Shown here: positions 1 to 64,000 of the stretch, one piece after another
How positions within the stretch are numbered: the first letter of the stretch is position 1
Layout: each line of letters opens with the position of its first letter
DNA from: Bacilli bacterium
Lineage (GTDB): Bacteria; Bacillota_I; Bacilli_A; RFN20; CAG-826
Assembly (NCBI GenBank): GCA_045628045.1
Contig: JAZQOV010000011.1
Span: 68,912-132,911, forward strand
Reading direction: 5' to 3'
Length of the DNA stretch: 64,000 nucleotides
Position numbers and translations under genes: made by a program
Notes under the pieces: generated by a model
Seen by the model: only the letters and a program-made list of their open reading frames with translations
Told to the model about the DNA's origin: nothing
Database searches by the model: none

Positions 1-146
1 ATGCTCCTGCTAGAATTTCTAACAAGAACTTCTTAATCACTAACGTTAATTCAGTGACAGTGGTTACTGCAATTATAGTGATGGTTGGAGCTATGTCAGT
101 AGGTGCTTATTTCTTCTACAAGAAAAGAAAATCTGATGTAGAATAA
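1..146 (+). CDS. 3' fragment of a surface protein; C-terminal TM anchor plus basic tail (…FFYKKRKSDVE*)
   Basis: Open frame 3 enters from the window edge and stops with TAA at 144-146. It has a hydrophobic helix followed by KKRK, the same C-terminal anchor architecture as the large surface proteins downstream. Confidence 0.45.
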   Translation, partial: APARISNKNFLITNVNSVTVVTAIIVMVGAMSVGAYFFYKKRKSDVE

Positions 147-162
147 GAAATAACACAAAAGT

Positions 163-193
163 AAAAAATACTTGGGAATTCCCAGGTATTTTT
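163..193. terminator. bidirectional intrinsic terminator between convergent genes
   Basis: ATACTTGGG-aatt-CCCAGGTAT hairpin flanked by an A-run and a T-run. Confidence 0.5.
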
Positions 194-208
194 CATATTT
201 AATCGATA

Positions 209-1210
209 TTATTTATTTGTCTTAACTACTCTATTTATTAGTCTTGAAGCAGGGATTGATAACTCAATAAGTACAAGTGAAGCAGCTCCAGAATAGATAA
301 GAGTATTAAGCAAGTTTGAATTACTTATTTCATCTTTAATTACAAACTTACTAACAATGTATCCAATTCCAAGTCCTAAGATAAGACCAAGGGTTACAAA
401 TAAGATTAAGTAGTAGCGGAGACCTTTATATTTCTCTTTTCCTTTTTTATATAAAGAAGAATATACAGCGTAATAATTAATTCCTATAAATATAAATGCA
501 AGTGCTAGAAGGAAGATGTATGCATCATCACTAGTGAAGATTTTATACACTCCAACAAAGGCACCAAATGAAGCAAATAAGCTAAATACCAAGATAAAGA
601 CATAATCTAAGCTTAATAACTTAAACTTTCTTCCTTTTGGTTGGAATCTACCATTATTAACAACGTTCTTAGTTTTCTTTGCTTTTCCAAGTGATAACTC
701 ATATCTTGAAATATTAAGCTTCTTTTCACGTGATCTCTTTTTAGAATCTTGATTTGCAATTACTGGGAATTTTACTTTCACATTTGCGAGGTTCTCAAGA
801 GGGATTTTGATTTCCCCTAAATTTGAGAAGACGACGTAAATTGGTTTATATTCATTTAAAATTCCAAGTAATTTTTCAATTTTTCTAGTTTGTGATTGTG
901 GAGTTGGATTTAGGTTATCTTTTAATTTCTTAATCTTCTCAATGATTTCAACACGAATTTCTTCAGTTAATTCATTTGAGAAATTCACTAAAAAGGAACC
1001 TGTATCTTCTAAGTTAATTTTGAATTGAATGACATCAGAAATTGGCAAATCATTCATTGATTTGATAATCAATGAACTCTCTTGGTTTTTGATGTTTGTC
1101 TTGAAGAGATCTTTCGTTAATTTTGAGTCTTGAGAAATATAAAATTTGTTCTCAAAAATATATTCTTCACTTTGATCTCTAAATTTAAGTATTAATTTGC
1201 CGTTTTCCAT
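209..1210 (-). CDS. hypothetical membrane protein (N-terminal soluble domain, C-terminal multi-TM region)
   Basis: 333-aa ORF. Hydrophobic helices lie in the C-terminal third. No recognisable catalytic motif. Confidence 0.55.
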   Translation of the reverse strand: MENGKLILKFRDQSEEYIFENKFYISQDSKLTKDLFKTNIKNQESSLIIKSMNDLPISDVIQFKINLEDTGSFLVNFSNELTEEIRVEIIEKIKKLKDNLNPTPQSQTRKIEKLLGILNEYKPIYVVFSNLGEIKIPLENLANVKVKFPVIANQDSKKRSREKKLNISRYELSLGKAKKTKNVVNNGRFQPKGRKFKLLSLDYVFILVFSLFASFGAFVGVYKIFTSDDAYIFLLALAFIFIGINYYAVYSSLYKKGKEKYKGLRYYLILFVTLGLILGLGIGYIVSKFVIKDEISNSNLLNTLIYSGAASLVLIELSIPASRLINRVVKTNK

Positions 1211-1310
1211 ATCAATTATTGTAGAAGAATATTTATTGTCTTTCTACTATTTTGTGTCAAAAATAAAATTTTTGCTTGTTTTATATAGATGTGGTGCTAC
1301 TATTTACGTA

Positions 1311-4300
1311 ATGAAAAATAGAAATTTTCTAAAAAATTCTATTCGCTTATTACTCCCTTCTTCGCTTGTTTTGGGTGTACTTTTTGGTGTTTCAAAAGGA
1401 CCAGTTAAAAAGGCTGATGCTTATACTAAAGATGGTCAATTGGCTACAAAAATTGATTTAAAAGATAGTACTGAAGAAGAAATCAAAAACTACTATTCAG
1501 ATTTAAACGGTTTAGACGCTAATCAACTTCAGGGAAATAACCTTCTTAAAAATTTAAAGCCAATTCTTAAGAATGGTCAAAAATATTTCGCTTATGATAG
1601 TAGCGGCGATGACTTATGGAAGATGTATGAAATCATTGATAGAGACTGGGTTAAGTCTCCTGCAAGTGAAATTTCAGGTTATGATCCTTCTACTAAAATA
1701 ATTACTGGTTATAAGTATGGCACTTCTTCTACAAATAAAGGAACAAACCCTTACATTCATGCACTTTATGTAGATAGAAACGTTGATAACCAAACTAGAG
1801 CTTGGGACGATCACCAACAAACTCAATGGGGTATAAACAGAGAACATATATGGCCAAAATCACAAGGTTTTGATGCTGAAGGCGCTGGAGGCGCACGTGG
1901 TGACCCTATGCACTTGTGGGCAGGAAACGGCCGTGTCAATGGAACCGAGCACAATAACAATATGTATGGTTTTGTTGATAAGTCAAAGTCTTATACAAAT
2001 CCATATGATGCAAAAGGATTTAAAAATCTTAGAGATAATTATTCTGGAAAATCTTTAACAGTCCCTTCTTCAACTGATACAGTTTTTGAACCTCAAGACT
2101 CAGATAAAGGCGATATTGCTAGAGCAATTTTTTATATGGTCGCTAGATACAACAACATTGCAGGTAATGACTCAACAATTAACCAAGATAATCCAAATCT
2201 TGCTTTAAAGCAAACCACACAAGCATTAGCAAAGTACACAACTACATCTAGCAACAAACAAACAGGCTACATGGGTCTAATGACCGACCTTTTATATTGG
2301 AATCACTTAGATCCTGTTGATGAATTTGAAATTCATAGAAATAACCTGTTATTTAATAACTACACACATAACAGAAACCCATTTATTGATTACCCAGAAT
2401 GGGCAGACTATATTTGGGGTAAGCCAGTTTATAACGGAAGAAACTATGTTTCATATAGTTCGACACCAACTGGATCTGTAAATTTATCAACAGATGTTAT
2501 TAATGGATTTAAAGGTGAACAACCTCAACAAGTTACAGTAACATCAATTGAAATTACTAAAAAACCAACGAAGTTGGTTTATAATTCTGGTGAAACTTTA
2601 GATACTGCCGGAATGGAAGTTAAGGCTCATTTGAGCAATAACACCACAAGAATTCTTTCTGCAAGTGATTATGCAGTTACTCCAAGCGGAACATTAAAAA
2701 CAACTGATACACAAGCAACTATTACATATGAAGGAAAGAGCGCTAGCTTTGCTATCGCTGTTAAATCTAGTGGTGGATCAACCACAACGCCAGCTGTTGT
2801 TGGCACTGTTTTGTTAGAAGAATCTTTTGCAGATTTTAAAGCTAATGATACTCCGACAAAAAATGGTAGTAGTACTACTGTTTATAACAATGCAACAGTC
2901 ACATATAAATGTAATGATGGCGGATCAGCAACAAAAATTTATAATGAAACTAATGCAGGGGGAACGTCTCCTGAAATTTTAATTTCTAAAAATAACGGAT
3001 CATTTGTTATTTCTAATGTGCCAACAGGAAACGCAACAGAAATGACTCTTACTTATAAAAGTAATAATACAAATAATAGTGTTAATACTACTTCTACAGA
3101 TTATTCCGTTTCTGGTTCGCCTAAAAATTATACTTTTTCATTAAAAAGCGGATGTACTGCTCCTGAGACCATATCAATTTCAATTGATAACTCTAAGGGC
3201 AGCAATACTAGAGTTGACGACATCAAACTTGTGGTTAAAACCGCTGGCACAAGCGGATCGACAAATGTAGATGTTTCTTCAATAACTTTAAATAAAAATT
3301 CAGCTACAATGGAAATAGGTACTTCAGAACAACTATCTGCAACTATAAGTCCAGATGATGCAACAATCAAATTAGTGTCCTGGTCATCATCAAATTCTTC
3401 TGTTGTTGAAGTGTCTGATGAAGGCGAAATTACCGCAAAATCCCCAGGAAATGCCACAATTACTTGTTCGGCCCTTGATGGATCTGGCGTGACTGCTACA
3501 TGCACTATAACTGTAAATGCGCCTGTAACGTTAGAATCGATTACATTATCTGGTGAATATTCAACAGAGTTCTATATTGGAGATCCATTCTCCTCAGATG
3601 GACTTGTTGTTACCGCTAATTATAGTGATAACACTCATATTGATGTCACAGACGACGTTGAAATTACTGGTTATGACATGGAAAGTGAAGGAACACAAAT
3701 TGTTACAGTTTCGTATGGTGAAAAAACAGCAACGTATACAATCGAAGTTAAAGAAAAGGGTCTTGCATCTAATGAAATTATGTTCATTGCATCGCAACTT
3801 GGTTTAGTTAACGGAGATAACCTTGAATCATATACTGATTCTATTGCAACCTTAACATTTGTTAAAAATTCTGGAACACAACCAAAATACTATAGTTCAA
3901 ATTCTTCTTTCCGTGTTTATGCAAAAAATAGTTTTACTATTGTAGGAACAAAAAACATAGCAAAGATTGAATTTGAGATGACTTCTACAGATTATGTTGG
4001 AAGTAACCCTATTACTGCAAATGTAGGAACTTTTTCTAGCAATGTTTGGACTGGTGAAAGTAGCTCAGTAACATTTACAGTTGGCGGATCAAATGGTCAA
4101 AGAAATATTGTTAGTATCAAGGTTACTTATGATGAAAGTTCGGCAGATGTAAAAGTATTATCTAGTGTTAGCTTAAGCGGTACATATAAGACCGAATTCT
4201 TTAGAAACGAAACATTTACATCCGAGGGATTGATTGTGACTGCACATTACACTGACGAAACATCAGCTGTTGTAACTCCAGAATCTATTTCGTCACCAAC

Positions 4301-6611
4301 AATGACTACAACTGGCACAAAGGATGTCACCGTTTCATATAGCGAAAACGGCATAACTAAGTCCGCAAGTTACACTATTCAAGTAATTGCGATTGTTGCC
4401 ACCTCTATTGAATTAACAGGAAATTTCAAAACTGAATATGAAGTTGGAGATACTTTTTCTACTTCTGGAATGACAGTAGTTGAGCATTTTAATAATGGTA
4501 CAACTGCTAATCATAACCCGTCATCATGCACGATTAGCGGATATGACTTAAACGTGCCAGGTAAGCAAACTGTTACTGTTTCCTATAATGGTAATTCTAC
4601 ATCTTATGAAATTATCGTTAAAAGCAATGGAAAAATAATTGAAGAAAGATCCGTTTCATTAAGCATAGCAACATATGCTGCAGCTAACAGCTGGGCCAAT
4701 GATACAAAATATTCAACAATTAATGCTAACTCGGATATAACATTTACAGCAGCAGGTGGAGGTAATACCGGAAAATATTTTACATCCGGAAATAACTGGA
4801 GATTTTATCAAAACGAAACACCAACCCTAACAATCTCATGCCCATCTAAAGGAGTCATTAAGTCTGCTAAAATAACATATACAGTATCTAATACTGGCAT
4901 TTTAACTTTTGGCTCTTCAAATATAAAATCGGATGAGACAATATCTATAAATGCACAAAGTGCAGTTTTTGGTGTAGGAAATACAGGAATAGCAACTAAT
5001 GGTCAAGTGCGCATTACAAATATTGATGTTCTCTACGAAATAACAATAGATGATAGTGGTAAAACTTTAGAATCAATTTCTCTTTCTGGTGAATACACAA
5101 CCTCATTTACTGTTGGTGATGAATTCTCCTTTGGGGGAACAGTTACCGCAACATATTCTGATAATACAACTGAAGATGTAACTAGCGAAGCAACATTTAG
5201 CGGTTATGATCTTTCAACTTCTGGTGATCAAACAGTTACAGTCGCCTTTGATGACGTAACAACAACATATGGAATTATTGTAAATGAGATAGATCCAACC
5301 GCCTCATTGACTTTAAACTTTGATTTAACGAAGAATCCAGGAAATTGGCCGACAGAAAACTCAACTGCACTAACGAATTATTCATATTCTTTAAAAGGAA
5401 CAGACTACACATTTAGTCTTAGGAATGTTAAATGTAATTCTGGTTATCTTATGCTTACTAAAACAGCAATTTTAGGTCTTCCAGCAATTAATGGTTATAA
5501 ATTAACAACTATTGTTGCAAGCAATTCTGGTGGTTGTTCAACATCTACAAACGTTGGTGTTTCCTCATCCACAGATGTTGCAGATTATATAAGCGGTGGT
5601 GAAGCTATAAAATGGGGAACTCAAGGCTCTACATATACATATGAGTTGGCTGAAACACAAAGCAATACCATGTACTACTTAATTGCAACGAATGCAAATG
5701 CTCAAATTGTTAATCTTGAATTAACTTACACACCTTTTGTTGAAATTAATGCAAATGAATACTCTTTAGTAACAAATGTCAATGAATTAAGAACTGGTGA
5801 TGAAATCATTTTTACCGCATATCGTAATACTAATAAAACTGCTTATACAATGAGCAGCGAATATGGCGGCCATGTTACTGCATCATCATTAACATTTGAT
5901 TCTGAGAAAATGATAGCCAATGAGGATTCTATGTCTTTCATTATTGAAAGAACTGGTAATAATTTTAGATTTAGGAATTCCTCCGGCAATTATTTATGTA
6001 CAACTAAAAAAGACACTGGCGGATCAGGTTTTGAAAGTGGCACATTAACAAATAAATCATTGTTCAATCTTTCATATGAAAATGATGTTATGAATGTTGT
6101 TGGCGTTTCAGAAAATACCGACTTCAAGGTTTTACAGTTTAACTATGCTACTGGAAGCCCACGTTTTGCGTTCTATCAAACAGCAACACAAACCCAGGTT
6201 TCTATTTACAAAAAGACAAGTCAGATTTATGCTGATTCATGGGCAAAATCCTTCTTAGAAAGCACAGATCACTGTAATGTTTCAGACTGGTCAGCATTAA
6301 AGTCTTCATACAATAATTTACAGGACATCGTAAAGGAAGAAATTTCTAGTGTCGAAGCTAATGCTTCTACTGACTATTCATTAAGAGCTCAAGCAATGGC
6401 AAGATATGATTACATGCTTGCTCGTGGTGATATTGACCAAGCAAATAATTTCATTTCTGAAAGAGGTGTAGCAGGTCATAGACCAGTTCTTATAGGTTCA
6501 ATTCTTTTGGAAAATGATAATACACTTTTGATTGCAATTATCTCATTAGTTGGAGTGTCTATTATTGGTGGTTATTTCTTTGTGAAACGCCGCAAAAATG
6601 AGGAATTATAA
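1311..6611 (+). CDS. giant membrane-anchored extracellular nuclease: Endonuclease-I family domain, Big_2 domain, 5 or more ~85-aa Ig-like (group 3-type) repeats, C-terminal TM anchor
   Basis: Signal peptide MKNRNFLKNSIRLLLPSSLVLGVLFG starts at the ATG at 1311. The track's 1197 start lies upstream of the signal peptide. NREHIWPKS and DPMHLWAGNGRVNGTEHNN match the Endonuclease I (EndA/Vvn) EH…P and DLHxLxPAxGxVNxxRSN motifs. Repeats such as SITLSGEYSTEF…YTIEV occur. The C-terminus is …LLIAIISLVGVSIIGGYFFVKRRKNEEL. Confidence 0.75.
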   Translation: MKNRNFLKNSIRLLLPSSLVLGVLFGVSKGPVKKADAYTKDGQLATKIDLKDSTEEEIKNYYSDLNGLDANQLQGNNLLKNLKPILKNGQKYFAYDSSGDDLWKMYEIIDRDWVKSPASEISGYDPSTKIITGYKYGTSSTNKGTNPYIHALYVDRNVDNQTRAWDDHQQTQWGINREHIWPKSQGFDAEGAGGARGDPMHLWAGNGRVNGTEHNNNMYGFVDKSKSYTNPYDAKGFKNLRDNYSGKSLTVPSSTDTVFEPQDSDKGDIARAIFYMVARYNNIAGNDSTINQDNPNLALKQTTQALAKYTTTSSNKQTGYMGLMTDLLYWNHLDPVDEFEIHRNNLLFNNYTHNRNPFIDYPEWADYIWGKPVYNGRNYVSYSSTPTGSVNLSTDVINGFKGEQPQQVTVTSIEITKKPTKLVYNSGETLDTAGMEVKAHLSNNTTRILSASDYAVTPSGTLKTTDTQATITYEGKSASFAIAVKSSGGSTTTPAVVGTVLLEESFADFKANDTPTKNGSSTTVYNNATVTYKCNDGGSATKIYNETNAGGTSPEILISKNNGSFVISNVPTGNATEMTLTYKSNNTNNSVNTTSTDYSVSGSPKNYTFSLKSGCTAPETISISIDNSKGSNTRVDDIKLVVKTAGTSGSTNVDVSSITLNKNSATMEIGTSEQLSATISPDDATIKLVSWSSSNSSVVEVSDEGEITAKSPGNATITCSALDGSGVTATCTITVNAPVTLESITLSGEYSTEFYIGDPFSSDGLVVTANYSDNTHIDVTDDVEITGYDMESEGTQIVTVSYGEKTATYTIEVKEKGLASNEIMFIASQLGLVNGDNLESYTDSIATLTFVKNSGTQPKYYSSNSSFRVYAKNSFTIVGTKNIAKIEFEMTSTDYVGSNPITANVGTFSSNVWTGESSSVTFTVGGSNGQRNIVSIKVTYDESSADVKVLSSVSLSGTYKTEFFRNETFTSEGLIVTAHYTDETSAVVTPESISSPTMTTTGTKDVTVSYSENGITKSASYTIQVIAIVATSIELTGNFKTEYEVGDTFSTSGMTVVEHFNNGTTANHNPSSCTISGYDLNVPGKQTVTVSYNGNSTSYEIIVKSNGKIIEERSVSLSIATYAAANSWANDTKYSTINANSDITFTAAGGGNTGKYFTSGNNWRFYQNETPTLTISCPSKGVIKSAKITYTVSNTGILTFGSSNIKSDETISINAQSAVFGVGNTGIATNGQVRITNIDVLYEITIDDSGKTLESISLSGEYTTSFTVGDEFSFGGTVTATYSDNTTEDVTSEATFSGYDLSTSGDQTVTVAFDDVTTTYGIIVNEIDPTASLTLNFDLTKNPGNWPTENSTALTNYSYSLKGTDYTFSLRNVKCNSGYLMLTKTAILGLPAINGYKLTTIVASNSGGCSTSTNVGVSSSTDVADYISGGEAIKWGTQGSTYTYELAETQSNTMYYLIATNANAQIVNLELTYTPFVEINANEYSLVTNVNELRTGDEIIFTAYRNTNKTAYTMSSEYGGHVTASSLTFDSEKMIANEDSMSFIIERTGNNFRFRNSSGNYLCTTKKDTGGSGFESGTLTNKSLFNLSYENDVMNVVGVSENTDFKVLQFNYATGSPRFAFYQTATQTQVSIYKKTSQIYADSWAKSFLESTDHCNVSDWSALKSSYNNLQDIVKEEISSVEANASTDYSLRAQAMARYDYMLARGDIDQANNFISERGVAGHRPVLIGSILLENDNTLLIAIISLVGVSIIGGYFFVKRRKNEEL

Positions 6612-7072
6612 TGAGCGAGATTAAAGTGCTTGTTAACAATTCCAAAGCAAAATTCCTCTATTTTTTAGAGGATTTTTTGGAATGTGGTATTGAACTCAAG
6701 GGTTCTGAGATTAAATCAATTAGGCAAAATGGCGCATCATTAAGAGACTCATATGTCATCTTCAAAAATGAAGAAGCATTCATCTTAAATATGAACATTG
6801 CTCCTTATGAAAATGGTAACAATTTTAATCATGAACCAAATAGAACTCGTAAGCTTCTTCTTCATAAGAATGAAATACTTAAATTAGAGAAGAAGGCTAA
6901 AGAGAAAGTTATGACTATTGTGCCTACTAAAATTTACCTCAAAAAAGGCAAAGTTAAAGTAGAGATCGCTTTAGCGAAAGGTAAGAAATTATTTGATAAA
7001 CGTGAGACCATCAAAAAGCGTGATGATGAACGCATGATGGCAAAGATGAAAAAGGGATTCGAAAGACAATAA
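6611..7072 (+). CDS. smpB: SsrA-binding protein SmpB
   Basis: Full-length 153-aa protein with the typical SmpB sequence (…GIELKGSEIKSIR…LLLHKNEILKL…). Confidence 0.95.
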   Translation: MSEIKVLVNNSKAKFLYFLEDFLECGIELKGSEIKSIRQNGASLRDSYVIFKNEEAFILNMNIAPYENGNNFNHEPNRTRKLLLHKNEILKLEKKAKEKVMTIVPTKIYLKKGKVKVEIALAKGKKLFDKRETIKKRDDERMMAKMKKGFERQ

Positions 7073-7179
7073 TGAATCTCTTTTTTATCACTCATTATTA
7101 ATAAATTAATAACTAATTGCGCGCAAGCGGATTCACTTGCTCACGCACGTATAAATAAGTAAAATATTCCTAATTAATT

Positions 7180-10100
7180 ATGGAAAAAAAGCACAAAATA
7201 TTTTCTTCGATAGGCATTTCTGCGATTGCACTTTTCTCTCTCGTTATTGCAGAACGTGGAATCGATGGATCTTTTTTGTCTGCAAAATTTCGTAATGTAA
7301 GTCAATACGGTTTATCACTTAATTCATCAAACTCATTTGCTGGTGGTAGTGGAACCAAAGTTGTTTATACAAATGGTAGCAATCCAGTTACATTTTCATA
7401 CACTTCTTGTTCTTCATTAAGTGGTGGACACGTAAAAATTAATGAAAACGGAACAATTGCTAACGAAGATCATATTAGATCTATAACTGGTGTTACACCT
7501 GTTTTTACATGCTCCAGCGAAGCAACTAGTTTTGAATTTAGAGCATCATATGATAAAGAAACTTGGGGTCAATGGGGGTCTTTAGCAAGTGGTAAAACAC
7601 GTCAATTTGAATCTGGACCTTATTACTTTGAATTTAAGGCTATTAATGGAGCAGTTAATTTAACTTCTCTTAATTTTGAATATTCATGTGAAAGAAATTG
7701 GACTGTCGAACCAGAAGGTGAAGATAGTGGAACTAAAGAATTTGTGAAAGTTGCATCTGCTTTGGATGACTATGCTGGAACATATTTAATTGTTTGTGAA
7801 TCAGAAGGTGTTGCATTTGATGGTTCTTTAACTAAATCTACAAGCACAGCGATTAGTGCTTCAGGAAATAAATTCGCTGTCACAATCACTGATGGAAAAA
7901 TTGCCTATACAGACGATATTGCTAACAAAGTTTTTGAAATTACTGATGACGGTGAAGACTCTAGTGGTAATATGACTTATCAAATCACATCACATTCGGG
8001 ATATAAAATTACAAATACTGCTGATAGCAATTCTATGAGCGTTTTAGATGTTGATGATGATACAGACTATTATAACTGGATTGGTTTTTGTGATAATGAT
8101 GGATCAGATAATGATTTCTATATTAAGGGAAGCGGAGGATCTTATTTAAGATACAATTCATCTAATACACAGTTCAGATATTACAAATCATCAACTTACA
8201 AAGGACAAGCAGAAGTTTTCTTGTATAAATTATCAAATGGATCTGTCCCGATTGGAATTCCAGAATATGAAGCAAAACTTCAAATAACTGATAATAATTC
8301 CGATAACTATATTTATGGTCATTCATTAAGTGAATCATTTGGAACTGAAGATTTTAAAGCATCTGTTTTAATGTCTAACGGAACTGAAACAGCCATTGAT
8401 CCAAGCCAATTAACTATTGATATTGAAAAAGGTGGTGCACATTATGCATCTAATACCGCGCTTAATAGCGAAGGCACTTATAACGTTACAATTTCATATG
8501 GAGAATTAGCTCCAGTTAAATATCAAATCACAGTAAGTAAGATTGCTGTTGCATCTGTTACTTTTGATAAGAGCTCATTACGCTTGAAACCATCAGAAGA
8601 TTACACACTTACTGCAACTGTATTACCAGAAACTGCATTTGACAAGTCTTTGACTTGGACTTCTACAAATAATTCAGTTGCGACAGTTTCTACATCGGGT
8701 AAAGTTACTGCTGTAGCTGATGGAACTGCAACAATTAAGGCAACCGCAAATAATGGTATATATGCATCTTGTGAAGTTACTGTTGCTTCAGCAGGACTTG
8801 TTGATCCAGGAATGCAAGCAGCTTATGAAGCAGCTATTGCTTTAAGCAATTCCTCCGAATCTAACAGTTCGTATGAATTTACTGGTGTTGTAGTTGGCAC
8901 AAGAACATCAGGATCAAATAAAGATGTGTATGTCCAAAGTGGCGATTATGCACTAGACGTTTATAACAGTGGAAAAACGATGGCTTATAAAGATGAAGTC
9001 ACTGTAAAATCCACATTAACAAAATATTCTGGAATTCCTGAAACAAAGACCATTAAGTCGTTCACAAATAATGGTCAATCAGTGTTGCCGCAAGCAAATG
9101 TAATTAATTCTGCATCAGATTTAGCTGATGCTAAGATTAATACATTATTAAATGCATCTGGAACAATTAAAACATTAAGTGCTTCAGGGTCGAGCATTAC
9201 GGGTTCAAACGATGTTACAATTACTTTAACTACATCAAATGGCGACATTGCTGTTTTTGCAAAGAAGAATTCCTATAGCGGAATAAAGACAACTCTCCAA
9301 GGATTTAAGGTCGGAGATATCATGAATATCGAAAATGGTATTAGAGGTATTTACAATACAACTGACCAAGTTTTACTTGTTTCAGAATCAGTTGTTACAA
9401 AAGGTACTCCAGTACACGTTGATGTTACAGGAATTACAGTTTCTCCAACAAATGTTGATGTCAACGTTAATAGCACAACAACATTAACTGCAACAATCGC
9501 ACCAGCAAACGCATCTAATAAAGGTGTTGTTTGGTCTTCAAGCAACTCAAATGTCGCGTCTGTTAATCAAAATGGTGTTGTTTCAGGTCATATTGCAGGA
9601 CAGTCTGCAACTATTTACGCAAAATCAGCTGAGAATAATTCAATTTCGGCTTCATGTACAGTTAATGTTAAAGCAATATCAGTTCAATCCGTGTCTTTAG
9701 ATCAAAATACTGCAACTATAGCTATTGGTGAAGAATTGACATTAACTCATACAATCTCACCATCTACTGCATCTAACCAAAATGTAACATGGTCAAGTAA
9801 TGATCAATCTGTTGCAACTGTTAGCAATGGTGTTGTTTCGGCGTTAGCTGAAGGTGAGGCAACTATTACAGTTAAGACTGATGATGGAAATCACACAGCA
9901 AGTTGTGTTGTTACTGTTACTGAAAAATCAGCAGTAAAAGAATGGGTTTTAGTTACTACGGCATCACAATTAATTAAAGATAACTTATATGTTATTGCTT
10001 GTAATTCTAAAGGCACAACTGCCGGAGATATTAGCAGTTCAATCATGGCTTCATTAGGTTCTACTTTTAGCAATGACAAATCAAAAATTACAACATTAAA

Positions 10101-12723
10101 TAATGATACAGTTCAATTAAAACTTGGTGGTACTACTGATAAATGGACATTTGCCAATTCAGATGGTGATTTATTAGGTGCTACTGCAGTAAAGAAACTT
10201 GCATGGGGCAGCGGCACAACAACTTGGAAGATTACATTCTCTGGAAATGATTGTAACTTAACAAATACATCATCAAGTTATGGAAGCATGTCATATAACT
10301 CAAGCAGTCCAAGATTTACTACATATAGTGCAACACAAACTGCAATTCAACTTTATACTCTAACTGGTGGTGCAACTCCAACTCCAGAACCAACATTAGA
10401 ATCAATTAAGGTTGATTCAAGTTCTCATAGAACATTCACCGTAGGTGATACTTTCGCTAAAGAAACCATTATGGCTGTTTATTCAGACGGTAATGAAGTT
10501 GATGTTACAAGCGAAGCAGCATTCTCTGGTTACAACATGAATTCTGCAGGAACTCAAACAGTCTCAGTTTCATATGGCGGAAAATCAACTTCATATCAAA
10601 TTACTGTTAATGCAAAAGTTGTAACATTAACAAGCATTACTGTTTCTGAAAATCATAGAACATTTAATGTAGGCGATACTTTCGTTGGAGAAACTGTCAC
10701 TGCTTACTATAGCGACGGATCTCATAAAGAAGTAAATGCAACATTCTCTGGTTATGACATGAGCACTGCTGGTACATATACCGTAAGTGTTTCATACACT
10801 GAAGGTGGAATCACAAAAGACACATCTTATACAATTACAGTTAAATCTTCAGGATCTGGTGGTGGCGGAGCATCAGGAACACATACAATTTTATCTTCCG
10901 ATGTGCCAACTTCATATGAAACAGATGGTGAAAAAACTGTAGATGATATCACATATGTGTTTAATCAAGTTGCTAATTCATATACACCTGGTTATATGCA
11001 ATGTAAGAAGAGCGTTTCTTATATTTACAACAAAACCGCTATTGCCGGTTTAAAGTCTATTAGTATTAATACAAGTAGCAAATCTTGGGGTGGCTCAGTT
11101 TATTATGGAACTAGTGAAGAACCATCTGCAAATAAAGCAACTTTAAGTGGTGGAAAATATTCCATTCCTTCTGGAAACTCATATTTTAATATTGTTACAA
11201 ATGGATCAACTGGTTATATTGAATCAATTGATATTGAATACTCAACAACTCCTGTTAATCCAACAGCTATTTCAATAAGTGGTGAAAATGAATTAACTCC
11301 AGGTTCAAGTACACAATTATCGCTTTCATTTAGCCCAAGCAACTGCAATGTTAAAGATGTTACTTGGTCTTCAAATAATACTTCAATCACAGTTGATCAA
11401 ACTGGAAAAGTTACAGTTTCAAGTACCGCTAAAGTTGGTGCTACTGCAACTATTACAGCAACTTCAAGAGAAGTTGGAACAGTAAAAGGAACATTCACTA
11501 TTACTGTTGTAGATAAACCGGTTGTTCAAAAAGATGCGTGGACAATGCTCATTTATATGTGCGGTGCTGATTTGGAGAGTGGGTATGCATCCAATAATGA
11601 TGGCTGCGCAACAGATGACTTAAAAGAGATCTATTCTTTGAGGAATAGTTTGCCTGACGATGTGAACATCGTTGTTCAAGCCGGCGGCGCTAAGGCTTGG
11701 TCATCTGAATATTCTTCCGTTATTAGCAAGGATAAAAGAAATAGATTCCACCTTACAAAATCTGGTTATGTAAAGGATTCACAAGATAGTAGAGTTAATA
11801 TGGGGTCAGAATCTTCTTTGGAAGACTTTGTTGAGTGGGGTTTAGAAACTTACCCGGCCGAAAAGGTTGGATTGGTTTTCTGGGATCACGGTAGTGCTAT
11901 GGGAGGTTGCTGTTTTGATGAACAATATAGCAGTGATGGACTTACTCCAGCTGAAGTAGCATCAGCAGTGCCAACAGCAATTTCAAAATCTGGATACAAT
12001 CAAAATCTCGAGTTTATTGGATATGACTGCTGCTTGATGTCTATACAAGACATTGCCGGATTAAATGCTCAATATGCAAATTATATGATTGCTTCGCAAG
12101 AATCTGAATGGGGTTATGGTTGGTCATATGATAAATTTGTTGATAATTTAATGAGTAAGAAATCAACAACCACGATTCTAAAGGCTTGCGTTGATGGTTT
12201 CTCTCAAGATACAACTTCTTCCTATAATAACTGGGGTGATCCAAATGATCAAACCTTAGCGTATTACAACTTACAAAATTGGGCTGCATACGAAAATGCT
12301 TGGGAAGATTTTGCTGACTACTTAAGCACTAGCGTTATTAAATCGTCTAGCAACTGGACTACATTTACCAAAGTGGTAAACCAAGCTCAAAAATACGGGT
12401 ATGATAGTGATTCAAATTATCAAAAGTATAATGGAGGTTATTGCTATGATATTTTCGATGTTAAGGATTTCCTTAACAAGATTAAATCTAGCAACGATTA
12501 TAAGAATAATAGTTCACTAATGACCAAGGTATCTACAATTGAAACAGCATACACTGGGTTAGGTATTTATAGTAAGTGTGGGTCTGCCGCTGGTAATTCA
12601 AACGGACTATGTTTCTTCTGCCCATTATCTGGTTATAATGAGATAGATGGAGAATATGCCTCAGCAAATACAAGATTTAAAGAATGGCGATCACTTTGCG
12701 TTGAATACGGTAAATGGTATTAA
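7180..12723 (+). CDS. giant surface protein: Big_2 domains, Ig-like repeats, shared DUF-like domains, C-terminal clostripain-like (peptidase C11) domain
   Basis: Signal peptide MEKKHKIFSSIGISAIALFSLVIA. Several Big_2-like segments (…VTFDKSSLRLKPSEDYTLTATVLPE…, …VTGITVSPTNVDVNVNSTTTLTATIAP…). Repeats like those of the preceding gene (SIKVDSSSHRTFTVGDTF…YQITV). The C-terminal ~400 aa contain WTMLIYMCGADLE…, WDHGSAMGG (His) and FIGYDCCLMS (Cys), the clostripain family signature. Confidence 0.75.
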   Translation: MEKKHKIFSSIGISAIALFSLVIAERGIDGSFLSAKFRNVSQYGLSLNSSNSFAGGSGTKVVYTNGSNPVTFSYTSCSSLSGGHVKINENGTIANEDHIRSITGVTPVFTCSSEATSFEFRASYDKETWGQWGSLASGKTRQFESGPYYFEFKAINGAVNLTSLNFEYSCERNWTVEPEGEDSGTKEFVKVASALDDYAGTYLIVCESEGVAFDGSLTKSTSTAISASGNKFAVTITDGKIAYTDDIANKVFEITDDGEDSSGNMTYQITSHSGYKITNTADSNSMSVLDVDDDTDYYNWIGFCDNDGSDNDFYIKGSGGSYLRYNSSNTQFRYYKSSTYKGQAEVFLYKLSNGSVPIGIPEYEAKLQITDNNSDNYIYGHSLSESFGTEDFKASVLMSNGTETAIDPSQLTIDIEKGGAHYASNTALNSEGTYNVTISYGELAPVKYQITVSKIAVASVTFDKSSLRLKPSEDYTLTATVLPETAFDKSLTWTSTNNSVATVSTSGKVTAVADGTATIKATANNGIYASCEVTVASAGLVDPGMQAAYEAAIALSNSSESNSSYEFTGVVVGTRTSGSNKDVYVQSGDYALDVYNSGKTMAYKDEVTVKSTLTKYSGIPETKTIKSFTNNGQSVLPQANVINSASDLADAKINTLLNASGTIKTLSASGSSITGSNDVTITLTTSNGDIAVFAKKNSYSGIKTTLQGFKVGDIMNIENGIRGIYNTTDQVLLVSESVVTKGTPVHVDVTGITVSPTNVDVNVNSTTTLTATIAPANASNKGVVWSSSNSNVASVNQNGVVSGHIAGQSATIYAKSAENNSISASCTVNVKAISVQSVSLDQNTATIAIGEELTLTHTISPSTASNQNVTWSSNDQSVATVSNGVVSALAEGEATITVKTDDGNHTASCVVTVTEKSAVKEWVLVTTASQLIKDNLYVIACNSKGTTAGDISSSIMASLGSTFSNDKSKITTLNNDTVQLKLGGTTDKWTFANSDGDLLGATAVKKLAWGSGTTTWKITFSGNDCNLTNTSSSYGSMSYNSSSPRFTTYSATQTAIQLYTLTGGATPTPEPTLESIKVDSSSHRTFTVGDTFAKETIMAVYSDGNEVDVTSEAAFSGYNMNSAGTQTVSVSYGGKSTSYQITVNAKVVTLTSITVSENHRTFNVGDTFVGETVTAYYSDGSHKEVNATFSGYDMSTAGTYTVSVSYTEGGITKDTSYTITVKSSGSGGGGASGTHTILSSDVPTSYETDGEKTVDDITYVFNQVANSYTPGYMQCKKSVSYIYNKTAIAGLKSISINTSSKSWGGSVYYGTSEEPSANKATLSGGKYSIPSGNSYFNIVTNGSTGYIESIDIEYSTTPVNPTAISISGENELTPGSSTQLSLSFSPSNCNVKDVTWSSNNTSITVDQTGKVTVSSTAKVGATATITATSREVGTVKGTFTITVVDKPVVQKDAWTMLIYMCGADLESGYASNNDGCATDDLKEIYSLRNSLPDDVNIVVQAGGAKAWSSEYSSVISKDKRNRFHLTKSGYVKDSQDSRVNMGSESSLEDFVEWGLETYPAEKVGLVFWDHGSAMGGCCFDEQYSSDGLTPAEVASAVPTAISKSGYNQNLEFIGYDCCLMSIQDIAGLNAQYANYMIASQESEWGYGWSYDKFVDNLMSKKSTTTILKACVDGFSQDTTSSYNNWGDPNDQTLAYYNLQNWAAYENAWEDFADYLSTSVIKSSSNWTTFTKVVNQAQKYGYDSDSNYQKYNGGYCYDIFDVKDFLNKIKSSNDYKNNSSLMTKVSTIETAYTGLGIYSKCGSAAGNSNGLCFFCPLSGYNEIDGEYASANTRFKEWRSLCVEYGKWY

Positions 12724-12757
12724 AAAATGCACAGGAGATAATCCTGTGCATTTTTAT
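12724..12757. terminator. bidirectional intrinsic terminator
   Basis: AAAAA-ATGCACAGG-agataat-CCTGTGCAT-TTTTT lies between convergent genes. Confidence 0.65.
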
Positions 12758-12774
12758 TAATCTAAAATAAATAT

Positions 12775-13311
12775 TTATTTTATCTTATTTAATTTTAATA
12801 ATGGTTTCACTAGAAGCGGAACCACAATGATATAAAGAATTGATGTAGTAATTGTGGTAGCAGCTCTTGTGAAAATTGTTAACCACACTAAACCACTTGG
12901 GTATTCATAAATAAGAGCATCAAGCCAAATAACAAATGAATTAGATAATGTCACAACAAGGCCTGATAAGATAACAACAAAAGCCCAATAAAGTTTGTCT
13001 TTTGTGAGGTCTTTTTTCCTCATCATTAAACCCACAATAAGGGCTCTAAAAACATGAGGTAAAATCCATAATGGAGTTGTGGGAGTTAAACCATATGGAC
13101 CAATGAGTTGATTGAAAAATTCCCCGGAAATCGCCACCAAAACGCCATCAATTGGGCCTCCAATGACAGATGAGAGGATGATTGCAATTCCCTTAAAAGT
13201 GATCTCTTGACCAGGGAATCTAATCGTCACAAAAGATAGTGCAATATAGAGTGCAAGTGATAACCCAAGAAAGGTTAATCTAAATACAGGTTTTTTGTTT
13301 ACTAGCGTCAT
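12775..13311 (-). CDS. small integral membrane protein, ECF-transporter S-component-like
   Basis: 178 aa with about 5-6 TM helices. Size and topology resemble vitamin/queuosine-precursor ECF S components. No specific motif assignable. Confidence 0.45.
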   Translation of the reverse strand: MTLVNKKPVFRLTFLGLSLALYIALSFVTIRFPGQEITFKGIAIILSSVIGGPIDGVLVAISGEFFNQLIGPYGLTPTTPLWILPHVFRALIVGLMMRKKDLTKDKLYWAFVVILSGLVVTLSNSFVIWLDALIYEYPSGLVWLTIFTRAATTITTSILYIIVVPLLVKPLLKLNKIK

Positions 13312-13394
13312 TATTGTGCTTCTTTATTTATGTGAAAAATTATAGCAAACCCATTTAAAAATAAAAGAAGCTCAATAAGTAAGTAAACAAATTT

Positions 13395-13460
13395 CTAACC
13401 CGTGCGCACTTTCAAGGTTAAAGTGTGCGCGTGCGAGGCAAAAATTTTTGCTTTTTTAAG
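13395..13460 (+). promoter_or_regulatory. structured 5' leader upstream of the membrane-protein gene (11-bp hairpin plus AT-rich terminator-like hairpin)
   Basis: GTGCGCACTTT-caaggtt-AAAGTGTGCGC hairpin (13402-13430), followed by GCAAAAATTTTTGC-TTTTTT (13438-13457), about 45 nt before the ATG at 13501. Confidence 0.3.
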
Positions 13461-13500
13461 TAAAAATATTTTGTTAAACTTTGGTAGCGGAGAAAAATTT

Positions 13501-14172
13501 ATGAAAAAATTTAAAACATTATTTACTATCTTATGCCTCGGTGGTCTTTGGGGATTACTTGAAGCTACACTTGGAACCTTACTTCATCTTCCAGTAATTC
13601 ATGAAGTTGTTTTCTTTGGTTCTACAGCAGTTTTACTTCCAATTGCCTATTTAATTACTGGCAGAGCATATAAAGTTACTGGCAGAGCCAGAGCAGCCTT
13701 ATATGTTGGCTTAGTAGCAGCCGCTATTAAATCAGTAACATTTGCATTTGGACTTCCAGTTCAATATGTCATTAACCCAATGGTTTCTATTCTTTTAGAA
13801 TCATCAGTTATGGCTGTTGCATTTAAAGTTAGCAAACCTGCAAATGTTTGTTCACCTAAATCATTCGTTACATTTGTTGTTGCATCTTTAGCATTTAGAG
13901 TCATTTATGTTGGCTATTCAATGGCTACAGCAGAACCATTCGGATCAGCATATTTAGTCGCTGGTTCAGTTATGTGGAATGCCATTATTGACTACGTTAT
14001 TGTTGCTCTTGGAATCTCATGTATTTACGCTGTTATTTACATGCTTGTTGGAACACTCTTAACACGCAAAATATCCGTAAAATCCCTGGAAAAAGTCCAA
14101 CATTTTGCCTATTCTCCAGTATTTTCTATTGTGATGATTGTAACTGCAGTTGTCGCAACAATATTGTTATAA
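13501..14172 (+). CDS. integral membrane protein (about 6 TM), possible substrate-capture/transport component
   Basis: The likely start is MKKFKTLFTILCLGG at 13501; the hairpin leader above sits immediately upstream of it. The track start at 13402 lies inside the structured leader. Hydrophobic throughout. Confidence 0.55.
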   Translation: MKKFKTLFTILCLGGLWGLLEATLGTLLHLPVIHEVVFFGSTAVLLPIAYLITGRAYKVTGRARAALYVGLVAAAIKSVTFAFGLPVQYVINPMVSILLESSVMAVAFKVSKPANVCSPKSFVTFVVASLAFRVIYVGYSMATAEPFGSAYLVAGSVMWNAIIDYVIVALGISCIYAVIYMLVGTLLTRKISVKSLEKVQHFAYSPVFSIVMIVTAVVATILL

Positions 14173-14185
14173 TTTGAATTATATT

Positions 14186-14213
14186 TTGAAATTTATTTTC
14201 GCTGTGTTATATT
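14186..14213 (+). promoter_or_regulatory. promoter of antisense sRNA-1
   Basis: TTGAAA, 16 nt, extended -10 TGtTATATT. Confidence 0.45.
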
Positions 14214-14220
14214 ATTTGTG

Positions 14221-14287
14221 ACGGGTACTGGTTTGTGCACGTAATAAAAGGATGTCAGGTTGCTGCCTGGCATCCTTTCTTCATTTT
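14221..14287 (+). ncRNA. candidate type I antitoxin sRNA-1 (~65 nt)
   Basis: Starts about 7 nt after the -10. Ends at the GGATGTCAGG-ttgctg-CCTGGCATCC hairpin plus TTTCTTCATTTT (14250-14287). The 5' 13 nt (GGGTACTGGTTTG, 14223-14235) are repeated at 14298-14310 inside the convergent mRNA. Confidence 0.45.
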
Positions 14288-14312
14288 AAGCAAAGGCGGG
14301 TACTGGTTTGCG

Positions 14313-14431
14313 CTAGTTGCTATTAAGCATTACGAGTAACACTAGGATAACAACTAGCACCAGAAGGTACTCGATAGCAAGTATCCTCCCTTCTGACCAA
14401 GCACCCGCGGTTGCCCGTAGATCTTGATCAT
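14313..14431 (-). CDS. candidate type I toxin locus 1: leader ORF MIKIYGQPRVLGQKGGYLLSSTFWC (14354-14431) overlapping a conserved hydrophobic frame …IEYLLVLVVILVLLVMLNSN* (14313-14375, -1 frame)
   Basis: GGAGG RBS 5 nt before the ATG. The hydrophobic frame is conserved in all three units with many synonymous changes but has no ATG/GTG/TTG. A conserved AUC codon sits 9 nt after an internal GGAGG. Confidence 0.45.
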
Positions 14432-14453
14432 ACCTGCCTCCATTTAAAACTAT

Positions 14454-14512
14454 CCGATTTTATTAATCGGCGAGCACATTATTTCACAACGTATATTCCT
14501 CTTGTCAAGAGG
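14454..14512 (-). promoter_or_regulatory. toxin-1 promoter (TTGACA, spacer, TGAAATAAT), 15-bp palindrome CCTCTTGWCAAGAGG over the -35, and 5'-UTR hairpin
   Basis: -35 TTGACA at 14503-14508 on the minus strand. Palindrome at 14498-14512. -10 at 14481-14489. UTR hairpin CCGATT-aataa-AATCGG at 14454-14470. Confidence 0.5.
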
Positions 14513-14648
14513 TCAAAAAAGTTACCTATATTAATATAGAAACTAAGATTTACTTATAACTCTAGAACTATACTTATATTAATATTAGGTAAAAAATTTT
14601 TAATTTTTGTTTATATATTGTTTCTAGTACTGGTGAATTGTTTTTTCT

Positions 14649-14676
14649 TTGTAAATAGTTTTGAATGTGTTATATT
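14649..14676 (+). promoter_or_regulatory. promoter of antisense sRNA-2
   Basis: TTGTAA, 16 nt, extended -10 TGtTATATT. Confidence 0.45.
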
Positions 14677-14684
14677 ATAAGCGA

Positions 14685-14749
14685 TAGATACTTAGGCGCT
14701 ATCAAATGAAAAGATATCAGGTTCCAGCCCGATATCTTTTTTTCGTTTT
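14685..14749 (+). ncRNA. candidate type I antitoxin sRNA-2
   Basis: The 5' GATAGATACTTAGGCG (14683-14698) is repeated at 14757-14771. Terminator GATATCAGG-ttccag-CCCGATATC plus T7CGTTTT (14711-14749). Confidence 0.45.
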
Positions 14750-14775
14750 GAACTCGATAGATACTTAGACGTTAG

Positions 14776-14903
14776 TTATTGCTTAGAATTATCTTGAATT
14801 ATTTCAAGTAAAACAAGGACAATAACTAGCATAACCAGATACTGGATGGCATACGCCCTCCTCTCTGACTAAGCACCCATCGAATTCTCTGGATCTTAGC
14901 CAT
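14776..14903 (-). CDS. candidate type I toxin locus 2: leader ORF MAKIQRIRWVLSQRGGRMPSSIWLC (14826-14903) overlapping the hydrophobic frame …AIQYLVMLVIVLVLLEIIQDNSKQ* (ends 14776)
   Basis: Same architecture as unit 1. A frame-3 TAG at leader positions 33-35 limits the hydrophobic frame to downstream of the leader's middle. Confidence 0.45.
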
Positions 14904-14948
14904 ATCTATCTCCTCCAAAACTATCCGATTCTATTAATCGGCGTGCAT

Positions 14949-14983
14949 ATTATTTCACACTGCATATTCCCCTTGTCAAGAGG
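14949..14983 (-). promoter_or_regulatory. toxin-2 promoter with palindromic operator CCCCTTGTCAAGAGG
   Basis: TTGACA -35 inside the palindrome (14969-14983). -10 TGAAATAAT at 14949-14957. UTR hairpin CCGATTaatagAATCGG just downstream. Confidence 0.5.
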
Positions 14984-15119
14984 TCAAAAAAGTTACCTAT
15001 ATTAATATAGAAACTAAGATTTACTTATAACTCTAGAACTATACTTATATTAATATTAGGTAAAAAATTTCTAATTTTTGTTTATGTATTGTTTCTAGTA
15101 CTGGTGAATTGTTTTTTCT

Positions 15120-15147
15120 TTGTTAATACTTGTGAATGTGCTATATT
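15120..15147 (+). promoter_or_regulatory. promoter of antisense sRNA-3
   Basis: TTGTTA, 16 nt, extended -10 TGcTATATT. Confidence 0.45.
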
Positions 15148-15153
15148 ATATTC

Positions 15154-15221
15154 GACAGGTACTTAGTAGACTAGTCAAATGAAAAGATATCAGGTTGCAG
15201 CCCGATATCTTTTTTTCATTT
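15154..15221 (+). ncRNA. candidate type I antitoxin sRNA-3
   Basis: The 5' CAGGTACTTAGTAGACTA (15156-15173) is repeated exactly at 15231-15248. Terminator GATATCAGG-ttgcag-CCCGATATC plus T-run (15186-15221). Confidence 0.45.
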
Positions 15222-15245
15222 AGGACTCAGCAGGTACTTAGTAGA

Positions 15246-15364
15246 CTAATTATCTATCAGCATTAAAAGTAACACCAATATGATAATTAGTACAATAAGG
15301 TATTGGATGTCATAAGACCTCCTCCCTGACTAAGCACCCTTTGAGCTCGTTGGATCTTAGCCAT
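15246..15364 (-). CDS. candidate type I toxin locus 3: leader ORF MAKIQRAQRVLSQGGGLMTSNTLLY (15287-15364) overlapping the hydrophobic frame …DIQYLIVLIIILVLLLMLIDN* (ends 15246)
   Basis: Same architecture. GGAGG RBS. Internal GGAGG-N4-ATG (frame 1) and GGAGG-N9-ATC (hydrophobic frame). Confidence 0.45.
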
Positions 15365-15409
15365 ACCTGCCTCCTGCTAAACTATCCGATTTTTAAAATC
15401 GGCGTGCAT

Positions 15410-15444
15410 ATTATTTCATAGGTTATATTCCCCTTGTCAAGAGG
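15410..15444 (-). promoter_or_regulatory. toxin-3 promoter with palindromic operator CCCCTTGTCAAGAGG
   Basis: -10 TGAAATAAT at 15410-15418. Palindrome with -35 at 15430-15444. UTR hairpin CCGATTTTTAAAAATCGG. Confidence 0.5.
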
Positions 15445-15591
15445 ACTAAAAAGTTACCTTATATTAATATAACTCCATTGGATTTATTTACTAAGTAAAG
15501 ATTTACTATATTAATAATAAGGTAAAAATTTAAAAAATTTGGTTCCTATTATATATTTAGTGCATAAAATCGAACTTTTTCTTTGAAAAGA

Positions 15592-15620
15592 TTGTTTTAA
15601 TGCGCTCGCTCGTGTATGAT
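15592..15620 (+). promoter_or_regulatory. promoter of the purine-catabolism operon
   Basis: TTGTTT, 17 nt, TGtTATGAT. RBS AGGAG precedes the ATG at 15648. Confidence 0.4.
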
Positions 15621-15647
15621 ATTTATGCACATACATAGGAGAACTTA

Positions 15648-16217
15648 ATGGTTGGTATTGTCCTTGCGGGTGGTTATTCATCCCGAGCCAAAGTTAATAA
15701 GCTCCTCCTGGAGGTAGATCGTAAACCTCTTATTCGTCATACAATTGACACTTTGAAACCTTTCTGTAAAAAGGTTTTTGTTGTGACAGGAAAATATCAT
15801 GATGAACTTAGTCAAGTTTTAGATGATGTTGAGATTGTTTGTAACAAAGATTTTGATTTAGGAATGTTTTCTAGCGTGCTTGCAGGAATTAATGCTGCTC
15901 TAGGCGAAGATGTTTTACTTATCCCAGGTGATATTTCTAATGTGGCTAAAACCACTATTGAAGCTTTGCTTTACGGAAATAAAGACATCCGTATTCCTTC
16001 TTATGAAGGAATTACAGGACATCCTGTTTTTATTTCGAAGAAATATGTTGAACTTTTATCTCATGAACCAGTTAGTTCCAGATTATGTGATTTTCTTAAC
16101 GCGCACGAGTGTGCAAAGGAAGTTATCAGTGTAAATGACCCTTTTATCAATTTTGATATTGATACGATTGAGGATTACAACAGATTTATTAATACAAGAA
16201 AGGAAGTTACTTTATGA
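15648..16217 (+). CDS. MobA-like NTP-transferase (molybdenum cofactor cytidylyl/guanylyltransferase family)
   Basis: N-terminal GIVLAGGYSSR…NKLLL motif. Overlaps the next gene by 4 nt, in an operon with the Mo-hydroxylase subunits. Confidence 0.7.
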   Translation: MVGIVLAGGYSSRAKVNKLLLEVDRKPLIRHTIDTLKPFCKKVFVVTGKYHDELSQVLDDVEIVCNKDFDLGMFSSVLAGINAALGEDVLLIPGDISNVAKTTIEALLYGNKDIRIPSYEGITGHPVFISKKYVELLSHEPVSSRLCDFLNAHECAKEVISVNDPFINFDIDTIEDYNRFINTRKEVTL

Positions 16218-16981
16218 AAGCAAAATCTTTCATTAGACCTTCTTCTTTAGAAGAGGCCTATAAGCTTGTTAAAGCTTCACCAAAGAACAAAATTGTCGCT
16301 GGTGGACTTTGGCTTAAAAAAGGAAACGCTGAAGCAGAAACTCTCATTGATATTTCATCTCTTGGCCTAGACAAAATCTTAGACAAAAAAGAATACGTTG
16401 AAGTTGGCGCAATGGTTTCCCAAAGAGAACTTGAAAAATCTTCACTTGTTCCTGAAGTAATTAGAGAAGCAACTGCATTAGTTATGGGACCAGCATTCCG
16501 TAATATCGCGTCAGTTGGAGGATCAGTTTATGGAAAATATGGTTTTTCTGACATTGTCACAGCATTACTTGTATACAAAGTAGAACTCGTTTTCTACCCA
16601 GAAGCAGTAATCACACTTGATGAATACGTCAAAAAACCTGGATTTTATGATGGAATTTTAACTCACATAAGAATTTACAAAGATAATCGCAAGGCTTTCT
16701 TTAAGAAAGTTGAAATTACTGCACTTGATTATCCAATTCTTAACGTTGCAGTTTCCGAAGGAAAAGAATGCAAAATTGTTATTGGTTCACGCCCACTTGT
16801 TGCATGCGTTTGCGAGCAAGCAAGCGCACTTGCTAGCAAAGGTGAAAAGGATTTTGAAAAGATCGCTGCTTTAGCAGTTGAAGAAACAAAATTCGGTGAT
16901 TCAATCGCCACCAAAGGTGAATATAGAAAACAACTTGCACTCACTTATGTAAGACGTGGTCTTGAGGAGGTTAACAAATAA
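16214..16981 (+). CDS. molybdenum hydroxylase FAD-binding (medium) subunit, CoxM/XdhB-like
   Basis: 255 aa with a CO dehydrogenase flavoprotein-like fold. Operon context. Confidence 0.7.
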   Translation: MKAKSFIRPSSLEEAYKLVKASPKNKIVAGGLWLKKGNAEAETLIDISSLGLDKILDKKEYVEVGAMVSQRELEKSSLVPEVIREATALVMGPAFRNIASVGGSVYGKYGFSDIVTALLVYKVELVFYPEAVITLDEYVKKPGFYDGILTHIRIYKDNRKAFFKKVEITALDYPILNVAVSEGKECKIVIGSRPLVACVCEQASALASKGEKDFEKIAALAVEETKFGDSIATKGEYRKQLALTYVRRGLEEVNK

Positions 16982-17433
16982 TGTTAGTCAAATTCAATCT
17001 CAACGGACTTGATATCGAAGTCAATGTAAAACCAGGCGAGTATCTTTTAGATACACTTAGAGCTTATGGTGTTAAATCAGTCAAAAAAGGCTGTGATGGT
17101 TCCGCATGCGGAGTCTGTACAGTTCTTCTTGATGATAAACCAGTTTTATCTTGCTCAGTTTTAACTGCAAAAGTTGAAGGTCACAAAGTGACCACAGTTG
17201 AAGCAATTCAAGATGAAGCTGCTAAATTATCCGAATGCTTCTCTCGTGAAGGTGCAGATCAGTGCGGCTTCTGTAATGCAGCATTCGCACTTATGGTGCA
17301 CGCACTCAAAAAAGAAAATCCACATCCAACAGATGAGGAAATCAAAGATTATATGGTCGGAAACCTTTGCAGATGCACAGGTTATCAATCTCAACAAAAA
17401 GCAATTAAAGCTTATTTAGGAGGTAAGAAATAA
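16981..17433 (+). CDS. molybdenum hydroxylase [2Fe-2S] small subunit
   Basis: CDGSACGVCTV and …CGFCN…NLCRCTGY cysteine motifs. Confidence 0.85.
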   Translation: MLVKFNLNGLDIEVNVKPGEYLLDTLRAYGVKSVKKGCDGSACGVCTVLLDDKPVLSCSVLTAKVEGHKVTTVEAIQDEAAKLSECFSREGADQCGFCNAAFALMVHALKKENPHPTDEEIKDYMVGNLCRCTGYQSQQKAIKAYLGGKK

Positions 17434-19748
17434 TGAAAAAGAATTTCAAAGTTGTAAACAACTTAACTCCTAGTGTTGATGGAAAAGGTCTTATGCAAGG
17501 TCGTGCTGTTTACACAGACGACATTGCTCCTCAAGGTGCTTTAATTGTTAAAATTTTAAGATCACCACATGCTTTCGCAAGAATTAAATCAATTGACGTT
17601 AGTGAAGCTGAAAAACTTCCTGGCGTTGCATGTATTTTAACCAAGGATAACGTCCCACACGTTTCATTTACACGTGCAGGACAAGGTTATCCTGAACCAT
17701 CACCATACGATAAATTCATCTTGGATGAATATGTTCGTTATGTTGGTGATGAAGTTGCTGCAGTTGCAGCAGTTGATGAAGAAACTGCTTTAGCAGCAAT
17801 GAAGCTCATCAAAGTTGATTATGAGGTTTTAAAACCAGTCCTCAACTTTGAAGAAGCTTTTGAAAACGAATCAGTTATCCACCCAGAAGATGGAATCCAT
17901 GACATGTTCCCAATTGGTTTTGAACCAAAGAAGAATGTTGCAGCATCTTATGAGATGGAAGTTGGCAACGTCGAAGAAGAATTAAAGAAATCTGAAGTTG
18001 TTGTCGAAGACACATTCTATTCACAAGCACAAGCTCACGCTATGATCGAGCCACACACTTGTAATGCACGCTTAGACGAGCACAATAGACTTGTTGTTTA
18101 TTCCACAACTCAAACTCCATATCATATGCGTAGAATCATCTGCAAGACCTTAGGTCTTCCAGTTGATAGAGTTAGAGTCATTAAACCAAGAGTTGGTGGT
18201 GGCTTTGGTGGAAAACAAGCTTTCCATGGTGAAATGTTTGTCTCCCTTGTTACTTTAAGAACAAATAAACCTGCAAAATGTGTTTATACTCGTGAAGAAG
18301 TATTTGGTTGTTCTTATACGAGACACCCAATGAGAATCTCACTTAGAGTTGGTGCAAATAAAGATGGTGTTATTAACGCAATCGATTGCCGCACTCTTTC
18401 AGATACAGGTGCTTATGGTGAACACGCTTTAACAGTCTTTATGATTGTTGGTTCTAAAGTTTTGCCACTTTATAACAAAGTTAAAGCTGTTAAATTCGGT
18501 GGAAGAGTTGTTTACACGAACCATGTATCTGCGGGCGCATATCGTGGTTATGGTGCTATTCAAGGTAACTACGCAGTTGAATCCATCATTGATGAACTTG
18601 CGGAAAAGCTTCATATGGATCCAATTAAGCTTCGTGAAATTAACTCCATGAAGGAAAAAGAAACTTCCCCAATCTTTAAGATTATGGGTGAAGGTACCGA
18701 AGGTACAGAAATGATTATGGAAAGCTGCAAGCTTCCATATTGTATTAAACGTGGTCGTGAACTTATGGATTGGGACAAGAAATACCCAGTTAAGAAAGTT
18801 GGAGATCACAAAATTAGATCAGTTGGTTGCGCAATTGCCATGCAAGGTTCAGGAATTCCATTCTTAGATATGGGTTCTTGTACAATTAAACTTAATGATG
18901 GTGGCTCATACATGGTCACCGTTGGTGCTACTGATATTGGACAAGGCTCTGATACAGTTATTTCTCAAATTGTTGCAGAAGCTCTTCAAACAACAATGGA
19001 CAAAGTCATTATCTATTCATCTGATACAGACTTAACTCCATACGATTGTGGTGCTTACGCTTCTTCAACAACCTATGTTTCTGGTAACGCAGCATATAAT
19101 GCTGCTTGCAAGATGAGAGAAAGACTTCTTAAAGAAGCTGCAGTTGAACTCAAAGTAAAACCAGATGAGGTTGAATTTGATGGAACAACATTTAAAGCTG
19201 GCAAGAAGTCAATCTCACTTGTTGATTTATCAACAGGAAGACTTTATAACAACAATACACATCAAATTGCTGTTACAGAATCTTATCATGGTCATGTTTC
19301 TCCACCTCCATTTATGGCAGCATTTGGAGAATTCGAATTTGACACAGAAACTTACGAATACAAGATGATTAAGTACGTTACAGTTACTGACTGTGGTACA
19401 ACAATTAACCCAGCATTGGCCAAAGGCCAAGTTGAAGGTGGTATTATCCAAGGTTATGGCATGGCTTCAAGTGAAGCGGTGCTTTATAGCTCAAATGGAA
19501 AACTACTTTCAAATACTTTTGATACTTATCACATTCCAACTGTCAAAGAAGTTGGTGAGCTTGTTACTGAATTTGCTGATTCATATGAACCAACAGGTCC
19601 ATTTGGCGCAAAATCAGTTGGTGAAATTGGTATTGATACACCTCCAGCAGTACTCTGCAATGCAGTTTACAATGCTTTCGGTGTAAGAATTCATCATTTA
19701 CCAATCACACCAGAAAAAATCTTTGAAACAATGAAGGCTAAAAAATAA
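17433..19748 (+). CDS. xanthine dehydrogenase-family molybdopterin-binding large subunit
   Basis: 771 aa. Aldehyde oxidase/xanthine dehydrogenase a/b hammerhead and MoCo-binding regions (GGGFGGK, …GQGS…). Confidence 0.85.
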   Translation: MKKNFKVVNNLTPSVDGKGLMQGRAVYTDDIAPQGALIVKILRSPHAFARIKSIDVSEAEKLPGVACILTKDNVPHVSFTRAGQGYPEPSPYDKFILDEYVRYVGDEVAAVAAVDEETALAAMKLIKVDYEVLKPVLNFEEAFENESVIHPEDGIHDMFPIGFEPKKNVAASYEMEVGNVEEELKKSEVVVEDTFYSQAQAHAMIEPHTCNARLDEHNRLVVYSTTQTPYHMRRIICKTLGLPVDRVRVIKPRVGGGFGGKQAFHGEMFVSLVTLRTNKPAKCVYTREEVFGCSYTRHPMRISLRVGANKDGVINAIDCRTLSDTGAYGEHALTVFMIVGSKVLPLYNKVKAVKFGGRVVYTNHVSAGAYRGYGAIQGNYAVESIIDELAEKLHMDPIKLREINSMKEKETSPIFKIMGEGTEGTEMIMESCKLPYCIKRGRELMDWDKKYPVKKVGDHKIRSVGCAIAMQGSGIPFLDMGSCTIKLNDGGSYMVTVGATDIGQGSDTVISQIVAEALQTTMDKVIIYSSDTDLTPYDCGAYASSTTYVSGNAAYNAACKMRERLLKEAAVELKVKPDEVEFDGTTFKAGKKSISLVDLSTGRLYNNNTHQIAVTESYHGHVSPPPFMAAFGEFEFDTETYEYKMIKYVTVTDCGTTINPALAKGQVEGGIIQGYGMASSEAVLYSSNGKLLSNTFDTYHIPTVKEVGELVTEFADSYEPTGPFGAKSVGEIGIDTPPAVLCNAVYNAFGVRIHHLPITPEKIFETMKAKK

Positions 19749-21052
19749 TGAACGATTTACTTGTCAAAAACGGTTTAGTATTCCTAAAAGGAAAATGGGT
19801 TAAGACCAACTTAGCCGTTTTAGGCGAGAAAATTGTTTATATTGGTGAAAAAGAACAAGAAGCAACAGAAGTTATTGATGCTGAAGGACTAAAAGTCCTT
19901 CCAGGATTAATTGATCCTCATATTCATTTTGAACTTAATTGCGGAAGAGTTACTTCTTGTGATGATTTCTATTCAGGTTCTATTGCCGCTGCTTATGGTG
20001 GAGTTACAACTTATGTTGATTTCCTTGATCCTACAAGTAACGCTGAGGAACTTGAAAAGTCTTATTATGAACGTATTGCTTTGGCAAAGAAGTCAGTTGT
20101 TGACTATCACATGCACGCTTGCATAAAAATGCCAAACGGTGATTTAGAGGAATACGTTAAGACCGTTGTAAAACTCGGAATGCGCACAATTAAGTTGTTT
20201 ACAACTTATAGTGACACAGGACGTAGAACTTATGACAAAGACATTATTGAATTACTTAAATTAAGTAAAAAATATAATGTTATGATTTGTGCTCATATTG
20301 AAAATGATGACTTAATTGACCTTAGAGAAGGTTATACCTTCAAGGATCTTCCAGTTTCTCGTCCAAGTATCTCTGAGACTAGCGAAGCTCTTAAACTTGC
20401 TAAGATTGTCCGTGAAACTGGTGGTAATTTCTACATGGTTCACTGCTCTAGTGGCGAAACTCTTAAGGCGCTCAAAGAGCAATTTAGTGATATTTTAGGT
20501 AAAAACTTCTTTGTGGAAAGTTGTCCTCAATATTTTGTATTTAATAATTCAGTTCTTGAGGAAGATAATGGCAAGTTATTTACATTTGCTCCACCTCTAA
20601 GAAGTGAAAGAGAAAGACAGCTACTTGTTGCTAACTATAAAGACATTATTTCTATTGGCACAGACCATTGTGCATTTATGAAAAAAGAGAAGGATTTCCC
20701 ACGTCTAATGGGCTTCCCACTTGGCGTTGGTGGAATCGAACATAGTTTCTCAATTATGTATAAAAGATTTGGTGAAGAAATCATCGATAAAATGTCAAAA
20801 AACACGGGAATTCTCCAGGATTTTCCAACTAAAGGAGAACTTGAAGTTGGTAAAGATGCAGACATTTCTATCTTTAAAGAAGTGCCAGATTTTATTGAAA
20901 AAGAAAACCATGGAACTTGTGATTATTCGATATATGATGGAGTCCTTGGTTCAGGTGAATTTGTACACGTAATTAATCGTGGAAAATTTGTTATCAAAAA
21001 CAGAAAACTTATTCCACATGTTGGAAAAGAAATTGTTTGTGGGGTGAAATAA
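19748..21052 (+). CDS. cyclic amidohydrolase (hydantoinase/dihydropyrimidinase family, HyuA-like)
   Basis: DPHIHF metal-binding motif and amidohydrolase fold. Genomic context matches the E. coli ygeW-hyuA-ssnA-type cluster. Confidence 0.7.
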   Translation: MNDLLVKNGLVFLKGKWVKTNLAVLGEKIVYIGEKEQEATEVIDAEGLKVLPGLIDPHIHFELNCGRVTSCDDFYSGSIAAAYGGVTTYVDFLDPTSNAEELEKSYYERIALAKKSVVDYHMHACIKMPNGDLEEYVKTVVKLGMRTIKLFTTYSDTGRRTYDKDIIELLKLSKKYNVMICAHIENDDLIDLREGYTFKDLPVSRPSISETSEALKLAKIVRETGGNFYMVHCSSGETLKALKEQFSDILGKNFFVESCPQYFVFNNSVLEEDNGKLFTFAPPLRSERERQLLVANYKDIISIGTDHCAFMKKEKDFPRLMGFPLGVGGIEHSFSIMYKRFGEEIIDKMSKNTGILQDFPTKGELEVGKDADISIFKEVPDFIEKENHGTCDYSIYDGVLGSGEFVHVINRGKFVIKNRKLIPHVGKEIVCGVK

Positions 21053-21053
21053 T

Positions 21054-22346
21054 ATGAACGCTATTATTAACGCTAGAATTTATGACTATGTAACCTACAT
21101 TGAAAACGGGTATCTTATTTACGACGATAAGATTGTTGAAGTGGGAGACATGAAAAACTTCAAAAATAAAGGATTCGACAAAATCGAAGACTATGAAGGT
21201 GATTTACTCATGCCTACATTTGTTTGTGCACACTCTCACATATATTCGATTTTTGCTCGTGGCTTATCTCTTCCATTTAATCCACAAAATTTCCAAGATA
21301 TTTTGAATCAAATGTGGTGGAAGATTGATGCAGAGCTTGTTAACAAAGAAACTTATTATTCAGGAATTGCAGCAGGTAGTGAATTCCTTCTTAACGGAGT
21401 TACATCTGTAATTGACCATCATGCATCTGGTGAAATCACAGGTTCTTTGAAAGAACTTAGAAAAGCTTTTGTGGGTCCACTTAAAATGCGTGGTATTTTC
21501 TGTTTTGAAACTTCAGATCGTTATGATGTGAAGAAATGTTTAAAAGAAAACGCTAGCTTCGCTAAAAAATATCCTGGTGAAGGATTATTTGGCATGCACG
21601 CTTCAATGTCTATTTCAGATAAAACACTTAAAGGCATTGCTAAAGCTCAAAACGGTGTTCCTTTACACGTGCATTGTGCTGAAAGCGAAATGGATGAAGC
21701 TGATAGCCTTGCAAAATATAAAAAGAATATTATTAAAAGATTTGATGATGCTGGAATACTAATTCCAAATTCACTCGTCGTTCATGGTGTTCATCTAAAA
21801 GATGAAGAACTTGAAATAATCGCTAAAAATAAATGTTATATGGTTGTTAATACAACCTCAAATATGAACAATGCAGTTGGTTTACCATTTGTTAAAAACT
21901 ACATTGATCATAATATTCCAGTTATGGTTGGAAACGATGGCCTTAATTCAAATATGGCCAGCGAATATATGAATGTTTTGTTCTCAGGACATTTAAGAGT
22001 TGGTTCTCCAACTGCATTAGGTGTTGGTGATATTCAAAACATGATTAGAAATTCTTACAAATACGTCGGTGAAAGACTCGGCGTAAAACTTGGTGAATTT
22101 AAGAAGGGTTACGAAGCAGATTTCATGAGAGTTCATTATCGTCCATTCACAAAAATGGATGAGACAAATGCACTCGGTCATATCGTGTTTGGACTCTTCC
22201 CAAATTTCAAACCAAGAGACGTTTATACTTACGGTAAAAAACGAGTAAATAACTACAAAATCGCCAGTAAATCCCTGGTAAATCAGGTTATTGAGGCCAG
22301 AAAATATGCTGACGAATTATGGGCCAAAGTTAAAGGAGGAAAATAA
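21054..22346 (+). CDS. ssnA: putative aminohydrolase SsnA
   Basis: Long collinear match to E. coli SsnA (…CAHSHIYS…NQMWWKIDAEL…YYSG…SVIDHHAS…GSL…CFETSDR…). Confidence 0.85.
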   Translation: MNAIINARIYDYVTYIENGYLIYDDKIVEVGDMKNFKNKGFDKIEDYEGDLLMPTFVCAHSHIYSIFARGLSLPFNPQNFQDILNQMWWKIDAELVNKETYYSGIAAGSEFLLNGVTSVIDHHASGEITGSLKELRKAFVGPLKMRGIFCFETSDRYDVKKCLKENASFAKKYPGEGLFGMHASMSISDKTLKGIAKAQNGVPLHVHCAESEMDEADSLAKYKKNIIKRFDDAGILIPNSLVVHGVHLKDEELEIIAKNKCYMVVNTTSNMNNAVGLPFVKNYIDHNIPVMVGNDGLNSNMASEYMNVLFSGHLRVGSPTALGVGDIQNMIRNSYKYVGERLGVKLGEFKKGYEADFMRVHYRPFTKMDETNALGHIVFGLFPNFKPRDVYTYGKKRVNNYKIASKSLVNQVIEARKYADELWAKVKGGK

Positions 22347-22348
22347 CT

Positions 22349-23446
22349 ATGGACATTTCTACAAAGTTTGACGGATTAGTACTTGATAATCCACTTATGC
22401 CAGCAGCAGGACCAGTCGTTGGTGATGCTGAAAAAATGTTATGGCTTGAGAAGGTTGCAGGTTGTGGTGCAATTGTTGCAAAAACAATCTCAACAAAAGA
22501 TGCTCACATTCCACATCCATGTATTTATGGTGATCGTGATTACATCATGAATTGTGAATTATGGACTGAACACACAAAAGAAAAATGGATTAACGAGTTT
22601 TTACCTTTTTATAAGAAAAATTCTATTGGTAAGCCACTTATTATTTCAGTTGGTTATACCAAAGAAGATATGGAAGTGCTCATTCCTTTACTTGATAAGT
22701 TTGCAGATGCATTCGAAGTTTCAACTCATTACGTTGGAAATGATTTAAATCAACTTGCTGAAACAGTTTCGACCATTAGAAGACTTACAAAGAAGCCTTT
22801 TTATATGAAAATATCAGCTCATATGCCAGATCCTGAAGGATTTGCCCATACAATTAAAGAAAATGGTGCAAACGGTGTTGTTGCAGTTAACTCACTTGGA
22901 CCATCAATGAAAATTGATATCGAAAAACGTGAAATTATTTATGGAAACGCTAAAGGTTTTGCTTGGACAAGCGGACCATATATTAAAAATATTGCTTTAG
23001 CAACAGTTTATACAATTAAGAAAGCTGAACCATCATTAACAGTTATTGGTGTTGGTGGTATTGCTACAGCAAGTGATGTTATTGAATTCTTACTTGCAGG
23101 CGCTAGCGCAGTTCAAATGCTTTCAGCAGCAATGCTTCGTGGTAAAGAACTCTATGCAAAAATTATTGCTGACCTCCCAGCAGCTTTAGAAAAGTATGGA
23201 TTCAAATCAGTTGAAGATGTTATTAAGACAGGCTTACATCAAGAACTTCGCTACGAAATGGGCGATGCTCCAACAGTTGATGCTACAAAATGTAGCAAAT
23301 GTGGAACTTGTGCAAGAATCTGTCCATATTTTGCTATTGAAATGGATGGAACTCCAAAATTCAATTCTGAAAAATGTTTTAGATGTGGACTTTGTGTTTC
23401 AAAATGTCCAGTCAAGGCACTTACATATCATAAAGGAGCTAAGTAA
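22349..23446 (+). CDS. dihydroorotate/dihydropyrimidine dehydrogenase-like TIM-barrel oxidoreductase with C-terminal 2x[4Fe-4S] ferredoxin (PreA-like)
   Basis: DHO_dh-type barrel. The C-terminus carries CSKCGTCARICP and CFRCGLCVSKCP. Confidence 0.75.
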   Translation: MDISTKFDGLVLDNPLMPAAGPVVGDAEKMLWLEKVAGCGAIVAKTISTKDAHIPHPCIYGDRDYIMNCELWTEHTKEKWINEFLPFYKKNSIGKPLIISVGYTKEDMEVLIPLLDKFADAFEVSTHYVGNDLNQLAETVSTIRRLTKKPFYMKISAHMPDPEGFAHTIKENGANGVVAVNSLGPSMKIDIEKREIIYGNAKGFAWTSGPYIKNIALATVYTIKKAEPSLTVIGVGGIATASDVIEFLLAGASAVQMLSAAMLRGKELYAKIIADLPAALEKYGFKSVEDVIKTGLHQELRYEMGDAPTVDATKCSKCGTCARICPYFAIEMDGTPKFNSEKCFRCGLCVSKCPVKALTYHKGAK

Positions 23447-25542
23447 TGGAGAAATTTAAAACCTCCACAGCAAAGGTTGATTTTCCTGAAAAAGTTCGTG
23501 GCGAAGCAAAGTTCACAGATGATATTAGCTTCCCTGGTATGCTTTTCGCGAAAACTGTAAGATCAACAGTTGCCCGTGGAAAAATTAGAAAGATTACATT
23601 ACCAAAAATGCCAGAAGGTTATCACTGGTTTTGTGCTGACGATATAAGAGGCGAAAACGTCGTAAATATTATCTTTTCAGACTGGCCAGTTTTTGCTGCA
23701 GGGAGAGTTAATTTTATTGGCGAATCTATCGGCATTTTTGTTGGAAAAGACAAGGGAATTCTCGATGATTTAGCAGAAAAAATACAAATTGAGTATGAAG
23801 AAGAAACCCCTGTTTTTGAGATGAAAGAAAGCTACATTCACAAGGCCTTCAAAAAGGGTGATTACGAGGCAGCAAAAAGAAGAGCTGTGAAGATAATCAA
23901 ACACACTTATGAAACCGGCTATCAAGAACAAGCTTATTTAGAAAACCAAGGCATCATTGCATACTTTGATGAAAACGATAAACTCACTTTAACAGGTTCA
24001 ATGCAATGTCCTTTCTATATTAAACGTGCAGTCATGAGATCATGCGCGCTTAAGGATGACGAAGTAAGAGTTATTCAACCTGCAGTTGGTGGAGCCTTTG
24101 GTGGAAAAGAACATTATCCATCAATGATTGGCTCTCAAGTTGCAGTTGCTGCTTTAGCACTTCATAAACCAGTAAAGATGTGTTTCGAACGTGCGGAAGA
24201 TACAACTTTCACAACAAAACGCCATCCTTCACATAGTGAATACGAAGCATTAGTTGATGAAAATAACAATATTTTAGGTTTGAAGATTAGAGTTGGACTT
24301 AATGGTGGAGCTTATAAAGGATGCTCTGGTGTTGTTCTTTCTCGTGCTTTAATTGCATCTTCAAATGCATATGTATTTGAAAACCTTGATGTTGTTGGAG
24401 ATGTTTATATGACAAACACAACTCCAACAGCCGCATTTAGAGGCTTTGGATCTCCTCAAACAATATTCGCAATGGAGATGTTTATTCATCACGTTGCGAA
24501 AGAACTTGGAGTCGATCCACTTGAACTTAGATTTAAGTACCTTGCAAAGCAAGGTGATGTTACTGCAAACTCAGGCCATTTCCATGATCCTATTGTTTTA
24601 AAAGAACTCATGGAAAAGGCAATGAAGATGTCAGATTATAAACGCAAATTAGCGAAGTATTCTAAACCAGGATGCAACAAAGGAATTGGCATGTCTATCT
24701 TCCTTCATGGTTGTGGTTTTACTGGTTCTGGAGAAACAGATATTATTCATGGTAAAGTCAAACTTGTTAAGGACGAAAATGACCATGTTTATTGCTATGC
24801 AGCGCCTGTTGATTTTGGTCAAGGAAATCGCACTACTTTGAAGAAAATAGTGTCAAATACCCTAGGAATTCCTGAAGATTCTGTATCTTTTGAGGCTCCT
24901 GACACAGACCATACTCCAGACTCTGGACCAACTGCTGCTTCACGTACAATCATCATCGTTGGTTTCTTATTTGAGAAGTGTGCAAAACACTTAAAAGAAA
25001 TTTGGAAATCTGGTGAAAGACAAGAATACGTTGAACCTTACGTTGGACCAGAATACATTCACTGGGATGAAGATACAATGCAAGGTGATGCTTATCCAGG
25101 TTATTCTTGGGGCGTTAACGTTGTTGAAGTTGAATTTAATCCAGTTACATATCAAATTTCAGTCTTAAATACTTGGTCAACATATGATGTTGGTCGTGTT
25201 GTAGACGAAAGAATTGCTGTAGGTCAAGCTGATGGTGGTTTACTCCAAGGTTTAGGCTATGGCTATTTAGAAGAAATGAAATGTGTTGACGGAAGAATGA
25301 GAAACAGAAACCTTTCCGATTACATTATTCCAACATTTAAAGATGCTCCTCATATGGAAACTGCATTCATTGATAATCCATTTATTTATGGTGCAAACGG
25401 AGCAAAGGGAATGGGAGAACTTACTCTTGTTGGTGGTGCTCCTGCAGTGTGTCTTGCAATTGAGAACGCAATTGGCAAAAAAATCACGAAAATCCCAGCA
25501 AATCCTGAATATCTTATGGAGGTTATGAAACATGAAAATTAG
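23446..25542 (+). CDS. second xanthine dehydrogenase-family molybdopterin-binding subunit
   Basis: 698 aa. GGAFGGKE and MoCo-binding segments. Paralogous to 17433-19748. Confidence 0.85.
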   Translation: MEKFKTSTAKVDFPEKVRGEAKFTDDISFPGMLFAKTVRSTVARGKIRKITLPKMPEGYHWFCADDIRGENVVNIIFSDWPVFAAGRVNFIGESIGIFVGKDKGILDDLAEKIQIEYEEETPVFEMKESYIHKAFKKGDYEAAKRRAVKIIKHTYETGYQEQAYLENQGIIAYFDENDKLTLTGSMQCPFYIKRAVMRSCALKDDEVRVIQPAVGGAFGGKEHYPSMIGSQVAVAALALHKPVKMCFERAEDTTFTTKRHPSHSEYEALVDENNNILGLKIRVGLNGGAYKGCSGVVLSRALIASSNAYVFENLDVVGDVYMTNTTPTAAFRGFGSPQTIFAMEMFIHHVAKELGVDPLELRFKYLAKQGDVTANSGHFHDPIVLKELMEKAMKMSDYKRKLAKYSKPGCNKGIGMSIFLHGCGFTGSGETDIIHGKVKLVKDENDHVYCYAAPVDFGQGNRTTLKKIVSNTLGIPEDSVSFEAPDTDHTPDSGPTAASRTIIIVGFLFEKCAKHLKEIWKSGERQEYVEPYVGPEYIHWDEDTMQGDAYPGYSWGVNVVEVEFNPVTYQISVLNTWSTYDVGRVVDERIAVGQADGGLLQGLGYGYLEEMKCVDGRMRNRNLSDYIIPTFKDAPHMETAFIDNPFIYGANGAKGMGELTLVGGAPAVCLAIENAIGKKITKIPANPEYLMEVMKHEN

Positions 25543-26002
25543 TTTTAAAATGAACGGAAAACCTGTTTCTTTAGAGTTAGATCCATCCATGAGAATGCTT
25601 GATGTTATTAGAGATGTTCTTCATCTTAATGGCACCAAGGAAGGATGTGGTGAAGGTTCATGTGGTGCATGTGTTGTTTTAATGGATGGAAAATCTATTA
25701 ACTCATGCTTACTTCCTGTTGCAAACGCAATCGGACATGAATTTGTCACAATCGAAGGTTTAAAAGAAACCAAAGAATTTGATGTGCTTCAAAAAGCATT
25801 CGCTGAAATGGGCGGTTCACAATGTGGTTTCTGCACTCCAGGAATGATTATTGCAGCTTATTCTCTTCTTAAACATAATCCTCATCCTACTGAAGATGAA
25901 GTTAGAGAAGGAATGGCTGGTAACCTTTGTAGATGCACTGGTTATCAAGCAATTGTCCAAGCTGTTTTAAAAGCAAGTAAGAAAGGAGCTCATTTATGGT
26001 AG
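25532..26002 (+). CDS. second [2Fe-2S] small subunit
   Basis: CGEGSCGACVV…CGFCTPG…NLCRCTGYQ. Confidence 0.85.
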   Translation: MKISFKMNGKPVSLELDPSMRMLDVIRDVLHLNGTKEGCGEGSCGACVVLMDGKSINSCLLPVANAIGHEFVTIEGLKETKEFDVLQKAFAEMGGSQCGFCTPGMIIAAYSLLKHNPHPTEDEVREGMAGNLCRCTGYQAIVQAVLKASKKGAHLW

Positions 26003-26850
26003 AAAAATACATTGTTTCTAGCAAAAAAGAGGCTTTAGAAGTCCTTTCTAAGCATGATTGCTATGTTTTGGCAGGTGGAAGTGACCTTATGGTCATGAAG
26101 AGAAATACTGCAGGGCAACTTCCTAAATTTGATAAAGACGTTTTATATCTTTCACACGTGGATGAATTAAAAGGTATTTACGTGGACGAAGAAGGTTGCC
26201 ATATCAAAGCTATGACAACTCTTGATGAAGTAGAACATAATAAATATGTTCCTTCACTTCTTCGTAAGGCAGTTTCAGAAGTTGCTTCTACAAATATTCG
26301 TCACTTTGCTACTTTAGTAGGTAACCTCGCAAATGCATCTCCAGCCGGAGACACAATTGTTGTGGATATTTTACTTGGTGCAAAAGTTAAACTTGAATCA
26401 GTAAATGGCACACGAATTGTAGACGCTGAAAAGTTTGTTTTGGGTGTCAGAAAAATTGATCGCAAACCTGAAGAATTAATCACCGAAATTATCTTCCCAG
26501 AAGTTAAATACACTGGTGATATGTGGTACAAAGTTGGCTCAAGAAAAGCTGAGTCCATTTCTAAAGTAATGGTGGCTGGATTCTACAAAATATCCGGGAA
26601 AACCATAGGAAATTTCGCTTTATCCTTCGGTTCTGTAAGTATTAAAGCAGTACGTTCTCACGAGATTGAAAACGAAATTATTGGCTTAACACTTAAAGAA
26701 CTCGAAAGTCGTAAAGATGAGTTTGTTAAAAAATACGGTAAGTTTGTAACTCCGATTGATGATCAACGTTCAACCGCTGAATATCGTCGTAAAGTTGCAG
26801 AAAATATTGTTGCCGAATTTTTAAATAAAATAGTGAAAGGAGGAAAGTAA
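25996..26850 (+). CDS. second FAD-binding subunit
   Basis: 284 aa. Molybdopterin-dehydrogenase FAD-binding fold (…VLAGGSDLMV…). Confidence 0.75.
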   Translation: MVEKYIVSSKKEALEVLSKHDCYVLAGGSDLMVMKRNTAGQLPKFDKDVLYLSHVDELKGIYVDEEGCHIKAMTTLDEVEHNKYVPSLLRKAVSEVASTNIRHFATLVGNLANASPAGDTIVVDILLGAKVKLESVNGTRIVDAEKFVLGVRKIDRKPEELITEIIFPEVKYTGDMWYKVGSRKAESISKVMVAGFYKISGKTIGNFALSFGSVSIKAVRSHEIENEIIGLTLKELESRKDEFVKKYGKFVTPIDDQRSTAEYRRKVAENIVAEFLNKIVKGGK

Positions 26851-28094
26851 TGAGTTACATAAAAGGATATCGTTGTACTATTTGTGGTGCCGAATTTAAA
26901 GTTGGTGAAGTAGGTTTAACCTGCCCACACTGTGGAGAAAAAGGCATTCTTGATGTTGTTTATGATTACGATGCGCTTAAAAAAGTACTAACCAAAGAAT
27001 ATTTTTCTAACAACCGTAATTACTCTATGTGGCGCTATACGCCAATTATGGGCATTAAAGAAGACCACATTGACGAAATGCTAAGAGTTGGATGGACTCC
27101 ACTTTATCACGCAAGAAATCTTGGTAAAGAACTTGGTGTCGCAAAACTCTATGTTAAAGATGATGGCTTAAATCCAAGTGGATCAAGCAAAGATAGAGCT
27201 TCTGGTGTTGCTGTTTTAAAAGCAATTGAAGCAGGAGCAAAAACTATTGCCTGTTCATCAACTGGAAATGCCGCATCAAGCTGTGCTTGCCAAGCCGCTC
27301 ACATGGGACTTAAAGCAGTTATTTTTGTTCCAAAAAGAGCTCCAATTGGTAAAGCAACACAAATTTGTTTATACGGTGCAACTTTAATAAAAGTTGATGG
27401 CGACTATAAAGCCGCATTCAAACTTTCAAAAGCTGCTATCGATAAATATGGTTGGTATAACCGTAATGCCGCTATTAACCCATTCATGGTTGAAGGTAAG
27501 AAAACAGTTTCTTTAGAAATTGCTGAACAACTTAACTGGGAACCTACTGATTGGGTCGCTGTATCTGTTGGTGACGGATGCACCGTTGGCGGAGTTTACA
27601 AAGGATTCATGGAACTTCACAAACTTGGTTTAATCAAGAGAATTCCTAGAATTCTTGGTGTTCAATCTACCGGATGTTGTCCATTTGTTATTTCAAGTGA
27701 AACAGGTGAACCACTCAAGGAAGCAGAAGAAAACACCCTCGCTGATTCTATAGCTGTTGGCATCCCAAGAAACCCTATTAAAGCACTTAATGCAATTAAA
27801 TTCAGTAATGGTGCTTGGATTTCTGTGCCAGATAGTGATATCATTAACGCTATGGGATTACTTGGCAGAACCGAAGGTATCTTCGGTGAACCTGCCGGAG
27901 TTGCCGCTATTGCCGGCATCAAAAAGGCTGTTAAAGAAGGAATCATTAAACCTACCGAAACGGTCACAACAATCGTTACTGGTAATGGTTTAAAAGACCC
28001 AGTAAACGGTCAAAAGGCTGTATCCATGCCTGAACCTATGGCTCCAAGCCTAGAAGAATTGGATAAATATTTAAGACAAAAAGGAGCAATTTAA
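26850..28094 (+). CDS. threonine-synthase-like PLP enzyme with N-terminal zinc ribbon
   Basis: CTICG…CPHCG ribbon. PLP lysine motif NPSGSSKDRA (fold type II). Confidence 0.65.
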   Translation: MSYIKGYRCTICGAEFKVGEVGLTCPHCGEKGILDVVYDYDALKKVLTKEYFSNNRNYSMWRYTPIMGIKEDHIDEMLRVGWTPLYHARNLGKELGVAKLYVKDDGLNPSGSSKDRASGVAVLKAIEAGAKTIACSSTGNAASSCACQAAHMGLKAVIFVPKRAPIGKATQICLYGATLIKVDGDYKAAFKLSKAAIDKYGWYNRNAAINPFMVEGKKTVSLEIAEQLNWEPTDWVAVSVGDGCTVGGVYKGFMELHKLGLIKRIPRILGVQSTGCCPFVISSETGEPLKEAEENTLADSIAVGIPRNPIKALNAIKFSNGAWISVPDSDIINAMGLLGRTEGIFGEPAGVAAIAGIKKAVKEGIIKPTETVTTIVTGNGLKDPVNGQKAVSMPEPMAPSLEELDKYLRQKGAI

Positions 28095-29465
28095 ATGTCG
28101 AAAATTCCATTTGGTCCAACATACGATGAAATGTTAAATCCATCTCATCAGGACCCAAAAGTAAGAGCCGCAGCGCTCAAAGCTATCAAGGAAAATGAAC
28201 TTGATCCGGTTAACCTTTTTAACATTACTTGGAAGAATGCTAAAGACGAGGTTAATAAAATTGTACTTCCAAAGGAACTTACAGGTGTAGACGCAAACAT
28301 CGTTGTCTTACTTGGTAAGTATTTCCCATCTGGCTCACACAAAGTCGGTCCAGCATATTCAACACTCATGGAAGGATGTGTTGATAATGAAATTATCCCA
28401 GGAAAACACACAATCCTTGGACCATCAACTGGTAACTTTGGTATCGGTACTGCCTACATTACAAACTTAATGGGCTACAAAGGTATCGTTATTATGCCAG
28501 ACAACATGTCAAAAGAAAGATATGAACGTATTAGGAAATACGGTGCAGAACTTGATTTGACACCAGGTTCAGAATCAGACGTTATTCTTACACTTGAAAG
28601 AACATACGAACTTAAGAAGAACCCAATGAATAGAACATTAGCTCAATTTGAGCTACTTCCAAACTACCGTTTCCACAGACACGTCACTGGCGGATCATGT
28701 GTTGAAGCAGTTAAAGGTATTGGTAATGGCCGTATTGCATGTTTCTGTTCAGCACCAGGTTCAGCTGGTACTCTTGCAGCTGGTGACCACATTAAAAAGG
28801 TCTTCCCAGAATGTAAGATTGCTGCACTTGAACCACATGAATGTTCAACACTCACCAATGGTGGTTTAGGACAACACAGAATTGAAGGTATTGGCGATAA
28901 GATGATTACTCTTATTCACAATGCTCTTACAACTGACTTCATTACTCAAATTATTGATGAAGACTGTGTCCGTGGTCTTGCAGTTATCCATGAAGGTACA
29001 GAAATCCTTAAAAAACATGGTGTTCCAGCAAAAGTTGCAGAATCAATGGTAGACCTCTTTGGTGTCTCCGGAATTTGTAACATTCTTGGTGCAATTAAGA
29101 TGGCAAAATATCTCAAACTTGGTCCAAACGACAATGTCGTTACAATCGCAACCGACTCATTTGATAGATATCCATCAGTTATCAAAAACTTACATGATAG
29201 AGAACTCGAAGTTACTGATCACGTTTTAGAAAGATGGTTTAACGACGTATTTGCAGGTGCAGATACTTCTTACATCCTTGATACACGTGGAGAAGCAGCA
29301 AAAGAAGTACTCTTCAAACAAAAAGAATCAGATTGGCTTAAATTTGGTTACAAGAAAGCCTACCTTGATTCAATGAGAAAACCAGAATTCTGGGAAAACG
29401 AATATAACAAGGTTTTCGAATACGATAAGAAGATTCTTGCAATGCGTGGAAAGGAAATCAAATAA
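28095..29465 (+). CDS. PLP-dependent enzyme, fold type II (tryptophan synthase beta superfamily)
   Basis: [11 protein letters not shown] lysine region and [12 protein letters not shown] glycine loop. Weakly related to the DAP ammonia-lyase/cysteine-synthase clade. Confidence 0.5.
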
Positions 29466-30679
29466 TGAAAGTTTCATACGAAGAAATCCTCAAGAAAGCC
29501 GAATCTTATAAGGCTGATATGACCAAATTCCTTCGTGACATGGTTAAGATTCCATCTGAATCATGTGGCGAAAAGGAAGTTGTTCTCCGCATTAAAGAAG
29601 AAATGTTAAAGGTTGGATTCGACAAAGTCGAAATCGACCCAATGGGAAACGTTTTAGGCTATATTGGCCATGGCAAACACCTCATTGCAATGGACGCACA
29701 TATCGATACAGTCGGTATTGGCGAAATCAAAAACTGGAAGTTCGATCCATATGAAGGCTTCGAAGACGAAACTTACATTGGCGGACGTGGAACAAGTGAC
29801 CAAGAAGGCGGTATGGCCTCCATGGTTTACGCAGGCAAAATCATTAAAGATTTAGGCCTTGAAGATGATTACACTCTTCTTGTAACAGGTACTGTTCAAG
29901 AAGAAGACTGTGATGGTCTTTGCTGGAAATACATTATTGAACAAGATAAGATTAAACCAGAATTCGTTGTTTCAACTGAACCAACAAGCTGCCAAATCTA
30001 TCGTGGTCATCGTGGACGTATGGAAATCAAAGTCAACGTCCGTGGTATTTCCTGTCACGGTTCTGCACCAGAACGTGGTGACAATGCTATTTACAAAATG
30101 GCAGACATTATTAAACAAGTTAAGGAACTTAATGAAACAGGACTTGCCTATGATCCATTCTTAGGAAAAGGTACTGTTACAATTTCCCAAATTTTCCACA
30201 AATCACCAAGCCGCTGTGCAGTTGCTGATGGTTGCTGGATTTCACTTGATAGACGTTTAACAGTTGGTGAAAACGATAAGACATCAATTGCCGAAATTGA
30301 AAATTTACCAGCAGTTAAAGCTGCTAAAGCAGAAGTCACAATGTACGATTATGAACGCCCAGCTTATACTGGACTCGTTTATAAACAAGAATGTTACTTC
30401 CCAACCTGGGTTATTCCAGAGGAATCAATCTATGTTCAATCAATGAAACAAGGTTATGAAGGATTATTCGGAAAAGCTCCAGTTATTGATAAGTGGACAT
30501 TCTCAACCAATGGCGTTTCTATTTGCGGACGCTTTGGTATTCCATGCTTAGGCTTTGGCCCAGGCGATGAAAAAGAAGCTCATGCACCAAATGAAAAGAC
30601 AAGAAAACAAGATCTTGTCATTTGTGCAGCTTTATACGCAACTATTCCAGGATTATATCTTGAAAATTTAAAGAAATAA
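29465..30679 (+). CDS. ygeY: YgeY-type M20 peptidase-family hydrolase
   Basis: Near-collinear identity to E. coli YgeY (…FLRDMV.IPSES…[16 protein letters not shown]…[29 protein letters not shown]…). Confidence 0.9.
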
Positions 30680-30691
30680 GGAGAAAAAACC

Positions 30692-31702
30692 ATGGAAAAA
30701 ATCGAACCAAGATTCGCTGGTCGTCACTTAATTACCTTAGAAGATTTTACTAAGGAAGAAATTGACTACATCTTAAAAGTATCCCACCAAATGAAGGATG
30801 CTTTCTACGCCAACGAACCAATGCCTTTCTTAGAAGGCAAAACAGGTTTCTTGATGTTCTTTGAACAATCAACACGTACAAGAAACTCATTTGAATCAGG
30901 TATGGCACAACTTGGTGGCCATGCTACATTCCTTGATACATCAATGATGCAAATTGCACATGGTGAATCAGCAAAAGATACTGCAGTTATTCTTTCTTCA
31001 TTTGGTCATATGATCGCTTGTAGATATTGTAACTGGGGACTTGGTAACAAATACATTCGTGAAATGGCCAAGTATTCAACAGTTCCAATCATTAACTTAC
31101 AATGTGACCTTTATCACCCAATGCAAGCACTTGCAGACTTAATGACAATCGAAGATGAATTTGGAAAAACCAAGAACTTAAAGGTCTCTGTTATTTGGGC
31201 TATGGCTACAACACACAAGAAACCAATTTCAGTTCCTGTTTCACAAGTCTTACTCTTCCCACGTTATGGTATTGATGTTACACTTGCATATCCTGAAGGA
31301 TATGATTTACCAGACTGGGTCATCGAAAAAGCTTGTAAAAATGCCGCAGAAAATGGTGGTTCATTAACCATTACTCACGACATGGATGCAGCTTATAAAG
31401 ATGCTGACGTTGTCTTCCCAAAGAACTGGGGTAGTTGGGTCACCAACCAATCAACCACAGTTGTTGATGATGCACTTCTTGCCCTCAAGGCATGGAAATG
31501 TACACCAGATAAGATGGCACTTGCTCACAAAGGCTGCCGTTACATGCATGCACTTCCAGCAGACCGTGTAAACGAAGTTGTTGATGAGGTTATTGATGGA
31601 CCACAATCAGTTGTCTATCAAGAAGCCGAGAACAGAATCCACACTGCTAAAGCAGTTATGGCATTATTTGTTCACGACAAAAAACCATCAGACAGACGTT
31701 AA
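30692..31702 (+). CDS. ygeW: YgeW-type knotted carbamoyltransferase
   Basis: STRTR motif. The long stretch …VNLQCD..HP.Q..ADL…DVTLAHPEGYDL…KDADIV.PK.W matches E. coli YgeW. Confidence 0.85.
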   Translation: MEKIEPRFAGRHLITLEDFTKEEIDYILKVSHQMKDAFYANEPMPFLEGKTGFLMFFEQSTRTRNSFESGMAQLGGHATFLDTSMMQIAHGESAKDTAVILSSFGHMIACRYCNWGLGNKYIREMAKYSTVPIINLQCDLYHPMQALADLMTIEDEFGKTKNLKVSVIWAMATTHKKPISVPVSQVLLFPRYGIDVTLAYPEGYDLPDWVIEKACKNAAENGGSLTITHDMDAAYKDADVVFPKNWGSWVTNQSTTVVDDALLALKAWKCTPDKMALAHKGCRYMHALPADRVNEVVDEVIDGPQSVVYQEAENRIHTAKAVMALFVHDKKPSDRR

Positions 31703-31785
31703 TTTGCTCCAAACAATATAAACTAGAGGGATCATTAAGGTCCCTCTTTTTTATTACTTGTATAGTGTGATATAATGATTTCGTT

Positions 31786-33009
31786 ATGAAATCTTTAAGA
31801 TATTTATACCGAATTGGCTATGGCCCATCAAGTTCACACTCAATTGGACCTTATAGAATTGCGAAATATGTTTTGAAAAAATATCCAGACGCAATTCATT
31901 TTGACGTTACACTTTATGGCTCTTTAGCACTCACTGGTAGAGGTCACTTAACCGATAAAACAATCTTAAAGACTTTAGCTCCAATTCCTACAAATATAAT
32001 CTTTGATTATAAGAGTAAAGTTGAACATCCTAATACAATGAAAATCGATGTTTATTTACCAAATGGAAAATCAGAGACTGTTAAAGCTGTTTCCGTTGGC
32101 GGAGGAACAATCCACATTGATGGAGAAGTTGATGAATATGAAAAGGATGTTTATCCAGAGAAAAACTTTGGTGAAATTCGTGCTCTTTGTTTAAAAAACA
32201 ATTGGGATTTAGCAGATTATGTTCGTCATTATGAAGGCGAAGAAATTTTTGAATATTTAAAAGAAGTCTATCAAGTAATGATGGATTCCATAGATCGTGG
32301 TTTAAAAGCTGAAGGTGAACTTCCAGGTAAACTCCATGTTCAAAGAAGAGCACCTTTATTCACAAAATCAAAATACGAAAATGAATCAGAAACAGGGAAT
32401 TCATTTAGAAGCATTTTAGCTTATGCATTCGCCGTAGGCGAAGAAAATGCTTCTGGTGGAAAAGTTGTTACTGCTCCTACCTGTGGTAGCGCAGCAACAA
32501 TGCCTGCAGTGCTTAAGTTCTACCAAAGAAAATACAATAAGCCACTTGAAACAGTGTTAAATGCTTTAGCAGTTGGTGGTGTTATTGGCAACGTAATTAA
32601 GACAAATGCATCAATTTCTGGTGCAGAAGCTGGTTGCCAAGCTGAAATTGGTTCAGCATGTTCAATGGCAGCAGCTGCTTATGCTTATCTAAAACAATTA
32701 GATTTAGATGGTGTTGAATGTGCAGCCGAAGTTGCGATGGAACACTCTATTGGATCTACTTGTGATCCTGTTGGAGGTTACGTCCAAATTCCATGTATTG
32801 AAAGAAATGCTGTTGCAGCAATTCGTGCTGTTACTTCTGCTAGATTAGCAGAATACGCACATGATACAGACCAAGTTTGGTTTGATGAAATAGTTGCAAC
32901 AATGTATAAAACCGGAAAAGATATGAGACGCGGGTATCGAGAAACCGCAAAAGGTGGTTTAGCAAAAGAAATGTATAGCCACAGAAAAGGAGGTCTATAT
33001 GGAAATTAA
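31786..33009 (+). CDS. sdaA: L-serine dehydratase (fused beta/alpha, Fe-S dependent)
   Basis: GYGPSSSHSIGP, YGSLALTGRGHLTD, GGKVVTAPTCGSAA, NASISGAEAGCQAEIGSACSMAAA, TCDPVGGYVQIPCIERNA and ETAKGGLA all match E. coli SdaA. Confidence 0.9.
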   Translation: MKSLRYLYRIGYGPSSSHSIGPYRIAKYVLKKYPDAIHFDVTLYGSLALTGRGHLTDKTILKTLAPIPTNIIFDYKSKVEHPNTMKIDVYLPNGKSETVKAVSVGGGTIHIDGEVDEYEKDVYPEKNFGEIRALCLKNNWDLADYVRHYEGEEIFEYLKEVYQVMMDSIDRGLKAEGELPGKLHVQRRAPLFTKSKYENESETGNSFRSILAYAFAVGEENASGGKVVTAPTCGSAATMPAVLKFYQRKYNKPLETVLNALAVGGVIGNVIKTNASISGAEAGCQAEIGSACSMAAAAYAYLKQLDLDGVECAAEVAMEHSIGSTCDPVGGYVQIPCIERNAVAAIRAVTSARLAEYAHDTDQVWFDEIVATMYKTGKDMRRGYRETAKGGLAKEMYSHRKGGLYGN

Positions 33010-34330
33010 GTTTTTTAACTCCTTATCCAATAAGAATGAGGTTTTTAAACCTATTAAGGAAAAAGAAGTCTCAATTTATTGTTGTGGTCCAACTGTTTAT
33101 GGAGATGCTCACGTTGGAAATATTCGTCCTGTAATTGTTTTTGATACATTACGTCGTTTTTTAGCTTACGTTGGTTATGATGTTAAGTTAGTGTCTAACT
33201 TTACTGATGTTGATGATAAAATCATCAATAAAGCCCAAAGTGAAGGTGTTGATGAGAAAGTTATTAGTGAACGTTATATAAAAGCTTATCAAGAAGTTTT
33301 ATCAAAGTTAAATGTTGAAGCTCATTACAAAAATCCGCGTGTTACTGAATACATGGATCAAATCATCAAATATATTGATGAACTTGTTAAGATGGGCGCT
33401 GCATATGAAGTTGATGGCGATGTATTTTTTAGAATAAGTTCTATTAAAGATTATGGAGAACTTTCAAACGCGAAAATTGATGATTTAGTGGTTGGAGCTC
33501 GCATTGAAGAAAATTCAAAGAAAGAGTCACCACTAGATTTCTGTTTGTGGAAGAAAACTGATGTTGGAATTAAGTGGGATTCCCCTTGGGGAAAAGGCCG
33601 TCCAGGATGGCACACAGAATGCTGTGTTATGATTAATTCCATTTTTGGTGGAAATATTGATATTCATGGTGGTGGATTTGATCTTAAATTCCCACATCAT
33701 GAAAATGAAATTGCTCAAGCAAAAGCACATGATAAAAACAAAATTGCAAATTATTGGATGCACAATGGATTTGTTAATTTTGGAAATGAAAAAATGTCAA
33801 AATCACTTGGCAACGTTGTTTTAGCAAAAGATGCAATCGCAAAATACGGTGGAAATGTAATGAGACTTCTCATTCTTTCAACCCATTATCGTGCTCCAGT
33901 TTCCTTTACTGAAGAAACAGTAACAAGTACAGTGAATGAACTTAATAAAGTTCAAAAAGCATACAATCAATTAGCAGTTGCTATTCAAGTTAACCACGGA
34001 AATATGAATGCAAATAACAAAGATATGACTGCATTTATTGAAGCAATGGCGGATGATTTAAATACATCAAATGCAATTGCAGCAATGTTCCAAAAAGTTA
34101 AAGAAGCAAACGTTGAACTTAGGAAAAATCCTTTAAATCTACCAGAAATTGAAGGTATTTTTGCGTCACTTAGTGACATGTTAAAAGTGTTCGGTATTAA
34201 GTTTGATGCTCCAGTTTTAACTCCAGAACTTGAAAAAACTTATAAAGAATATCTTAATTTGAAGGCAGAAAAGAAGTTTGAAGAATCTGACAAATTACGT
34301 GATATTTTGATAGTAAATAATATTATTTAA
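32999..34330 (+). CDS. cysS: cysteine--tRNA ligase
   Basis: CCGPTVYGDAHVGN (HIGH region) and KMSKSLGN. Confidence 0.95.
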   Translation: MEIKFFNSLSNKNEVFKPIKEKEVSIYCCGPTVYGDAHVGNIRPVIVFDTLRRFLAYVGYDVKLVSNFTDVDDKIINKAQSEGVDEKVISERYIKAYQEVLSKLNVEAHYKNPRVTEYMDQIIKYIDELVKMGAAYEVDGDVFFRISSIKDYGELSNAKIDDLVVGARIEENSKKESPLDFCLWKKTDVGIKWDSPWGKGRPGWHTECCVMINSIFGGNIDIHGGGFDLKFPHHENEIAQAKAHDKNKIANYWMHNGFVNFGNEKMSKSLGNVVLAKDAIAKYGGNVMRLLILSTHYRAPVSFTEETVTSTVNELNKVQKAYNQLAVAIQVNHGNMNANNKDMTAFIEAMADDLNTSNAIAAMFQKVKEANVELRKNPLNLPEIEGIFASLSDMLKVFGIKFDAPVLTPELEKTYKEYLNLKAEKKFEESDKLRDILIVNNII

Positions 34331-34337
34331 AAGTGTT

Positions 34338-35078
34338 ATGAAAAACGGGAATCAAAGTTCAAAAAATAGTTTAAACTATATTTATGGGAGGTTATCTTCA
34401 TTAAATTGTTTAAGCGTTAGCAAAGTAAAATCTGTTTATTTACAGAATAATTTTTCTGATTCCAATATTTTGGCACTTATTTCCAAAAAAGGAATTAAAC
34501 CAATTTATGTTGATGTTAATACATTAAACAAAATGACAAATAATGGGAATCATCAAGGAATTATTGTTGAGACATTTCCTCATGAATATTGTTCTGTAGA
34601 TGAAATTATTAATAACCCTAAAAATAAAGAACAACCACTTATTCTTTTATTAGATGAAATAGAAGATCCACAAAACTTTGGTGCAATTCTTCGTTCTGCA
34701 GACGCATTTGGTGTGGACGGAATTATTGTTAAAAATAAAAATCAAGTTCCATTAAACTGGACAGTTGCCAAAGTTTCAACTGGAGCAATTGAATACGTTA
34801 AAGTAGCTCAAGTATCTAATTTAAGTAATGTTATTAGAACATTAAAAGATAACGGTTATTGGATTTATGCTGCTGATGGTTCTGCCGATACTTCATATGA
34901 AAAAGTGAACTATTCAGGCAAAGTAGCGCTTATCGTTGGTTCAGAAGGAAGAGGAATTTCAGAGCTAGTTATGAAAAATTCCGATTTCATTATCAAAATT
35001 CCAATGGTAGGACACGTGAACTCCTTAAATGTTTCAGTTTCAACTGGAATATTACTTTCTAGAATAAGAAATAAATAG
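34338..35078 (+). CDS. rlmB: TrmH-family 23S rRNA 2'-O-methyltransferase (RlmB/YacO)
   Basis: SpoU motifs (…LLLDEIEDPQNFGAILRSADAFG…IVGSEGRGIS…). The position after cysS is conserved. Confidence 0.8.
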   Translation: MKNGNQSSKNSLNYIYGRLSSLNCLSVSKVKSVYLQNNFSDSNILALISKKGIKPIYVDVNTLNKMTNNGNHQGIIVETFPHEYCSVDEIINNPKNKEQPLILLLDEIEDPQNFGAILRSADAFGVDGIIVKNKNQVPLNWTVAKVSTGAIEYVKVAQVSNLSNVIRTLKDNGYWIYAADGSADTSYEKVNYSGKVALIVGSEGRGISELVMKNSDFIIKIPMVGHVNSLNVSVSTGILLSRIRNK

Positions 35079-35113
35079 ACTCTTTGCGAAAGCCCCTTTA
35101 GGAAGGAGGCTTT

Positions 35114-35722
35114 ATGGCTTTCCCCAATCTGGAGGCTCTTTTTTACATGGCTTCAAAGGGAGACAAAGAAGCATTTATTTTGTTGCACGAGGAGTACGTT
35201 AAAAAAGCACTTTTGATTATTCAAGATGCAACACATAACATGTCAAAATCCTTGGAAATTCGTGTAGATTTTGATGATTTGATCGAAGATTCATTCATTA
35301 AAATTAATAATGATTATGATCCTCATAGAGGTTCATATACGTGGTTTATGAGACGTTATTTAAGTTACAAAATATTGGACAGAATTAAAAATGCAAATAC
35401 GTCAGGAAATTTTGAGGTTGATTCATTAGATGATGTCGATGAGACTGGAAAATCACACGTTGAAAGTTTGGAAGATGTTGAACAATTACCAATAGGCACT
35501 CAAATTGCGATGAGTAATTTTAAATATCAAATTTCATCTCCTAAAGCCAGGCAAACAAGAAATGAGAAAGCACGTCAAAGAATCTTGCTTCTAAGATACG
35601 CTGGTTTTTCAGATCGAGAGATTTGCAAAGAGTTAAAAATGACTTTGGGTGTGTTTCGAGGTTTGATTAGAAAGATGGAAGAAGACGAGGAATTACTGAA
35701 CTTTAAATTGGATTTGAAATAA
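35114..35722 (+). CDS. divergent sigma-70-family factor, SigH-like by position
   Basis: Region-2-like and region-4 HTH (…RYAGFSDREICKEL…) segments. Sits at the cysS-rlmB-[sigH]-rpmG-secE-nusG position. Confidence 0.5.
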   Translation: MAFPNLEALFYMASKGDKEAFILLHEEYVKKALLIIQDATHNMSKSLEIRVDFDDLIEDSFIKINNDYDPHRGSYTWFMRRYLSYKILDRIKNANTSGNFEVDSLDDVDETGKSHVESLEDVEQLPIGTQIAMSNFKYQISSPKARQTRNEKARQRILLLRYAGFSDREICKELKMTLGVFRGLIRKMEEDEELLNFKLDLK

Positions 35723-35755
35723 AGAAATGTTATTATAATAACACGAGGTATTTCT

Positions 35756-36580
35756 ATGTCAGAATGTAATCACGATTGCGCATCATGTTCTCAAGGCGAT
35801 TGCGCATCACGAAAAATCGAGAAATTAAAACCAAACGAGAACACCACAATTAAGCATTGTTTTGCAGTCATTTCAGGCAAAGGTGGAGTTGGCAAGAGTC
35901 TTGTCACCTCTCTTTTAGCATCCGAAATGAACAAAAGAGGACACAGCGTTGCAATTATCGACGCTGATGTAACTGGTCCTTCTATTCCACAAGCCTTTGG
36001 CTTAAAAGGAAAAATGGCCACTTCAGATGAAACTTGTATTTATCCAGTTTTATCAAAACGCGGCGTTAAAATCATGTCTGCAAACTTACTAATGCCAGAT
36101 GATGAATCACCAATTATTTGGAGAGGCCCAATGATTGCAGGATTTGTTAATCAACTTTACACAGATGTTTGCTATGGCGATGTTGATTATATGTTTGTTG
36201 ATATGCCTCCAGGAACAGGAGACGTTCCTTTAACAATTTTTCAACAATATCCAATTGACGGAATTATCATTGTTACTTCACCTCAAGAATTAGTGTCAAT
36301 GGTGGTCGCAAAATCAATTAATATGGCCAAAATGATGTATATCAACACCGTTGGAATTGTTGAAAATATGTCTTACATCAAATGCCCAAATTGTAATGAA
36401 AAAGTGCGTATTTTTGGGGATGAATCATCCAAAAAACGCATTGAAAAATCAGGCATAAAAGTTGTTGCAGAACTTGGTATTGATCCTGAAATCGCTAAGC
36501 TCGTTGATAAGGGCGAAATTGAGGAATATAAAACCTCAGATTTTGATGAATTAGTGTCATTACTTGAACAATATAAGTAA
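35756..36580 (+). CDS. mrp: Mrp/ApbC-family Fe-S cluster carrier ATPase
   Basis: Walker A ISGKGGVGKS. N-terminal Cys-rich segment. CxxC near the C-terminus. Confidence 0.85.
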   Translation: MSECNHDCASCSQGDCASRKIEKLKPNENTTIKHCFAVISGKGGVGKSLVTSLLASEMNKRGHSVAIIDADVTGPSIPQAFGLKGKMATSDETCIYPVLSKRGVKIMSANLLMPDDESPIIWRGPMIAGFVNQLYTDVCYGDVDYMFVDMPPGTGDVPLTIFQQYPIDGIIIVTSPQELVSMVVAKSINMAKMMYINTVGIVENMSYIKCPNCNEKVRIFGDESSKKRIEKSGIKVVAELGIDPEIAKLVDKGEIEEYKTSDFDELVSLLEQYK

Positions 36581-36588
36581 GTCAAATA

Positions 36589-36617
36589 TTGACTTTAAAC
36601 AATTGACCCTGTATGAT
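36589..36617 (+). promoter_or_regulatory. promoter for rpmG-secE-nusG
   Basis: TTGACT, 17 nt, TATGAT. Confidence 0.5.
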
Positions 36618-36651
36618 ATTGTGCAAAGATGTTGAATAGGATAACGTCAAA

Positions 36652-36798
36652 ATGAGAAAGAAAGTTATTTTAATTTGCCCTGAATGTCTTAGTAGAAATT
36701 ACACTACTTCAAAGAAGGAAGGCGCAACAGAACGTCTTGAATTAATGAAATATTGCCCTCATTGTAATAAGCAAACTTTGCACAAAGAGAGCAAGTAG
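36652..36798 (+). CDS. rpmG: 50S ribosomal protein L33
   Basis: [48 protein letters not shown]. Absent from the ORF track because it is under 60 aa. Confidence 0.9.
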
Positions 36799-36804
36799 GA
36801 GGAA

Positions 36805-37011
36805 ATGACCATGGGTGTAAAAAAATATACAAAAGAAGTCATTAAAGAAGGCAAAAGAGTACGCTGGCCTAAGAGAGATGTTTTCTTAGTAGCTTTAGTT
36901 ACAACAATTGTAATCTGCGTCTTCTGCGCTTTAGTCCTTAGAATAGAAGATTTAGTTTCTGGAGAACTCATTAAAGCATTGAAAGATGTCTTTAAAGACC
37001 TCAAGAAATAA
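36805..37011 (+). CDS. secE: preprotein translocase subunit SecE
   Basis: 68 aa, single TM. Sits between rpmG and nusG. Confidence 0.85.
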   Translation: MTMGVKKYTKEVIKEGKRVRWPKRDVFLVALVTTIVICVFCALVLRIEDLVSGELIKALKDVFKDLKK

Positions 37012-37601
37012 TGGAGGATAAGAAAATGGCAGAATTAGGCGAAAAACACTGGTATATTGTCACAACTTATTCCCAACACGAAAGAAAAGTTGCAGACAAC
37101 TTACTTAAAAGAATTGAGACACTTGGACTTGGTGATTTTATCACCAATGTTTTAGTCGCTGAACAAGAAGTTGTTATGATGGATAGAGAAACCGGTTTGC
37201 CACTTGTTGATAAGTCCGGAAAAACAAGAACAAAGATGAAAAATCTCTACCCAGGAAACATCTTTGTTGAGATGATTATGACCGATAAAGTCTGGTATTA
37301 TGTAAGAAATACTCCAGGAGTTACTGGTATTGCTGGATCTGCTGGTGGTGGTCAAAAACCAACCCCAGTTACAAAGGAAGAAATCGAGCCAGTTCTCAAA
37401 CGTATGGGCGTCGTTGATCAATCAATGTACGAACATTATAACGTTGGTGATGCGGTCAGAGTTATCAGCGGTCCACTTGAAGGTACCGAAGGTAAAATCG
37501 TTTCTATCAACAAAGAAACAGGTGCTTGCAAAGTTGAAACAGTCTTCTTTGGTAGAAGCACAATGGTCGATGTAGATTTCTCAGAAATTGAGAGATTGTA
37601 A
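37011..37601 (+). CDS. nusG: transcription termination/antitermination factor NusG
   Basis: NGN domain (KHWYIVTTYSQHE) and C-terminal KOW (…GDAVRVISGPLEGTEGKI…). Confidence 0.9.
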   Translation: MEDKKMAELGEKHWYIVTTYSQHERKVADNLLKRIETLGLGDFITNVLVAEQEVVMMDRETGLPLVDKSGKTRTKMKNLYPGNIFVEMIMTDKVWYYVRNTPGVTGIAGSAGGGQKPTPVTKEEIEPVLKRMGVVDQSMYEHYNVGDAVRVISGPLEGTEGKIVSINKETGACKVETVFFGRSTMVDVDFSEIERL

Positions 37602-37728
37602 TCACCGATAATTAACATTTGGTTTTTACTACTTTGAACTTTTTATATTAAAAATTATAAAAATATATAGATTATTTAAATAAAGTAGTGTAAAATAAAG
37701 AAAATTTCCAAAGGAGGAAATTAAAACA

Positions 37729-38913
37729 ATGAAAAAAATAGGAAAACTTATTTATTGTGCATTAGGTGCTGCATTAGTCCTTACTGGATGTGGCAAGAAA
37801 GATAGCAAAGGCGAAAAAAAATTCGGTGTTAAATCTGAAGAATCTTACTATTATGTTTATTCAACTCTAGCTTGTGAGCAACATAACATTATTTCAACGG
37901 ATACTTCTGGTTTAAATGATCAATATCGTACGGAGTATGAGTATGATAAAAATCATAATGTAGTTAAAGAAAAATACTTGGAATATTCAACTGAAATTTT
38001 CGATTATTATGTGTATTCTGAGGGATTATTCGAATATGACGAAAAAGGAAATATGACTTGCGAAGAATATTTCGACTATGATTTAGAAGGCGAAGTTACT
38101 GGCCGCTGCAAATATGTTTATTCAAAATTCGATGACCATGGTTATTATCAAGAATATAGATATTACGAATATTCAAGCGACGACAAATTCACAAAACCTT
38201 ATCTTAGTAGTTACAATGAATACAGTTTTGAATACGATGAAAATGGTAATATGACCAAAGAAACATATATAAATAGATATGGTGACACTTACATTTCTCT
38301 TTACACTTACGATGAATTGGGTAGAGAACTTACCTATATGTACTCTGGTAATATCGAAAACTTCCACGATGGTTATTCATTCTATGAAAAAACCGTTTAT
38401 ACTTATTTTGAAGGAAGCGATTCAAACGAATATAAAACTTGCACTTATTACTACTTTGAAAATGGCGTTTGGGTTGAAAGTATTAGATATGAAGCTGAAA
38501 TGGATGAAGAAGGCTATATTTACAAAGAATCATCAATTTATGGCGATGTAGTGACTTATTATTGGGAAGTTGAAAAAGTTTCTGACACAGAAATTGTTGA
38601 AAAAGCATATGAATTAGACAGCTATGACGCAGAAACAAAAGAAGCAACATACATTCTTGATTATAAGAACGAAGTCGAATATCGAAATCACGAAGAATTA
38701 CTTAACGATGGCGATGTAGTTAGCAGAACATATAAAGAATATTATGAAGGCGGAGAAAGAATTAGTTATATGTTCAAATTTGATTGTTCTTATGACGAAA
38801 ACGGAAATTACCTCGGCCGCGAAAGACTTTACTACACAGGTTCAGATTCTACATACAATGATTTATCATTAATTGCCGTCTATTATGAATCTTTAGAATA
38901 TATCGAATTTTAG
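37729..38913 (+). CDS. lipoprotein with degenerate YD-like repeats
   Basis: Lipobox LVLTGCGKK. Repeated motifs YEYDKNHN, FEYDEKGNM, FEYDENGNM, CSYDENGNY. Confidence 0.65.
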   Translation: MKKIGKLIYCALGAALVLTGCGKKDSKGEKKFGVKSEESYYYVYSTLACEQHNIISTDTSGLNDQYRTEYEYDKNHNVVKEKYLEYSTEIFDYYVYSEGLFEYDEKGNMTCEEYFDYDLEGEVTGRCKYVYSKFDDHGYYQEYRYYEYSSDDKFTKPYLSSYNEYSFEYDENGNMTKETYINRYGDTYISLYTYDELGRELTYMYSGNIENFHDGYSFYEKTVYTYFEGSDSNEYKTCTYYYFENGVWVESIRYEAEMDEEGYIYKESSIYGDVVTYYWEVEKVSDTEIVEKAYELDSYDAETKEATYILDYKNEVEYRNHEELLNDGDVVSRTYKEYYEGGERISYMFKFDCSYDENGNYLGRERLYYTGSDSTYNDLSLIAVYYESLEYIEF

Positions 38914-38926
38914 TAAATTAGAAAAT

Positions 38927-38958
38927 AAAAGAAGCGTTTAGGCGCTTCTTTTTTTATT
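38927..38958 (+). terminator. intrinsic terminator
   Basis: AAAAGAAGCG-tttagg-CGCTTCTTTT plus T-run. Confidence 0.6.
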
Positions 38959-39003
38959 GAAAAAGAAAATAACTTTGTTAATATATAATAGAAGGAGTTT
39001 AAT

Positions 39004-40119
39004 ATGAAAATTAAAAATTTTTTATTAGCGCTTGGTTCCATATCTTTGTTAGTTTCTTGTAAAAATAAAGAACCAAAGAAAATTTATTTAGTTTCATTTG
39101 ATAGATATCAACAAGTTGGTCATGAAGGAGAACTTGTTAATTCTGATCGTACTGAATACAGTTATGATGAAAGAGGCAATTGTATTGAAGAAAAACAAAT
39201 TGCCTTAATTCATAATGAATTAGCTGAAAGTGAAGAAGAAGCTATAAAAGAAGTTGTTGTTGCTCTTTCTAAGAGTACTTATGATGAAAACAACAATGAA
39301 ATTGCTTATGATTCAGCTCAATTCCATACAAGCAGCGGAGAGCAATATTATAGATATGGTCTTGAATGGGAAATGGATGAAGATGGTAATTTACTTAAAG
39401 AAACCACTCTTTATTATGTAGCTCCATATGAAGAACCTGATGAAATCTATGAAACTGTCTATTATTATAATAATAGTGGCGTTCGTATTAAAGCGATAAG
39501 CTCTTATAATGGCGAACCATATGAACAAACCGATTACACCTATAATAGAGATGGTTTACTTGCTGCTAAGTACATTGGCAATATTTATGAAGGCGAATTA
39601 TATCCTTCTAGAAAATATGGCTATCTTTATTATGAAGGAACCAATCTTTATAAATACACCTTTGCTTACACTTATAGTGGTGATGATTACAGTGTTGTTT
39701 CAAAAGACTATTTTGAATATGACGAAAATGGTTTCCAAACATTGTATGAAACATACGAAGGTGACGAACTCGTTGGTTCTTTAGAAACCGTATTCACATC
39801 AGAAGTTTCTTATAAACAAATTGTTAAGATGGAACGACCAGACACTCCATTTGGTGTAATTAGTACCACTGAATTTACATTCAAAAATCATAAAGCAATG
39901 TTAAATGATGACAGAGAACAACTTGTTTCCACAGTTGAATTGGATTTTGATGGTTATTATTCATTTACACTTCCATATTCAAAAATTGTATATAACTATA
40001 GTTACAATAATGGAGAATGTGTTGAAAGAACAATTGAATCAACATATTACAATTATGGCACTGAGGAAGAAAATAGTTACTACCTCACTAAAGAAGTCTA
40101 TCATTACGCCGAATTATAA
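39004..40119 (+). CDS. paralogous lipoprotein with YD-like repeats
   Basis: Lipobox LLVSCKNK. YSYDERGNC, STYDENNNE, YEYDENGF. Confidence 0.65.
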   Translation: MKIKNFLLALGSISLLVSCKNKEPKKIYLVSFDRYQQVGHEGELVNSDRTEYSYDERGNCIEEKQIALIHNELAESEEEAIKEVVVALSKSTYDENNNEIAYDSAQFHTSSGEQYYRYGLEWEMDEDGNLLKETTLYYVAPYEEPDEIYETVYYYNNSGVRIKAISSYNGEPYEQTDYTYNRDGLLAAKYIGNIYEGELYPSRKYGYLYYEGTNLYKYTFAYTYSGDDYSVVSKDYFEYDENGFQTLYETYEGDELVGSLETVFTSEVSYKQIVKMERPDTPFGVISTTEFTFKNHKAMLNDDREQLVSTVELDFDGYYSFTLPYSKIVYNYSYNNGECVERTIESTYYNYGTEEENSYYLTKEVYHYAEL

Positions 40120-40136
40120 TTCTTTGAATTATTATG

Positions 40137-40165
40137 AAAATCGCCTTAATTGGCGATTTTTTCTT
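40137..40165 (+). terminator. intrinsic terminator
   Basis: AAAATCGCC-ttaatt-GGCGATTTT plus T-run. Confidence 0.65.
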
Positions 40166-40222
40166 GTCGGACATTCTAAATATAGATTTACTATATAATT
40201 TTTTCTAATTAATATATATAGT

Positions 40223-40984
40223 ATGTACCCAGAATTATTTAGGATTAGAGATTTCACTATATCGAGTTACAGCATTTGCTTGATTCTAGGAATTGTTTTA
40301 GCTTTTATTATTGCTCTAGTTTATATAAAAAAACGTGGAATAAATAAGGCTGGTTTTATAGATATTGGAATTTGCAGTTGTTTTTCAATTGTTTTTGGCC
40401 TAATTTTTTCAATTCTTTTTGAAAATCTTTATGAATTTATCGAAAAAGGCAAATCTTATACCTGGACATGGGGTATGACATTTTTTGGCGGATTATTTGG
40501 TGGTATAATAGGCTTCATTGTCATATATCTTTTTTTAAAACAGGATAAAAATTTTAACATCTTAGAAATATTAAAGGTGGCTCCAGTTTCTATTAGCGCT
40601 GCTCATGCACTTGGAAGAATTGGATGTTTTTTAGCTGGCTGTTGTTATGGAAAGCCAACAGATTCATGGATTGGTTTGCCTTGTTCACATGCTAATCCAG
40701 GACTTAATGTTATTCCGGTTCAATTAATTGAAGCTTTCTTTTTAGCAACTATCTCATTAATCATGGGGATACTTCTTTTTAAGAAAAATTTTTCATATAA
40801 TTTTGTTTTTTATATGGCAACATATTCGGTATTTAGATTTATTATCGAGTTTTTTAGAGATGATCCTAGAGGTGTGTTTGGGGTTCTTTCTCCATCTCAA
40901 ATATGGAGCATTTTAATGTTTTTTGGAGCGCCAGCAGTTTTTTTCCTATTAAGGAAATTTGAAAACAATCATGAGTCGAAATAA
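40223..40984 (+). CDS. lgt: prolipoprotein diacylglyceryl transferase
   Basis: Lgt signature G(R)IGCFLAGCCYGKPT. Multi-TM. Confidence 0.9.
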   Translation: MYPELFRIRDFTISSYSICLILGIVLAFIIALVYIKKRGINKAGFIDIGICSCFSIVFGLIFSILFENLYEFIEKGKSYTWTWGMTFFGGLFGGIIGFIVIYLFLKQDKNFNILEILKVAPVSISAAHALGRIGCFLAGCCYGKPTDSWIGLPCSHANPGLNVIPVQLIEAFFLATISLIMGILLFKKNFSYNFVFYMATYSVFRFIIEFFRDDPRGVFGVLSPSQIWSILMFFGAPAVFFLLRKFENNHESK

Positions 40985-41696
40985 TTTATCTGATTTTTTA
41001 CTTATACTATTTTTATCAATTGCTTTAGGCTGTTTGCCTATTAATTTAATTACTAGCAATGAAATACTTATAGTTTCATTTCAAATAGTGCTGCAAATAG
41101 GTTATTTTTTGTTTATTTTCTTTTACACTCCTAAAAAAACAATGCTTAAGATGAAACAAAGCCGAATCAATATAAAATACACCTTGCTTTTGATTCCTGT
41201 ACTTATTATATGTTTTTCTAATTTATTTTATGGTTTATTTTGTGGCGAAAGCTTTGTGGTTGAATTTAACACTTTTACTCTTTTAAGAATTTTTCTAACG
41301 ATATTTATTGCTATAAATGAGGAATTGCTTTATAGACTAATTCTTATATCTAATTTAGAAAAAGGTAATAAGTTTCGAAAAATAATTGTTAGCTCGTTAG
41401 TCTTTTCGATAGTTCATTTGACTATTTTCTTTTCCAGTTTTAATTTAGTTGATTTAATCGTTCCGTGCTATACATTTTTCTTAGGTATAATTTTAGGGGC
41501 AACATATTTTTTAACAAATTCAATAATTCCTTGCATAACAATTCATTTTCTTTTTAATTTGTTCAATAGCATTATTTTCCAGATAAGTATTAAAGACTTT
41601 GTTAGCTATATTATTATTAGTATTCTAGTAGGGCTTATTTCTTTTCTTTATTTATTTCTTGTTGTGTTTTTTAAGAATAAAAAAAGAAAACAATAA
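40959..41696 (+). CDS. CPBP-family (CAAX/Abi) intramembrane metalloprotease
   Basis: EELLYRLIL (EExxxR) and FSIVHL motifs. About 7 TM. Confidence 0.75.
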   Translation: MKTIMSRNNLSDFLLILFLSIALGCLPINLITSNEILIVSFQIVLQIGYFLFIFFYTPKKTMLKMKQSRINIKYTLLLIPVLIICFSNLFYGLFCGESFVVEFNTFTLLRIFLTIFIAINEELLYRLILISNLEKGNKFRKIIVSSLVFSIVHLTIFFSSFNLVDLIVPCYTFFLGIILGATYFLTNSIIPCITIHFLFNLFNSIIFQISIKDFVSYIIISILVGLISFLYLFLVVFFKNKKRKQ

Positions 41697-41791
41697 TAAA
41701 ATCAATCGGAAGTTTAATTTCAAATAGATACCAATGATTTATTTTAAATAAAAATTTAAATGGTATAATAATATTTGAAGGTGTAAATAAC

Positions 41792-43621
41792 ATGTATAAA
41801 CTTGGAATGATGACCGAATATGTTTCAAGATTCGGTGACACTAATTTTTGTTTAGACACAATTAAAAAACTTGGTTTTGATTGCGCTGATTTAACATTAT
41901 ATGGTTGTAAGCAATGGAACAAATTGCTACCAGAATTTTTAGATAAAAACTACAAAGAAAACATTTTAAAAATAAAGGAACACGCAAAGAAAATTGGTTT
42001 TCAAATTTTGCAAGCCCACGCCCCATTTCATGTTTATAAAGAAGGCGATGATGAGTATAACAAAAATATGTTTTTTCAATTAGAAAGAAGCATTGAAATT
42101 TGCGGCCTTCTTAATATACCAAAATTAGTTATTCATCCATGGAATGATTGGACCATAGAAGAAAATAAAGCTTTTTATGAAAAATTGCTTCCTTTGGCTG
42201 AAAAAAATAATGTAATTATATGTTCTGAAAACATGTGGAATTGTACACGCGTTAATGGCGTTTTTAAGGCTTTGCCGTGCGCTTGCTCATTAACAGGGAA
42301 CTTCAAGGAACAAATAGATGCAGTTAATAGTCCCTATTTAAAAGCATGTGTTGATGTTGGACATGCTCAAATGTTTTCGTATTTGGGCGTGAAACCTGAA
42401 ACAATGATTGAAGAAATGGGTAATCGTGTTAGTTGTTTGCATCTACATGATAATAATTCAATAGAGGATGAACATAAAATTCCTTATACTGGCGATATTA
42501 ATTGGGAACATGTTATTAAGTCACTGAGAAAAATTAATTATAAGGGTGATTTAATCATTGAAACATGTTTGCCTGAACAATATGATACCTTTGAGAAAAG
42601 CTGCGAATATTGGAAGAAACAACTACTCGCCGGCATGAAGCTAAAACGCGCCATTATGGATGGACAATACCATTTAATGGAAAATGAAAACGGTTTGAAG
42701 TTAACCACAACAAATTTGGGTGCGTCATTGTATGAAATCATTTTTAATGATGAAGTAATGACCTTTAACGTTGAAAATAAAGATGAGTTTTTTAGAGACA
42801 AATTATTTTTTGGAAAAACAATTGGAAGATTTGCTAATCGTATTCCGGGGAATGAAATTGTTGTTGAAGGTCATTCCTATTTGTTAGAGGATAACGGAAA
42901 TGGCAATGTACTTCATGGTGGTCAGTCCGGTATCTCAACAAAAGTTTTTGATACAATCGCATTTAATGAAGATAAGGGAGATTATTACGAAACAAAATAT
43001 ACTTATATTTCACCAGAGTTAGAAAGCGGTTTTCCAGGCGAATTAAAATTTGATGTTACTTATAAACTTTTTAAAAAGGAAAATCGAATTGATTTGATTT
43101 TTACTGGGGAAACTAGATATCATCCAACTCCATTTTCTCCCACAAATCACGCGTATTTTTGCTTAGGCGATGATTCTAACCTTAATCTAGAATTAAAAAT
43201 CAACGCTTCAAATTTTTTATTAACCCAATCTTCAAATTTACTTCCTATAGAAAAGTCAAAAGTTTATCCTTGTTTAGATTTTAGGAATTATAAAGTTATT
43301 AACGATAGTATTAACGATCCATTTTTAGTTAATCATATTTCAAATGGTTATGACCATTATTTTTATTTTGATAATGTTGATTCTAGAATTATTCAAGTTT
43401 CTTTAAGAAATAACAAATATCAATTAGATATCAAAACCGATTACGAAGGATTGCAAATTTATAGTGATAACTATGAAAGTAATTTAAAATCCAAAACAAC
43501 AAACAAAACAATACATCGCGGACTAGCACTTGAACCTGGTATGAATTTAACTGATTTACATTTCTTATATCCAGGTGATAAAAAGGAAAATATAATAACT
43601 TATTTATTTAAAAGAAGATAA
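41792..43621 (+). CDS. fusion: sugar-phosphate isomerase/epimerase (xylose-isomerase-like TIM barrel) plus aldose 1-epimerase (mutarotase)
   Basis: The N-terminal ~280 aa have AP-endonuclease-2/XylA-like TIM features. The C-terminal ~330 aa show the galactose-mutarotase pattern (…GRFANRI…LHGG…). Confidence 0.6.
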   Translation: MYKLGMMTEYVSRFGDTNFCLDTIKKLGFDCADLTLYGCKQWNKLLPEFLDKNYKENILKIKEHAKKIGFQILQAHAPFHVYKEGDDEYNKNMFFQLERSIEICGLLNIPKLVIHPWNDWTIEENKAFYEKLLPLAEKNNVIICSENMWNCTRVNGVFKALPCACSLTGNFKEQIDAVNSPYLKACVDVGHAQMFSYLGVKPETMIEEMGNRVSCLHLHDNNSIEDEHKIPYTGDINWEHVIKSLRKINYKGDLIIETCLPEQYDTFEKSCEYWKKQLLAGMKLKRAIMDGQYHLMENENGLKLTTTNLGASLYEIIFNDEVMTFNVENKDEFFRDKLFFGKTIGRFANRIPGNEIVVEGHSYLLEDNGNGNVLHGGQSGISTKVFDTIAFNEDKGDYYETKYTYISPELESGFPGELKFDVTYKLFKKENRIDLIFTGETRYHPTPFSPTNHAYFCLGDDSNLNLELKINASNFLLTQSSNLLPIEKSKVYPCLDFRNYKVINDSINDPFLVNHISNGYDHYFYFDNVDSRIIQVSLRNNKYQLDIKTDYEGLQIYSDNYESNLKSKTTNKTIHRGLALEPGMNLTDLHFLYPGDKKENIITYLFKRR

Positions 43622-43635
43622 TTGGAGACAACATT

Positions 43636-44517
43636 ATGGGAAAGATTTACATTTTGGGCTCAATTAATACCGATTTAGTTATTGGCACTTCTATAATGCC
43701 TAATGAAGGAGAAACAATAACGGGAAAAGATTTTTTCTCTGCTCATGGAGGCAAAGGAGCCAATCAGGCAGTGGCCGCTGCAAGACTTGGTGGGAATGTT
43801 AAGTTTTGTGGTAAAGTAGGTGATGATGTCTTTGGAGACGATGCTTATAATTCTTTAAAAAACGAAAGAATTGATGTATCTTGCGTAAAAAAAGTTAAAG
43901 GAGTTGCAACAGGAACAGCGATTATTATTGTTTCTAATGGAGACAATAGAATAATCTTAGATCCGGGCGCAAATGCGAAAGTAAGCAAGACTGACGTTGA
44001 TGAGTTTCTTTCCGACGCAAAAGAAGGCGATATATTTTTAACTCAATTAGAGATTCCAATAAGTATTGTTGGCTATGCATTAGAAAAAGCAAAAAACAAA
44101 AAAATGTTTGTTGTCTTAAACCCGGCTCCTGCAAATAAGGAAGTAATAAAATATTTAAAATATTGTGATTTAATAACTCCAAATGAAGGCGAATCAAATC
44201 TTCTGGGAGGTGTTGAGAAATTGCTAAAAGAAATTCCAAATGTACTTGTAACATTGGGCGGCAAGGGCTTCGCAATATATGAAGAAAATAAATGCAAAAA
44301 ATACCCATGTATGAAAATTAAACCAGTTGATACAACAGCGGCCGGAGACACTCTTTGCGGTGGACTTGTTGCTATGTATTCTTTAGGAAAATCATTGGAA
44401 ATTTCCGCAAAATTTGGCTCAAAAGCGGCTTCAATTGCATGCACAAGACCAGGAGCTCAACCATCAATTCCTTTCCTCAATGAGGTATCCATTAATATAG
44501 ATGAATTCACTAAGTAA
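43636..44517 (+). CDS. rbsK: ribokinase (PfkB family)
   Basis: GSINTDL…GGKGANQA at the N-terminus and AAGDTLCGG near the C-terminus. Confidence 0.8.
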   Translation: MGKIYILGSINTDLVIGTSIMPNEGETITGKDFFSAHGGKGANQAVAAARLGGNVKFCGKVGDDVFGDDAYNSLKNERIDVSCVKKVKGVATGTAIIIVSNGDNRIILDPGANAKVSKTDVDEFLSDAKEGDIFLTQLEIPISIVGYALEKAKNKKMFVVLNPAPANKEVIKYLKYCDLITPNEGESNLLGGVEKLLKEIPNVLVTLGGKGFAIYEENKCKKYPCMKIKPVDTTAAGDTLCGGLVAMYSLGKSLEISAKFGSKAASIACTRPGAQPSIPFLNEVSINIDEFTK

Positions 44518-47104
44518 GCAAATTTTAAAAAGTAAATTATTTGAGCAAAATAAAAGAATTGGAGTTGAACCTTTTCGTAGTTACTATATTCCTTTTTCTA
44601 TTAATCAAAAATTTGATTTTGACTGTGGGATAATAAAAAGAGAATCAAGCGATCTTTTCCTTTCGCTTGATGGGGAATGGGATTTCGAAGATTACCCTTC
44701 AATACAATCTATGGGTTCGTTAGATTGTAATCTTAATAAAAAAATAAAAGTCCCTTCTTGTGTTCAAATAGAGGGATTTGATTCTAATCAATATGTAAAT
44801 TATAAATACAATTTTTCCTATAATCCCCCATTCATTGATAAAGATATACCGACCTTTCATTATCGTAAAAAAATTAATTTAAATAGAAATGGAAAAATTC
44901 CCTTCCTTTGTTTTGATGGAGTCGATTGTTCTTTTTATTTGTTTATTAACGGAAAATTTGTTGGTTATTCACAAATTTCCCATTCTTTAAGTGAATTTAA
45001 TATCAGTACATTTGTTAAGGACGGAGAAAATGTTTTTGATGTAATTGTATTAAAATGGTGTGCTTCTTCATATATTGAAGATCAGGATAAATTTAGATTT
45101 TCAGGTATTTTTAGGAGCGTTTATATTTTGCTTAGAGAAGAAAAACACATTGAAGATTTTAAAATTATTACATCTTTTGAAGGAAAAAATGGAATTTTAA
45201 CTATTAAAAATTTACGAGGCTCACCTTTTAATGTTTTCTTTAATCATCAAATCAAGACCGTAAAATCACAAAGCGAAGTTAGTTTTTACATTCCAAATGT
45301 TAAAAGATGGAGTCCTAAGAAACCGTATTTATATGATGTTATTCTTTCGACTACTTCAGAAAAAATACTTCAACGCGTTGGATTTAGAAGTGTAAAGATT
45401 GAAAATGGTATATTTTTAATTAATGATAATCATCAAAAATTATATGGAATTAATAGACACGAATTTAGTCCAGAAACCGGATCAACCATAACTAGAGAAT
45501 TTACATTTAACGATCTCCTTCTTATGAAGGAATTAAATATTAACGCTATTAGAACATCACATTATCCAGATATGCCAGAATTTTACGAACTTTGTAATTA
45601 TCTTGGATTTTATGTTGTTGATGAAGCGGATATTGAATCACATGGCGCAGCAATCTCTGATGGAGGATATAAGATCGAACCTTGGGAGAAACTTGCTAAT
45701 AGTGGAATTTATGATGATGCAGTTTTAGATAGAGAAAAATCATTGTATGAAAGAGACAAAAATCATTGTTGCGTTATTATTTGGTCTTTAGGAAACGAAA
45801 GCTCATATGGGAAAATGTTTTATGATGGAGCTGACCACATTCATATGAATGATGACAGACCTATACATTATGAAGGATTATGGAATATTGCCGACAAATC
45901 AATCGATGGCGATTATTATACAAATAGGATTGACATTGTATCAAGAATGTACCCGCCATATGAATGGCTTGAACATGGCTATTTAGACGACATAAATGAA
46001 AAAAGACCATTACTTTTGTGCGAATATTCACACGCCATGGGGAATAGTTGTGGTGATTTAGCTGATTATTGGAGAATTATTAATTCTAACGATCGTTTCA
46101 TTGGAGCTTTTATTTGGGAATGGAATGACCATGCCATTAATTGTGATGGAAAATTACTTTACGGCGGTGATTTTAAAGAAGAAAATCACGACAGTAATTT
46201 TTGTATTGATGGGATAGTTACTCCTTATCGAAAATTTAAATCCTCTACCTTAGAAATGAAAGCCGTTTATTCTGGCAATTTAGAGCCAAAAAAAGAAGTT
46301 AATAAATGCAAAAAATTAAGAGAAATTCCTTGTAATTCCCCAATAAAAATTAAGATTGACGAAGAAAAAGGTTCTTTGCTTGCAATTTATAAAAATGATA
46401 AAAATATTCTCGAATCTCCAATTGAAATTTCATATTTAAGAGCATATTTAGATAACGAAATGCATACTAAGTGGAAATTGGAAGAGTTAGAGAAACTAAA
46501 CTTAAAAATTTATAAAAGAGAAGTTAAAGAAAACGAAATGACCTTTTATGGAAATTTAATTGGTGAAAATGAATATAAGTATTTTGATTATTGTATAAAG
46601 TATAAAGTCTTCAATAATGCAGTCGATATTATTTTGAGTTACGCCATAAATAGTGAAGTAAATTTTATTCCTAGATTTGGCGTGAAATTTGCTATCAATA
46701 AAATTTATCAAAATTTCACGTATTTTGGATATGGACCAGATGAATCATATATCGATAAAAGAGTTCATTCTAAAATAAGGAAGTTTAAAACCAATGTTAA
46801 GAGTAATTATTTTGATTATATTAAGCCTCAAGAAACAGGAAGCCACTATTATTCAAGTTATATTAAATTTGATAATTTAAAAATTATAGCTGAAAAACCT
46901 TTTAGCTTTAGTGTTTTGCCTTATTCTTTTGAACAAATTATTTGCAGCAAACATTATTTTGAATTACCAAAACAAGATAAAACATATATAAATTTGGACA
47001 TATTTATGAGTGGTGTTGGTTCAAATTCTTGTGGTCCTGAATTAAAGAAAGAATATTCATTACCTCATTCTGGGTCAAATATGTTTAGAATCGTTATAAA
47101 ATGA
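44501..47104 (+). CDS. GH2-family beta-galactosidase
   Basis: 867 aa. GH2 sugar-binding, Ig-like and TIM regions (…NAIRTSHYP…WSLGNES…). Confidence 0.75.
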   Translation: MNSLSKQILKSKLFEQNKRIGVEPFRSYYIPFSINQKFDFDCGIIKRESSDLFLSLDGEWDFEDYPSIQSMGSLDCNLNKKIKVPSCVQIEGFDSNQYVNYKYNFSYNPPFIDKDIPTFHYRKKINLNRNGKIPFLCFDGVDCSFYLFINGKFVGYSQISHSLSEFNISTFVKDGENVFDVIVLKWCASSYIEDQDKFRFSGIFRSVYILLREEKHIEDFKIITSFEGKNGILTIKNLRGSPFNVFFNHQIKTVKSQSEVSFYIPNVKRWSPKKPYLYDVILSTTSEKILQRVGFRSVKIENGIFLINDNHQKLYGINRHEFSPETGSTITREFTFNDLLLMKELNINAIRTSHYPDMPEFYELCNYLGFYVVDEADIESHGAAISDGGYKIEPWEKLANSGIYDDAVLDREKSLYERDKNHCCVIIWSLGNESSYGKMFYDGADHIHMNDDRPIHYEGLWNIADKSIDGDYYTNRIDIVSRMYPPYEWLEHGYLDDINEKRPLLLCEYSHAMGNSCGDLADYWRIINSNDRFIGAFIWEWNDHAINCDGKLLYGGDFKEENHDSNFCIDGIVTPYRKFKSSTLEMKAVYSGNLEPKKEVNKCKKLREIPCNSPIKIKIDEEKGSLLAIYKNDKNILESPIEISYLRAYLDNEMHTKWKLEELEKLNLKIYKREVKENEMTFYGNLIGENEYKYFDYCIKYKVFNNAVDIILSYAINSEVNFIPRFGVKFAINKIYQNFTYFGYGPDESYIDKRVHSKIRKFKTNVKSNYFDYIKPQETGSHYYSSYIKFDNLKIIAEKPFSFSVLPYSFEQIICSKHYFELPKQDKTYINLDIFMSGVGSNSCGPELKKEYSLPHSGSNMFRIVIK

Positions 47105-47727
47105 GAAAAGCAATTAATAAGAAATGTGGAAAATTTAAATATAAATTTTTCTACCCTAAAAATTACAATAAGAAACAACGTTATCCCGTTGTATTCTTTA
47201 CTCATGGTCATGGTGGTGTTAATAAGAGCTTCGACTCATTCTTAGAAGACACGAATTTTATAAAATTATTAAATCTTGGATATTCATCATTGGATAATTG
47301 TATTGTGGTATGTCCTCATTGCACCACAGATACATATTTTGATAATTTTGTAGACCTAATTAAGCTAGCAAACAGAATTTATAATAGAAAAGACGTTGAT
47401 AAAGCAAATTTTAATGGTTTAGGCATTTCTATGGGCGGATATACTATGTACCAATTAATGATGTCAACAAACTCATTATGGCATAAATCATTAATTTTAT
47501 GTGCAGGTGGTTTATATTGGAACGCAGTAAAAATTAAAGATATCCCATTAAAAATAATTCATGGAACAAACGATCAAACAATTTATATTGAAGAAGCTAT
47601 TAGGATGAAAGAAAAACTAGATTCTTATAATTCTCATGTCGAATTAATTAAACTAGATGGATTTGGTCATAATGTCTGGGACGAGACTTGGACCCACGAG
47701 GAATATTTTGGTTGGTTAATTAGTTAA
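47101..47727 (+). CDS. alpha/beta-hydrolase esterase
   Basis: GISMGGYT nucleophile elbow. Conserved His near the C-terminus. Confidence 0.6.
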   Translation: MRKAINKKCGKFKYKFFYPKNYNKKQRYPVVFFTHGHGGVNKSFDSFLEDTNFIKLLNLGYSSLDNCIVVCPHCTTDTYFDNFVDLIKLANRIYNRKDVDKANFNGLGISMGGYTMYQLMMSTNSLWHKSLILCAGGLYWNAVKIKDIPLKIIHGTNDQTIYIEEAIRMKEKLDSYNSHVELIKLDGFGHNVWDETWTHEEYFGWLIS

Positions 47728-48789
47728 TTTTTCATCAAAAATTTCCAAAGCCTTTATTAAGTTATGGCCTAGTAAATTTAGGCCATTAATAGAATAAGGC
47801 TTTTTGTTTTCACCAAAATAAGGAATTTCTAAAATTAAACCGAGTTTTACATTTTGTTTTGTGAAAAACGAACGTCCATTTGCAGAAGGCAAGTTCCAAG
47901 ATTTCAAATATTCAATATTGTGCTGCTGAGAGTATGGAATCTCGCAATTATTCTCTGTTTTCTCAAGTATCTTTGAAAAAATATGCTGATTCTTAGTTAA
48001 TTTTTCATCCCCTTCTATAATGGATAAAAAATCGTGAATTGTGCCCCATTTGCCAGGACAATGTAAATCAAGAAAATATGCTAAGTTATTTGTGTATGTA
48101 CTTTTTATATATCTAATTGATGAATAAATAGGCTCGTCAATATAGTCTCTATTGTGATCATGCGGAGCTCTTGATTTTCCTTGATCTCCGTCCTCAACTC
48201 CATCTAAATCAACAAACGGAATTATTGAAATTAAGTACTTTTCTTTTAATTTCGAATTTTTAAGTTCCTCGATTGCTCCTTCTAGAACATAGGAAGCAGA
48301 TGCTTCACAAGCGTGATGTCTGCAAGTTAACGATAAAATTTTTCCTTTTGGATTTCCGAATGTATAAACGTATTGGTTTCTGTTTTTTAAAGTATTTTCT
48401 GGCATTTGTTTCTTTGATAAAAAATTAATATTTTTTAGAAACAAATCAAAATTTGTAGAGGTATACGGATAAGAAAAAGCAAAATATTTTTCATCCCCTT
48501 CTTTTAAGTAATACTTAAATGTGGCCCCATCAATATAAACGTTATCTTCGAAGTAATAATGAATTCCGTCATCAGAAATCGCTGGTCCGAATTTTGATAT
48601 TACATCTCTATTGCAAAAATGGAAGGTGTAGAGGCCGGTTTTGCATGCCTTTACTTTAAAAGAAAAATAAAACCACCATTCTGTTGTATCTCTAATTTCT
48701 TGTTCTAAAAATACATCGAAATTTTCAATACTTAATATATTTATATTACCACCAGGTATTTTATTAGTAATAATTATATTGTTTTTCAT
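47716..48789 (-). CDS. putative M14-like zinc carboxypeptidase/amidase family protein
   Basis: HxxE (HHACE) early and DLH later. Weak family-level call. Confidence 0.3.
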   Translation of the reverse strand: MKNNIIITNKIPGGNINILSIENFDVFLEQEIRDTTEWWFYFSFKVKACKTGLYTFHFCNRDVISKFGPAISDDGIHYYFEDNVYIDGATFKYYLKEGDEKYFAFSYPYTSTNFDLFLKNINFLSKKQMPENTLKNRNQYVYTFGNPKGKILSLTCRHHACEASASYVLEGAIEELKNSKLKEKYLISIIPFVDLDGVEDGDQGKSRAPHDHNRDYIDEPIYSSIRYIKSTYTNNLAYFLDLHCPGKWGTIHDFLSIIEGDEKLTKNQHIFSKILEKTENNCEIPYSQQHNIEYLKSWNLPSANGRSFFTKQNVKLGLILEIPYFGENKKPYSINGLNLLGHNLIKALEIFDEKLTN

Positions 48790-48970
48790 GAATAAAATTA
48801 TATCATTTTTTATTAAATTTAAATATAAAAGAAAATGTATGCAACTATAATAAATATTTTATTCTTTATTCTATATAACAAAAAACGGGCTATTTAGGAG
48901 AGCGCTTGCACAAACTATAGACATATGCGTGCCTATGTATGAAAATTTCGTAGAGGAGAAATTGAAAAAA

Positions 48971-51079
48971 ATGAAAAATAAGTTGTTTCTAATTTCTTTA
49001 ATGGCTGGTTCTCTTTCATTGGGTCTTAGCATTTCTAGTTTAACCAATACTCGTGAAGTCAATGCCGAAGATAATAATACATCTTTGGGCTTAGGTGCGG
49101 CCATGTTAGCTTATATTGAAAACGATGGTGGAGCCATCACGTCAAATTCCATGTTTGACTACACAATTGCCGTTGGTTCATTGTCCTCTGGAGTAGGGTC
49201 TACTTTAGGCTCATATCCTGCTTCCTATGTTGTAAGAGGCGGAAATAAGGAACTGGGCGCCGCAACTGCAGATGATTTAAATTATCATACTGACTGGGCT
49301 CTAGGTCGTATGCATTCTCAAAATGATAGCCGAATTCAATGGGTTATCACTGCAAAAGTCCCTGTGACTGTTTCTGTAACAGTTGCTAAAATTTTGTCTT
49401 ACCCAACAACTTCTGAACTTAAATATTATGTATTTGATGGTGCGATTCCGAATGAAGCGTATTGTTCAAATCAGTTAAAACAAAAACATGTTTTATCTTC
49501 TACAATGGATGATGCTTCTTCATTGAACTATTCAACAACTTTGTCTATTGGTCAAAAGTTTGTTGTTGAATGGGGCTATCAATGGAACGGCAAGAGAAAC
49601 ATCAACATTAAGAGTAGTGGATCTGAAATGTTTACCTTAGGTGTTGCAAGATCTGCGTCCAAATCTTTAAGTTACTATAACAAAATGGTTACAGAGGTTT
49701 CAAATAACGAAGGAAACGATATAGAAAACACAAGTTTGCTTCCTATGAAGTCTTATGGTTTTTATCATGGTTCAGTAACTGATTCAAATATTAATAAATT
49801 TGAAACTGTTTCTAACAATTCCTTAAAAACCACAACAGCAACACAAGCTCTTAACTGGAATGCTAAAGTTGATGCCGGAGATAATTTAGTTATTAAATTT
49901 GTTGCTTCTGAAAAATTGTTATTAAATATTACAAGACCAGTAATAGGAACTGATTTTTTAAATAGTACGTTTATTAACTATTGGCACAATAACGAGTTGG
50001 AAAAAACTATTTCATTTGAAGGAAATGTTACCGATCCATCCTTGTTTAATTACTCTCATGTTTTAGAGGCTAATGATGTATTTTATTACGAATTTGGTTC
50101 AACAATAGGAAGTGATAGATGCATGCAAATGACAAGCGGTGGCGATATTAATGAAATGTTACCTAAATTTGAGGCTTTAGGGTTTGCATATGCAGAAACT
50201 GCACCTCATACTTCACATACATTAACCAAAGTTAATGGTCAATCAGCAACATGTGAAAATGACGGTTATTTAGATTATTATGAATGCGATGTTTGCGATG
50301 CTTTATTTGAAGATAGTGAAGGAACATCTCCAATTGTAGATTTAGCTGCTTGGAAACTTGGAGATGGAAAAGAAGAAAAAACCGGACATACTTGGGTTTT
50401 GCAAGAAGGCTTAAAAGAAACTTGTGAAACCGATGGCTATAAAGATTACTATAAGTGTTCTATTTGCGACATGTATGCTGAGGACAGTGCGGGTGTCACC
50501 AAGATTCAAAATCTTGATGAGTGGAAAGCTGGCGATGGGAAAATTTCAAAGCATGCTCACACGATGACTCATCACACTGCTGTTGCACCAACTTGTACAG
50601 AAGACGGAACAGTTGAATATTGGAGTTGCTCAGAATGTGGCAAAAACTATGCTGACGAGGCAGGAACAAGTACTCTCGAATCTATTAGTGTTCCAGCAAT
50701 TGGTCATTCATATACCTTTGTTGAGGAGGTAGCAGCCACTCAAGAATCTACAGGCGTTAAAGCACATTATGTTTGCTCTGCATGTGGAGATTTGTTTATA
50801 GATGGACCTGGCAATTATATCAAAGTCACTTTAGGCGACTTGGAGATACCAAGATTGTCAGTTAACGATACAAATGATGAAAAAGATGAAAATATAGTTA
50901 ATACTGTTATTAACAATGTTAAGGATTTTGCACACAATGCTGTTGATTTTGCTAAAGATAAATATAGTAAATTAAAAGATTTAGCAGGATGCGAAGGCTC
51001 TTTGATAGCATGTTCAGGAATTATTAGTGCTTTTGCTTTGTGTGGTGCAATCGGATTGATTATCCGTAAAAGAAAATAA
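48971..51079 (+). CDS. membrane-anchored surface protein with ~230-aa N-terminal paralog domain and 4 Cys-rich zinc-ribbon-like repeats
   Basis: Signal peptide MKNKLFLISLMAG… starts at 48971; the track's 48929 start lies upstream of it. Repeats TCENDGYLDYYECDVCDALFEDSEG, TCETDGYKDYYKCSICDMYAEDSAG, TCTEDGTVEYWSCSECGKNYADEAG, HYVCSACGDLF. C-terminal TM plus RKRK. Confidence 0.65.
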   Translation: MKNKLFLISLMAGSLSLGLSISSLTNTREVNAEDNNTSLGLGAAMLAYIENDGGAITSNSMFDYTIAVGSLSSGVGSTLGSYPASYVVRGGNKELGAATADDLNYHTDWALGRMHSQNDSRIQWVITAKVPVTVSVTVAKILSYPTTSELKYYVFDGAIPNEAYCSNQLKQKHVLSSTMDDASSLNYSTTLSIGQKFVVEWGYQWNGKRNINIKSSGSEMFTLGVARSASKSLSYYNKMVTEVSNNEGNDIENTSLLPMKSYGFYHGSVTDSNINKFETVSNNSLKTTTATQALNWNAKVDAGDNLVIKFVASEKLLLNITRPVIGTDFLNSTFINYWHNNELEKTISFEGNVTDPSLFNYSHVLEANDVFYYEFGSTIGSDRCMQMTSGGDINEMLPKFEALGFAYAETAPHTSHTLTKVNGQSATCENDGYLDYYECDVCDALFEDSEGTSPIVDLAAWKLGDGKEEKTGHTWVLQEGLKETCETDGYKDYYKCSICDMYAEDSAGVTKIQNLDEWKAGDGKISKHAHTMTHHTAVAPTCTEDGTVEYWSCSECGKNYADEAGTSTLESISVPAIGHSYTFVEEVAATQESTGVKAHYVCSACGDLFIDGPGNYIKVTLGDLEIPRLSVNDTNDEKDENIVNTVINNVKDFAHNAVDFAKDKYSKLKDLAGCEGSLIACSGIISAFALCGAIGLIIRKRK

Positions 51080-51098
51080 AAAAAGTGAGGAGAAAAAA

Positions 51099-52718
51099 AT
51101 GAGAAAATTAAGAAAAATTAGTGTTCTAGTTTTGGGGGCTGCTATGGTTGGTGGCCTTGCCGGCGCCTTTGCTGGTAAGAAAATTCAAACTGTAAAAGCT
51201 GAAGATTCTTGGACTTTACAGGTTGCATATGTCGATGTTTTAAAAAATTACATCGAGGGTGCGAAATTAGGTGATGATTCTTATACCGATACATCAGGAA
51301 GATTTAAGGCCGGAGTTCGTTATGGAAACTTGTATGAAGGAAAATTAGAAAAGTTCTCAAATTGTGCAGGTTTTAAAAGTTCTGGCAATCCTCAGTTCTA
51401 TTATGATGGAACTAGCGCCGCTACCTGTACAGGTTCATGGATGAATAACTGGCAATGTAATCCAAAAGATTCAAATGATTGTATTCTTTTCTTTGAGGCA
51501 GTAAGCCCAATTTCTCTTAGTGTTCCAGAAACAGATCTTGGCGGAACTGTACAACATGCTCAATCATATTTTATAAAAAGAAATGGTGATAATAATTTCT
51601 ATTGTGTTAATTATAAGATTCCAAGTTACAAAGTCTTGGTTCAAGAAAAGATTGTTTTAAATGAAGGTGACACTTTCTATTGGTGCGTTTCAGCCGGGTC
51701 CGACAATTCTGTTATAAATTCAAAATTACCAAAATTCGATTTGTCGAACGATGTTTCAATTTCTTCAATGAGTGTTGATTTCAAGTCATTCAAAAATCAA
51801 TATGCAAAAATTGCAAGTGCTCATCCAGGCGCAAAGATTCTTTCTTCAAATGCCCTATACGTGATTGGTATAAAGTACGGAACAGCCTGGAATAACGCTC
51901 TTAATGAATTTGAAAATATTTCTTCTGACGGCATTTTCTCAAGAAGTGGAAGTGAATCTTCCGGCACAAGAATTAGTGCAGCTGGAACATTATACACAAA
52001 TAATAATATTGGAATTGCATTAACCATTAAACCTTATATTGATTTAGTTTATTCATCAGATTATTTAGCTTTTGGTGGTGCTCCACAATCATGTAATATT
52101 GCGTATGCAATTACAGATGTAAATGGATATTATTACACACTTAAGAATGTTCAATTAACTAAGGATTCTTCTACTTCAGCAACTAACTATGCTTCTGTCA
52201 GTGGTATCGAACCTCTTGTGCTAAAAGCTGGCGAAACATTAACTTGGGAATTTAGATTAACATGGAAAGATGGTTGGGATCATAATATTCAAACACCATT
52301 ACCATGTTTCCATTTGTCAGTTGCTTCAGAAGAAAGTTATGAAGGCTTAGCAAATAGATTTGTATTTATGTATATGAAGTTTGGAACTGTAGGTTCTGAC
52401 GTGAGTGGTGAAGGCAAATGTGTTAGCGAAGGCTGGTATACAACTGCTAAAGCAGAATATGAAAAATTAGCTAATGGAACAAAAACAGAATTTGCTAAAA
52501 ATGCTGCTGCTGTTGCTCGTTTAAAAGCATGGGCTGCTGCTAATGGAGAAGAATTTAATCCTACTGATGGATCATTCGTTTCGCAAGCAAGGTTTGTTTT
52601 ACGCGATTCAGAGCCAAGAAACAACTCCTCAGTTCTAATTATCTCTATTGTTTCAGTCTTATCAATTTCTATTCTCGGATTCTTACTTATTCTTAAGAAG
52701 AGAAAACTAACTAAATAA
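51099..52718 (+). CDS. secreted protein with C-terminal TM anchor
   Basis: Signal peptide (…VLVLGAAMVGGLAGAFA). C-terminal …VLIISIVSVLSISILGFLLILKKRKLTK. Confidence 0.6.
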   Translation: MRKLRKISVLVLGAAMVGGLAGAFAGKKIQTVKAEDSWTLQVAYVDVLKNYIEGAKLGDDSYTDTSGRFKAGVRYGNLYEGKLEKFSNCAGFKSSGNPQFYYDGTSAATCTGSWMNNWQCNPKDSNDCILFFEAVSPISLSVPETDLGGTVQHAQSYFIKRNGDNNFYCVNYKIPSYKVLVQEKIVLNEGDTFYWCVSAGSDNSVINSKLPKFDLSNDVSISSMSVDFKSFKNQYAKIASAHPGAKILSSNALYVIGIKYGTAWNNALNEFENISSDGIFSRSGSESSGTRISAAGTLYTNNNIGIALTIKPYIDLVYSSDYLAFGGAPQSCNIAYAITDVNGYYYTLKNVQLTKDSSTSATNYASVSGIEPLVLKAGETLTWEFRLTWKDGWDHNIQTPLPCFHLSVASEESYEGLANRFVFMYMKFGTVGSDVSGEGKCVSEGWYTTAKAEYEKLANGTKTEFAKNAAAVARLKAWAAANGEEFNPTDGSFVSQARFVLRDSEPRNNSSVLIISIVSVLSISILGFLLILKKRKLTK

Positions 52719-52802
52719 AACATAGTTTCAATGGTTCTATAAAATTTAAGAGAAGTTGAATAGTGATTTCTTAAAATCTTAGTAGAATCACCTAAAATTA
52801 AA

Positions 52803-52834
52803 GGCGGACATATCATGCCCGCCTTTTTGTTTTT
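52803..52834 (+). terminator. intrinsic terminator
   Basis: GGCGGACATATCATGCCCGCC hairpin plus T-run. Confidence 0.6.
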
Positions 52835-53009
52835 GATAAGCGATTTTTTAAACTATCAACTAGTGTTGATAATAAGTCTTCCTTTAAAAAACAAATTTAA
52901 TTTTTAAAAAGTATATAGCAAAAACCGGACCATTTAACTTAATGCTTATTAAATCATTGCATTTAAGTCATTTATAAAAGAAAATTTTGTTAAGAAAGGA
53001 AAACTTAAA

Positions 53010-55760
53010 ATGAAAAATAAATTATTTTTGATTTTTTCAATGGCTGGTTCTCTTTCATTAAGTCTAGGCGCCTCAGGTTTAACTAAAACCAGAGAAGTTA
53101 ATGCCGAAGATAACACTACATCCTTGGGCTTGGGAGCGGCCATGTTAGGTTATATTAATAATGGTGGTAATGCTGTTACATCAAATACTGCGTTTGACTA
53201 CACAATTGCGGTTGGATCTTTGTCCTCTGGAACAGGATCTACTCTAGGTTCATATCCTGCTGCCCATGTTGTAAGAGGCGGAAATAAGGAACTGGGTGCC
53301 GCAACTGCAGATGATTTAAATTATCATACTGACTGGGCTCTAGGTCGTATGCATTCTCAAAATGATAGCCGAATTCAATGGGTTATCACCGCAAAAGCCT
53401 CCGTGGCTGTTTCTGTAACGGTTGCTAAAATTTTGTCTTACCCAACAAATTCTGAACTTAAATATTATGTATTTGATGGTGCGATTCCGAATGAAGCGTA
53501 TTGTTCAAATCAGTTAAAACAGAAAAATGTTTTATCTTCCACAATGGATGATGCTTCTTCATTGAACTATTCAACAACTTTGTCTATTGGTCAAAAGTTT
53601 GTTGTTGAATGGGGCTATCAATGGAGCGGCAAGAGAAACATCAACATTAAGAGTAGCGGAGCAGAGATGTTTACTTTAACTATCGAACCGTCTGCTGCTA
53701 GTTCAACGAATTATTTAAATAAAATGATTGAAAAAGTCTCTAATAATGGCGGCGATGATGTTTCGGAGACAATTTCGTATCCTATTAAATCCTATGGTAT
53801 TTATCATGGCGATGTTTCGAAGGGAACAATTTCAAAATTCACCTCAGTTGCTTCAAATAACATGAGTAGCGGCGATGGAACGACAAATGTACAAAATTGG
53901 AGAGTAACTTTTGCTGCAAATGATAATTTTATTATCAAAATTGTCGCTAATGAGAAAATGCTTTTAACTATTTCAAGATCTGTCCTTGGTACCGAATGGT
54001 TGGATGGTACAACATTTATTAAATATTGGCATAACAACGAATTAGAAAGTAAAGTTTCTTCATCAAACGGATTAAAAGACACAAGTTTATTTTCGTTCAG
54101 CCATGTCTTAAATGAAAATGATGTTTTCTATTATGAACTTGGTTCTACTGGTGATGGACGAAATATTTCAATGCAAAGCGGCGGTGATATTAATACAAGT
54201 TTACCTATTTTTGCTGCTAATGGATTCGCATTTTCTAGTGAAGATTTACATCCATCTCATACTTTGACTAAAGTAGATGGAAAGCCATCCACTTGTGAAG
54301 AAAATGGTTATAAAGATTATTATAAATGTTTTATTTGCGATGCTTTATTCGAAGATGAAAATGGTTTATCTAAGATTACTGATTTTGAAACATGGAAAAC
54401 TACAGATGGCCAAACAGAAAAAAGACACAATTTAATTCATCACCCTGCGGTTGCAGCGACAGCTACATCAGATGGAAATATTGAATATTGGGAATGTGAA
54501 ACATGTGGTACATTTTTCTCCGATTCTTCCGGTGAAAATGCGATTACCGATGTTATAATACCTGCTAATGATGCTGTTACTATCGCATATTCTTCTTATT
54601 TAAGCAAAGCTTTAACAGCAAAGAAAGGTGGCGGCAATGCAGTTGCTGAGTATGATAATGTAGATATCGCATTCAATCATGGTTCACCAAAAAATTATTC
54701 ACTTGTAACTGAAAATAACGATACTTGTTTATATACATCAGGTTCTCTTGGACTTGCCTATTATTGGGGCTGGCAAATTAGATTCCATGGTACTGATGAT
54801 GCTGTTATCAAATATACAGCTAAAAAAGATATTAAGCTTGATATTGGATATATCGCGTCAAATAAAGAGAGCGGAATTACAAACTGGGTTGGCAATAGTT
54901 CAATTAGATTCTATGCCGAATCAGTAAATGGCACTTTAGAATTGCTTAAAACAAGCAAAATTACTTTAAATAATACTGGTGAAACAGGCGACTATGATAT
55001 TTCAGTGCACCTCGCAACAGGTGAGTCTTTATTAATTGATTTATCCACCATTGATGATGAAGTTAATAAAACTATTAGTTACATTCCAGCAGTCACCACC
55101 TCTCAAAGTAAATATGACAGTAGTAAAAAAATTGATTTTGATAGCATTGAAGAATTGAATATGTATAAGAACACTAAATCATCAGGTCTTTATTGGTATT
55201 TCAGTGCATCAAATGGCGCTTACAATATTACGCAAAGCAACATGCTTCTTGAACATTTTACTTATTGTCAAGACGTTTATGTTAAAGCAACTATTGCAAT
55301 TCAAAATGCTAAATCTAAATCAGATGTAGATGCAGTTGTGAATAAATGCAAGACTGATTTAAAGAATGTGTCTGATGCAGCAAAGTTTGTCTTTAACTAT
55401 TTACACATGCGTGATTACGATATTGATTGGAATGATAGTGAAGGCACGAATGCATGTTTAGATTATTATGGTTCTGCAAAAGAAGCATTTAATAGTTTAA
55501 CTAAAGGAGCAGCAGAAGTATTCTGTAAAGATTCACATTTTAGAGAAGCTTATGATCGTTTGTCAAAATGGGCATTGGCTAATGAAAATGTTATTTCTTC
55601 AGATTATTCTATTATTTCATCTTCAAGAATATTAAGAGATGAAGATATTATTAATGGCGAAGCTATTATAATAGTTTCTACTGTATTAAGTGTGTCTGTC
55701 TTATTAGGTTTAATTGTTTTAAAACGAAATATTTGTAGGAGAAATAAAAATGAAAAATAA
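53010..55760 (+). CDS. paralog of 48971-51079: same N-terminal domain, Cys-rich repeats, long divergent C-terminal region, TM anchor
   Basis: Roughly 80% identical over the first ~230 aa (…HTDWALGRMHSQNDSRIQWVITAK…). CEENGYKDYYKCFICDALFEDENG. C-terminal TM plus RRNKNEK. Confidence 0.65.
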   Translation: MKNKLFLIFSMAGSLSLSLGASGLTKTREVNAEDNTTSLGLGAAMLGYINNGGNAVTSNTAFDYTIAVGSLSSGTGSTLGSYPAAHVVRGGNKELGAATADDLNYHTDWALGRMHSQNDSRIQWVITAKASVAVSVTVAKILSYPTNSELKYYVFDGAIPNEAYCSNQLKQKNVLSSTMDDASSLNYSTTLSIGQKFVVEWGYQWSGKRNINIKSSGAEMFTLTIEPSAASSTNYLNKMIEKVSNNGGDDVSETISYPIKSYGIYHGDVSKGTISKFTSVASNNMSSGDGTTNVQNWRVTFAANDNFIIKIVANEKMLLTISRSVLGTEWLDGTTFIKYWHNNELESKVSSSNGLKDTSLFSFSHVLNENDVFYYELGSTGDGRNISMQSGGDINTSLPIFAANGFAFSSEDLHPSHTLTKVDGKPSTCEENGYKDYYKCFICDALFEDENGLSKITDFETWKTTDGQTEKRHNLIHHPAVAATATSDGNIEYWECETCGTFFSDSSGENAITDVIIPANDAVTIAYSSYLSKALTAKKGGGNAVAEYDNVDIAFNHGSPKNYSLVTENNDTCLYTSGSLGLAYYWGWQIRFHGTDDAVIKYTAKKDIKLDIGYIASNKESGITNWVGNSSIRFYAESVNGTLELLKTSKITLNNTGETGDYDISVHLATGESLLIDLSTIDDEVNKTISYIPAVTTSQSKYDSSKKIDFDSIEELNMYKNTKSSGLYWYFSASNGAYNITQSNMLLEHFTYCQDVYVKATIAIQNAKSKSDVDAVVNKCKTDLKNVSDAAKFVFNYLHMRDYDIDWNDSEGTNACLDYYGSAKEAFNSLTKGAAEVFCKDSHFREAYDRLSKWALANENVISSDYSIISSSRILRDEDIINGEAIIIVSTVLSVSVLLGLIVLKRNICRRNKNEK

Positions 55761-57066
55761 TAAATTGTTTTATTTAGTTCTTCCCTTGGTTTTAGGCATG
55801 ACATCATGTGGCATGAAAAAAACTGATGCAACTTTTAATCCGGATAAAGTAACTGAACTCTCGTTTAACGTTGATAAGAACAAACTATATGGTGTTTGTG
55901 ATTTATCATTTGAAGAATATGACTGGAGAGCACAAGGTTCCAAGATTGATTATCATCAATCTCATTTACTTATGAAAAATTTGGGTGCTAATACAGTAAG
56001 ATTTTGGACTCAATTTTATTATTTTATGGAATCTCCAACCTCTTTAAAAGACCCAACGAAATATAGAGAATTAAGAGAAATGTATGAAGATTTAATTGAA
56101 GTAAATCCAAATGTTACTGTAATTGGTATGTCACACACTAGCTATGTTACAAGTGAACAAGGAGCTGCATCTACAAATATTTCTTCTAGCAGCAAACCAA
56201 GAAGAGATTTGACTCCTAATTCTGCTTATATGAAATGGCTTCAAAATTATGAACAAACCTGGTATTCTCTTGTACGAATTTTTCCTGAAATAGAATATTG
56301 GGAAATTGATAACGAAATTAATAATAACGATTTTATGAAACCTCTTGATGGCGGTAAAGACTTTACCACATCTGAAAAAGCAAAAATTGCTGCAGATATG
56401 CTTTTCTTTGGTTCTAGAGGAATTCATAGAGCAAATATAAATGCTAAAACAATTAGTGGCGGAATCATTGTTTTTAATGAAAATGAAACAATTGATTTTG
56501 TTAATGAATTGTATAATGAAATTGCCAGGAATACTTGGGGCACAACAAAATCAAAAGATTTCTTTCAAATTTTTGGTATGCACCCATACATTAACACCAA
56601 CACATGTGTCTTTACTAAGAAGGTTTTTACAGATCGTATGAATGCCATATATGAGGTTGTGAAAGCTCGCGAAGGAAAAGATAAAATTGTATATTGCACT
56701 GAAGTAGGTTTTAATGACTGCTATCTTAATCCAAATACCAAACAAAGACTTGGACAAGAAGGCAGTGCAAGCATGATAAAGGACATGTTTGAAGCAGCAC
56801 TAGAATTGCCATATGTTGAAACTCTTTGTTACTACAAAATGTATGATGTTGAAAATGTTGAAAATCCTGGAGATGGATTAAATCGATACGGTTTATTTGT
56901 TGATCCAATTAATAAACGCCAATATAATGCGGTTTGCGATGGTGGAAACCAAAATTCTTATATCGCCCCTTCACTTGCTTCTCCTAAACCAGGAGCAACT
57001 ATCTTCCAACAATTAACTGGTGGATCTGGCGACTTATACGCTTATGCAAATGCATTAAAGTATTAG
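55750..57066 (+). CDS. lipoprotein, TIM-barrel glycoside-hydrolase-like (GH5-like)
   Basis: Lipobox LGMTSCG. TVRFW and EYWEIDNE (NE acid/base-like) motifs. Confidence 0.4.
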   Translation: MKNNKLFYLVLPLVLGMTSCGMKKTDATFNPDKVTELSFNVDKNKLYGVCDLSFEEYDWRAQGSKIDYHQSHLLMKNLGANTVRFWTQFYYFMESPTSLKDPTKYRELREMYEDLIEVNPNVTVIGMSHTSYVTSEQGAASTNISSSSKPRRDLTPNSAYMKWLQNYEQTWYSLVRIFPEIEYWEIDNEINNNDFMKPLDGGKDFTTSEKAKIAADMLFFGSRGIHRANINAKTISGGIIVFNENETIDFVNELYNEIARNTWGTTKSKDFFQIFGMHPYINTNTCVFTKKVFTDRMNAIYEVVKAREGKDKIVYCTEVGFNDCYLNPNTKQRLGQEGSASMIKDMFEAALELPYVETLCYYKMYDVENVENPGDGLNRYGLFVDPINKRQYNAVCDGGNQNSYIAPSLASPKPGATIFQQLTGGSGDLYAYANALKY

Positions 57067-57085
57067 TAAAATTTTACATTAAAAA

Positions 57086-57113
57086 AACAGCATCGAATCG
57101 ATGCTGTTTTATT
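57086..57113. terminator. bidirectional terminator
   Basis: ACAGCATCGA-a-TCGATGCTGT palindrome plus TTTTATT. A-run upstream. Confidence 0.65.
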
Positions 57114-58092
57114 GACATAAAAATTTAAATAATAAGAATAATAATGGTATAGAGATGACAGAAATAATATTGCTTAATAAAATCGCGCTACTAGCTAGTT
57201 TTGAATCTTTATTATATTGAATTGTTAACATTGAACCGGCTGTTGCGCACGGCATAGAAAGTGTGAAAAATAACACATATTTTATTGTATTATCAATAGG
57301 GAATAACACGACGAGCAATGTTATTGCCGGCATTAAAACGAGTTTTAATCCACTTATTATATAGGCAGATTTATTGTAGAAAATTTCTTTTAAATTTGAT
57401 TCAGCAATTTTCATTCCAATTATCATCATCGAAATTGGTGTAACTAAATTACCAATTGATTCAATTACTCCAATAATTTGATCAACTAAGAGCTTGCAAT
57501 TTTCATTACTTATTTGAAGTTCTTTAAATGGCACTTTAACTGTTAAGAATATTACTAGAGAAAAAACAATTGAAATAATAACAGGATTGAGAGCTATTTT
57601 TTTAAAAGAAATTTGTGACTTATCACCTGTGATGATATAAACACCGATTGTCCATAATAAAATATAAAATACAACAATAATAATTGATGAATACACCATA
57701 ATTTCCCCAAATTGTTCAGTATTCCCAAATATAGAAGTTAGGAAAGGAATTCCCATATATGCACAATTTGAAAATGTTGAGCATAATGCAATAACTCTAT
57801 TTGTGTCTTTTCTTGGTTTAAAAATTAAAATAACAATAAAGAAAAACAATAAATGTATTAATAAAGCTAATCCGGCGGTTATTAAGATGTTTAATCCAAT
57901 TTGCTTTGTAAATGTACACTTCTGAAAACCTAAGAACATTAAGGCCGTTGTGCATACATATAATACGATTGTCGATAAATCTTTAGATATTTTAGGAGAA
58001 ACCAGTTTTGATTTAACAATGATAAATCCAGGCACCATTAAAAGAAGCAAACTTATTACAGAAAATAGAACCCTTAAAAAACTAATATCCAT
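57109..58092 (-). CDS. AEC-family (auxin-efflux-carrier-like) permease
   Basis: 327 aa, about 10 TM in two halves. Confidence 0.6.
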   Translation of the reverse strand: MDISFLRVLFSVISLLLLMVPGFIIVKSKLVSPKISKDLSTIVLYVCTTALMFLGFQKCTFTKQIGLNILITAGLALLIHLLFFFIVILIFKPRKDTNRVIALCSTFSNCAYMGIPFLTSIFGNTEQFGEIMVYSSIIIVVFYILLWTIGVYIITGDKSQISFKKIALNPVIISIVFSLVIFLTVKVPFKELQISNENCKLLVDQIIGVIESIGNLVTPISMMIIGMKIAESNLKEIFYNKSAYIISGLKLVLMPAITLLVVLFPIDNTIKYVLFFTLSMPCATAGSMLTIQYNKDSKLASSAILLSNIISVISIPLLFLLFKFLCQ

Positions 58093-58131
58093 ACAATAAT
58101 TATAATAAAAAGAAAGATGTTTACTACTTTT

Positions 58132-58977
58132 TTATGATTTTGTTTTTGCTGTTCTTTTCGGAAGAATTGATTCTTCAATATAAGAAATATTTTCACGTGC
58201 TTTTTGCGAATTTGTAACTATATATGAATAAAAAGTATCAAATATTGCAAGTTGACTATATCTTGAAGAAAGACCAAGAATTCTATAGTTAATTTCTTCC
58301 GATTTAGTTATTAGTGATACGTCAGCTAAACGAGCCACTGGAGAATTTTTATCAGAACTTATAATCAATATTTTCGCTCCATTTTCTTTAGCTATTTTTA
58401 AACTTTCAATAATGTCAGTTGTATAACCACTGTGAGATACAGCAATATACAAATCATTTTTTGTGGCTTTGCAAGCAGAAATTATCTGAAAATACGAATC
58501 ACTTATAGGCTGAGCATCAAGACCAACTCTAAGAAGCTTATGGCATATATCTTGTCCTATTACGGAGGAATTACCAACGCCGAAACAATAGATTTTACGC
58601 GCGGCCATAATTAAATCATAACCCTTTTTAAATTCCTCCTCTGTTATTGAGTCTTGCGTTAACATTATTGAAGAATATATTTCTTCACTTATCTTATGGA
58701 AGATATTTTTAAATGTGTCATTTTCATTAATACTTTTTTGGACAACATGGTCTTCCTCTTTTGCTATTAATAATTTTAAATCTTGGTAACCATTGCAACC
58801 GATCTTTTTTGCAAAACGGTTAATTGTTGGTGCACTTATTCCAGTTATTTGTGCTAATTCCGATATATTGTATGGGACAAGAAGATTTTCATTATTTAAA
58901 AAATAATCGGCTAACAATTTTTCTGTTTTACTTAATTTTTTGTATGTTGATTTGATATTAATTATTAATTTTCCCAT
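58132..58977 (-). CDS. MurR/RpiR-family transcriptional regulator (HTH plus SIS)
   Basis: N-terminal HTH_6 (…LSKTEKLLADYFLNN…ISELAQITGISAPTINRFAKK…). SIS domain. RBS AGAGGGA before MGKLIIN. Confidence 0.8.
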   Translation of the reverse strand: MGKLIINIKSTYKKLSKTEKLLADYFLNNENLLVPYNISELAQITGISAPTINRFAKKIGCNGYQDLKLLIAKEEDHVVQKSINENDTFKNIFHKISEEIYSSIMLTQDSITEEEFKKGYDLIMAARKIYCFGVGNSSVIGQDICHKLLRVGLDAQPISDSYFQIISACKATKNDLYIAVSHSGYTTDIIESLKIAKENGAKILIISSDKNSPVARLADVSLITKSEEINYRILGLSSRYSQLAIFDTFYSYIVTNSQKARENISYIEESILPKRTAKTKS

Positions 58978-59134
58978 TTTGAAGTCCCTCTTATACATTC
59001 TACAATAACGACACAAAAATGAAAATAATTTTCACATCTTATGAAAAAAACAATAAAAATTTTAAAATATTTGGAAAAAACTTTTATTAACTAAATATTC
59101 ATATATTATATATAGTGGAAAAAAGGAGAATTAT

Positions 59135-60553
59135 ATGAATGATTTCTTATTAACTCAAATAATGACCGAATTAGAGGATGCTGTCGGTAAGGAAAATTGT
59201 TCTACAAAATTAATCGATAAAGTTACTCACAGTGTTGACTATTTCTGGTTGTCTAGAATGTGGGCAGATAGAGGCAAAATGATGCCACAAGCAGATTTTG
59301 TTGTTTCACCAAAGGATGCCCAAGAAACATCTAAAGTTTTAAAAATAGCTAATTATTATAAAATCCCAGTAACAACTTGGGGCGGCGGAGGCGGTACTCA
59401 AGGTGGCGCCATTCCTGTTTGTGGAGGAATTATCCTAGACACAAAACGCATGAACCAAATTGGCGAAGTTAATGAAAAAGGCATGTATATAGAAGTTGGC
59501 GCTGGCGCTATCTATAAGCACGTTGAATGGGCAGCAAATGAAAAAGGCTATTCGACAATGCATTATCCTTCATCACTTACTTGTTCAACAGTTGGTGGCT
59601 TTTTAGCTCATAGAGGTATTGGTGTTGTTTCAACAAAATATGGAAAGATTGATGATATGGTCCTTCAAATGGAAGTTGTTCTTCCAAATGGTGATATTAT
59701 TCATACATCCTCTGCGCCAAAACATGCCGCAGGTCCAGATTTAAACCAAATTTTTATTGGTTCTGAAGGAACACTTGGAATTATTACAAAAGCACAAATG
59801 AGAATTTATGTTCAACCAGAAGTACGTAAATTTAGAGGCTTTTTGTTTAAAGATATGTCTTCAGCATTTGTTGCTTCTAGAGAAATTTTGCAAAAATTTA
59901 AACCTTCTTGTATGAGACTTTATGACGAAGCAGAAACAGCTTCTTTAATTAAGAAGATAGTTGGTGTTACAAGGCCAGGTGCTTTTATGAATATAGCAAT
60001 TGAAGGCGTTAAAGAATTAGTAGAAGTTGAAGAAAAAATTCTTCTTGAAACCTTTGCTAAATATGGAGCAGAAGATTTAGGAAGTGAATATGGTGAGAAA
60101 TGGTGGGATGAAAAAATTACATTCTTCTATCCAGGACACATGATGGATTTGCCGCAATGCTTTGGAACAATGGATACAATTGCGCCATTTGATAAAATTG
60201 AAGAAATTTATTGGGCAATGAAGAAGGCAATTGAGGAAAAATTCCCTCAAGCTAGATTTATCGCGCATTTTTCACACTGGTATGAATGGGGAGCAATGGT
60301 TTATGACAGATTTATAGTTGATAATCCTCCACAAGATCCAGTTGAAGCAATGAGACTTCATAATGAAATTTGGACAACCGGTGTAAGAACTGCTCTTGCA
60401 CATGGTGGTGTAGTTAATGATCACCATGGTGTCGGTATTAAACTTGGAAGACTTATGAAAGAGCAATACGGGCCTGCAATGCAAGTTTTTGAAGGACTTA
60501 AGGAATCACTTGATCCAAATCATATAATGAACCCATTTAAATTAGGTTTATAA
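59135..60553 (+). CDS. FAD-linked oxidase (GlcD/D-lactate dehydrogenase family)
   Basis: FAD_binding_4 N-terminal domain and FAD-oxidase C-terminal domain (…HHGVGI…). Confidence 0.7.
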   Translation: MNDFLLTQIMTELEDAVGKENCSTKLIDKVTHSVDYFWLSRMWADRGKMMPQADFVVSPKDAQETSKVLKIANYYKIPVTTWGGGGGTQGGAIPVCGGIILDTKRMNQIGEVNEKGMYIEVGAGAIYKHVEWAANEKGYSTMHYPSSLTCSTVGGFLAHRGIGVVSTKYGKIDDMVLQMEVVLPNGDIIHTSSAPKHAAGPDLNQIFIGSEGTLGIITKAQMRIYVQPEVRKFRGFLFKDMSSAFVASREILQKFKPSCMRLYDEAETASLIKKIVGVTRPGAFMNIAIEGVKELVEVEEKILLETFAKYGAEDLGSEYGEKWWDEKITFFYPGHMMDLPQCFGTMDTIAPFDKIEEIYWAMKKAIEEKFPQARFIAHFSHWYEWGAMVYDRFIVDNPPQDPVEAMRLHNEIWTTGVRTALAHGGVVNDHHGVGIKLGRLMKEQYGPAMQVFEGLKESLDPNHIMNPFKLGL

Positions 60554-60564
60554 GGAGAGCAAAC

Positions 60565-61638
60565 ATGGATATTTCAAATAAATCAAAAGGTATTGTTGAT
60601 GCTTGTCGTTTCTGTTGGATGTGTAGACACGTTTGTCCAATCGGAAATGCTACAGGTTTAGAAAGAAACACTGCTAGAGCCAGAGCTCTTGGATGTTCGC
60701 TTGTCACTCGTAAAGCGTGTGATTTAAGTGATGTAAGCACAAACATTTATGAATGTATGATGTGTGGTGCTTGTACAAATAATTGCAAAACAGGTTGGGA
60801 TCCAAAAGTATTTATTGAAGAATTTAGAACCCAATTAGCAATTAACCAAAAAACCCCTGATTATATAGAAAAATTAATAGAAAAAACATTAGATAAAGGT
60901 AATCCTTTTGGAACTTTACCTAAGGAAGTTAAACCATTTCTTAACAAAACTTCTGATACGGTTTTAGTGGTCGGACAAGATGCACTTTATAATCTTCCTG
61001 AACTTGTTAAGGATAGTTATACATTACTTGAGAAAGCTGGTATTAAAGTTCAAATAGATGAAGAAACTTCCAACACAGGTTTTGCTCTTTATTTCTTGAC
61101 TGGAAAAACTGAAGAAACAAGAAAACAAATGGAAAAATGGGCTAGAAGTGTTGAAAATAAAAAACTAATCATTTTCTATGATCCTCAGGATTTAGCTCTA
61201 GTTTCACATAAATATGCTGAATGGAATATTTCGGTGAAACCAAAATTAATATCATTTAACGATTTCCTGCTTTCACTTATTAAAGAAGGCAACTTGAAGG
61301 TTAAAAAATCAAACAACGAGTATACAGCACATGATAATTTCGCATATTCACGTGAACTTAAGAACAATTTAATTTATAATTTAATTGATCTTGTTGGCAA
61401 AAATAAAGAAATTTTACTCAAAAAAGAAGAAACCAATGCTGCTGGTCATCTCATCATGTCACTTTATATGGGCGATGTTATTGATCTTGTTGCAAAAAAT
61501 AGACTTGTTGAGGCTACACGTCAGGATGTTAAAACATTTGTTACCGAATCGCCAAGTGAATATTATTTCTTAAAGAAACATTCAAAAACTATAAAAGTAA
61601 TTTCGGTTGAGCAATTAATTCTCGAAAACTTGAGGTAA
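60565..61638 (+). CDS. Fe-S oxidoreductase partner subunit (GlcF/LutA-like)
   Basis: CRFCWMCRHVCP and CMMCGACTNNC cluster motifs. Confidence 0.6.
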   Translation: MDISNKSKGIVDACRFCWMCRHVCPIGNATGLERNTARARALGCSLVTRKACDLSDVSTNIYECMMCGACTNNCKTGWDPKVFIEEFRTQLAINQKTPDYIEKLIEKTLDKGNPFGTLPKEVKPFLNKTSDTVLVVGQDALYNLPELVKDSYTLLEKAGIKVQIDEETSNTGFALYFLTGKTEETRKQMEKWARSVENKKLIIFYDPQDLALVSHKYAEWNISVKPKLISFNDFLLSLIKEGNLKVKKSNNEYTAHDNFAYSRELKNNLIYNLIDLVGKNKEILLKKEETNAAGHLIMSLYMGDVIDLVAKNRLVEATRQDVKTFVTESPSEYYFLKKHSKTIKVISVEQLILENLR

Positions 61639-61643
61639 TAACT

Positions 61644-62432
61644 ATGAATTTAAAAAAGACTTACGTTGAAGAATATGGTTATAAAAGAATTATAACAGAT
61701 CGAAATTCTCCAATGACTTATTTGGAATTAGATTTTTTGAAACTCAAGGCAGGTGATTCTTTCGAAATCAATGAGAAAAATAAAGAATTTGCCTTAATGA
61801 TTTTATACGGAAAAATTGCAGTAAAAGGTAATGATTTTGCCTTTCCTTGTTGTGGAAAACGCAAAAATGTTTTTGATGGTCCAGCAGAATGCGTTTATGT
61901 TGGAAAAGATGAGACTTTTGTTATTACTGCATTAGATGAGGATGCCAAAATCGCTGTTTGTAAAGCCCCTGCAGAAAAATCTTTTCCAGCAAGATATGTC
62001 AAAGCTGATGAAATTCAATTAAAATCACTTGGCAAAGGTACATATCGTAGGGAAGCGGCCTTTAATCTTCCTGCAGAAGTTGAGGCAAATCTTCTTTATA
62101 TTGGAGAATTTTGGGTTGAAGATGGCTATTGGGCTTCATATCCACCTCATAAACACGATATTGACGATGGAACCGAATCAGCATTAGATGAAATTTACTA
62201 TTTTGAATTTGATAAGCCAGAAGGATTTGGTTTTCAAAGCGTATACAGCAAAGATAGAAATCTCGATGTAACATACAGAGTTAAAAATGGAGATATGGTA
62301 GAAGTGCCTTTTGGCTATCATCCCTTTACCGTTGCTCCAGGTTATAAAAATTATTGTTTGTGGATTATGGGTGGAAAAAAGAGAGGAATTTTCTGTTCAA
62401 GTGATCCAGATCATTCTTGGCAGAATAAATAG
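61644..62432 (+). CDS. cupin sugar-acid isomerase (KduI/IolB family)
   Basis: HKHD…EIYYFEF and CLWIMGG resemble KduI HTHE…EVYFYF and FIWGMVG. Confidence 0.5.
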   Translation: MNLKKTYVEEYGYKRIITDRNSPMTYLELDFLKLKAGDSFEINEKNKEFALMILYGKIAVKGNDFAFPCCGKRKNVFDGPAECVYVGKDETFVITALDEDAKIAVCKAPAEKSFPARYVKADEIQLKSLGKGTYRREAAFNLPAEVEANLLYIGEFWVEDGYWASYPPHKHDIDDGTESALDEIYYFEFDKPEGFGFQSVYSKDRNLDVTYRVKNGDMVEVPFGYHPFTVAPGYKNYCLWIMGGKKRGIFCSSDPDHSWQNK

Positions 62433-62434
62433 AA

Positions 62435-63895
62435 ATGTTAGTTTTAGGAATTGATTTTGGAGGAGGCAGCTGTAAAGCCACTCTCCTTAATGAAAATGGC
62501 AGGGTTCTTGCTACAGCATCTAATGAATATTCTACTAAATATGGTGCTGATGGTTTAGCAACTCAAAATCCGCTCGATTGGTATTTTTCAGCTTGCCAAA
62601 ATATTAAATCAATTCTTGGGCAAGGTTTTAATGCAAAAGACATAAATACAATTTGTTTTAGCGCTGCGACTCACACAGCCGTACTTCTAGATGAAAATAA
62701 TCAAATTGTCTGTGATTCAATCTATTGGACTGATACAAGATGTCAAAAAGAAAAACGATTTCTTTTAGAAAACTACAAGGATGTCATTTTCAAAAAAACA
62801 AAACATATTCCAGATACAATTTGGACTCTTCCTGAGTTAATGTATTTATTCAAAAATAATAAAGAAGTTTTTAATAAAACAAAAAAAGTTGTTTTTGAAA
62901 AAGATTTTGTACGTTCAAAATTTACCGATGATTTTGTGACCGATTATATTGAAGCCGAGGGTTCAATGCTATTTGACTTTGATAAAAATGAATGGGACGA
63001 AGAGTTACTAAGCTTATGTGGTCTTAAAAAAGAAAACATGCCAAAAGTCGTTAAACCAATGGATATTGTTGGTGTAGTAAGTTTAAAAGCTGCACAAGAC
63101 ACCGGGCTTAAAGAAGGAACAAAAGTAATTTGCGGTTCAACAGACACCGCAATGGAAGTTTTTGCAAATGGCGCCATTAATGAAGGAGACATGACAATCA
63201 AATTTGCAACAGCTGGAAGAGTTTGTGTTGTATCAAGCGTAATATCTCCTGATCAAAATATTATAAATTATTCTCATCTTAAAGAAGGTTTATTTTATCC
63301 AGGAAGCGCAACAAAATCTTGCGCAGCTTCAATTACTTGGTTTAGAAATGCCTTTGGACGAAATTACGATTATTTGTCAGAAATATCCAAAAAAGCACCA
63401 ATTGGTTCGGAAGGATTGATCTTTCATCCTTACTTAACTGGTGAATTAACTCCACTTGCTAATCCAAATATTAGAGGAAATTTCTTTGGTGTTTCTTCAT
63501 GCCATAAAGAAGAACATTTTATTCGATCGGTAGTTGAAGGAATTTCTTTTAGCATTTACGATTGTCTTATTTATTTAGAAGAACACGGAATTAAAGTTGG
63601 AAAGACCGCATATTTTTTAGGCGGTGTATCGAAAAATAAATTTTGGATGCAAATAATTTCCGATGTTTTAGGTGTGAAATTAATTACTACCGAAGCTAAC
63701 GATTCAAGTTTTGGTGGAGCAATGTGCGCAGGAATTTCTGCAGGCCTATTCAAGAGTTTTGATGATGCCATTAAAAAATGCCAAGTTACTACTGGAGAAA
63801 TTTATCCTGATTTGGCTAATCATGAGTTTTATAAGAAAATATTTGAAAAATATAAGAAAATCTCATTGATTTTGGATGAAATAAGTAATGAATAA
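62435..63895 (+). CDS. FGGY-family carbohydrate kinase
   Basis: LGIDFGGGSCKATL N-terminal motif. 486 aa. Confidence 0.75.
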   Translation: MLVLGIDFGGGSCKATLLNENGRVLATASNEYSTKYGADGLATQNPLDWYFSACQNIKSILGQGFNAKDINTICFSAATHTAVLLDENNQIVCDSIYWTDTRCQKEKRFLLENYKDVIFKKTKHIPDTIWTLPELMYLFKNNKEVFNKTKKVVFEKDFVRSKFTDDFVTDYIEAEGSMLFDFDKNEWDEELLSLCGLKKENMPKVVKPMDIVGVVSLKAAQDTGLKEGTKVICGSTDTAMEVFANGAINEGDMTIKFATAGRVCVVSSVISPDQNIINYSHLKEGLFYPGSATKSCAASITWFRNAFGRNYDYLSEISKKAPIGSEGLIFHPYLTGELTPLANPNIRGNFFGVSSCHKEEHFIRSVVEGISFSIYDCLIYLEEHGIKVGKTAYFLGGVSKNKFWMQIISDVLGVKLITTEANDSSFGGAMCAGISAGLFKSFDDAIKKCQVTTGEIYPDLANHEFYKKIFEKYKKISLILDEISNE

Positions 63896-64000
63896 AATCC
63901 TTGTATTAATTAAGGCGAATAATGAAATTTCACCATTTGATGAAGCTGCTTTAGAAATTGCTTTACGAATGGAAAATTCTTTTGTCGAAGTATTAAGCAT
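63888..64000 (+). CDS. 5' fragment of an electron-transfer-flavoprotein beta-subunit-like gene
   Basis: MNKILVLIKANNEISPFDEAALEIALRM resembles the EtfB N-terminus. Runs off the window. Confidence 0.35.
   Translation, partial: MNKILVLIKANNEISPFDEAALEIALRMENSFVEVLS

Follow-up and report, generated by a model that had tools for sequence, protein, structure and literature searches.

Two very long modular proteins, p1 and p2, are encoded on either side of smpB within the window (the whole 64,000-nt stretch of DNA that was analysed), and are interpreted as two independently acquired exo-enzymes, a nuclease and a protease, which most likely serve nutrient scavenging, a reading that we consider probable. 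The host lies near Candidatus Fiminaster in the RFN20/CAG-826 group of gut Bacilli, which are uncultured and common in mammalian guts. Both proteins are enlarged versions of architectures common in the lineage, and neither catalytic domain is new in itself.

Gene order and the nuclease protein p1

All three open reading frames are co-directional, with smpB between the two giants as the initial annotation had stated, a distance of 570 bp separating p1 from p2, and the p1 stop codon overlapping the smpB ATG (TAATG at the junction) (Table 1). The middle gene was matched by the Pfam SmpB model (E 1e-56) and passed two NCBIfam equivalog models (TIGR00086, 190 bits against a cut-off of 119; NF003843, 197 bits against 130). 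A functional tie to smpB and tmRNA was rejected, since no tmRNA or tRNA gene was found on searching the window, the adjacency is limited to one genus-level group, and the other nuclease homologues examined, which in other lineages sit in unrelated contexts, are without an smpB neighbour. The flanking of smpB by the giants is an accident of gene order, and in the proposed explanation smpB would be co-transcribed with p1 because of gene order only. An alternative genetic code was likewise rejected (of the 21 ORFs checked, one ends with TGA as its stop, and under table 11 neither giant frame is interrupted), and exact-sequence look-ups of p1 and p2 returned no matching record.

Table 1. Features of the locus, with nucleotide positions counted from the first letter of the window
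Feature	Residues	Position (nt)	Strand	Description and evidence
p1 ORF	1766 aa	1311-6611	+	ATG at 1311, frame open from 1197
p1, whole		1311-6611	+	predicted type-I surface protein: signal peptide, Endonuclease I, modular stalk, beta-trefoil, helical domain, membrane helix, basic tail
p1 predicted signal peptide	1-37	1311-1421	+	hydrophobic residues 10-30; cleavage inferred between ...KKADA and YT
p1 Endonuclease I (His-Me finger) domain	38-405	1422-2525	+	Pfam, homologue alignment, hhalign to EndA
p1 stalk		2535-5288	+	Pfam, repeat mapping, module A model
p1 stalk, part 1	409-815			Big_3 409-486; beta-rich segment without assignment 489-652; Big_2 653-735; Big_3 740-815
p1 stalk, part 2	818-1326			module A 818-948; two Big_3 950-1105; second module A 1108-1252; Big_3 1252-1326
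p1 module C	1328-1472	5292-5726	+	phmmer 1e-52 and 9e-35 to P0147
p1 beta-trefoil (SPRF), membrane-proximal	1470-1627	5718-6191	+	alignments; fold inferred from the model of a p2 copy
p1 helical juxtamembrane domain, membrane helix, tail	1628-1735; ~1738-1758; KRRKNEEL	6192-6608	+	hydrophobicity
smpB		6611-7072	+	housekeeping tmRNA-binding protein; Pfam, NCBIfam
p2 ORF	1847 aa	7180-12723	+	
p2, whole		7180-12723	+	predicted secreted or N-terminally anchored, C-terminal C11 protease domain; apparent insertion relative to closest genomes
p2 hydrophobic segment and N-terminal module	6-25; 26-182	7180-7725	+	hydrophobicity; phmmer
p2 beta-trefoil copy 1, divergent subfamily	183-352	7726-8235	+	ends ...TQFRYYKSSTYKGQAEVFLYKL; hhalign
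p2 Ig-like, Big_2, segment without assignment, two Big_2	355-456; 455-535; 536-746; 747-913	8242-9918	+	Pfam, repeat mapping
p2 beta-trefoil copy 2, nearest family consensus	914-1072	9919-10395	+	AF2, Foldseek, HMM
p2 two Big_3, beta-rich segment without assignment, Big_2	1072-1223; 1224-1358; 1359-1443	10393-11508	+	Pfam, repeat mapping
p2 Peptidase C11 (clostripain-like) domain	1449-1847	11524-12720	+	Pfam; alignment to C11 zymogen 6mzo

The Endonuclease-I nuclease that had been claimed for p1 was borne out, positions 62-235 of the 235-position PF04231 profile (Endonuclease_1) matching residues 142-363 at 92.5 bits (cut-off 25; E 4.3e-26), with the catalytic residues present and conserved. 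The quoted motifs were located as REHIWP at residue 177 and GRVNG at residue 207, placing Glu178-His179 at nt 1842-1847, Arg196 within GGARGD, and Asn210 at nt 1938-1940; in nuclease-domain numbering, E141, H142, R159 and N173 are invariant in 12 homologues. For comparison with E. coli EndA, the MG1655 sequence was aligned by hhalign and by eye. hhalign placed HLWAGNGRVNG on NLQPSVGEVNG (91% probability, E 9.5e-7); this alignment begins downstream of REHIWP, which was paired with WEHVVP of EndA by eye. A profile of 12 nuclease sequences reached Vvn weakly, through its C-terminal helices only, and a phmmer search of the domain against the PDB gave only Fis matches, which were judged spurious. 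The nuclease domain of p1 looks catalytically intact from these residues.

Among members of the Endonuclease I family (PF04231, His-Me finger group 9, with E. coli EndA, Vibrio Vvn/Dns and the Bacillus subtilis RNase Bsn), p1 shares the EH pair, the loop Arg and the metal-binding ...G-x-VN-G motif, its helical C-terminal portion can be aligned with Vvn and EndA, and like these enzymes it is predicted to be secreted and should be non-specific. It differs in that its nuclease domain spans ~370 aa against ~210 aa, being enlarged by an insertion and by a lengthy conserved section at the N terminus, and in that p1 adds a ~1,300-residue stalk and a membrane anchor, whereas the known enzymes are small soluble periplasmic or secreted proteins. 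Residues 1-533 of p1 hold no Cys, so the nuclease domain is cysteine-free, whereas EndA has 8 Cys and both EndA and Vvn depend on disulfides (PMC5714182). Since the disulfides are a trait of the proteobacterial branch, their absence was taken as a difference between sub-branches, and membership of the family was kept.

More than 1000 relatives of the nuclease domain, 56-69% identical, were found in MAGs of Bacilli, their usual form being a signal peptide, the nuclease, Ig domains, a membrane helix and a Lys-rich tail; since this simple anchored form is the norm, p1 belongs, as an elongated form, to a family of nucleases anchored in the membrane. The short anchored proteins of Bacilli and Acholeplasmatales MAGs (P0006, P0040, P0113; 450-640 aa) share with p1 the signal peptide, Ig-like domain(s), C-terminal helix and basic tail, but p1 is three times longer (the nuclease-domain homologues are at most 641 aa among the matches listed), the additions being two CBM-like sandwiches, module C, a segment without assignment, the beta-trefoil and the helical juxtamembrane domain. 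The predicted signal peptide is consistent with the identical MKN... start of the p1 orthologues in the four closest genomes (L001-L004) and with an xA/Y junction ahead of the nuclease domain in p1 homologues.

The succession of trefoil, helical domain, membrane helix and Lys-rich tail recurs in P0129, P0130 and the L001 orthologue. Neither p1 nor p2 has an LPXTG near its C terminus or a lipobox within residues 1-40, so that LPXTG and lipoprotein anchoring were rejected for both; the Gram_pos_anchor model matched only the helix and tail of p1, below its cut-off (E 0.079). An lgt gene is present within the window. Surface-tethered, non-specific nucleases are also found as the membrane nucleases of Mollicutes and the cell-wall-anchored nucleases of streptococci, organisms with limited biosynthesis or facing host DNA; these belong to the SNase-like or EEP families and are lipoproteins or LPXTG proteins, whereas p1 is a His-Me finger protein held by a C-terminal helix.

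The protease protein p2

A C11 clostripain-like protease had been proposed for p2, and this was upheld by the PF03415 profile (Peptidase_C11, clan CD), 359 positions long, of which positions 2-296 matched residues 1459-1787 at 102.7 bits (cut-off 25.8; E 4e-29). The quoted motifs were found as WDHGS at residue 1568 and YDCCLM at residue 1615, giving the dyad His1570 (nt 11887-11889) and Cys1618 (nt 12031-12033), with Asp1616 at nt 12025-12027. Alignment to 6mzo (E 2e-6) set WDHGS on WSHGT and DCCLMS on DACYMS, and of the 119 listed homologues 114 have the His motif and 117 the Cys motif. The roles of His133, Cys179, Asp177 (S1) and Lys147 have been described for PmC11 of Parabacteroides merdae (PMC4850288). 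With clostripain, PmC11 and the C11 proteases of Bacteroides thetaiotaomicron, p2 has in common the His/Cys dyad, the S1 Asp and a basic residue in the His-Cys linker, the region in which those enzymes are self-processed; it differs from the solved structures in its just ~25-30% local similarity and in the 1,450-residue N-terminal extension that precedes the domain. Since the S1 residue Asp1616 stands two residues before Cys1618, cleavage after Arg or Lys is predicted. Lys1603, a candidate self-processing site and the sole Lys or Arg between the catalytic His and Cys, aligned with a Lys of 6mzo; basic residues occur in this linker in C11 homologues too, and the spacing of Lys1603 is unlike that of Lys147 in PmC11. 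The C11 domain of p2, like the p1 nuclease, looks catalytically intact.

Both giants had been described as membrane-anchored. This is shown only for p1, which alone has a C-terminal membrane helix; the sole hydrophobic segment of p2, at residues 6-25, could be a cleaved signal peptide. A tethered C11 domain placed C-terminally on a multi-Ig stalk had further been called uncommon, which the comparison contradicts: most of the 119 listed C11 homologues consist of Big_2 domains and a C-terminal C11 domain, several being lipoproteins (surface enzymes), and Ig domains followed by a C-terminal C11 domain are the usual architecture of p2 relatives. A literature search linking Peptidase_C11 with Big_2 found nothing relevant.

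At least 13 cluster representatives (680-1833 aa) combine one or more beta-trefoils with a C-terminal C11 domain, and ten of these share the N-terminal module of p2 (phmmer 1e-15 to 2e-31 against the N termini of ten C11 proteins of 1036-1833 aa). The nearest in build are the metagenomic giants P0170 (1833 aa), P0255 (1679 aa) and P0196 (1609 aa), which resemble p2 in having its N-terminal module, one or more beta-trefoils and a C11 domain at the C terminus, together with an N-terminal hydrophobic segment and no C-terminal anchor; the number and order of internal modules differ. By sequence comparison p2 is thus placed as a member of this family of giants, in which an N-terminal module, a beta-trefoil and further modules precede a C-terminal C11 domain.

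Shared and accessory modules

Big_2 domains, Ig-like repeats and a ~140-aa domain (SPRF) had been reported as common to both giants, in agreement with Pfam, repeat mapping, hhalign and a family HMM built without any window sequence. The Pfam matches include Big_3 in p1 (E 1e-32 in 4 stretches; Big_2 also matched) and Big_2 in p2 (E 1e-49 in 4 stretches; Big_3 also matched). The SPRF domain is present once in p1 and twice in p2. The window-free HMM matched p2 copy 2 (E 8e-58) as well as the single copy of p1 (E 9e-7), and hhalign against the window-free alignment recovered the p1 copy (E 4e-47) and p2 copy 1 (95.9%, E about 6e-9 [5.7e-9]).

An AF2 model of p2 copy 2 (pLDDT 90.7, pTM 0.86) was searched with Foldseek, and the top PDB matches were all beta-trefoils (StrLNBase, FRG1, lysenin, BEL lectin, HA33, fascin and FGF/IL-1; TMq 0.46-0.62), from which the SPRF domain is modelled as a beta-trefoil, a twelve-strand barrel of three-fold symmetry. 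No Pfam model matched the domain even at E <= 10, and QxW is absent from the three copies, which leaves them outside the ricin-B/CBM13 group by sequence. PF26918, taken from precomputed annotations, was considered as a model of the trefoil and dropped, as it also occurs in proteins with just Big_2 beyond the nuclease. Compared with ricin-B/CBM13-type and other trefoil lectins (BEL, HA33, the lysenin C-domain, the StrLNBase CBM), SPRF has the same predicted fold and extracellular accessory role, but it differs in the lack of a Pfam trefoil match and of QxW, and in having nucleases and proteases, not glycoside hydrolases, as partners.

The SPRF family comprises ~3,900 cluster representatives at 50% identity, without a Pfam model, and the signal-peptide and C-terminal sequence features of the matches suggest that it spans Bacillota and Bacteroidota. 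Among the 148 top representatives, 20-23 carry Endonuclease_1 and 13 carry C11, and further partners among the top representatives are C10, M6, S8 and Endonuclease_NS. It is possible, and we put it forward tentatively, that the SPRF trefoil is an undescribed, widespread accessory module specialised for secreted nucleases and proteases over glycosidases, perhaps binding a defined polymer common to those substrates or to the cell surface, which might be a glycan of the matrix or envelope, or nucleic acid contacted through a conserved Lys-Lys/Arg patch. If so, the trefoil and module A would form a targeting system for the non-glycan-degrading exo-enzymes of gut bacteria. A literature search linking beta-trefoils with extracellular nucleases found nothing relevant.

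Module A, present twice in p1, was modelled as a CBM-like beta-sandwich (pLDDT 90.8; best PDB match the pectate-lyase CBM 8wc1, TMq 0.56, E 2.5e-3), and an HMM without window rows matched both copies at 3e-27. Both the trefoil and module A have weak PDB matches (E 1e-3 to 1e-2, TM 0.5-0.6), and no ligand can be named from the lectin- and CBM-like folds of the modelled modules. Module C of p1 gave no match in a Pfam search, and two copies of it are carried by the 4599-aa protein P0147. In p2, an assignment of residues 536-748 as two OB-folds, made by eye, was dropped after Pfam, a PDB sequence search and phmmer against the collected proteins all came back empty, and phmmer found no relatives of residues 1224-1362 among the proteins collected for comparison. 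In all, five segments are without assignment, residues 489-652 and 1328-1472 of p1 and residues 26-182, 536-746 and 1224-1358 of p2. The practical gain lies in the annotation of two recurrent accessory modules, the beta-trefoil and the CBM-like sandwich, which decorate many secreted metagenomic nucleases and proteases.

Genomic context and proposed roles

The four closest genomes are collinear in the order nuclease giant, smpB, ECF-S, a 254-aa gene and the purine cluster, and keep the nuclease giant-smpB order with p2 missing at its position, so that p2 is best explained as a lineage-specific insertion. The purine-catabolism cluster is at 15.6-31.7 kb, 3 kb downstream of p2, and its collinearity with the nuclease gene holds in L001-L003. 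Another lineage has a C11 gene beside an amino-acid permease, and Endonuclease_1 genes beside a pyrimidine-nucleoside phosphorylase. Nutrient scavenging, one of the roles suggested by the initial annotation, fits these neighbours, while for NET or biofilm-matrix degradation, its other suggestion, the analysis gave support neither for nor against. The placing of an anchored nuclease by a purine-degradation cluster suggests that RFN20/CAG-826 bacteria feed on extracellular nucleic acid, a point of contact with the attention now given to purine and urate turnover in the gut microbiota. The purine-catabolism link rests on proximity in one genus-level group and is effectively a single evolutionary observation. 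A literature search linking RFN20 with nucleases found nothing relevant.

Under nutrient scavenging, p1 would be exported, its signal peptide removed, and the protein retained in the membrane by the C-terminal helix, while a stretch of ~1,300 residues, made up of Ig-like spacers along with modules of putative binding function (one beta-trefoil, two CBM-like beta-sandwiches and two modules without assignment), would hold the nuclease at the far end. In this cysteine-free, Bsn/EndA-type enzyme, His179 would activate water while Asn210, with Glu178, holds the metal, so extracellular DNA and/or RNA is proposed to be cut without sequence preference. p2 would be exported through its N-terminal hydrophobic segment, either cleaved or acting as a signal anchor, and would present two beta-trefoils, Ig-like spacers and the C-terminal clostripain-type cysteine protease (His1570/Cys1618). 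The accessory modules probably keep the enzymes on polymeric or particulate substrates, and uptake of the released oligonucleotides or nucleosides, and of the peptides, would feed salvage and catabolism, including the downstream purine-degradation cluster.

The two proteins could instead be colonisation or immune-evasion factors, acting mainly as adhesins on host mucus or epithelium through their Ig-like and lectin-like modules, with the nuclease cutting NETs or mucosal DNA and the C11 domain cutting host proteins (immunoglobulins, mucins, antimicrobial peptides), and this we regard as unlikely. Roles of this kind are held by secreted C11 proteases of gut bacteria and by the anchored nucleases of pathogens, and the lectin-like beta-trefoil, the CBM-like folds and the mammalian gut habitat of the host genus would suit them. 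p1 has also diverged very fast (~48% identity to its orthologues against 80-96% for neighbouring genes), with modules shuffled among close relatives (the long orthologues in L002-L004 have 7-8 extra Big_3 repeats in place of the added modules of p1), a pattern that would also be expected from host- or phage-driven diversifying selection on an adhesin. Against this, nothing indicates a host ligand, thousands of metagenomic proteins combine the same module set with a wide variety of hydrolases, and the conserved neighbours are catabolic genes.

It is also quite improbable that the giants are tools for attacking or attaching to microbes, their long stalks binding neighbour cells or plant-fibre biofilms and the enzymes digesting released or matrix DNA and proteins, which would assume a reduced-genome bacterium engaged in epibiotic or predatory feeding or in biofilm remodelling. 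The very long reach of both proteins, the carbohydrate-binding-like folds of the binding modules, and relatives from fibre-associated communities of rumen and hindgut are consistent with such a role; toxin, immunity and secretion-system genes are absent beside the giants, and the idea is hard to separate from plain scavenging.

The nuclease and protease had been presented as a pair, and a functional pairing would have the C11 protease act on the nuclease or on further surface proteins, maturing or shedding them through cleavage after Arg or Lys in the stalk or juxtamembrane region, and would account for the two genes being neighbours; some C11 enzymes activate other secreted proteins. The shared strand and short distance, the three module types in common, and another lineage with a nuclease and a C11 gene within ~6 kb are in its favour, but all four closest genomes keep the nuclease giant without p2 there, the common modules also accompany many unrelated enzymes, and most examined nuclease homologues are without a C11 neighbour, so that the pairing is very unlikely. 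Least probable of all is that the nuclease is a barrier to foreign DNA (transformation, phage or plasmid entry), and not a feeding enzyme, a role proposed for periplasmic EndA, Vvn and Dns and described for the proteobacterial family members (PMC5714182), since p1 would carry its enzyme at the tip of a ~1,300-residue stalk distant from the membrane, with binding modules, no disulfides and conserved catabolic neighbours, and since p2 would be left unexplained.

Gene layout and catalytic domains

The interval 1311–12723 is filled by three ORFs in the same direction, encoding a nuclease giant (p1), SmpB and a C11 protease giant (p2), with a GC content of ~33–36% across the genes. The ATG of p1 at 1311 is supported by orthologues that begin with the same MKN.... 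Because the p1 stop and smpB start codons overlap (TAATG), the two genes almost certainly share one transcript, and no convincing terminator was found in the 107-nt spacer 5' of p2. Pfam placed Endonuclease_1 at p1 aa 142–363 (E 4e-26) and Peptidase_C11 at p2 aa 1459–1787 (E 4e-29), both far above threshold, with Big_3 and Big_2 repeats common to both proteins; the middle gene was called SmpB by Pfam, and also passed NCBIfam equivalog models. Since these models support the domain calls, the initial annotation was correct in its coordinates, motifs and repeat description, and in assigning the first giant to Endonuclease I and the second to C11.

Coordinates of features in the window, in p1 and at corresponding loci (L002–L004) of close relatives
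Feature	Position	Strand	Remark
p1	1311–6611	+	1766 aa counted from ATG; frame open from 1197
smpB	6611–7072	+	ORF between p1 and p2
p2	7180–12723	+	1847 aa
Purine-catabolism-like cluster	15648–31702	+	collinear in L001–L003
394-aa ORF	37729–38913	+	weak RHS-repeat match; separate gene from lgt
lgt	40223–40984	+	prolipoprotein diacylglyceryl transferase
Four consecutive ORFs	48929–57066	+	716, 539, 916, 438 aa; one Pfam match (see text)
Module A, copy 1	p1 aa 818–948		repeat mapping and HMM
Module A, copy 2	p1 aa 1108–1252		repeat mapping and HMM
p1 positional orthologue	L002:4705–9990		
p1 positional orthologue	L003:4702–9990		
p1 positional orthologue	L004:4918–9990		

In a 12-sequence alignment of the p1 nuclease domain with relatives, the catalytic residues E178/H179 (REHIWP), Arg196 (GGARGD) and Asn210 (GRVNG) were present and invariant. 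In the Endonuclease I family, His serves as general base and a loop Arg stabilises the leaving phosphate (PMC5714182). E. coli EndA (sequence from MG1655) contains WEHVVP and GEVNGDRGN; hhalign of p1 against EndA (91%, E 1e-6) paired the C-terminal helical part as well as the Asn-bearing motif, and the EH motif was matched by inspection. The p1 domain spans ~370 aa with a conserved N-terminal extension and, whereas the proteobacterial enzymes EndA and Vvn depend on disulfides, is without any cysteine; this cysteine-free, stalk-mounted form of Endonuclease I appears to be new.

For p2, phmmer against the PDB aligned WDHGS and YDCCLMS to the His and Cys motifs of the C11 zymogen 6mzo (E 2e-6), in agreement with the dyad proposed initially, and these motifs were kept in 114 and 117 of 119 C11 homologues, respectively. 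Asp1616, two residues before Cys1618, is the counterpart of Asp177, the S1 residue of Parabacteroides merdae PmC11, which prefers Arg/Lys (PMC4850288). The sole basic residue between the p2 His and Cys, Lys1603, is a candidate self-processing site.

Topology and accessory modules

p1 has an N-terminal signal peptide, with an '...A–Y' junction conserved among relatives, and one membrane helix at the C-terminal end, with KRRKNEEL after it; a motif check of its sequence found no LPXTG and no lipobox. Since the catalytic domain is N-terminal and the helix C-terminal, the nuclease is predicted to form the membrane-distal end. In p2, the only hydrophobic stretch is N-terminal (aa 6–25) and the C11 domain ends the protein, features shared by ten giant relatives; this segment may be either cleaved or an anchor, and in the latter case the protease, like the p1 nuclease, would lie distal to the membrane. 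Of the membrane tethering proposed for both giants, that of p1 is upheld by its C-terminal helix, and that of p2 is not, its only hydrophobic segment being one that may be cleaved off. The window also encodes lgt (prolipoprotein diacylglyceryl transferase), so the organism makes lipoproteins; a lipobox is present in neither giant.

Ten segments outside the Pfam domains of p1 and p2 matched no Pfam model, even at E ≤ 10; p1 489–652, p2 536–746 and p2 1224–1358 are left unassigned. The ~140-aa 'SPRF' domain (one copy in p1, two in p2, all mutually alignable) matched, in a first database search, small proteins made of this domain, some of which add a helical region, a membrane helix and KKKKYQ, resembling the p1 C-terminus. 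When 1.84 billion representatives were scanned in full with HMMER, 3,873 proteins scored E ≤ 1e-3, 404 of them E ≤ 1e-30; most were long and multidomain, and 2–6 copies were frequent. A p2 copy was modelled by AlphaFold2 at pLDDT 90.7, and all top Foldseek PDB matches were beta-trefoils (lectins, lysenin, HA33, FRG1/fascin, FGF/IL-1; TMq 0.46–0.62). Membership of ricin-B/CBM13 by sequence was ruled out (no Pfam match, no QxW repeats). Among the best 148 representatives, Endonuclease_1 was N-terminal in 20–23 and C11 C-terminal in 13, other enzymes were Peptidase_C10, M6, S8 and Endonuclease_NS, and many carried Flg_new repeats; the trefoil thus travels with secreted nucleases and proteases.

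Some members of the trefoil family (P0125, P0126, P0122, P0142) show Bacteroidota-type features, either a C-terminal segment like a T9SS sorting domain (...IRDGQKFTVTGVRVQ) or a Peptidase_C10 with its I69 inhibitor domain; judging from sequence features alone, the family seems to extend beyond Bacillota into Bacteroidota. Module A turns up again in this protein set, and its confident model (pLDDT 90.8) is a beta-sandwich that matches carbohydrate-binding modules best among PDB entries, albeit weakly. Module C (p1 1328–1472) occurs twice in one 4599-aa protein, and p2 aa 26–182 is the N-terminal module that the giant C11 proteins conserve. The predicted beta-trefoil fold, its wide distribution, its nuclease/protease association and the CBM-like module A appear to be new.

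Relatives and synteny

The nuclease domain has >1000 relatives at 56–69% identity from Bacilli MAGs, typically 420–640 aa, laid out as signal peptide, nuclease, Big_3/Big_2, membrane helix and Lys-rich tail, and p1 is an elongated member of this Bacilli membrane-helix Endonuclease_1 family. For the C11 domain, 145 relatives were found, mostly of 450–700 aa with Big_2 then C-terminal C11; some are lipoproteins, and one from Acholeplasmatales has a signal peptide, trefoil-like domain, Big_2 and C11. Giant C11 proteins with the p2 N-terminal module (1036–1833 aa) form at least 10 clusters at 50%. Because most C11 relatives share the architecture, the supposed rarity of a C-terminal C11 domain on an Ig stalk was not borne out in this lineage. 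Neither catalytic domain falls outside a known family, and each overall architecture is seen repeatedly, though uncharacterised, among metagenomic proteins.

The closest smpB genes (86–90% identity) were from 'Bacilli/Bacillales bacterium' MAGs (animal guts) and Candidatus Fiminaster equi; the genus Candidatus Fiminaster is assigned to family CAG-826 of order RFN20 (PMC8957277). Among the corresponding loci of the four closest genomes, L002–L004 are collinear with the window (315-aa gene (−), nuclease giant of 1690–1762 aa, smpB, ECF-S component (−), 254-aa gene, MobA, XDH cluster) and all three are without p2, which marks p2 as an insertion between the smpB and ECF-S genes. L001 encodes a 1018-aa nuclease protein that ends as p1 does, in the trefoil, the helical domain and a membrane helix. 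Identity of p1 to its orthologues is ~48% over the first 490 residues, against 96% for XdhA, 80% for the FAD subunit and 88% for SmpB at the same loci, and the relatives have 7–8 extra Big_3 repeats where p1 has module C, trefoil and helical domain; this divergence and the replaced membrane-proximal half indicate a fast-evolving surface protein with shuffled modules. None of the nuclease relatives examined in other lineages adjoins smpB. The placement of the nuclease gene beside the purine-catabolism cluster, conserved in this genus-level group, appears to be new.

Upstream of the nuclease giant, L002:2–3628 and L004:3–3881 encode a second giant membrane-anchored protein with Big_2/Big_3 repeats and an internal, distant Endonuclease_1-like region (25–34% identity to the p1 nuclease domain); the ORF continues past the locus edge, and in L002 its N-terminal part is protease-like by eye.

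Gene context and function

The cluster encodes a MobA-like protein, two XDH-family FAD/2Fe-2S/MoCo subunit sets, hydantoinase-like and SsnA-like amidohydrolases, a PreA-like flavoprotein with 4Fe-4S, two PLP enzymes, a carbamoyltransferase and YgeY (686 bits against an NCBIfam cut-off of 321). As a gene set it resembles those linked, in gut bacteria, to the anaerobic breakdown of purines and urate (10.1101/2025.04.24.650524, 10.1101/2022.07.24.501321). In another Bacilli lineage (L084:1168–12052, also L085 and L082), an amino-acid permease gene directly adjoins a 683-aa Big_2-C11 gene, and two tandem Endonuclease_1 genes ~6 kb from the C11 gene abut a pyrimidine-nucleoside phosphorylase.

Because of the purine cluster, permease and nucleoside phosphorylase neighbours, nutrient acquisition is favoured for both enzymes, and the scavenging role suggested by the initial annotation is likely. 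Nucleotides and bases released by the nuclease would feed salvage and catabolism, the C11 protease would supply peptides, and the lectin/CBM-like modules would keep both enzymes bound to particulate substrates. Less support was found for host-directed colonisation factors, for tools of attack on other microbes, or for the nuclease as a barrier to DNA entry. A pair in which the protease matures the nuclease is weakened most, because the closest genomes are without p2. Overall, the enzymes and their likely scavenging role stand, and the pairing, the p2 tether and the C11 rarity do not. Elsewhere in the window, the only Pfam match in the four ORFs at 48929–57066 was a weak one to RYYR-CCHC in the first of them; together they might form a module for defence or mobility.

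Follow-up and report, generated by a model that had tools for sequence, protein, structure and literature searches.

Tandem cassettes resembling type I toxin-antitoxin loci, with a proposed leader-coupled control, in a Bacilli genome

The question raised by this locus is what three diverged copies of a sequence devoid of long open reading frames might encode. They lie in a window of 64,000 nucleotides (the whole stretch of DNA that was analysed) from a Bacilli bacterium, where their neighbours are a MobA-like gene on one side and an ECF S-component or membrane-protein gene on the other, and an earlier note, made from the letters alone, had read them as triplicated type I toxin-antitoxin modules. 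In light of the convergent RNAs, a co-varying repeat, a conserved hydrophobic frame and recurrence as a free-standing element, type I toxin-antitoxin is the best-supported reading. Each unit is predicted, from sequence and folding, to be a self-contained type I toxin-antitoxin-like cassette with a proposed leader-coupled control, and we put the probability of this reading at about 0.65.

Array layout and predicted transcripts

The three tandem units, each of ~465 bp, have a start-to-start spacing of 461-473 bp and a mean column identity of 82%, and the longest ORF in the region is 56 aa; both the threefold division and the lack of long ORFs had been noted earlier and are upheld. The motif GGTGCTTNGTCAGNNNGGAGG occurs three times, against 0.05 expected by chance. 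Every unit has on the minus strand a promoter, a 5' hairpin and a predicted structured mRNA of ~230 nt, and on the plus strand an extended -10 promoter and a predicted convergent sRNA of ~66 nt, with a bidirectional terminator common to both predicted RNAs.

14185-15596, no strand: whole array, three ~465-bp tandem units plus a partial fourth sRNA-promoter remnant (15576-15596)
14186-14213, plus: unit 1 sRNA promoter (TTGAAA, 16 nt, TGnTATATT)
14220-14287, plus: unit 1 predicted antisense sRNA, ~68 nt; repeat copy DR-A 14222-14238, terminator hairpin 14247-14278
14247-14278, no strand: unit 1 bidirectional intrinsic terminator
14243-14472, minus: unit 1 predicted toxin mRNA, ~230 nt; 5' hairpin 14470-14454
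14478-14508, minus: unit 1 putative toxin promoter (TTGACA 14508-14503, 19 nt, TGaAATAAT 14486-14478)
14523-14592, no strand: AT-rich inverted repeat upstream of unit 1, TTACCTATATTAATATAG ... CTTATATTAATATTAGGTAA
14649-14676, plus: unit 2 sRNA promoter
14683-14748, plus: unit 2 predicted sRNA, ~66 nt; DR-A 14682-14698, terminator 14709-14740
14705-14943, minus: unit 2 predicted toxin mRNA; 5' hairpin 14941-14925
14949-14979, minus: unit 2 putative toxin promoter (TTGACA 14979-14974, TGaAATAAT 14957-14949)
15120-15147, plus: unit 3 sRNA promoter
15154-15221, plus: unit 3 predicted sRNA, ~68 nt; DR-A 15156-15173, terminator 15182-15213
15178-15404, minus: unit 3 predicted toxin mRNA; 5' hairpin 15402-15386
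15410-15440, minus: unit 3 putative toxin promoter (TTGACA 15440-15435, TGaAATAAT 15418-15410)

The sRNA promoters carry TTGAAA, TTGTAA or TTGTTA, then 16 nt and TGnTATATT, so that the extended -10 promoter proposed for the plus strand is present in each unit. The minus-strand promoter was missed by a consensus promoter scan and was read directly off the sequence, and it is conserved in the unit alignments. It had been described as strong: the TTGACA box is there, but the spacer to AATAAT is over-long at 19 nt, with a preceding TG that makes an extended -10. The terminator hairpin of each unit is G+C-poor with U-runs on both strands, and the 5' hairpin proposed for the mRNA is found in each unit as CCGATT..AATCGG.

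Beyond the array only three further copies were found, all in horse-gut Bacilli metagenome-assembled genomes, where they are free-standing cassettes in differing genomic contexts. One (L005) adjoins rpsF-ssb-rpsR and one adjoins a YafQ type II toxin-antitoxin system, while a TnpB element interrupts one copy and severs it from its promoter; this copy has a TAC-to-TAA nonsense change in the hydrophobic frame described below (frame b) with the leader frame (ORF a) intact. The convergent promoters and common bidirectional terminator are kept in all five complete copies.

Overlapping frames and the fold of the minus-strand RNA

The minus strand of each unit holds a hydrophobic reading frame, frame b, for a very hydrophobic peptide of ~20 residues. 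A second GGAGG (SD1) with an ATG, unreported in the earlier note, lies upstream and opens a conserved 25-codon leader, ORF a, which overlaps frame b; frame b is in the -1 frame relative to it.

14354-14431, minus: unit 1 leader ORF a, 25 codons, MIKIYGQPRVLGQKGGYLLSSTFWC; SD1 GGAGG 14441-14437
14385-14406, minus: unit 1 element E2 (GGGTGCTTGGTCAG, 14406-14393) and internal SD2 GGAGG (14389-14385)
14313-14375, minus: unit 1 frame b from the invariant ATC, a putative start, to the stop, (I/M)EYLLVLVVILVLLVMLNSN
14826-14903, minus: unit 2 leader ORF a, MAKIQRIRWVLSQRGGRMPSSIWLC
14878-14865, minus: unit 2 E2; SD2 at 14861-14857
14776-14847, minus: unit 2 frame b from ATC, (I/M)QYLVMLVIVLVLLEIIQDNSKQ
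15287-15364, minus: unit 3 leader ORF a, MAKIQRAQRVLSQGGGLMTSNTLLY
15339-15326, minus: unit 3 E2; SD2 at 15322-15318
15246-15308, minus: unit 3 frame b from ATC, (I/M)QYLIVLIIILVLLLMLIDN

Frame b contains 11-15 consecutive xTx codons, a run length reached in at most 4 of 20,000 shuffles, and the hydropathy of its core is 3.4-3.9. At 0.43, its pN/pS is lower than in either of the other frames (0.86 and 3.7); like the covariation discussed below, this ratio rests on few events because there are only six copies in total, about four of them independent. Amino-acid conservation holds across the four independent copies, the changes being synonymous or conservative I/L/V/M substitutions, and a single Leu position is coded CTA, CTT, TTG or CTG among the copies. 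The earlier argument from synonymous changes to three functional units is valid in part, since some of those changes, among them TAC/TAT Tyr in unit 2, are also compensatory for RNA pairing, and the apparent conservation of frame b partly coincides with RNA helices (an anti-SD element, an E3-like UACCU element and the long coding-region hairpin). The peptides have a net charge of 0 to -1 and no Trp. We infer that the ~20-residue product would be a membrane-damaging toxin; its hydrophobic core of 14-15 residues is short for a membrane span, which counts against that reading.

No copy has an ATG, GTG or TTG ahead of the conserved hydrophobic stretch. Of the GGAGG ribosome-binding site and small peptide frame described earlier, the hydrophobic frame is present in each unit but a canonical start is missing, and the simple pairing of GGAGG with an ORF fails, as the ATG or TTG 4 nt 3' of the nearest GGAGG (SD2) is in a different frame and reaches a stop after 8 codons. 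An invariant Ile codon of frame b (ATC/ATT/ATA) lies 9 nt 3' of the SD2 GGAGG, and it is solely from this invariant codon at ideal SD spacing that we infer a start of frame b at an AUH codon. ORF a is exactly 25 codons long with a conserved stop position in 6/6 copies, and the pN/pS of its non-overlapping part, 0.51, is the lowest among the frames, while its C-terminal 8 residues are poorly conserved.

The position of frame b in the -1 frame of ORF a, with no start codon of its own, could also mean that the toxin is a ~39-residue fusion made by -1 frameshifting from ORF a (MAKIQRALRVLSQ...) into frame b, stimulated by the internal GGAGG and the downstream hairpin. The geometry resembles that of the dnaX frameshift, with GGAGG ~12-25 nt upstream and a 20-bp hairpin starting from the ORF a stop, and, as in many type I toxins, a basic N-terminus would precede the transmembrane segment of the product. 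No copy, however, has a conserved slippery heptamer (X XXY YYZ) in the interval from SD2 to the end of ORF a, the sequence 'G GGA' found in five copies is absent from unit 2, and an in-frame TAG of frame b inside GGGTGCTTAGTCAG in 5/6 copies restricts the shift window to ~14 codons, all of which makes frameshifting rather improbable.

Compared with shuffled sequences, the minus-strand RNAs of ~230 nt are far more stably folded (z = -5.8 to -7.3). Pairing extends to 92% of cells in their consensus structure and drops to 34-46% with the partners slid, and 15 pairs are changed on both sides, against 1-3 when slid, the observed values being matched by none of 500 shuffles; these compensatory changes support the predicted consensus fold. 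The 5'-3' helices (columns 22-41 with 181-199), which in silico cover the leader ribosome-binding site, have 4 compensatory pairs, and a 20-bp hairpin in the frame-b region, which begins where ORF a stops, has 6. Intramolecular structures are predicted to cover both the 5' end of the mRNA and the SDs, namely the 5' hairpin, an SD2 hairpin and a helix of SD1 with a 3' element, E3. An alternative helix pairs E3 with E2, the invariant element GGGUGCUURGUCAG, at -23.6 to -29 kcal/mol.

Such a fold, taken with the lack of a start codon in frame b, raises the question of whether frame b is translated at all. The minus-strand RNA could serve as a structured RNA, non-coding or with a leader peptide, that yields nothing but the 25-residue peptide of ORF a. 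That ORF opens with an ATG behind a good SD, is conserved in length and is kept in L007 where frame b is not; hydrophobicity would then be a by-product of the U-rich arm of a hairpin with 6 compensatory pairs. Yet an RNA helix imposes no 3-nt periodicity, and the xTx codons run on for 11-15; the changes in frame b are conservative or synonymous, with the pN/pS contrast given above, whereas ORF a is poorly conserved over its last 8 residues. An untranslated frame b is accordingly judged highly improbable.

Antisense pairing and a proposed switch

Each terminator is flanked on both sides by a direct repeat of 17-18 nt, a feature absent from the earlier note, and as a result the 5' part of the sRNA is complementary to the stop codon and 3' UTR of the mRNA.

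14297-14313, minus: unit 1 DR-B, element E3, mRNA target of the sRNA 5' part; directly 3' of the frame-b stop
14755-14771, minus: unit 2 DR-B, element E3, sRNA target
15231-15248, minus: unit 3 DR-B, element E3, sRNA target, with the frame-b stop codon inside

The repeat sequence differs from unit to unit while its two copies co-vary inside each unit, which argues that pairing is cognate-specific. Duplexes of the sRNA 5' part with the cognate mRNA are predicted at -34.1 (unit 1), -25.4 (unit 2) and -32.4 kcal/mol (unit 3), against -13 to -22 kcal/mol for non-cognate combinations in the window. Along mRNAs of 224-237 nt the strongest sRNA site falls at nt 146-171, where the stop codon and 3' UTR lie; over the first 110 nt, pairing is weak and shows no cognate specificity. 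The complementary terminator arms add ~43 nt of pairing. Divergence among the units is greatest in the recognition elements (16-62% identity), the promoters, 5' hairpin and E2 being 81-93% identical, and because the recognition sequences differ among the three units each sRNA should control its own mRNA only.

These elements can be assembled into a proposed mechanism. The ~66-nt sRNA, transcribed from the plus strand and ending at the common terminator, would pair with the mRNA through the terminator arms and the unit-specific repeat. E3, judged from folding and covariation, would be the intramolecular partner of two upstream elements, the SD1-AUG1 leader region and E2, so that an sRNA seated on E3 would free E2 for a hairpin closing over AUG1, and the leader would be left untranslated. 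Since the toxin SD2 would always be held in a local hairpin, with only a weak AUH start 9 nt past it, toxin synthesis would need a leader-translating ribosome to open the region, much as hok depends on mok. The long sRNA-mRNA duplex would probably also be a substrate for RNase III, by analogy with txpA/RatA and bsrG/SR4.

Computed opening costs are in partial agreement with this scheme. With E3 and the terminator blocked, the cost of opening SD1-AUG1 rises in four of five mRNAs (from 2.0 to 5.4, 7.4 to 10.7, 4.1 to 11.2 and 4.6 to 11.5 kcal/mol), while in unit 1 the predicted switch has no effect on it; SD2 costs 7-10 kcal/mol to open in both states. The minimum-free-energy folds vary among units, SD1 being already closed in the free mRNAs of units 1 and 3 and open in those of unit 2, L005 and L008. 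Were loss of E3 the sole effect of sRNA binding, the 5'-3' helix at SD1 would be lost too, and the outcome could be activation instead of repression.

With the same anatomy, frame b could instead encode a harmless or regulatory small membrane peptide under antisense control, the copies being kept for a membrane function. The peptide matches no toxin family, and the chromosomal contexts are ordinary, both in the window and beside rpsF-ssb-rpsR in L005. Lock-down of translation at several levels, here through sequestration of both SDs, a start that is weak or missing and a cognate antisense RNA, is nevertheless typical of toxic products, and the copies are multiple and variably placed, one beside YafQ and one inactivated by a nonsense codon; a harmless peptide is on balance unlikely.

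The spacers 5' of units 1 and 2 are 98% identical to each other, which suggests recent recombination. Together with the tandem arrangement, this could point to decaying, non-functional duplication relics, for instance of an integration site or a dead mobile element. But the diverged copies retain promoters, hairpins, ORF a length, SDs and terminators, repeat copies co-vary within units, RNA pairs change in compensation and intact homologues exist in other genomes, so relics fit the data poorly and have very little chance of being the explanation.

Relation to known type I systems

The cassette agrees with the general description of a type I system in its predicted parts, a small hydrophobic peptide encoded on an mRNA and a cis-encoded antisense RNA that targets this mRNA. 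The earlier note had proposed comparing peptide and RNA with known type I families, and no match was returned from Rfam, Pfam or NCBIfam, Fst/Ldr and RatA included. No Rfam model reached its gathering threshold, and RatA, whose gathering score is 49, scored 24.2 bits (E = 2.8); no toxin family was found for the peptides in Pfam and NCBIfam at E up to 10, where the sole row was ComGC pilin (E = 1.1); and searches of plasmids, phages and 1.8 billion protein representatives gave no relatives. By these searches the cassette appears to be a previously undescribed family.

The par locus has convergent promoters, a bidirectional terminator and oppositely transcribed direct repeats, and its paralogues are expected to be orthogonal (PMC7472228). 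Like par (RNA I/Fst-RNA II, Enterococcus faecalis pAD1), the cassette has convergent promoters and a common bidirectional intrinsic terminator; in both, the overlap is supplied by complementary terminator stem-loops, a direct repeat read both ways gives a second complementarity that is poorly conserved between loci, and the 5' end and SD of the mRNA lie within intramolecular structures. Where par has DRa plus DRb, with repeat pairing on the SD and initiation codon of the toxin, the cassette has one repeat, at the stop codon and 3' UTR of the mRNA, and has a leader ORF and a toxin frame without a canonical start. In the Fst/Ldr signature the transmembrane helix carries P/D/S/T-XXX-G (PXXXG), Trp is conserved and the C-terminal tail is highly charged (PMC7472228). 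The cassette peptide shows none of PXXXG, Trp or a charged tail, and no Fst model in Pfam or NCBIfam matches it. The cassette is thus predicted to be par-like in layout only. Of the architecture of par, txpA/RatA and bsrG/SR4 to which it had been assigned, the layout and 3'-overlap stand.

Binding of SR4 remodels bsrG mRNA from a distance by lengthening the stem at the ribosome-binding site, and RatA and SR4 duplexes are cleaved by RNase III, with RatA-driven decay (PMC4147584). [quoted passage not shown] The contiguous overlap is ~43 nt (terminator) plus the non-contiguous repeat, against 75-120 nt in the B. subtilis systems, whose toxins of 38-59 aa (BsrG having 38) start with ATG, and the cassette matched neither the RNA families RatA and SR4 nor the peptides TxpA and BsrG in the Rfam, Pfam and NCBIfam searches.

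In hok/mok, translation of the leader ORF is linked to that of the toxin (PMC4147584). Both hok/mok/sok and the proposed ldrX/ldrD have a leader ORF overlapping the toxin frame and a sequestered toxin SD, as in the cassette, and hok/mok/sok has a long-range 5'-3' fold-back over the leader ribosome-binding site that holds the full-length mRNA inert; the cassette shares such a fold-back in silico. The hok system is Gram-negative, however, and the target of Sok is the mok start region, at the mRNA 5' end, whereas the cassette sRNA pairs with the 3' fold-back element and no sRNA pairing of the Sok kind with the leader initiation region was found; coupling of ORF a to frame b is a model prediction, and there is no Hok homology.

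Type I loci can occur as tandem copies, as at LDR (PMC4147584). Tandem or multiple chromosomal copies are found for LDR, SIB and zor/orz of E. coli, as here, but there the antisense RNA overlaps the ORF or 5' UTR, and cassette layout and phylum differ. In those repeats each antisense RNA is specific to its own toxin mRNA. Ibs peptides have 18-19 very hydrophobic residues, a make-up similar to that of the cassette peptide, although the Ibs and Ldr models in Pfam and NCBIfam give no sequence match to it. A tentative further idea is that the cassette is a Gram-positive type I system merging two designs, in which a par-like 3'-binding sRNA might act through an allosteric three-way switch (E1/E2/E3) on a mok-like leader that exposes the toxin frame, by AUH start or frameshift, in three orthogonal copies side by side.

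Because their peptides and RNAs are short and fast-diverging, type I toxin-antitoxin loci easily escape detection. The cassette would represent a family from uncultured gut Bacilli that is invisible to standard annotation, since the toxin frame lacks ATG, GTG and TTG. The three adjacent units offer a natural case in which antisense specificity diverges while the control architecture stays, and may be of use for the evolution and design of orthogonal RNA-RNA pairs. If leader coupling and AUH initiation prove true, hok/mok-style coupling would also exist in Firmicutes, and an sRNA bound at the 3' UTR could govern a start site 150 nt away.

Organization of the array and its surroundings

Between a 256-aa membrane-protein gene that ends at 14172 and a MobA-like gene that starts at 15648, a stretch in which no ORF exceeds 56 aa, the three head-to-tail units described in the earlier note are present, with a start-to-start spacing of 461-473 bp and a mean column identity of 82%. 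The motif GGTGCTTNGTCAGNNNGGAGG occurs three times, against 0.05 expected by chance. On the plus strand of each unit, a promoter (TTGAAA, TTGTAA or TTGTTA, 16 nt, TGnTATATT) is followed by ~30 nt of unit-specific sequence and then by a terminator hairpin, which is bordered by a U-run on either side. The predicted plus-strand RNA (the sRNA, ~66 nt) consists of a short 5' region and the terminator hairpin. On the minus strand the promoter is TTGACA, 19 nt, TGaAATAAT, and was overlooked by a consensus scan because its spacer exceeds 18 nt. The mRNA read from it has a 5'-terminal hairpin, CCGAUU..AAUCGG, and then, in order, a first GGAGG (SD1), an ATG 5 nt on, the invariant element E2 (GGGTGCTTRGTCAG), a second GGAGG (SD2) and the hydrophobic frame. 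The terminator is common to both strands, the minus-strand RNA reading its opposite side. The predicted minus-strand RNAs (~230 nt) fold far more stably than shuffled versions, with z = -7.3, -5.8 and -6.1. A YUNR U-turn in the terminator loop, checked by eye, is found in unit 2 only and is not conserved.

The spacers 5' of the putative toxin promoters in unit 1 (14509-14646) and unit 2 (14980-15117) are 98% identical (117/119), whereas identity falls to 35-72% over most of what is transcribed in these units, a mosaic that suggests recent gene conversion or recombination limited to the spacer. Close to the MobA-like gene, on its upstream side, is a remnant of a fourth unit:

15576-15596, 21 nt of the sRNA-promoter (-35) region, TTTTTCTTTGAAAAGATTGTT

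This remnant marks the edge of a duplicated unit and may now be part of the promoter of the MobA-like operon. In every module, including the homologous loci L005, L007 and L008 of horse-gut Bacilli genomes, an AT-rich inverted repeat with arms of 18-20 nt, ~29-32 nt apart, lies directly upstream of the toxin -35:

14523-14592, 14994-15063 and 15454-15525, the three window repeats
2461-2529, the L008 repeat (locus positions)
6125-6193, the L007 repeat (locus positions)
1513-1579, the L005 repeat (locus positions)

Five or six consecutive T follow it in the window, L007 and L008; in L005 the sequence is different, a perfect 18-nt repeat (TTACATATATTAAAAATA), with the inverted symmetry retained. 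The element may be an operator, or a terminator insulating the toxin gene from read-through.

Upstream of the array are two very large plus-strand ORFs, 1197-6611 (1804 aa) and 7180-12723 (1847 aa), the latter Ser/Thr-rich and repetitive, its hydrophobic N-terminus a possible signal peptide; both may encode surface proteins. Downstream, at 15648-19748 and beyond, lie the MobA-like nucleotidyltransferase gene (Pfam), a gene whose 150-aa product has a 2Fe-2S ferredoxin-type domain (Fer2_2), and adjoining 255-aa and 771-aa ORFs without domain evidence, which together may form a xanthine-dehydrogenase-family molybdoenzyme cluster. Exact-protein look-up of flanking genes returned nothing for one and, for another, two 1-kb Logan contigs uninformative on the locus.

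Leader ORF and hydrophobic frame

Where a single GGAGG had been thought to drive a single small ORF, the actual layout has two GGAGG sites, a leader (ORF a) and an overlapping hydrophobic frame (frame b). SD1 and its ATG open the 25-codon ORF a; frame b is its -1 frame and shares sequence with its final ~10 codons. Upstream of the conserved hydrophobic stretch, frame b lacks ATG, GTG and TTG in all copies. An ATG (a TTG in unit 1) found 4 nt past SD2 is in frame a and meets the ORF a stop after 8 codons, and exactly 9 nt past SD2 every copy has a frame-b Ile codon, ATC in all three window units and ATT and ATA in the relatives.

Minus strand, ORF a of unit 1: MIKIYGQPRVLGQKGGYLLSSTFWC
Minus strand, ORF a of unit 2: MAKIQRIRWVLSQRGGRMPSSIWLC
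Minus strand, ORF a of unit 3: MAKIQRAQRVLSQGGGLMTSNTLLY
Minus strand, frame b of unit 1 from the Ile codon: IEYLLVLVVILVLLVMLNSN
Minus strand, frame b of unit 2 from the Ile codon: IQYLVMLVIVLVLLEIIQDNSKQ
Minus strand, frame b of unit 3 from the Ile codon: IQYLIVLIIILVLLLMLIDN

Several lines of comparative evidence, drawn from ~4 independent copies, point to frame b as coding. Its pN/pS is the lowest of the three frames (0.43 vs 0.86 and 3.7), one Leu position is CTA, CTT, TTG or CTG across copies, runs of 11-15 consecutive xTx codons are equalled in no more than 4 of 20000 shuffles, and the hydropathy of the core is 3.4-3.9; some of the conservation falls on RNA pairing constraints. The evidence argues that ORF a is also real: its non-overlapping part has the lowest pN/pS of the frames (0.51), its length is exactly 25 codons in 6/6 copies, and the frame-b Leu codon at its stop is constrained by that stop to CTA in every copy.

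Initiation at the Ile codon (AUH, that is AUC, AUU or AUA) is one possible route to frame-b translation. A -1 shift from ORF a is another, although in its canonical form it was rejected because there is no conserved slippery heptamer. Re-initiation at the ORF a stop is a third possibility; units 1 and 2 have a GTG or ATG overlapping this stop, unit 3, L005 and L008 have none, and re-initiation was likewise set aside as a candidate.

Predicted antisense pairing and proposed control of the leader

Every terminator is flanked by a 17-18-nt direct repeat:

14222-14238 and 14297-14313, unit 1
14682-14698 and 14755-14771, unit 2
15156-15173 and 15231-15248, unit 3

Transcription runs in opposite directions for the two RNAs, which makes the copy in the 5' part of the sRNA complementary to the copy in the mRNA (E3); the latter begins at, or just past, the frame-b stop codon. 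The cognate duplexes of units 1, 2 and 3 have predicted energies of -34.1, -25.4 and -32.4 kcal/mol, against -13 to -22 for non-cognate pairs within the window. By identity the recognition elements are the most diverged segments of the units, at 16-62%, compared with 81-93% for the promoters, the 5' hairpin and E2. Orthogonal antisense pairs would be expected to give this picture, in which the units differ from one another and the two repeat copies inside each change together. An sRNA site over the SD2/start region was considered and rejected, the duplexes there being weak and not cognate-specific.

In the consensus structure of five mRNAs (RNAalifold), the SD1 region pairs over a long range with E3, and the AUG1 region (E1b) forms a hairpin with E2; its other elements are the 5' hairpin, a local SD2 hairpin, a 20-bp frame-b hairpin starting at the ORF a stop, and the terminator. 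On this structure 92% of cells are paired, vs 34-46% with the partners slid, and 15 pairs are changed on both sides, vs 1-3 when slid; the observed values were reached in 0/500 shuffles. As an example of compensation, the SD1-AUG1 spacer of unit 2, GAUAGAUAU, goes with E3 GUAUCUAUC; in the other copies the two segments read GGCAGGUAU and GUACCUGC. In an alternative helix (-23.6 to -29 kcal/mol), E3 pairs with E2 and the sequence just 5' of it; this is the minimum-energy fold of unit 2, L005 and L008, and leaves SD1-AUG1 open.

When a bound sRNA was mimicked by blocking E3 and the terminator, the E1b-E2 hairpin formed in 5/5 mRNAs and the cost of opening SD1-AUG1 rose in four of them (2.0 to 5.4, 7.4 to 10.7, 4.1 to 11.2 and 4.6 to 11.5 kcal/mol); for unit 1 the cost is the same in both states. 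Opening SD2 costs 7-10 kcal/mol, blocked or free. A second E3-like element lies in the first frame-b codons; most copies read GUACCU there, unit 2 GUAUCU:

Minus strand, ~10-17 nt past the ATG/TTG that follows SD2 (e.g. 14364-14371, 14836-14843), E3-like element

It co-varies with the SD1-AUG1 spacer (AGGUAU vs AGAUAU) and is predicted to pair with it when E3 is blocked. The TAC/TAT Tyr change that the earlier note read as synonymous is indeed so, yet it is therefore also compensatory for RNA pairing.

On the proposed reading, sRNA bound at the 3' element would shift the mRNA to a conformation that does not allow translation of the leader, and SD2 with its weak AUH start would remain closed without a ribosome on the leader; RNase III probably also cuts the extended sRNA-mRNA duplex. 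Precedent is known for every proposed step, in that SR4 acts at a distance on the RBS of bsrG, RatA drives mRNA decay, and translation of hok depends on mok (PMC4147584).

Relatives and relationship to known systems

A pattern scan of 185,579 species-representative genomes gave 11 matches, three of them true relatives; the other eight (Acidimicrobiales/Acidimicrobiaceae, Gallionella, Saccharibacteria) are presumed to be chance or an unrelated gene. L005 and L008 are both in one horse-faeces Bacilli MAG and L007 is in Candidatus Fiminaster equi; in all three the parts and their order match those of the window units. L005 adjoins rpsF-ssb-rpsR. At L008 (2598-3475) the module directly adjoins a type II pair, an HTH_3 antitoxin-like gene with a YafQ/ParE-family toxin gene, and together they are a small TA cluster. 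In L007, orthologous to L008, an IS605-family TnpB-only element (~6272-7800; its 465-aa ORF matches OrfB_IS605 and a Cas12f1-like TNB domain) is inserted between the 5' hairpin and SD1. The insertion cuts the promoter off from the putative toxin frame; in this copy a TAC-to-TAA change puts a nonsense codon in frame b, and ORF a is intact.

Four matches in a metagenome pattern scan, in unrelated DNA of 41-63% G+C, were judged chance, and neither a scan of viral contigs nor blastn ('distant' mode) against plasmid and phage records gave a match. Rfam at the gathering threshold returned nothing for the whole window; relaxing the cutoff to E up to 10 for 14000-15800 brought in just two entries, RatA (E = 2.8) and a Brucella sRNA (E = 3.5), both driven by the terminator hairpin. 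Pfam and NCBIfam searches of both peptide frames (E up to 10) found no toxin family, the sole row, a ComGC pilin (E = 1.1), being a chance match. Searching 1.84 billion protein representatives with a profile of frame b yielded only three weak multi-stretch matches, in proteins of 120-416 aa.

Judged from its sequence, the locus would function as a type I TA system does, with a geometry resembling that of par and a predicted toxin. Loci of the par type are defined by a repeat layout that gives a second sRNA-mRNA complementarity (PMC7472228). [quoted passage not shown] Tests of the array for the Fst family (toxin signature, profile match, repeat-target position) all failed, and no match to RatA/SR4, Hok, Ibs or Ldr models was found. 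The copies within the LDR, SIB and zor/orz loci are mutually specific. Tandem copies are known at these loci (PMC4147584), and type I TA arrays are already a familiar theme. The array and its relatives would represent a new family of putative toxin and RNA from uncultured gut Bacilli, marked by a leader ORF and by the lack of a canonical start codon for the toxin.

Follow-up and report, generated by a model that had tools for sequence, protein, structure and literature searches.

The window analysed here is a 64,000-nucleotide stretch of DNA from a member of the Bacilli, and the locus described below is an intergenic stretch of 1.4 kb within it (14185-15600). It is bordered upstream by a gene for a membrane protein of 223 residues that belongs to no known family and ends at 14172. 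The downstream neighbour is a mobA-like gene, which starts at 15648 and heads a xanthine-dehydrogenase-type operon. The intergenic stretch consists of three tandem units (U1, U2 and U3) of approximately 470 bp each. Each unit is predicted to give rise to two convergent transcripts, a small RNA (sRNA) from the plus strand and a toxin mRNA from the minus strand, whose common end is one bidirectional terminator. Read along the minus strand, the order in each unit is a promoter, a 5' hairpin, a leader ORF (ORF1) with its own SD and start codon (SD1 and ATG1), a second GGAGG (SD2), a hydrophobic frame, the second copy of a direct repeat, and the terminator. The transcription starts and 3' ends of both RNAs were predicted from the sequence. 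The coordinates of all features are collected in Table 1. A small hydrophobic ORF under purifying selection and a partly complementary sRNA are found together at one locus, which is the generic criterion for toxin-antitoxin systems of type I; we use toxin for the peptide and antitoxin for the sRNA as putative roles.

Table 1. Features of the three units in the window (a dot marks features common to both strands).
Unit	Feature	Coordinates	Strand	Remarks
U1	sRNA promoter	14186-14213	+	TTGAAA, 16-nt spacer, extended -10 TGTTATATT
U1	Predicted antitoxin sRNA (~67 nt)	14220-14288	+	5' stem-loop, then terminator hairpin; start placed from the -10 box; fold -29.4 kcal/mol
U1	Direct repeat, copy 1 (sRNA 5' tail)	14222-14238	+	CGGGTACTGGTTTG[T/C]GC; 16/17 identical
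U1	Bidirectional intrinsic terminator	14247-14278	.	Common to sRNA and toxin mRNA; 14-bp stem, then T run; inverted repeat
U1	Direct repeat, copy 2 (A', mRNA target)	14297-14313	-	A' is its minus-strand reading; final base falls on the G of the TAG stop (14313-14315)
U1	Toxin ORF IEYLLVLVVILVLLVMLNSN	14313-14375	-	Begins with ATC, ends with TAG; the other frames lack a coding signature; GGGAGG 9 nt upstream
U1	Leader ORF1	14354-14431	-	25 codons; SD1 GGAGG at 14437-14441; overlaps toxin SD2 and start in another frame
U1	A box	14396-14415	-	Pairs with A' (LR2) or with the ATG1 region (B); from folding
U1	C box GGAGGCAGGTAT	14430-14441	-	SD1, spacer and AT of ATG1; partial inverted repeat copy; pairs with A' (LR1)
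U1	Toxin mRNA 5' hairpin	14454-14470	-	CCGATT..AATCGG
U1	Toxin promoter	14478-14508	-	TTGACA + TGaAATAAT, 19-nt spacer; read from the sequence, missed by the promoter scan owing to the spacer
U2	sRNA extended -10 box	14668-14676	+	
U2	Direct repeat, copy 1	14682-14698	+	CGATAGATACTTAG[G/A]CG; 16/17 identical
U2	Predicted antitoxin sRNA	14683-14750	+	
U2	Bidirectional terminator	14709-14740	.	Repeat search and folding
U2	Direct repeat, copy 2 (A')	14755-14771	-	3' of the TAA stop (14776-14778)
U2	Toxin ORF IQYLVMLVIVLVLLEIIQDNSKQ	14776-14847	-	Coding signature
U2	Leader ORF1 MAKIQRIRWVLSQRGGRMPSSIWLC	14826-14903	-	
U2	A box GAATTCGATGGGTGCTTAG	14869-14887	-	19-bp helix with A' in the minimum-free-energy fold (positions 61-79 with 180-198)
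U2	C box GGAGGAGATAGAT	14904-14916	-	SD1 and spacer before ATG1 (14901-14903); inverted repeat
U2	Toxin mRNA 5' hairpin and promoter	14925-14979	-	
U3	sRNA extended -10 box	15139-15147	+	
U3	Predicted antitoxin sRNA	15154-15223	+	
U3	Direct repeat, copy 1	15156-15175	+	CAGGTACTTAGTAGACTA[G/A]T; 19/20 identical
U3	Bidirectional terminator	15182-15213	.	Inverted repeat and folding
U3	Direct repeat, copy 2 (A')	15231-15250	-	Spans the TAG stop (15246-15248)
U3	Toxin ORF IQYLIVLIIILVLLLMLIDN	15246-15308	-	Coding signature
U3	Leader ORF1	15287-15364	-	
U3	A box core GGGTGCTTAGTCAG	15326-15339	-	
U3	C box GGAGGCAGGTAT	15363-15374	-	From the fold, positions 38-45 with 173-180
U3	Toxin mRNA 5' hairpin and promoter	15386-15440	-	Hairpin found as an inverted repeat

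The sRNA is predicted to measure approximately 67 nt, and the only part of it outside the terminator overlap is a 5' stem-loop that bears the repeat. Its extended -10 box (TGnTATATT) is kept in all seven units, that is, the three described here and four from relatives (U4-U7, see below). The predicted start is a G that lies 0-3 nt ahead of the repeat. The 5' stem forms in each unit with a differing sequence (GAUAG/CUAUC, GAUAGA/UCUAUC, GGCAG/CUGCU, GAC..GUC or ACG..CGU), and the loop reads (A)UACUUAGG in most units. The strong terminator hairpin stands some 25 nt beyond the predicted sRNA start. It is followed by a T run on either strand and is therefore bidirectional. Promoters and terminators are kept in all units. 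The original prediction, made from the sequence of the window, had described convergent transcripts that overlap in cis by about 45 nt at the shared terminator, and an sRNA tail that can pair with the mRNA next to the stop. Both the overlap and this geometry are present as described.

The toxin mRNA, predicted at approximately 235 nt, carries the 5' hairpin, the leader ORF1 with a strong SD and an ATG, and the ORF of a hydrophobic peptide of 20-23 residues. Its 3' end is predicted near 14240 in U1, 14703 in U2 and 15176 in U3. Its promoter (TTGACA / TGaAATAAT) is exact in all three units and occurs nowhere else in the 64-kb window. In the hydrophobic frame the variable columns at codon positions 1, 2 and 3 number 13, 4 and 19 (of 20 each), and the pairwise codon differences are 98 synonymous and 84 non-synonymous; the corresponding numbers for the other two frames are 29/144 and 1/169. 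On these counts the hydrophobic frame is probably translated and appears to be the sole coding frame of the three. The peptides follow the pattern I[EQ]YL[LVI]V[LM][VI][VI].. and have a C-terminus of the type ..NN/DN/SKQ, with no Pro, Gly or Trp. Conservation begins at an ATC codon (ATT in U6) that lies exactly 9 nt past GGAGG, and the start region holds no ATG, GTG or TTG, save for a TTG two codons upstream in U4 and U5.

ORF1 is uninterrupted in each of the seven units and extends across SD2 and the start of the toxin frame. There is no codon periodicity in its 5' part (10/11/8), the peptide is not conserved, and the stop comes at 25, 33 or 38 codons. We infer that ORF1 is a leader whose translation matters and not its product. 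We considered a programmed -1 frameshift that would lead out of ORF1 into the hydrophobic frame and rejected it, since a slippery heptamer is lacking and the site varies between units. Termination-reinitiation where the ORF1 stop overlaps (ATGCTAG/GTGCTAG) was likewise rejected on the variable position of that stop.

The direct repeat places one copy in the sRNA and the other in the mRNA. The two copies match at 16 of 17 positions in U1, with an offset of 75 nt; at 16 of 17 in U2, with an offset of 73 nt; and at 19 of 20 in U3, again with an offset of 75 nt. In 300 mononucleotide shuffles of each unit, the best one-mismatch repeat between these two regions had at most 12-13 matches, with a mean of 7.3-7.6. 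The proposal that the 5' end of the sRNA recurs about 75 nt downstream in each unit is thus borne out in all three, by repeats of 16-20 nt. Copy 1 starts at +0 to +3 relative to the sRNA start predicted from the conserved extended -10 box. Copy 2, called A' in the mRNA, sits beyond the shared bidirectional terminator and adjoins or lies over the stop of the hydrophobic ORF on the minus strand. A second pairing site had been placed exactly at the toxin stop. This is true of U1, in which A' ends on the G of TAG, and of U3, in which A' covers TAG, but not of U2. Among the seven units, the duplex between tail and A' reaches or covers the stop codon in six; in U2 it is 4 nt short of TAA.

The relatives U4-U7 were recovered by synteny: homologues of both flanking proteins pointed to contigs that come from related, uncultured Bacilli. 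U6, the ortholog of U1, comes from another sample of the same species (L034), and U4 and U5 from two further loci (L026 and L031, respectively). Locus L044 holds U7 and, in addition, an orphan sRNA gene without a toxin, and L043 holds a decayed unit with an internal inversion. The more distant L027-L029, L032 and L033 have no unit and show a gap of 125-150 bp at the site. Candidatus Fiminaster equi is a more distant relative. Relatives are present in the samples SRR21150945, SRR21151029 and SRR19135262. Because unit content varies among these syntenic loci, including those with the gap only, the module is an accessory insertion with a copy number of 0 to 3.

Searches by family and by pattern gave no further members. 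An Rfam scan of 13300-15700 returned sub-threshold noise only, and the RatA covariance model (RF01776) reached 24.2 bits (E = 3.8), short of its gathering score, 49. One unit had no match in plasmid and phage collections (blastn, distant mode), and the three hydrophobic and three ORF1 peptides had no match in Pfam or NCBIfam at E ≤ 10 beyond noise. An exact-pattern scan of genome contigs with the 5' hairpin motif gave three chance matches inside unrelated genes. The pattern of A box and SD2 gave 20 chance matches in high-GC coding sequence among metagenome contigs; this pattern is too strict, and U4, U5 and U7 would escape it. Three exact patterns in viral contigs gave nothing, or high-GC chance matches. 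Exact look-ups of the neighbouring proteins of the window led only to contigs of about 1 kb, or to nothing.

In all seven units the repeat is kept at the same offset (73-75 nt), with five distinct sequences: CGGGTACTGGTTTGYGC in U1 and CGGGTACT(T)GGGTTGTAC in U6, CGATAGATACTTAGRCG in U2, CAGGTACTTAGTAGACTA in U3, TCGATAGATACTTAGGCTCTA in U4 and U5 (21/21 identical), and GCAGATACTTAG..GCTAGTTG in U7. Between the orthologs U1 and U6, both copies show a parallel change from GGTTTG[T/C]GC to GGGTTGTAC. The mismatches between copies are wobble-compatible in an RNA duplex (T/C in U1 gives U.G and G/A in U2 gives G.U). The orphan sRNA of L044 has the tail and no second copy after its terminator, as one would expect were copy 2 a part of the toxin mRNA. 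The compensatory co-variation proposed earlier, with a repeat that differs in sequence and is conserved in position, is supported by the three units and extended by U4-U7 and by the parallel change in U1 and U6. The sample comprises seven units from one narrow clade with about five independent repeat variants, and its statistics are indicative, not rigorous.

A repeat of this kind could have arisen without any role in RNA pairing. Direct repeats that flank a hairpin can come from insertion or slippage, and concerted evolution of close repeats is possible; the repeat would then be a relic of the origin of the unit (such as a duplication on both sides of a terminator cassette that had been inserted), its identity kept by gene conversion. 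We regard this as very improbable. Five differing sequences occupy one position, their mismatches are wobble-compatible, and the repeat begins at the predicted sRNA +1 in all units. Moreover, two partial, inverted copies at other places in the mRNA (described below) covary with A', a pattern that gene conversion between direct repeats cannot yield. A target-site duplication of an inserted terminator cassette was also considered and was rejected in view of the covariation across units.

The duplexes predicted between each tail and its cognate A' are 16-20 bp long, with energies of -25 to -34 kcal/mol (U1, -34.1 kcal/mol and 17 bp; U2, -25.4 kcal/mol and 16 bp; U3, -32.4 kcal/mol and 20 bp). Non-cognate pairs within the window give -11 to -15 kcal/mol, so that the cognate pairs are 10-20 kcal/mol stronger, and shuffled tails average -13 to -18 kcal/mol. 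Computed pairing of the predicted transcripts had been suggested together with the original prediction, and its outcome agrees with it. Once the cost of opening both RNAs is deducted, six units retain a net binding energy of -8 to -10 kcal/mol, and U7 comes to approximately +1. It appears that the repeat sequence, rather than the near-identical terminators, sets the cognate specificity.

Inside the toxin mRNA, A' is also predicted to pair with two degenerate inverted copies of the repeat, the C box and the A box. The C box is the spacer between SD1 and ATG1 (GGCAGGTA in U1, U6 and U3; GATAGATA in U2, U4 and U5; GCGGATA in U7), and each version matches the repeat of its own unit. Pairing of the C box with A' gives a helix of 8 bp (LR1-upper), which is prolonged by a lower helix, GUUUU..:..AAAAC. 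The A box lies inside ORF1, directly 5' of SD2, and has the core GGGTGCTT[A/G]GTC. It can pair with A' over 13-19 bp, including G.U pairs (helix LR2). The alternative partner of the A box is the region of ATG1 and the first ORF1 codons (B, GCTAAGATC or ATCAAGATC); the resulting hairpin, computed at -11 to -18 kcal/mol, takes in the UG of AUG1. LR1 together with B:A (Conf-1) and LR2 (Conf-2) are mutually exclusive. In all six units examined, the constrained ensemble energies of the two conformations, each about -90 kcal/mol, lie no more than 3.4 kcal/mol apart. In either fold, the toxin SD2 and ATC are predicted to lie within a local hairpin.

The pairing counts for LR1, B:A and LR2 are based on an alignment of six sequences (A2). 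For LR1 and B:A, 96.5 % of the cells are paired, and six pairs have changed on both sides; for LR2 the paired fraction is 89.9 %, with five pairs changed on both sides. When the partners are slid by 1-3 columns, the paired fraction drops to 24-49 % (29-45 % for LR1 and B:A). U7 is compatible with all three helices, and its A at column 73 pairs with both alternative partners. This is good evidence, but not rigorous, that A' would serve as a hub with two exclusive folds, each supported by covariation. With A' as a hub, the likely mechanism shifts from added affinity to competition with the internal structure of the mRNA. Taken together, we consider it reasonably probable (roughly 60 %) that the three units are tandem, mutually orthogonal type I toxin-antitoxin modules of an undescribed family, in which the sRNA tail encoded by the repeat targets the mRNA hub A'.

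How the pairing would act can be outlined from the two folds. In Conf-1, A' is held by the C box and the A box by ATG1 and the first codons (B), and the initiation of ORF1 would be blocked. In Conf-2, A' is held by the A box, and SD1 and ATG1 would be free. The tail of the sRNA shares its sense with the C and A boxes and is the better match to A'; it would thus displace both and take A' for itself. With A' occupied, Conf-2 would be prevented, the A box would stay on ATG1, and translation of the leader would be locked off. Since both folds are predicted to enclose the toxin SD2 and ATC in a local hairpin, translation of the leader is a plausible means of opening the sequestered SD2 and start. 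In addition, RNase III could cut the perfect duplex at the end of the ORF and thereby separate the ORF both from its terminator and from the 5'-3' closure. By either route, the synthesis of the toxin would be blocked. We infer both the direction of the translational effect and the involvement of RNase III. Such a dual outcome, with decay and a change in RBS structure, has a precedent in SR4/bsrG. The sRNA would then be a molecular mimic of two mRNA segments that competes for the 3' hub, toggles a bistable mRNA off its sole translatable fold, and so controls an AUC/AUU toxin start that depends on the leader. We put this forward only tentatively. If it is true, the regulatory logic is undescribed for type I systems, as the antisense RNA would be directed against the cis partner of the RBS region and not against the region itself.

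The consequences of occupying A' were approximated by masking it in the calculations. The predicted probability of B:A then rises to 0.78-1.0 in five of six units and drops to 0.17 in U5. The accessibility of AUG1 becomes lower in U2, changes little in U3-U5 and becomes higher in U1 and U6, and that of SD1 becomes higher in U1, U6 and U3. These equilibrium calculations of accessibility give no uniform on/off prediction across the units. The differences between units would suit a simpler scheme, in which decay alone accounts for the control. The repeat would only lengthen the duplex as far as the ORF's end, RNase III would cut the ORF from the terminator or remove the stop, and the long-range helices would only stabilize the mRNA, as does the upstream helix of par; translation would be under no conformational control. 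The perfect duplexes of 16-20 bp, at or over the stop in six of the seven units, are consistent with this, and in txpA/RatA a 3' overlap leads to RNase III-dependent decay alone. Decay alone leaves unexplained, however, why the A box and B covary as a second set of partners, why the two folds are nearly isoenergetic, and why a leader ORF that runs through SD2 is conserved. We consider it a doubtful explanation of the whole.

The opposite sign of regulation was also weighed. The SD1-ATG1 spacer and the sRNA tail share one sense, and the tail would push the spacer off A'; masking of A' raises the predicted accessibility of SD1 in U1, U6 and U3. The sRNA could accordingly be an anti-antisense activator that titrates the cis inhibitor A', frees SD1 and the spacer, and turns the leader on; or translation of the leader could itself be inhibitory, with ribosomes occluding the out-of-frame toxin start. 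We find this unlikely. When A' is taken, ATG1 stays in the B:A hairpin (-11 to -18 kcal/mol). The known convergent sRNAs of such architecture are all antitoxins, and the orphan sRNA kept without a toxin in L044 is better suited to a role in immunity.

The original prediction had likened the repeat to DRa/DRb of the par locus (RNA I / RNA II, Fst; pAD1 of Enterococcus faecalis, and fst-Sm/srSm of Streptococcus mutans). The likeness is correct in principle; the position is different. DRa and DRb, which are transcribed in opposite directions, overlap the toxin SD and initiation codon, so that ribosomes are kept from binding by the pairing itself. In the units described here, the copy in the mRNA is found at the stop, 3' of the ORF, and the initiation region bears an inverted partial copy predicted to pair with A' intramolecularly. 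The features shared with par are convergent promoters with one bidirectional intrinsic terminator (here in all seven units), an antitoxin RNA of roughly 70 nt, and direct repeats in the DNA that form a second complementary region outside the terminator. Repeats of the par type are poorly conserved between loci and for this reason set the specificity. A small hydrophobic toxin with a polar C-terminus is also shared, although of the features of the Fst toxins (a hydrophobic domain with PXXXG(C), a conserved Trp and a charged C-terminal tail) only the short polar C-terminus recurs here. The toxin mRNA of par folds into a 5' stem-loop (5'-SL), which sequesters the SD, and an upstream helix (5'-UH), which closes the 5' end; the SD2 hairpin and LR1 (5' region with post-stop region) are predicted, covarying analogues of the two. 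The locus is par-like in its architecture and is not a member of the par/Fst family, because the repeat targets the stop, the peptides lack PXXXG(C) and the conserved Trp and are unmatched in Pfam and NCBIfam, a leader ORF is present, and a canonical start codon is absent from the toxin ORF.

An antitoxin that targets the toxin mRNA at its 3' end and not near the RBS, as proposed here, is also found in bsrG/SR4 and txpA/RatA of Bacillus subtilis. SR4 promotes RNase III-dependent decay and alters the structure of the RBS at a distance. These systems differ in that their cis overlap is long and contiguous (~75-120 nt), whereas the units described here combine a terminator overlap of about 45 nt with a separate site encoded by the repeat.

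In the SprA1/SprA1AS system of Staphylococcus aureus (PepA1), a cis RNA that overlaps at the 3' end reportedly acts through a non-overlapping 5' domain, which pairs elsewhere on the toxin mRNA. The non-overlapping 5' domain is likewise the active part in the scheme proposed here, but that of SprA1AS pairs with the translation initiation region of the toxin and not with a 3' element. We know of no description of a direct-repeat architecture, or of competition with a fold-back helix, for SprA1AS.

The fold-back logic resembles that of hok/mok/sok of plasmid R1 and aapA1/IsoA1 of Helicobacter pylori. In these systems a long-distance 5'-3' fold-back keeps the full-length mRNA inert, and alternative partners (tac/fbi-like) give the active fold. 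In hok, the overlapping leader ORF mok is required for translation of the toxin. Activation of these mRNAs depends on 3' processing, and it is the 5' leader or initiation region of the activated form to which the antisense RNA binds. The mRNAs described here are likewise predicted to adopt two exclusive folds, which covary and are nearly isoenergetic, but the sRNA would bind the 3' fold-back element itself.

The findings bear on how such loci are recognized. A gene for a membrane peptide without a canonical start is missed by gene callers, and synteny walking recovers RNA loci of this kind in uncultured Bacilli where pattern and family searches fail. They will appeal mainly to specialists in RNA regulation and toxin-antitoxin systems, and modestly outside that field. 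The locus offers a small bistable RNA switch with support from covariation, and its three orthogonal copies side by side would constitute a natural specificity experiment. Known type I systems of Gram-positive bacteria rely on a direct block of the RBS (par, SprA1) or on a long 3' overlap (RatA, SR4). The locus suggests a third layout, in which a par-like repeat has moved to the 3' fold-back element of the mRNA and the antitoxin competes with internal structure, a hub-competition design that was not previously recognized.

The number of type I toxin-antitoxin units at this site varies between 0 and 3 among close relatives (see the table). A single unit is found in the sister strain L034; its left part is that of U1, and its right flank is that of U3, the first and last of the three tandem units in the window. 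Such a hybrid is as expected for unequal recombination inside the array. The related contig L043 carries a decayed unit that lacks both the sRNA promoter and the tail (the 5' segment of the antitoxin sRNA) and in which the segment with ATG1 and the beginning of the hydrophobic ORF has been inverted.

Features of the array, its flanks and related contigs (window positions unless a contig is named)
Feature	Location	Strand	Details
Array site in relatives	L034:6785-7250; L026:5685-6130; L031:4585-5030; L044:2340-2760; L027, L028, L032, L033		Copy number varies
Decayed unit	L043:2560-2800		Terminator, toxin promoter and 5' hairpin retained
Leader ORF1	14354-14431; 14826-14903; 15287-15364	minus	Strong SD and ATG
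First conserved toxin codon	14373-14375; 14845-14847; 15306-15308	minus	ATC
Perfect AT palindromes CTATATTAATATAG and TTATATTAATAT	14526-14539; 14573-14588; 14997-15010; 15044-15059; 15458-15471		Upstream of each toxin promoter
Conserved motif ..CGTG..GTGTAT.ATAT.TATGCACATACATAGGAGAAC	15600-15647		Directly upstream of mobA-like gene
GC-rich hairpin (GTGCGCACTTTCAAGGTTAAAGTGTGCGCGTGCGAGG)	13400-13445		Upstream of membrane-protein gene
Orphan antitoxin gene	L044:2780-2880		Extended -10 box, 5' stem-loop with tail CGATAGATACTTAGGATCTCG, terminator

In neither the window units nor the L034 unit (U6) does the hydrophobic toxin ORF begin with ATG, GTG or TTG; in U6, ATT replaces ATC as the first conserved codon. 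The distance from the GGAGG to this codon is a constant 9 nt. In the same units, a canonical NTG (TTG/ATG/ATG/GTG) lies just 4 nt past the GGAGG in the frame of ORF1 and could serve as a decoy start. Gene callers overlook the toxin altogether.

ORF1 itself is open in all seven units, with a variable stop (25, 33 or 38 codons), and it shows neither peptide conservation nor codon periodicity. It extends across the toxin SD and start in a different frame, and in this it resembles mok of the hok/sok system. The AT palindromes, two per unit in U1 and U2, also occur in the units of relatives; they could be an operator or an UP element.

The motif preceding the mobA-like gene, on the right flank, is at the same position in L026, L027, L031, L032, L034, L043 and L044. 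It is kept in all relatives, whether TA units are present or absent, and the molybdenum-hydroxylase operon may be regulated through it. On the left flank, the Rfam E-value scan gave no match for the GC-rich hairpin.

Neither a toxin gene nor a second copy of the repeat accompanies the orphan antitoxin of L044. Because its tail is similar to those of U2 and U4 (the L026 unit), it may confer immunity to toxins of the U2/U4 type.
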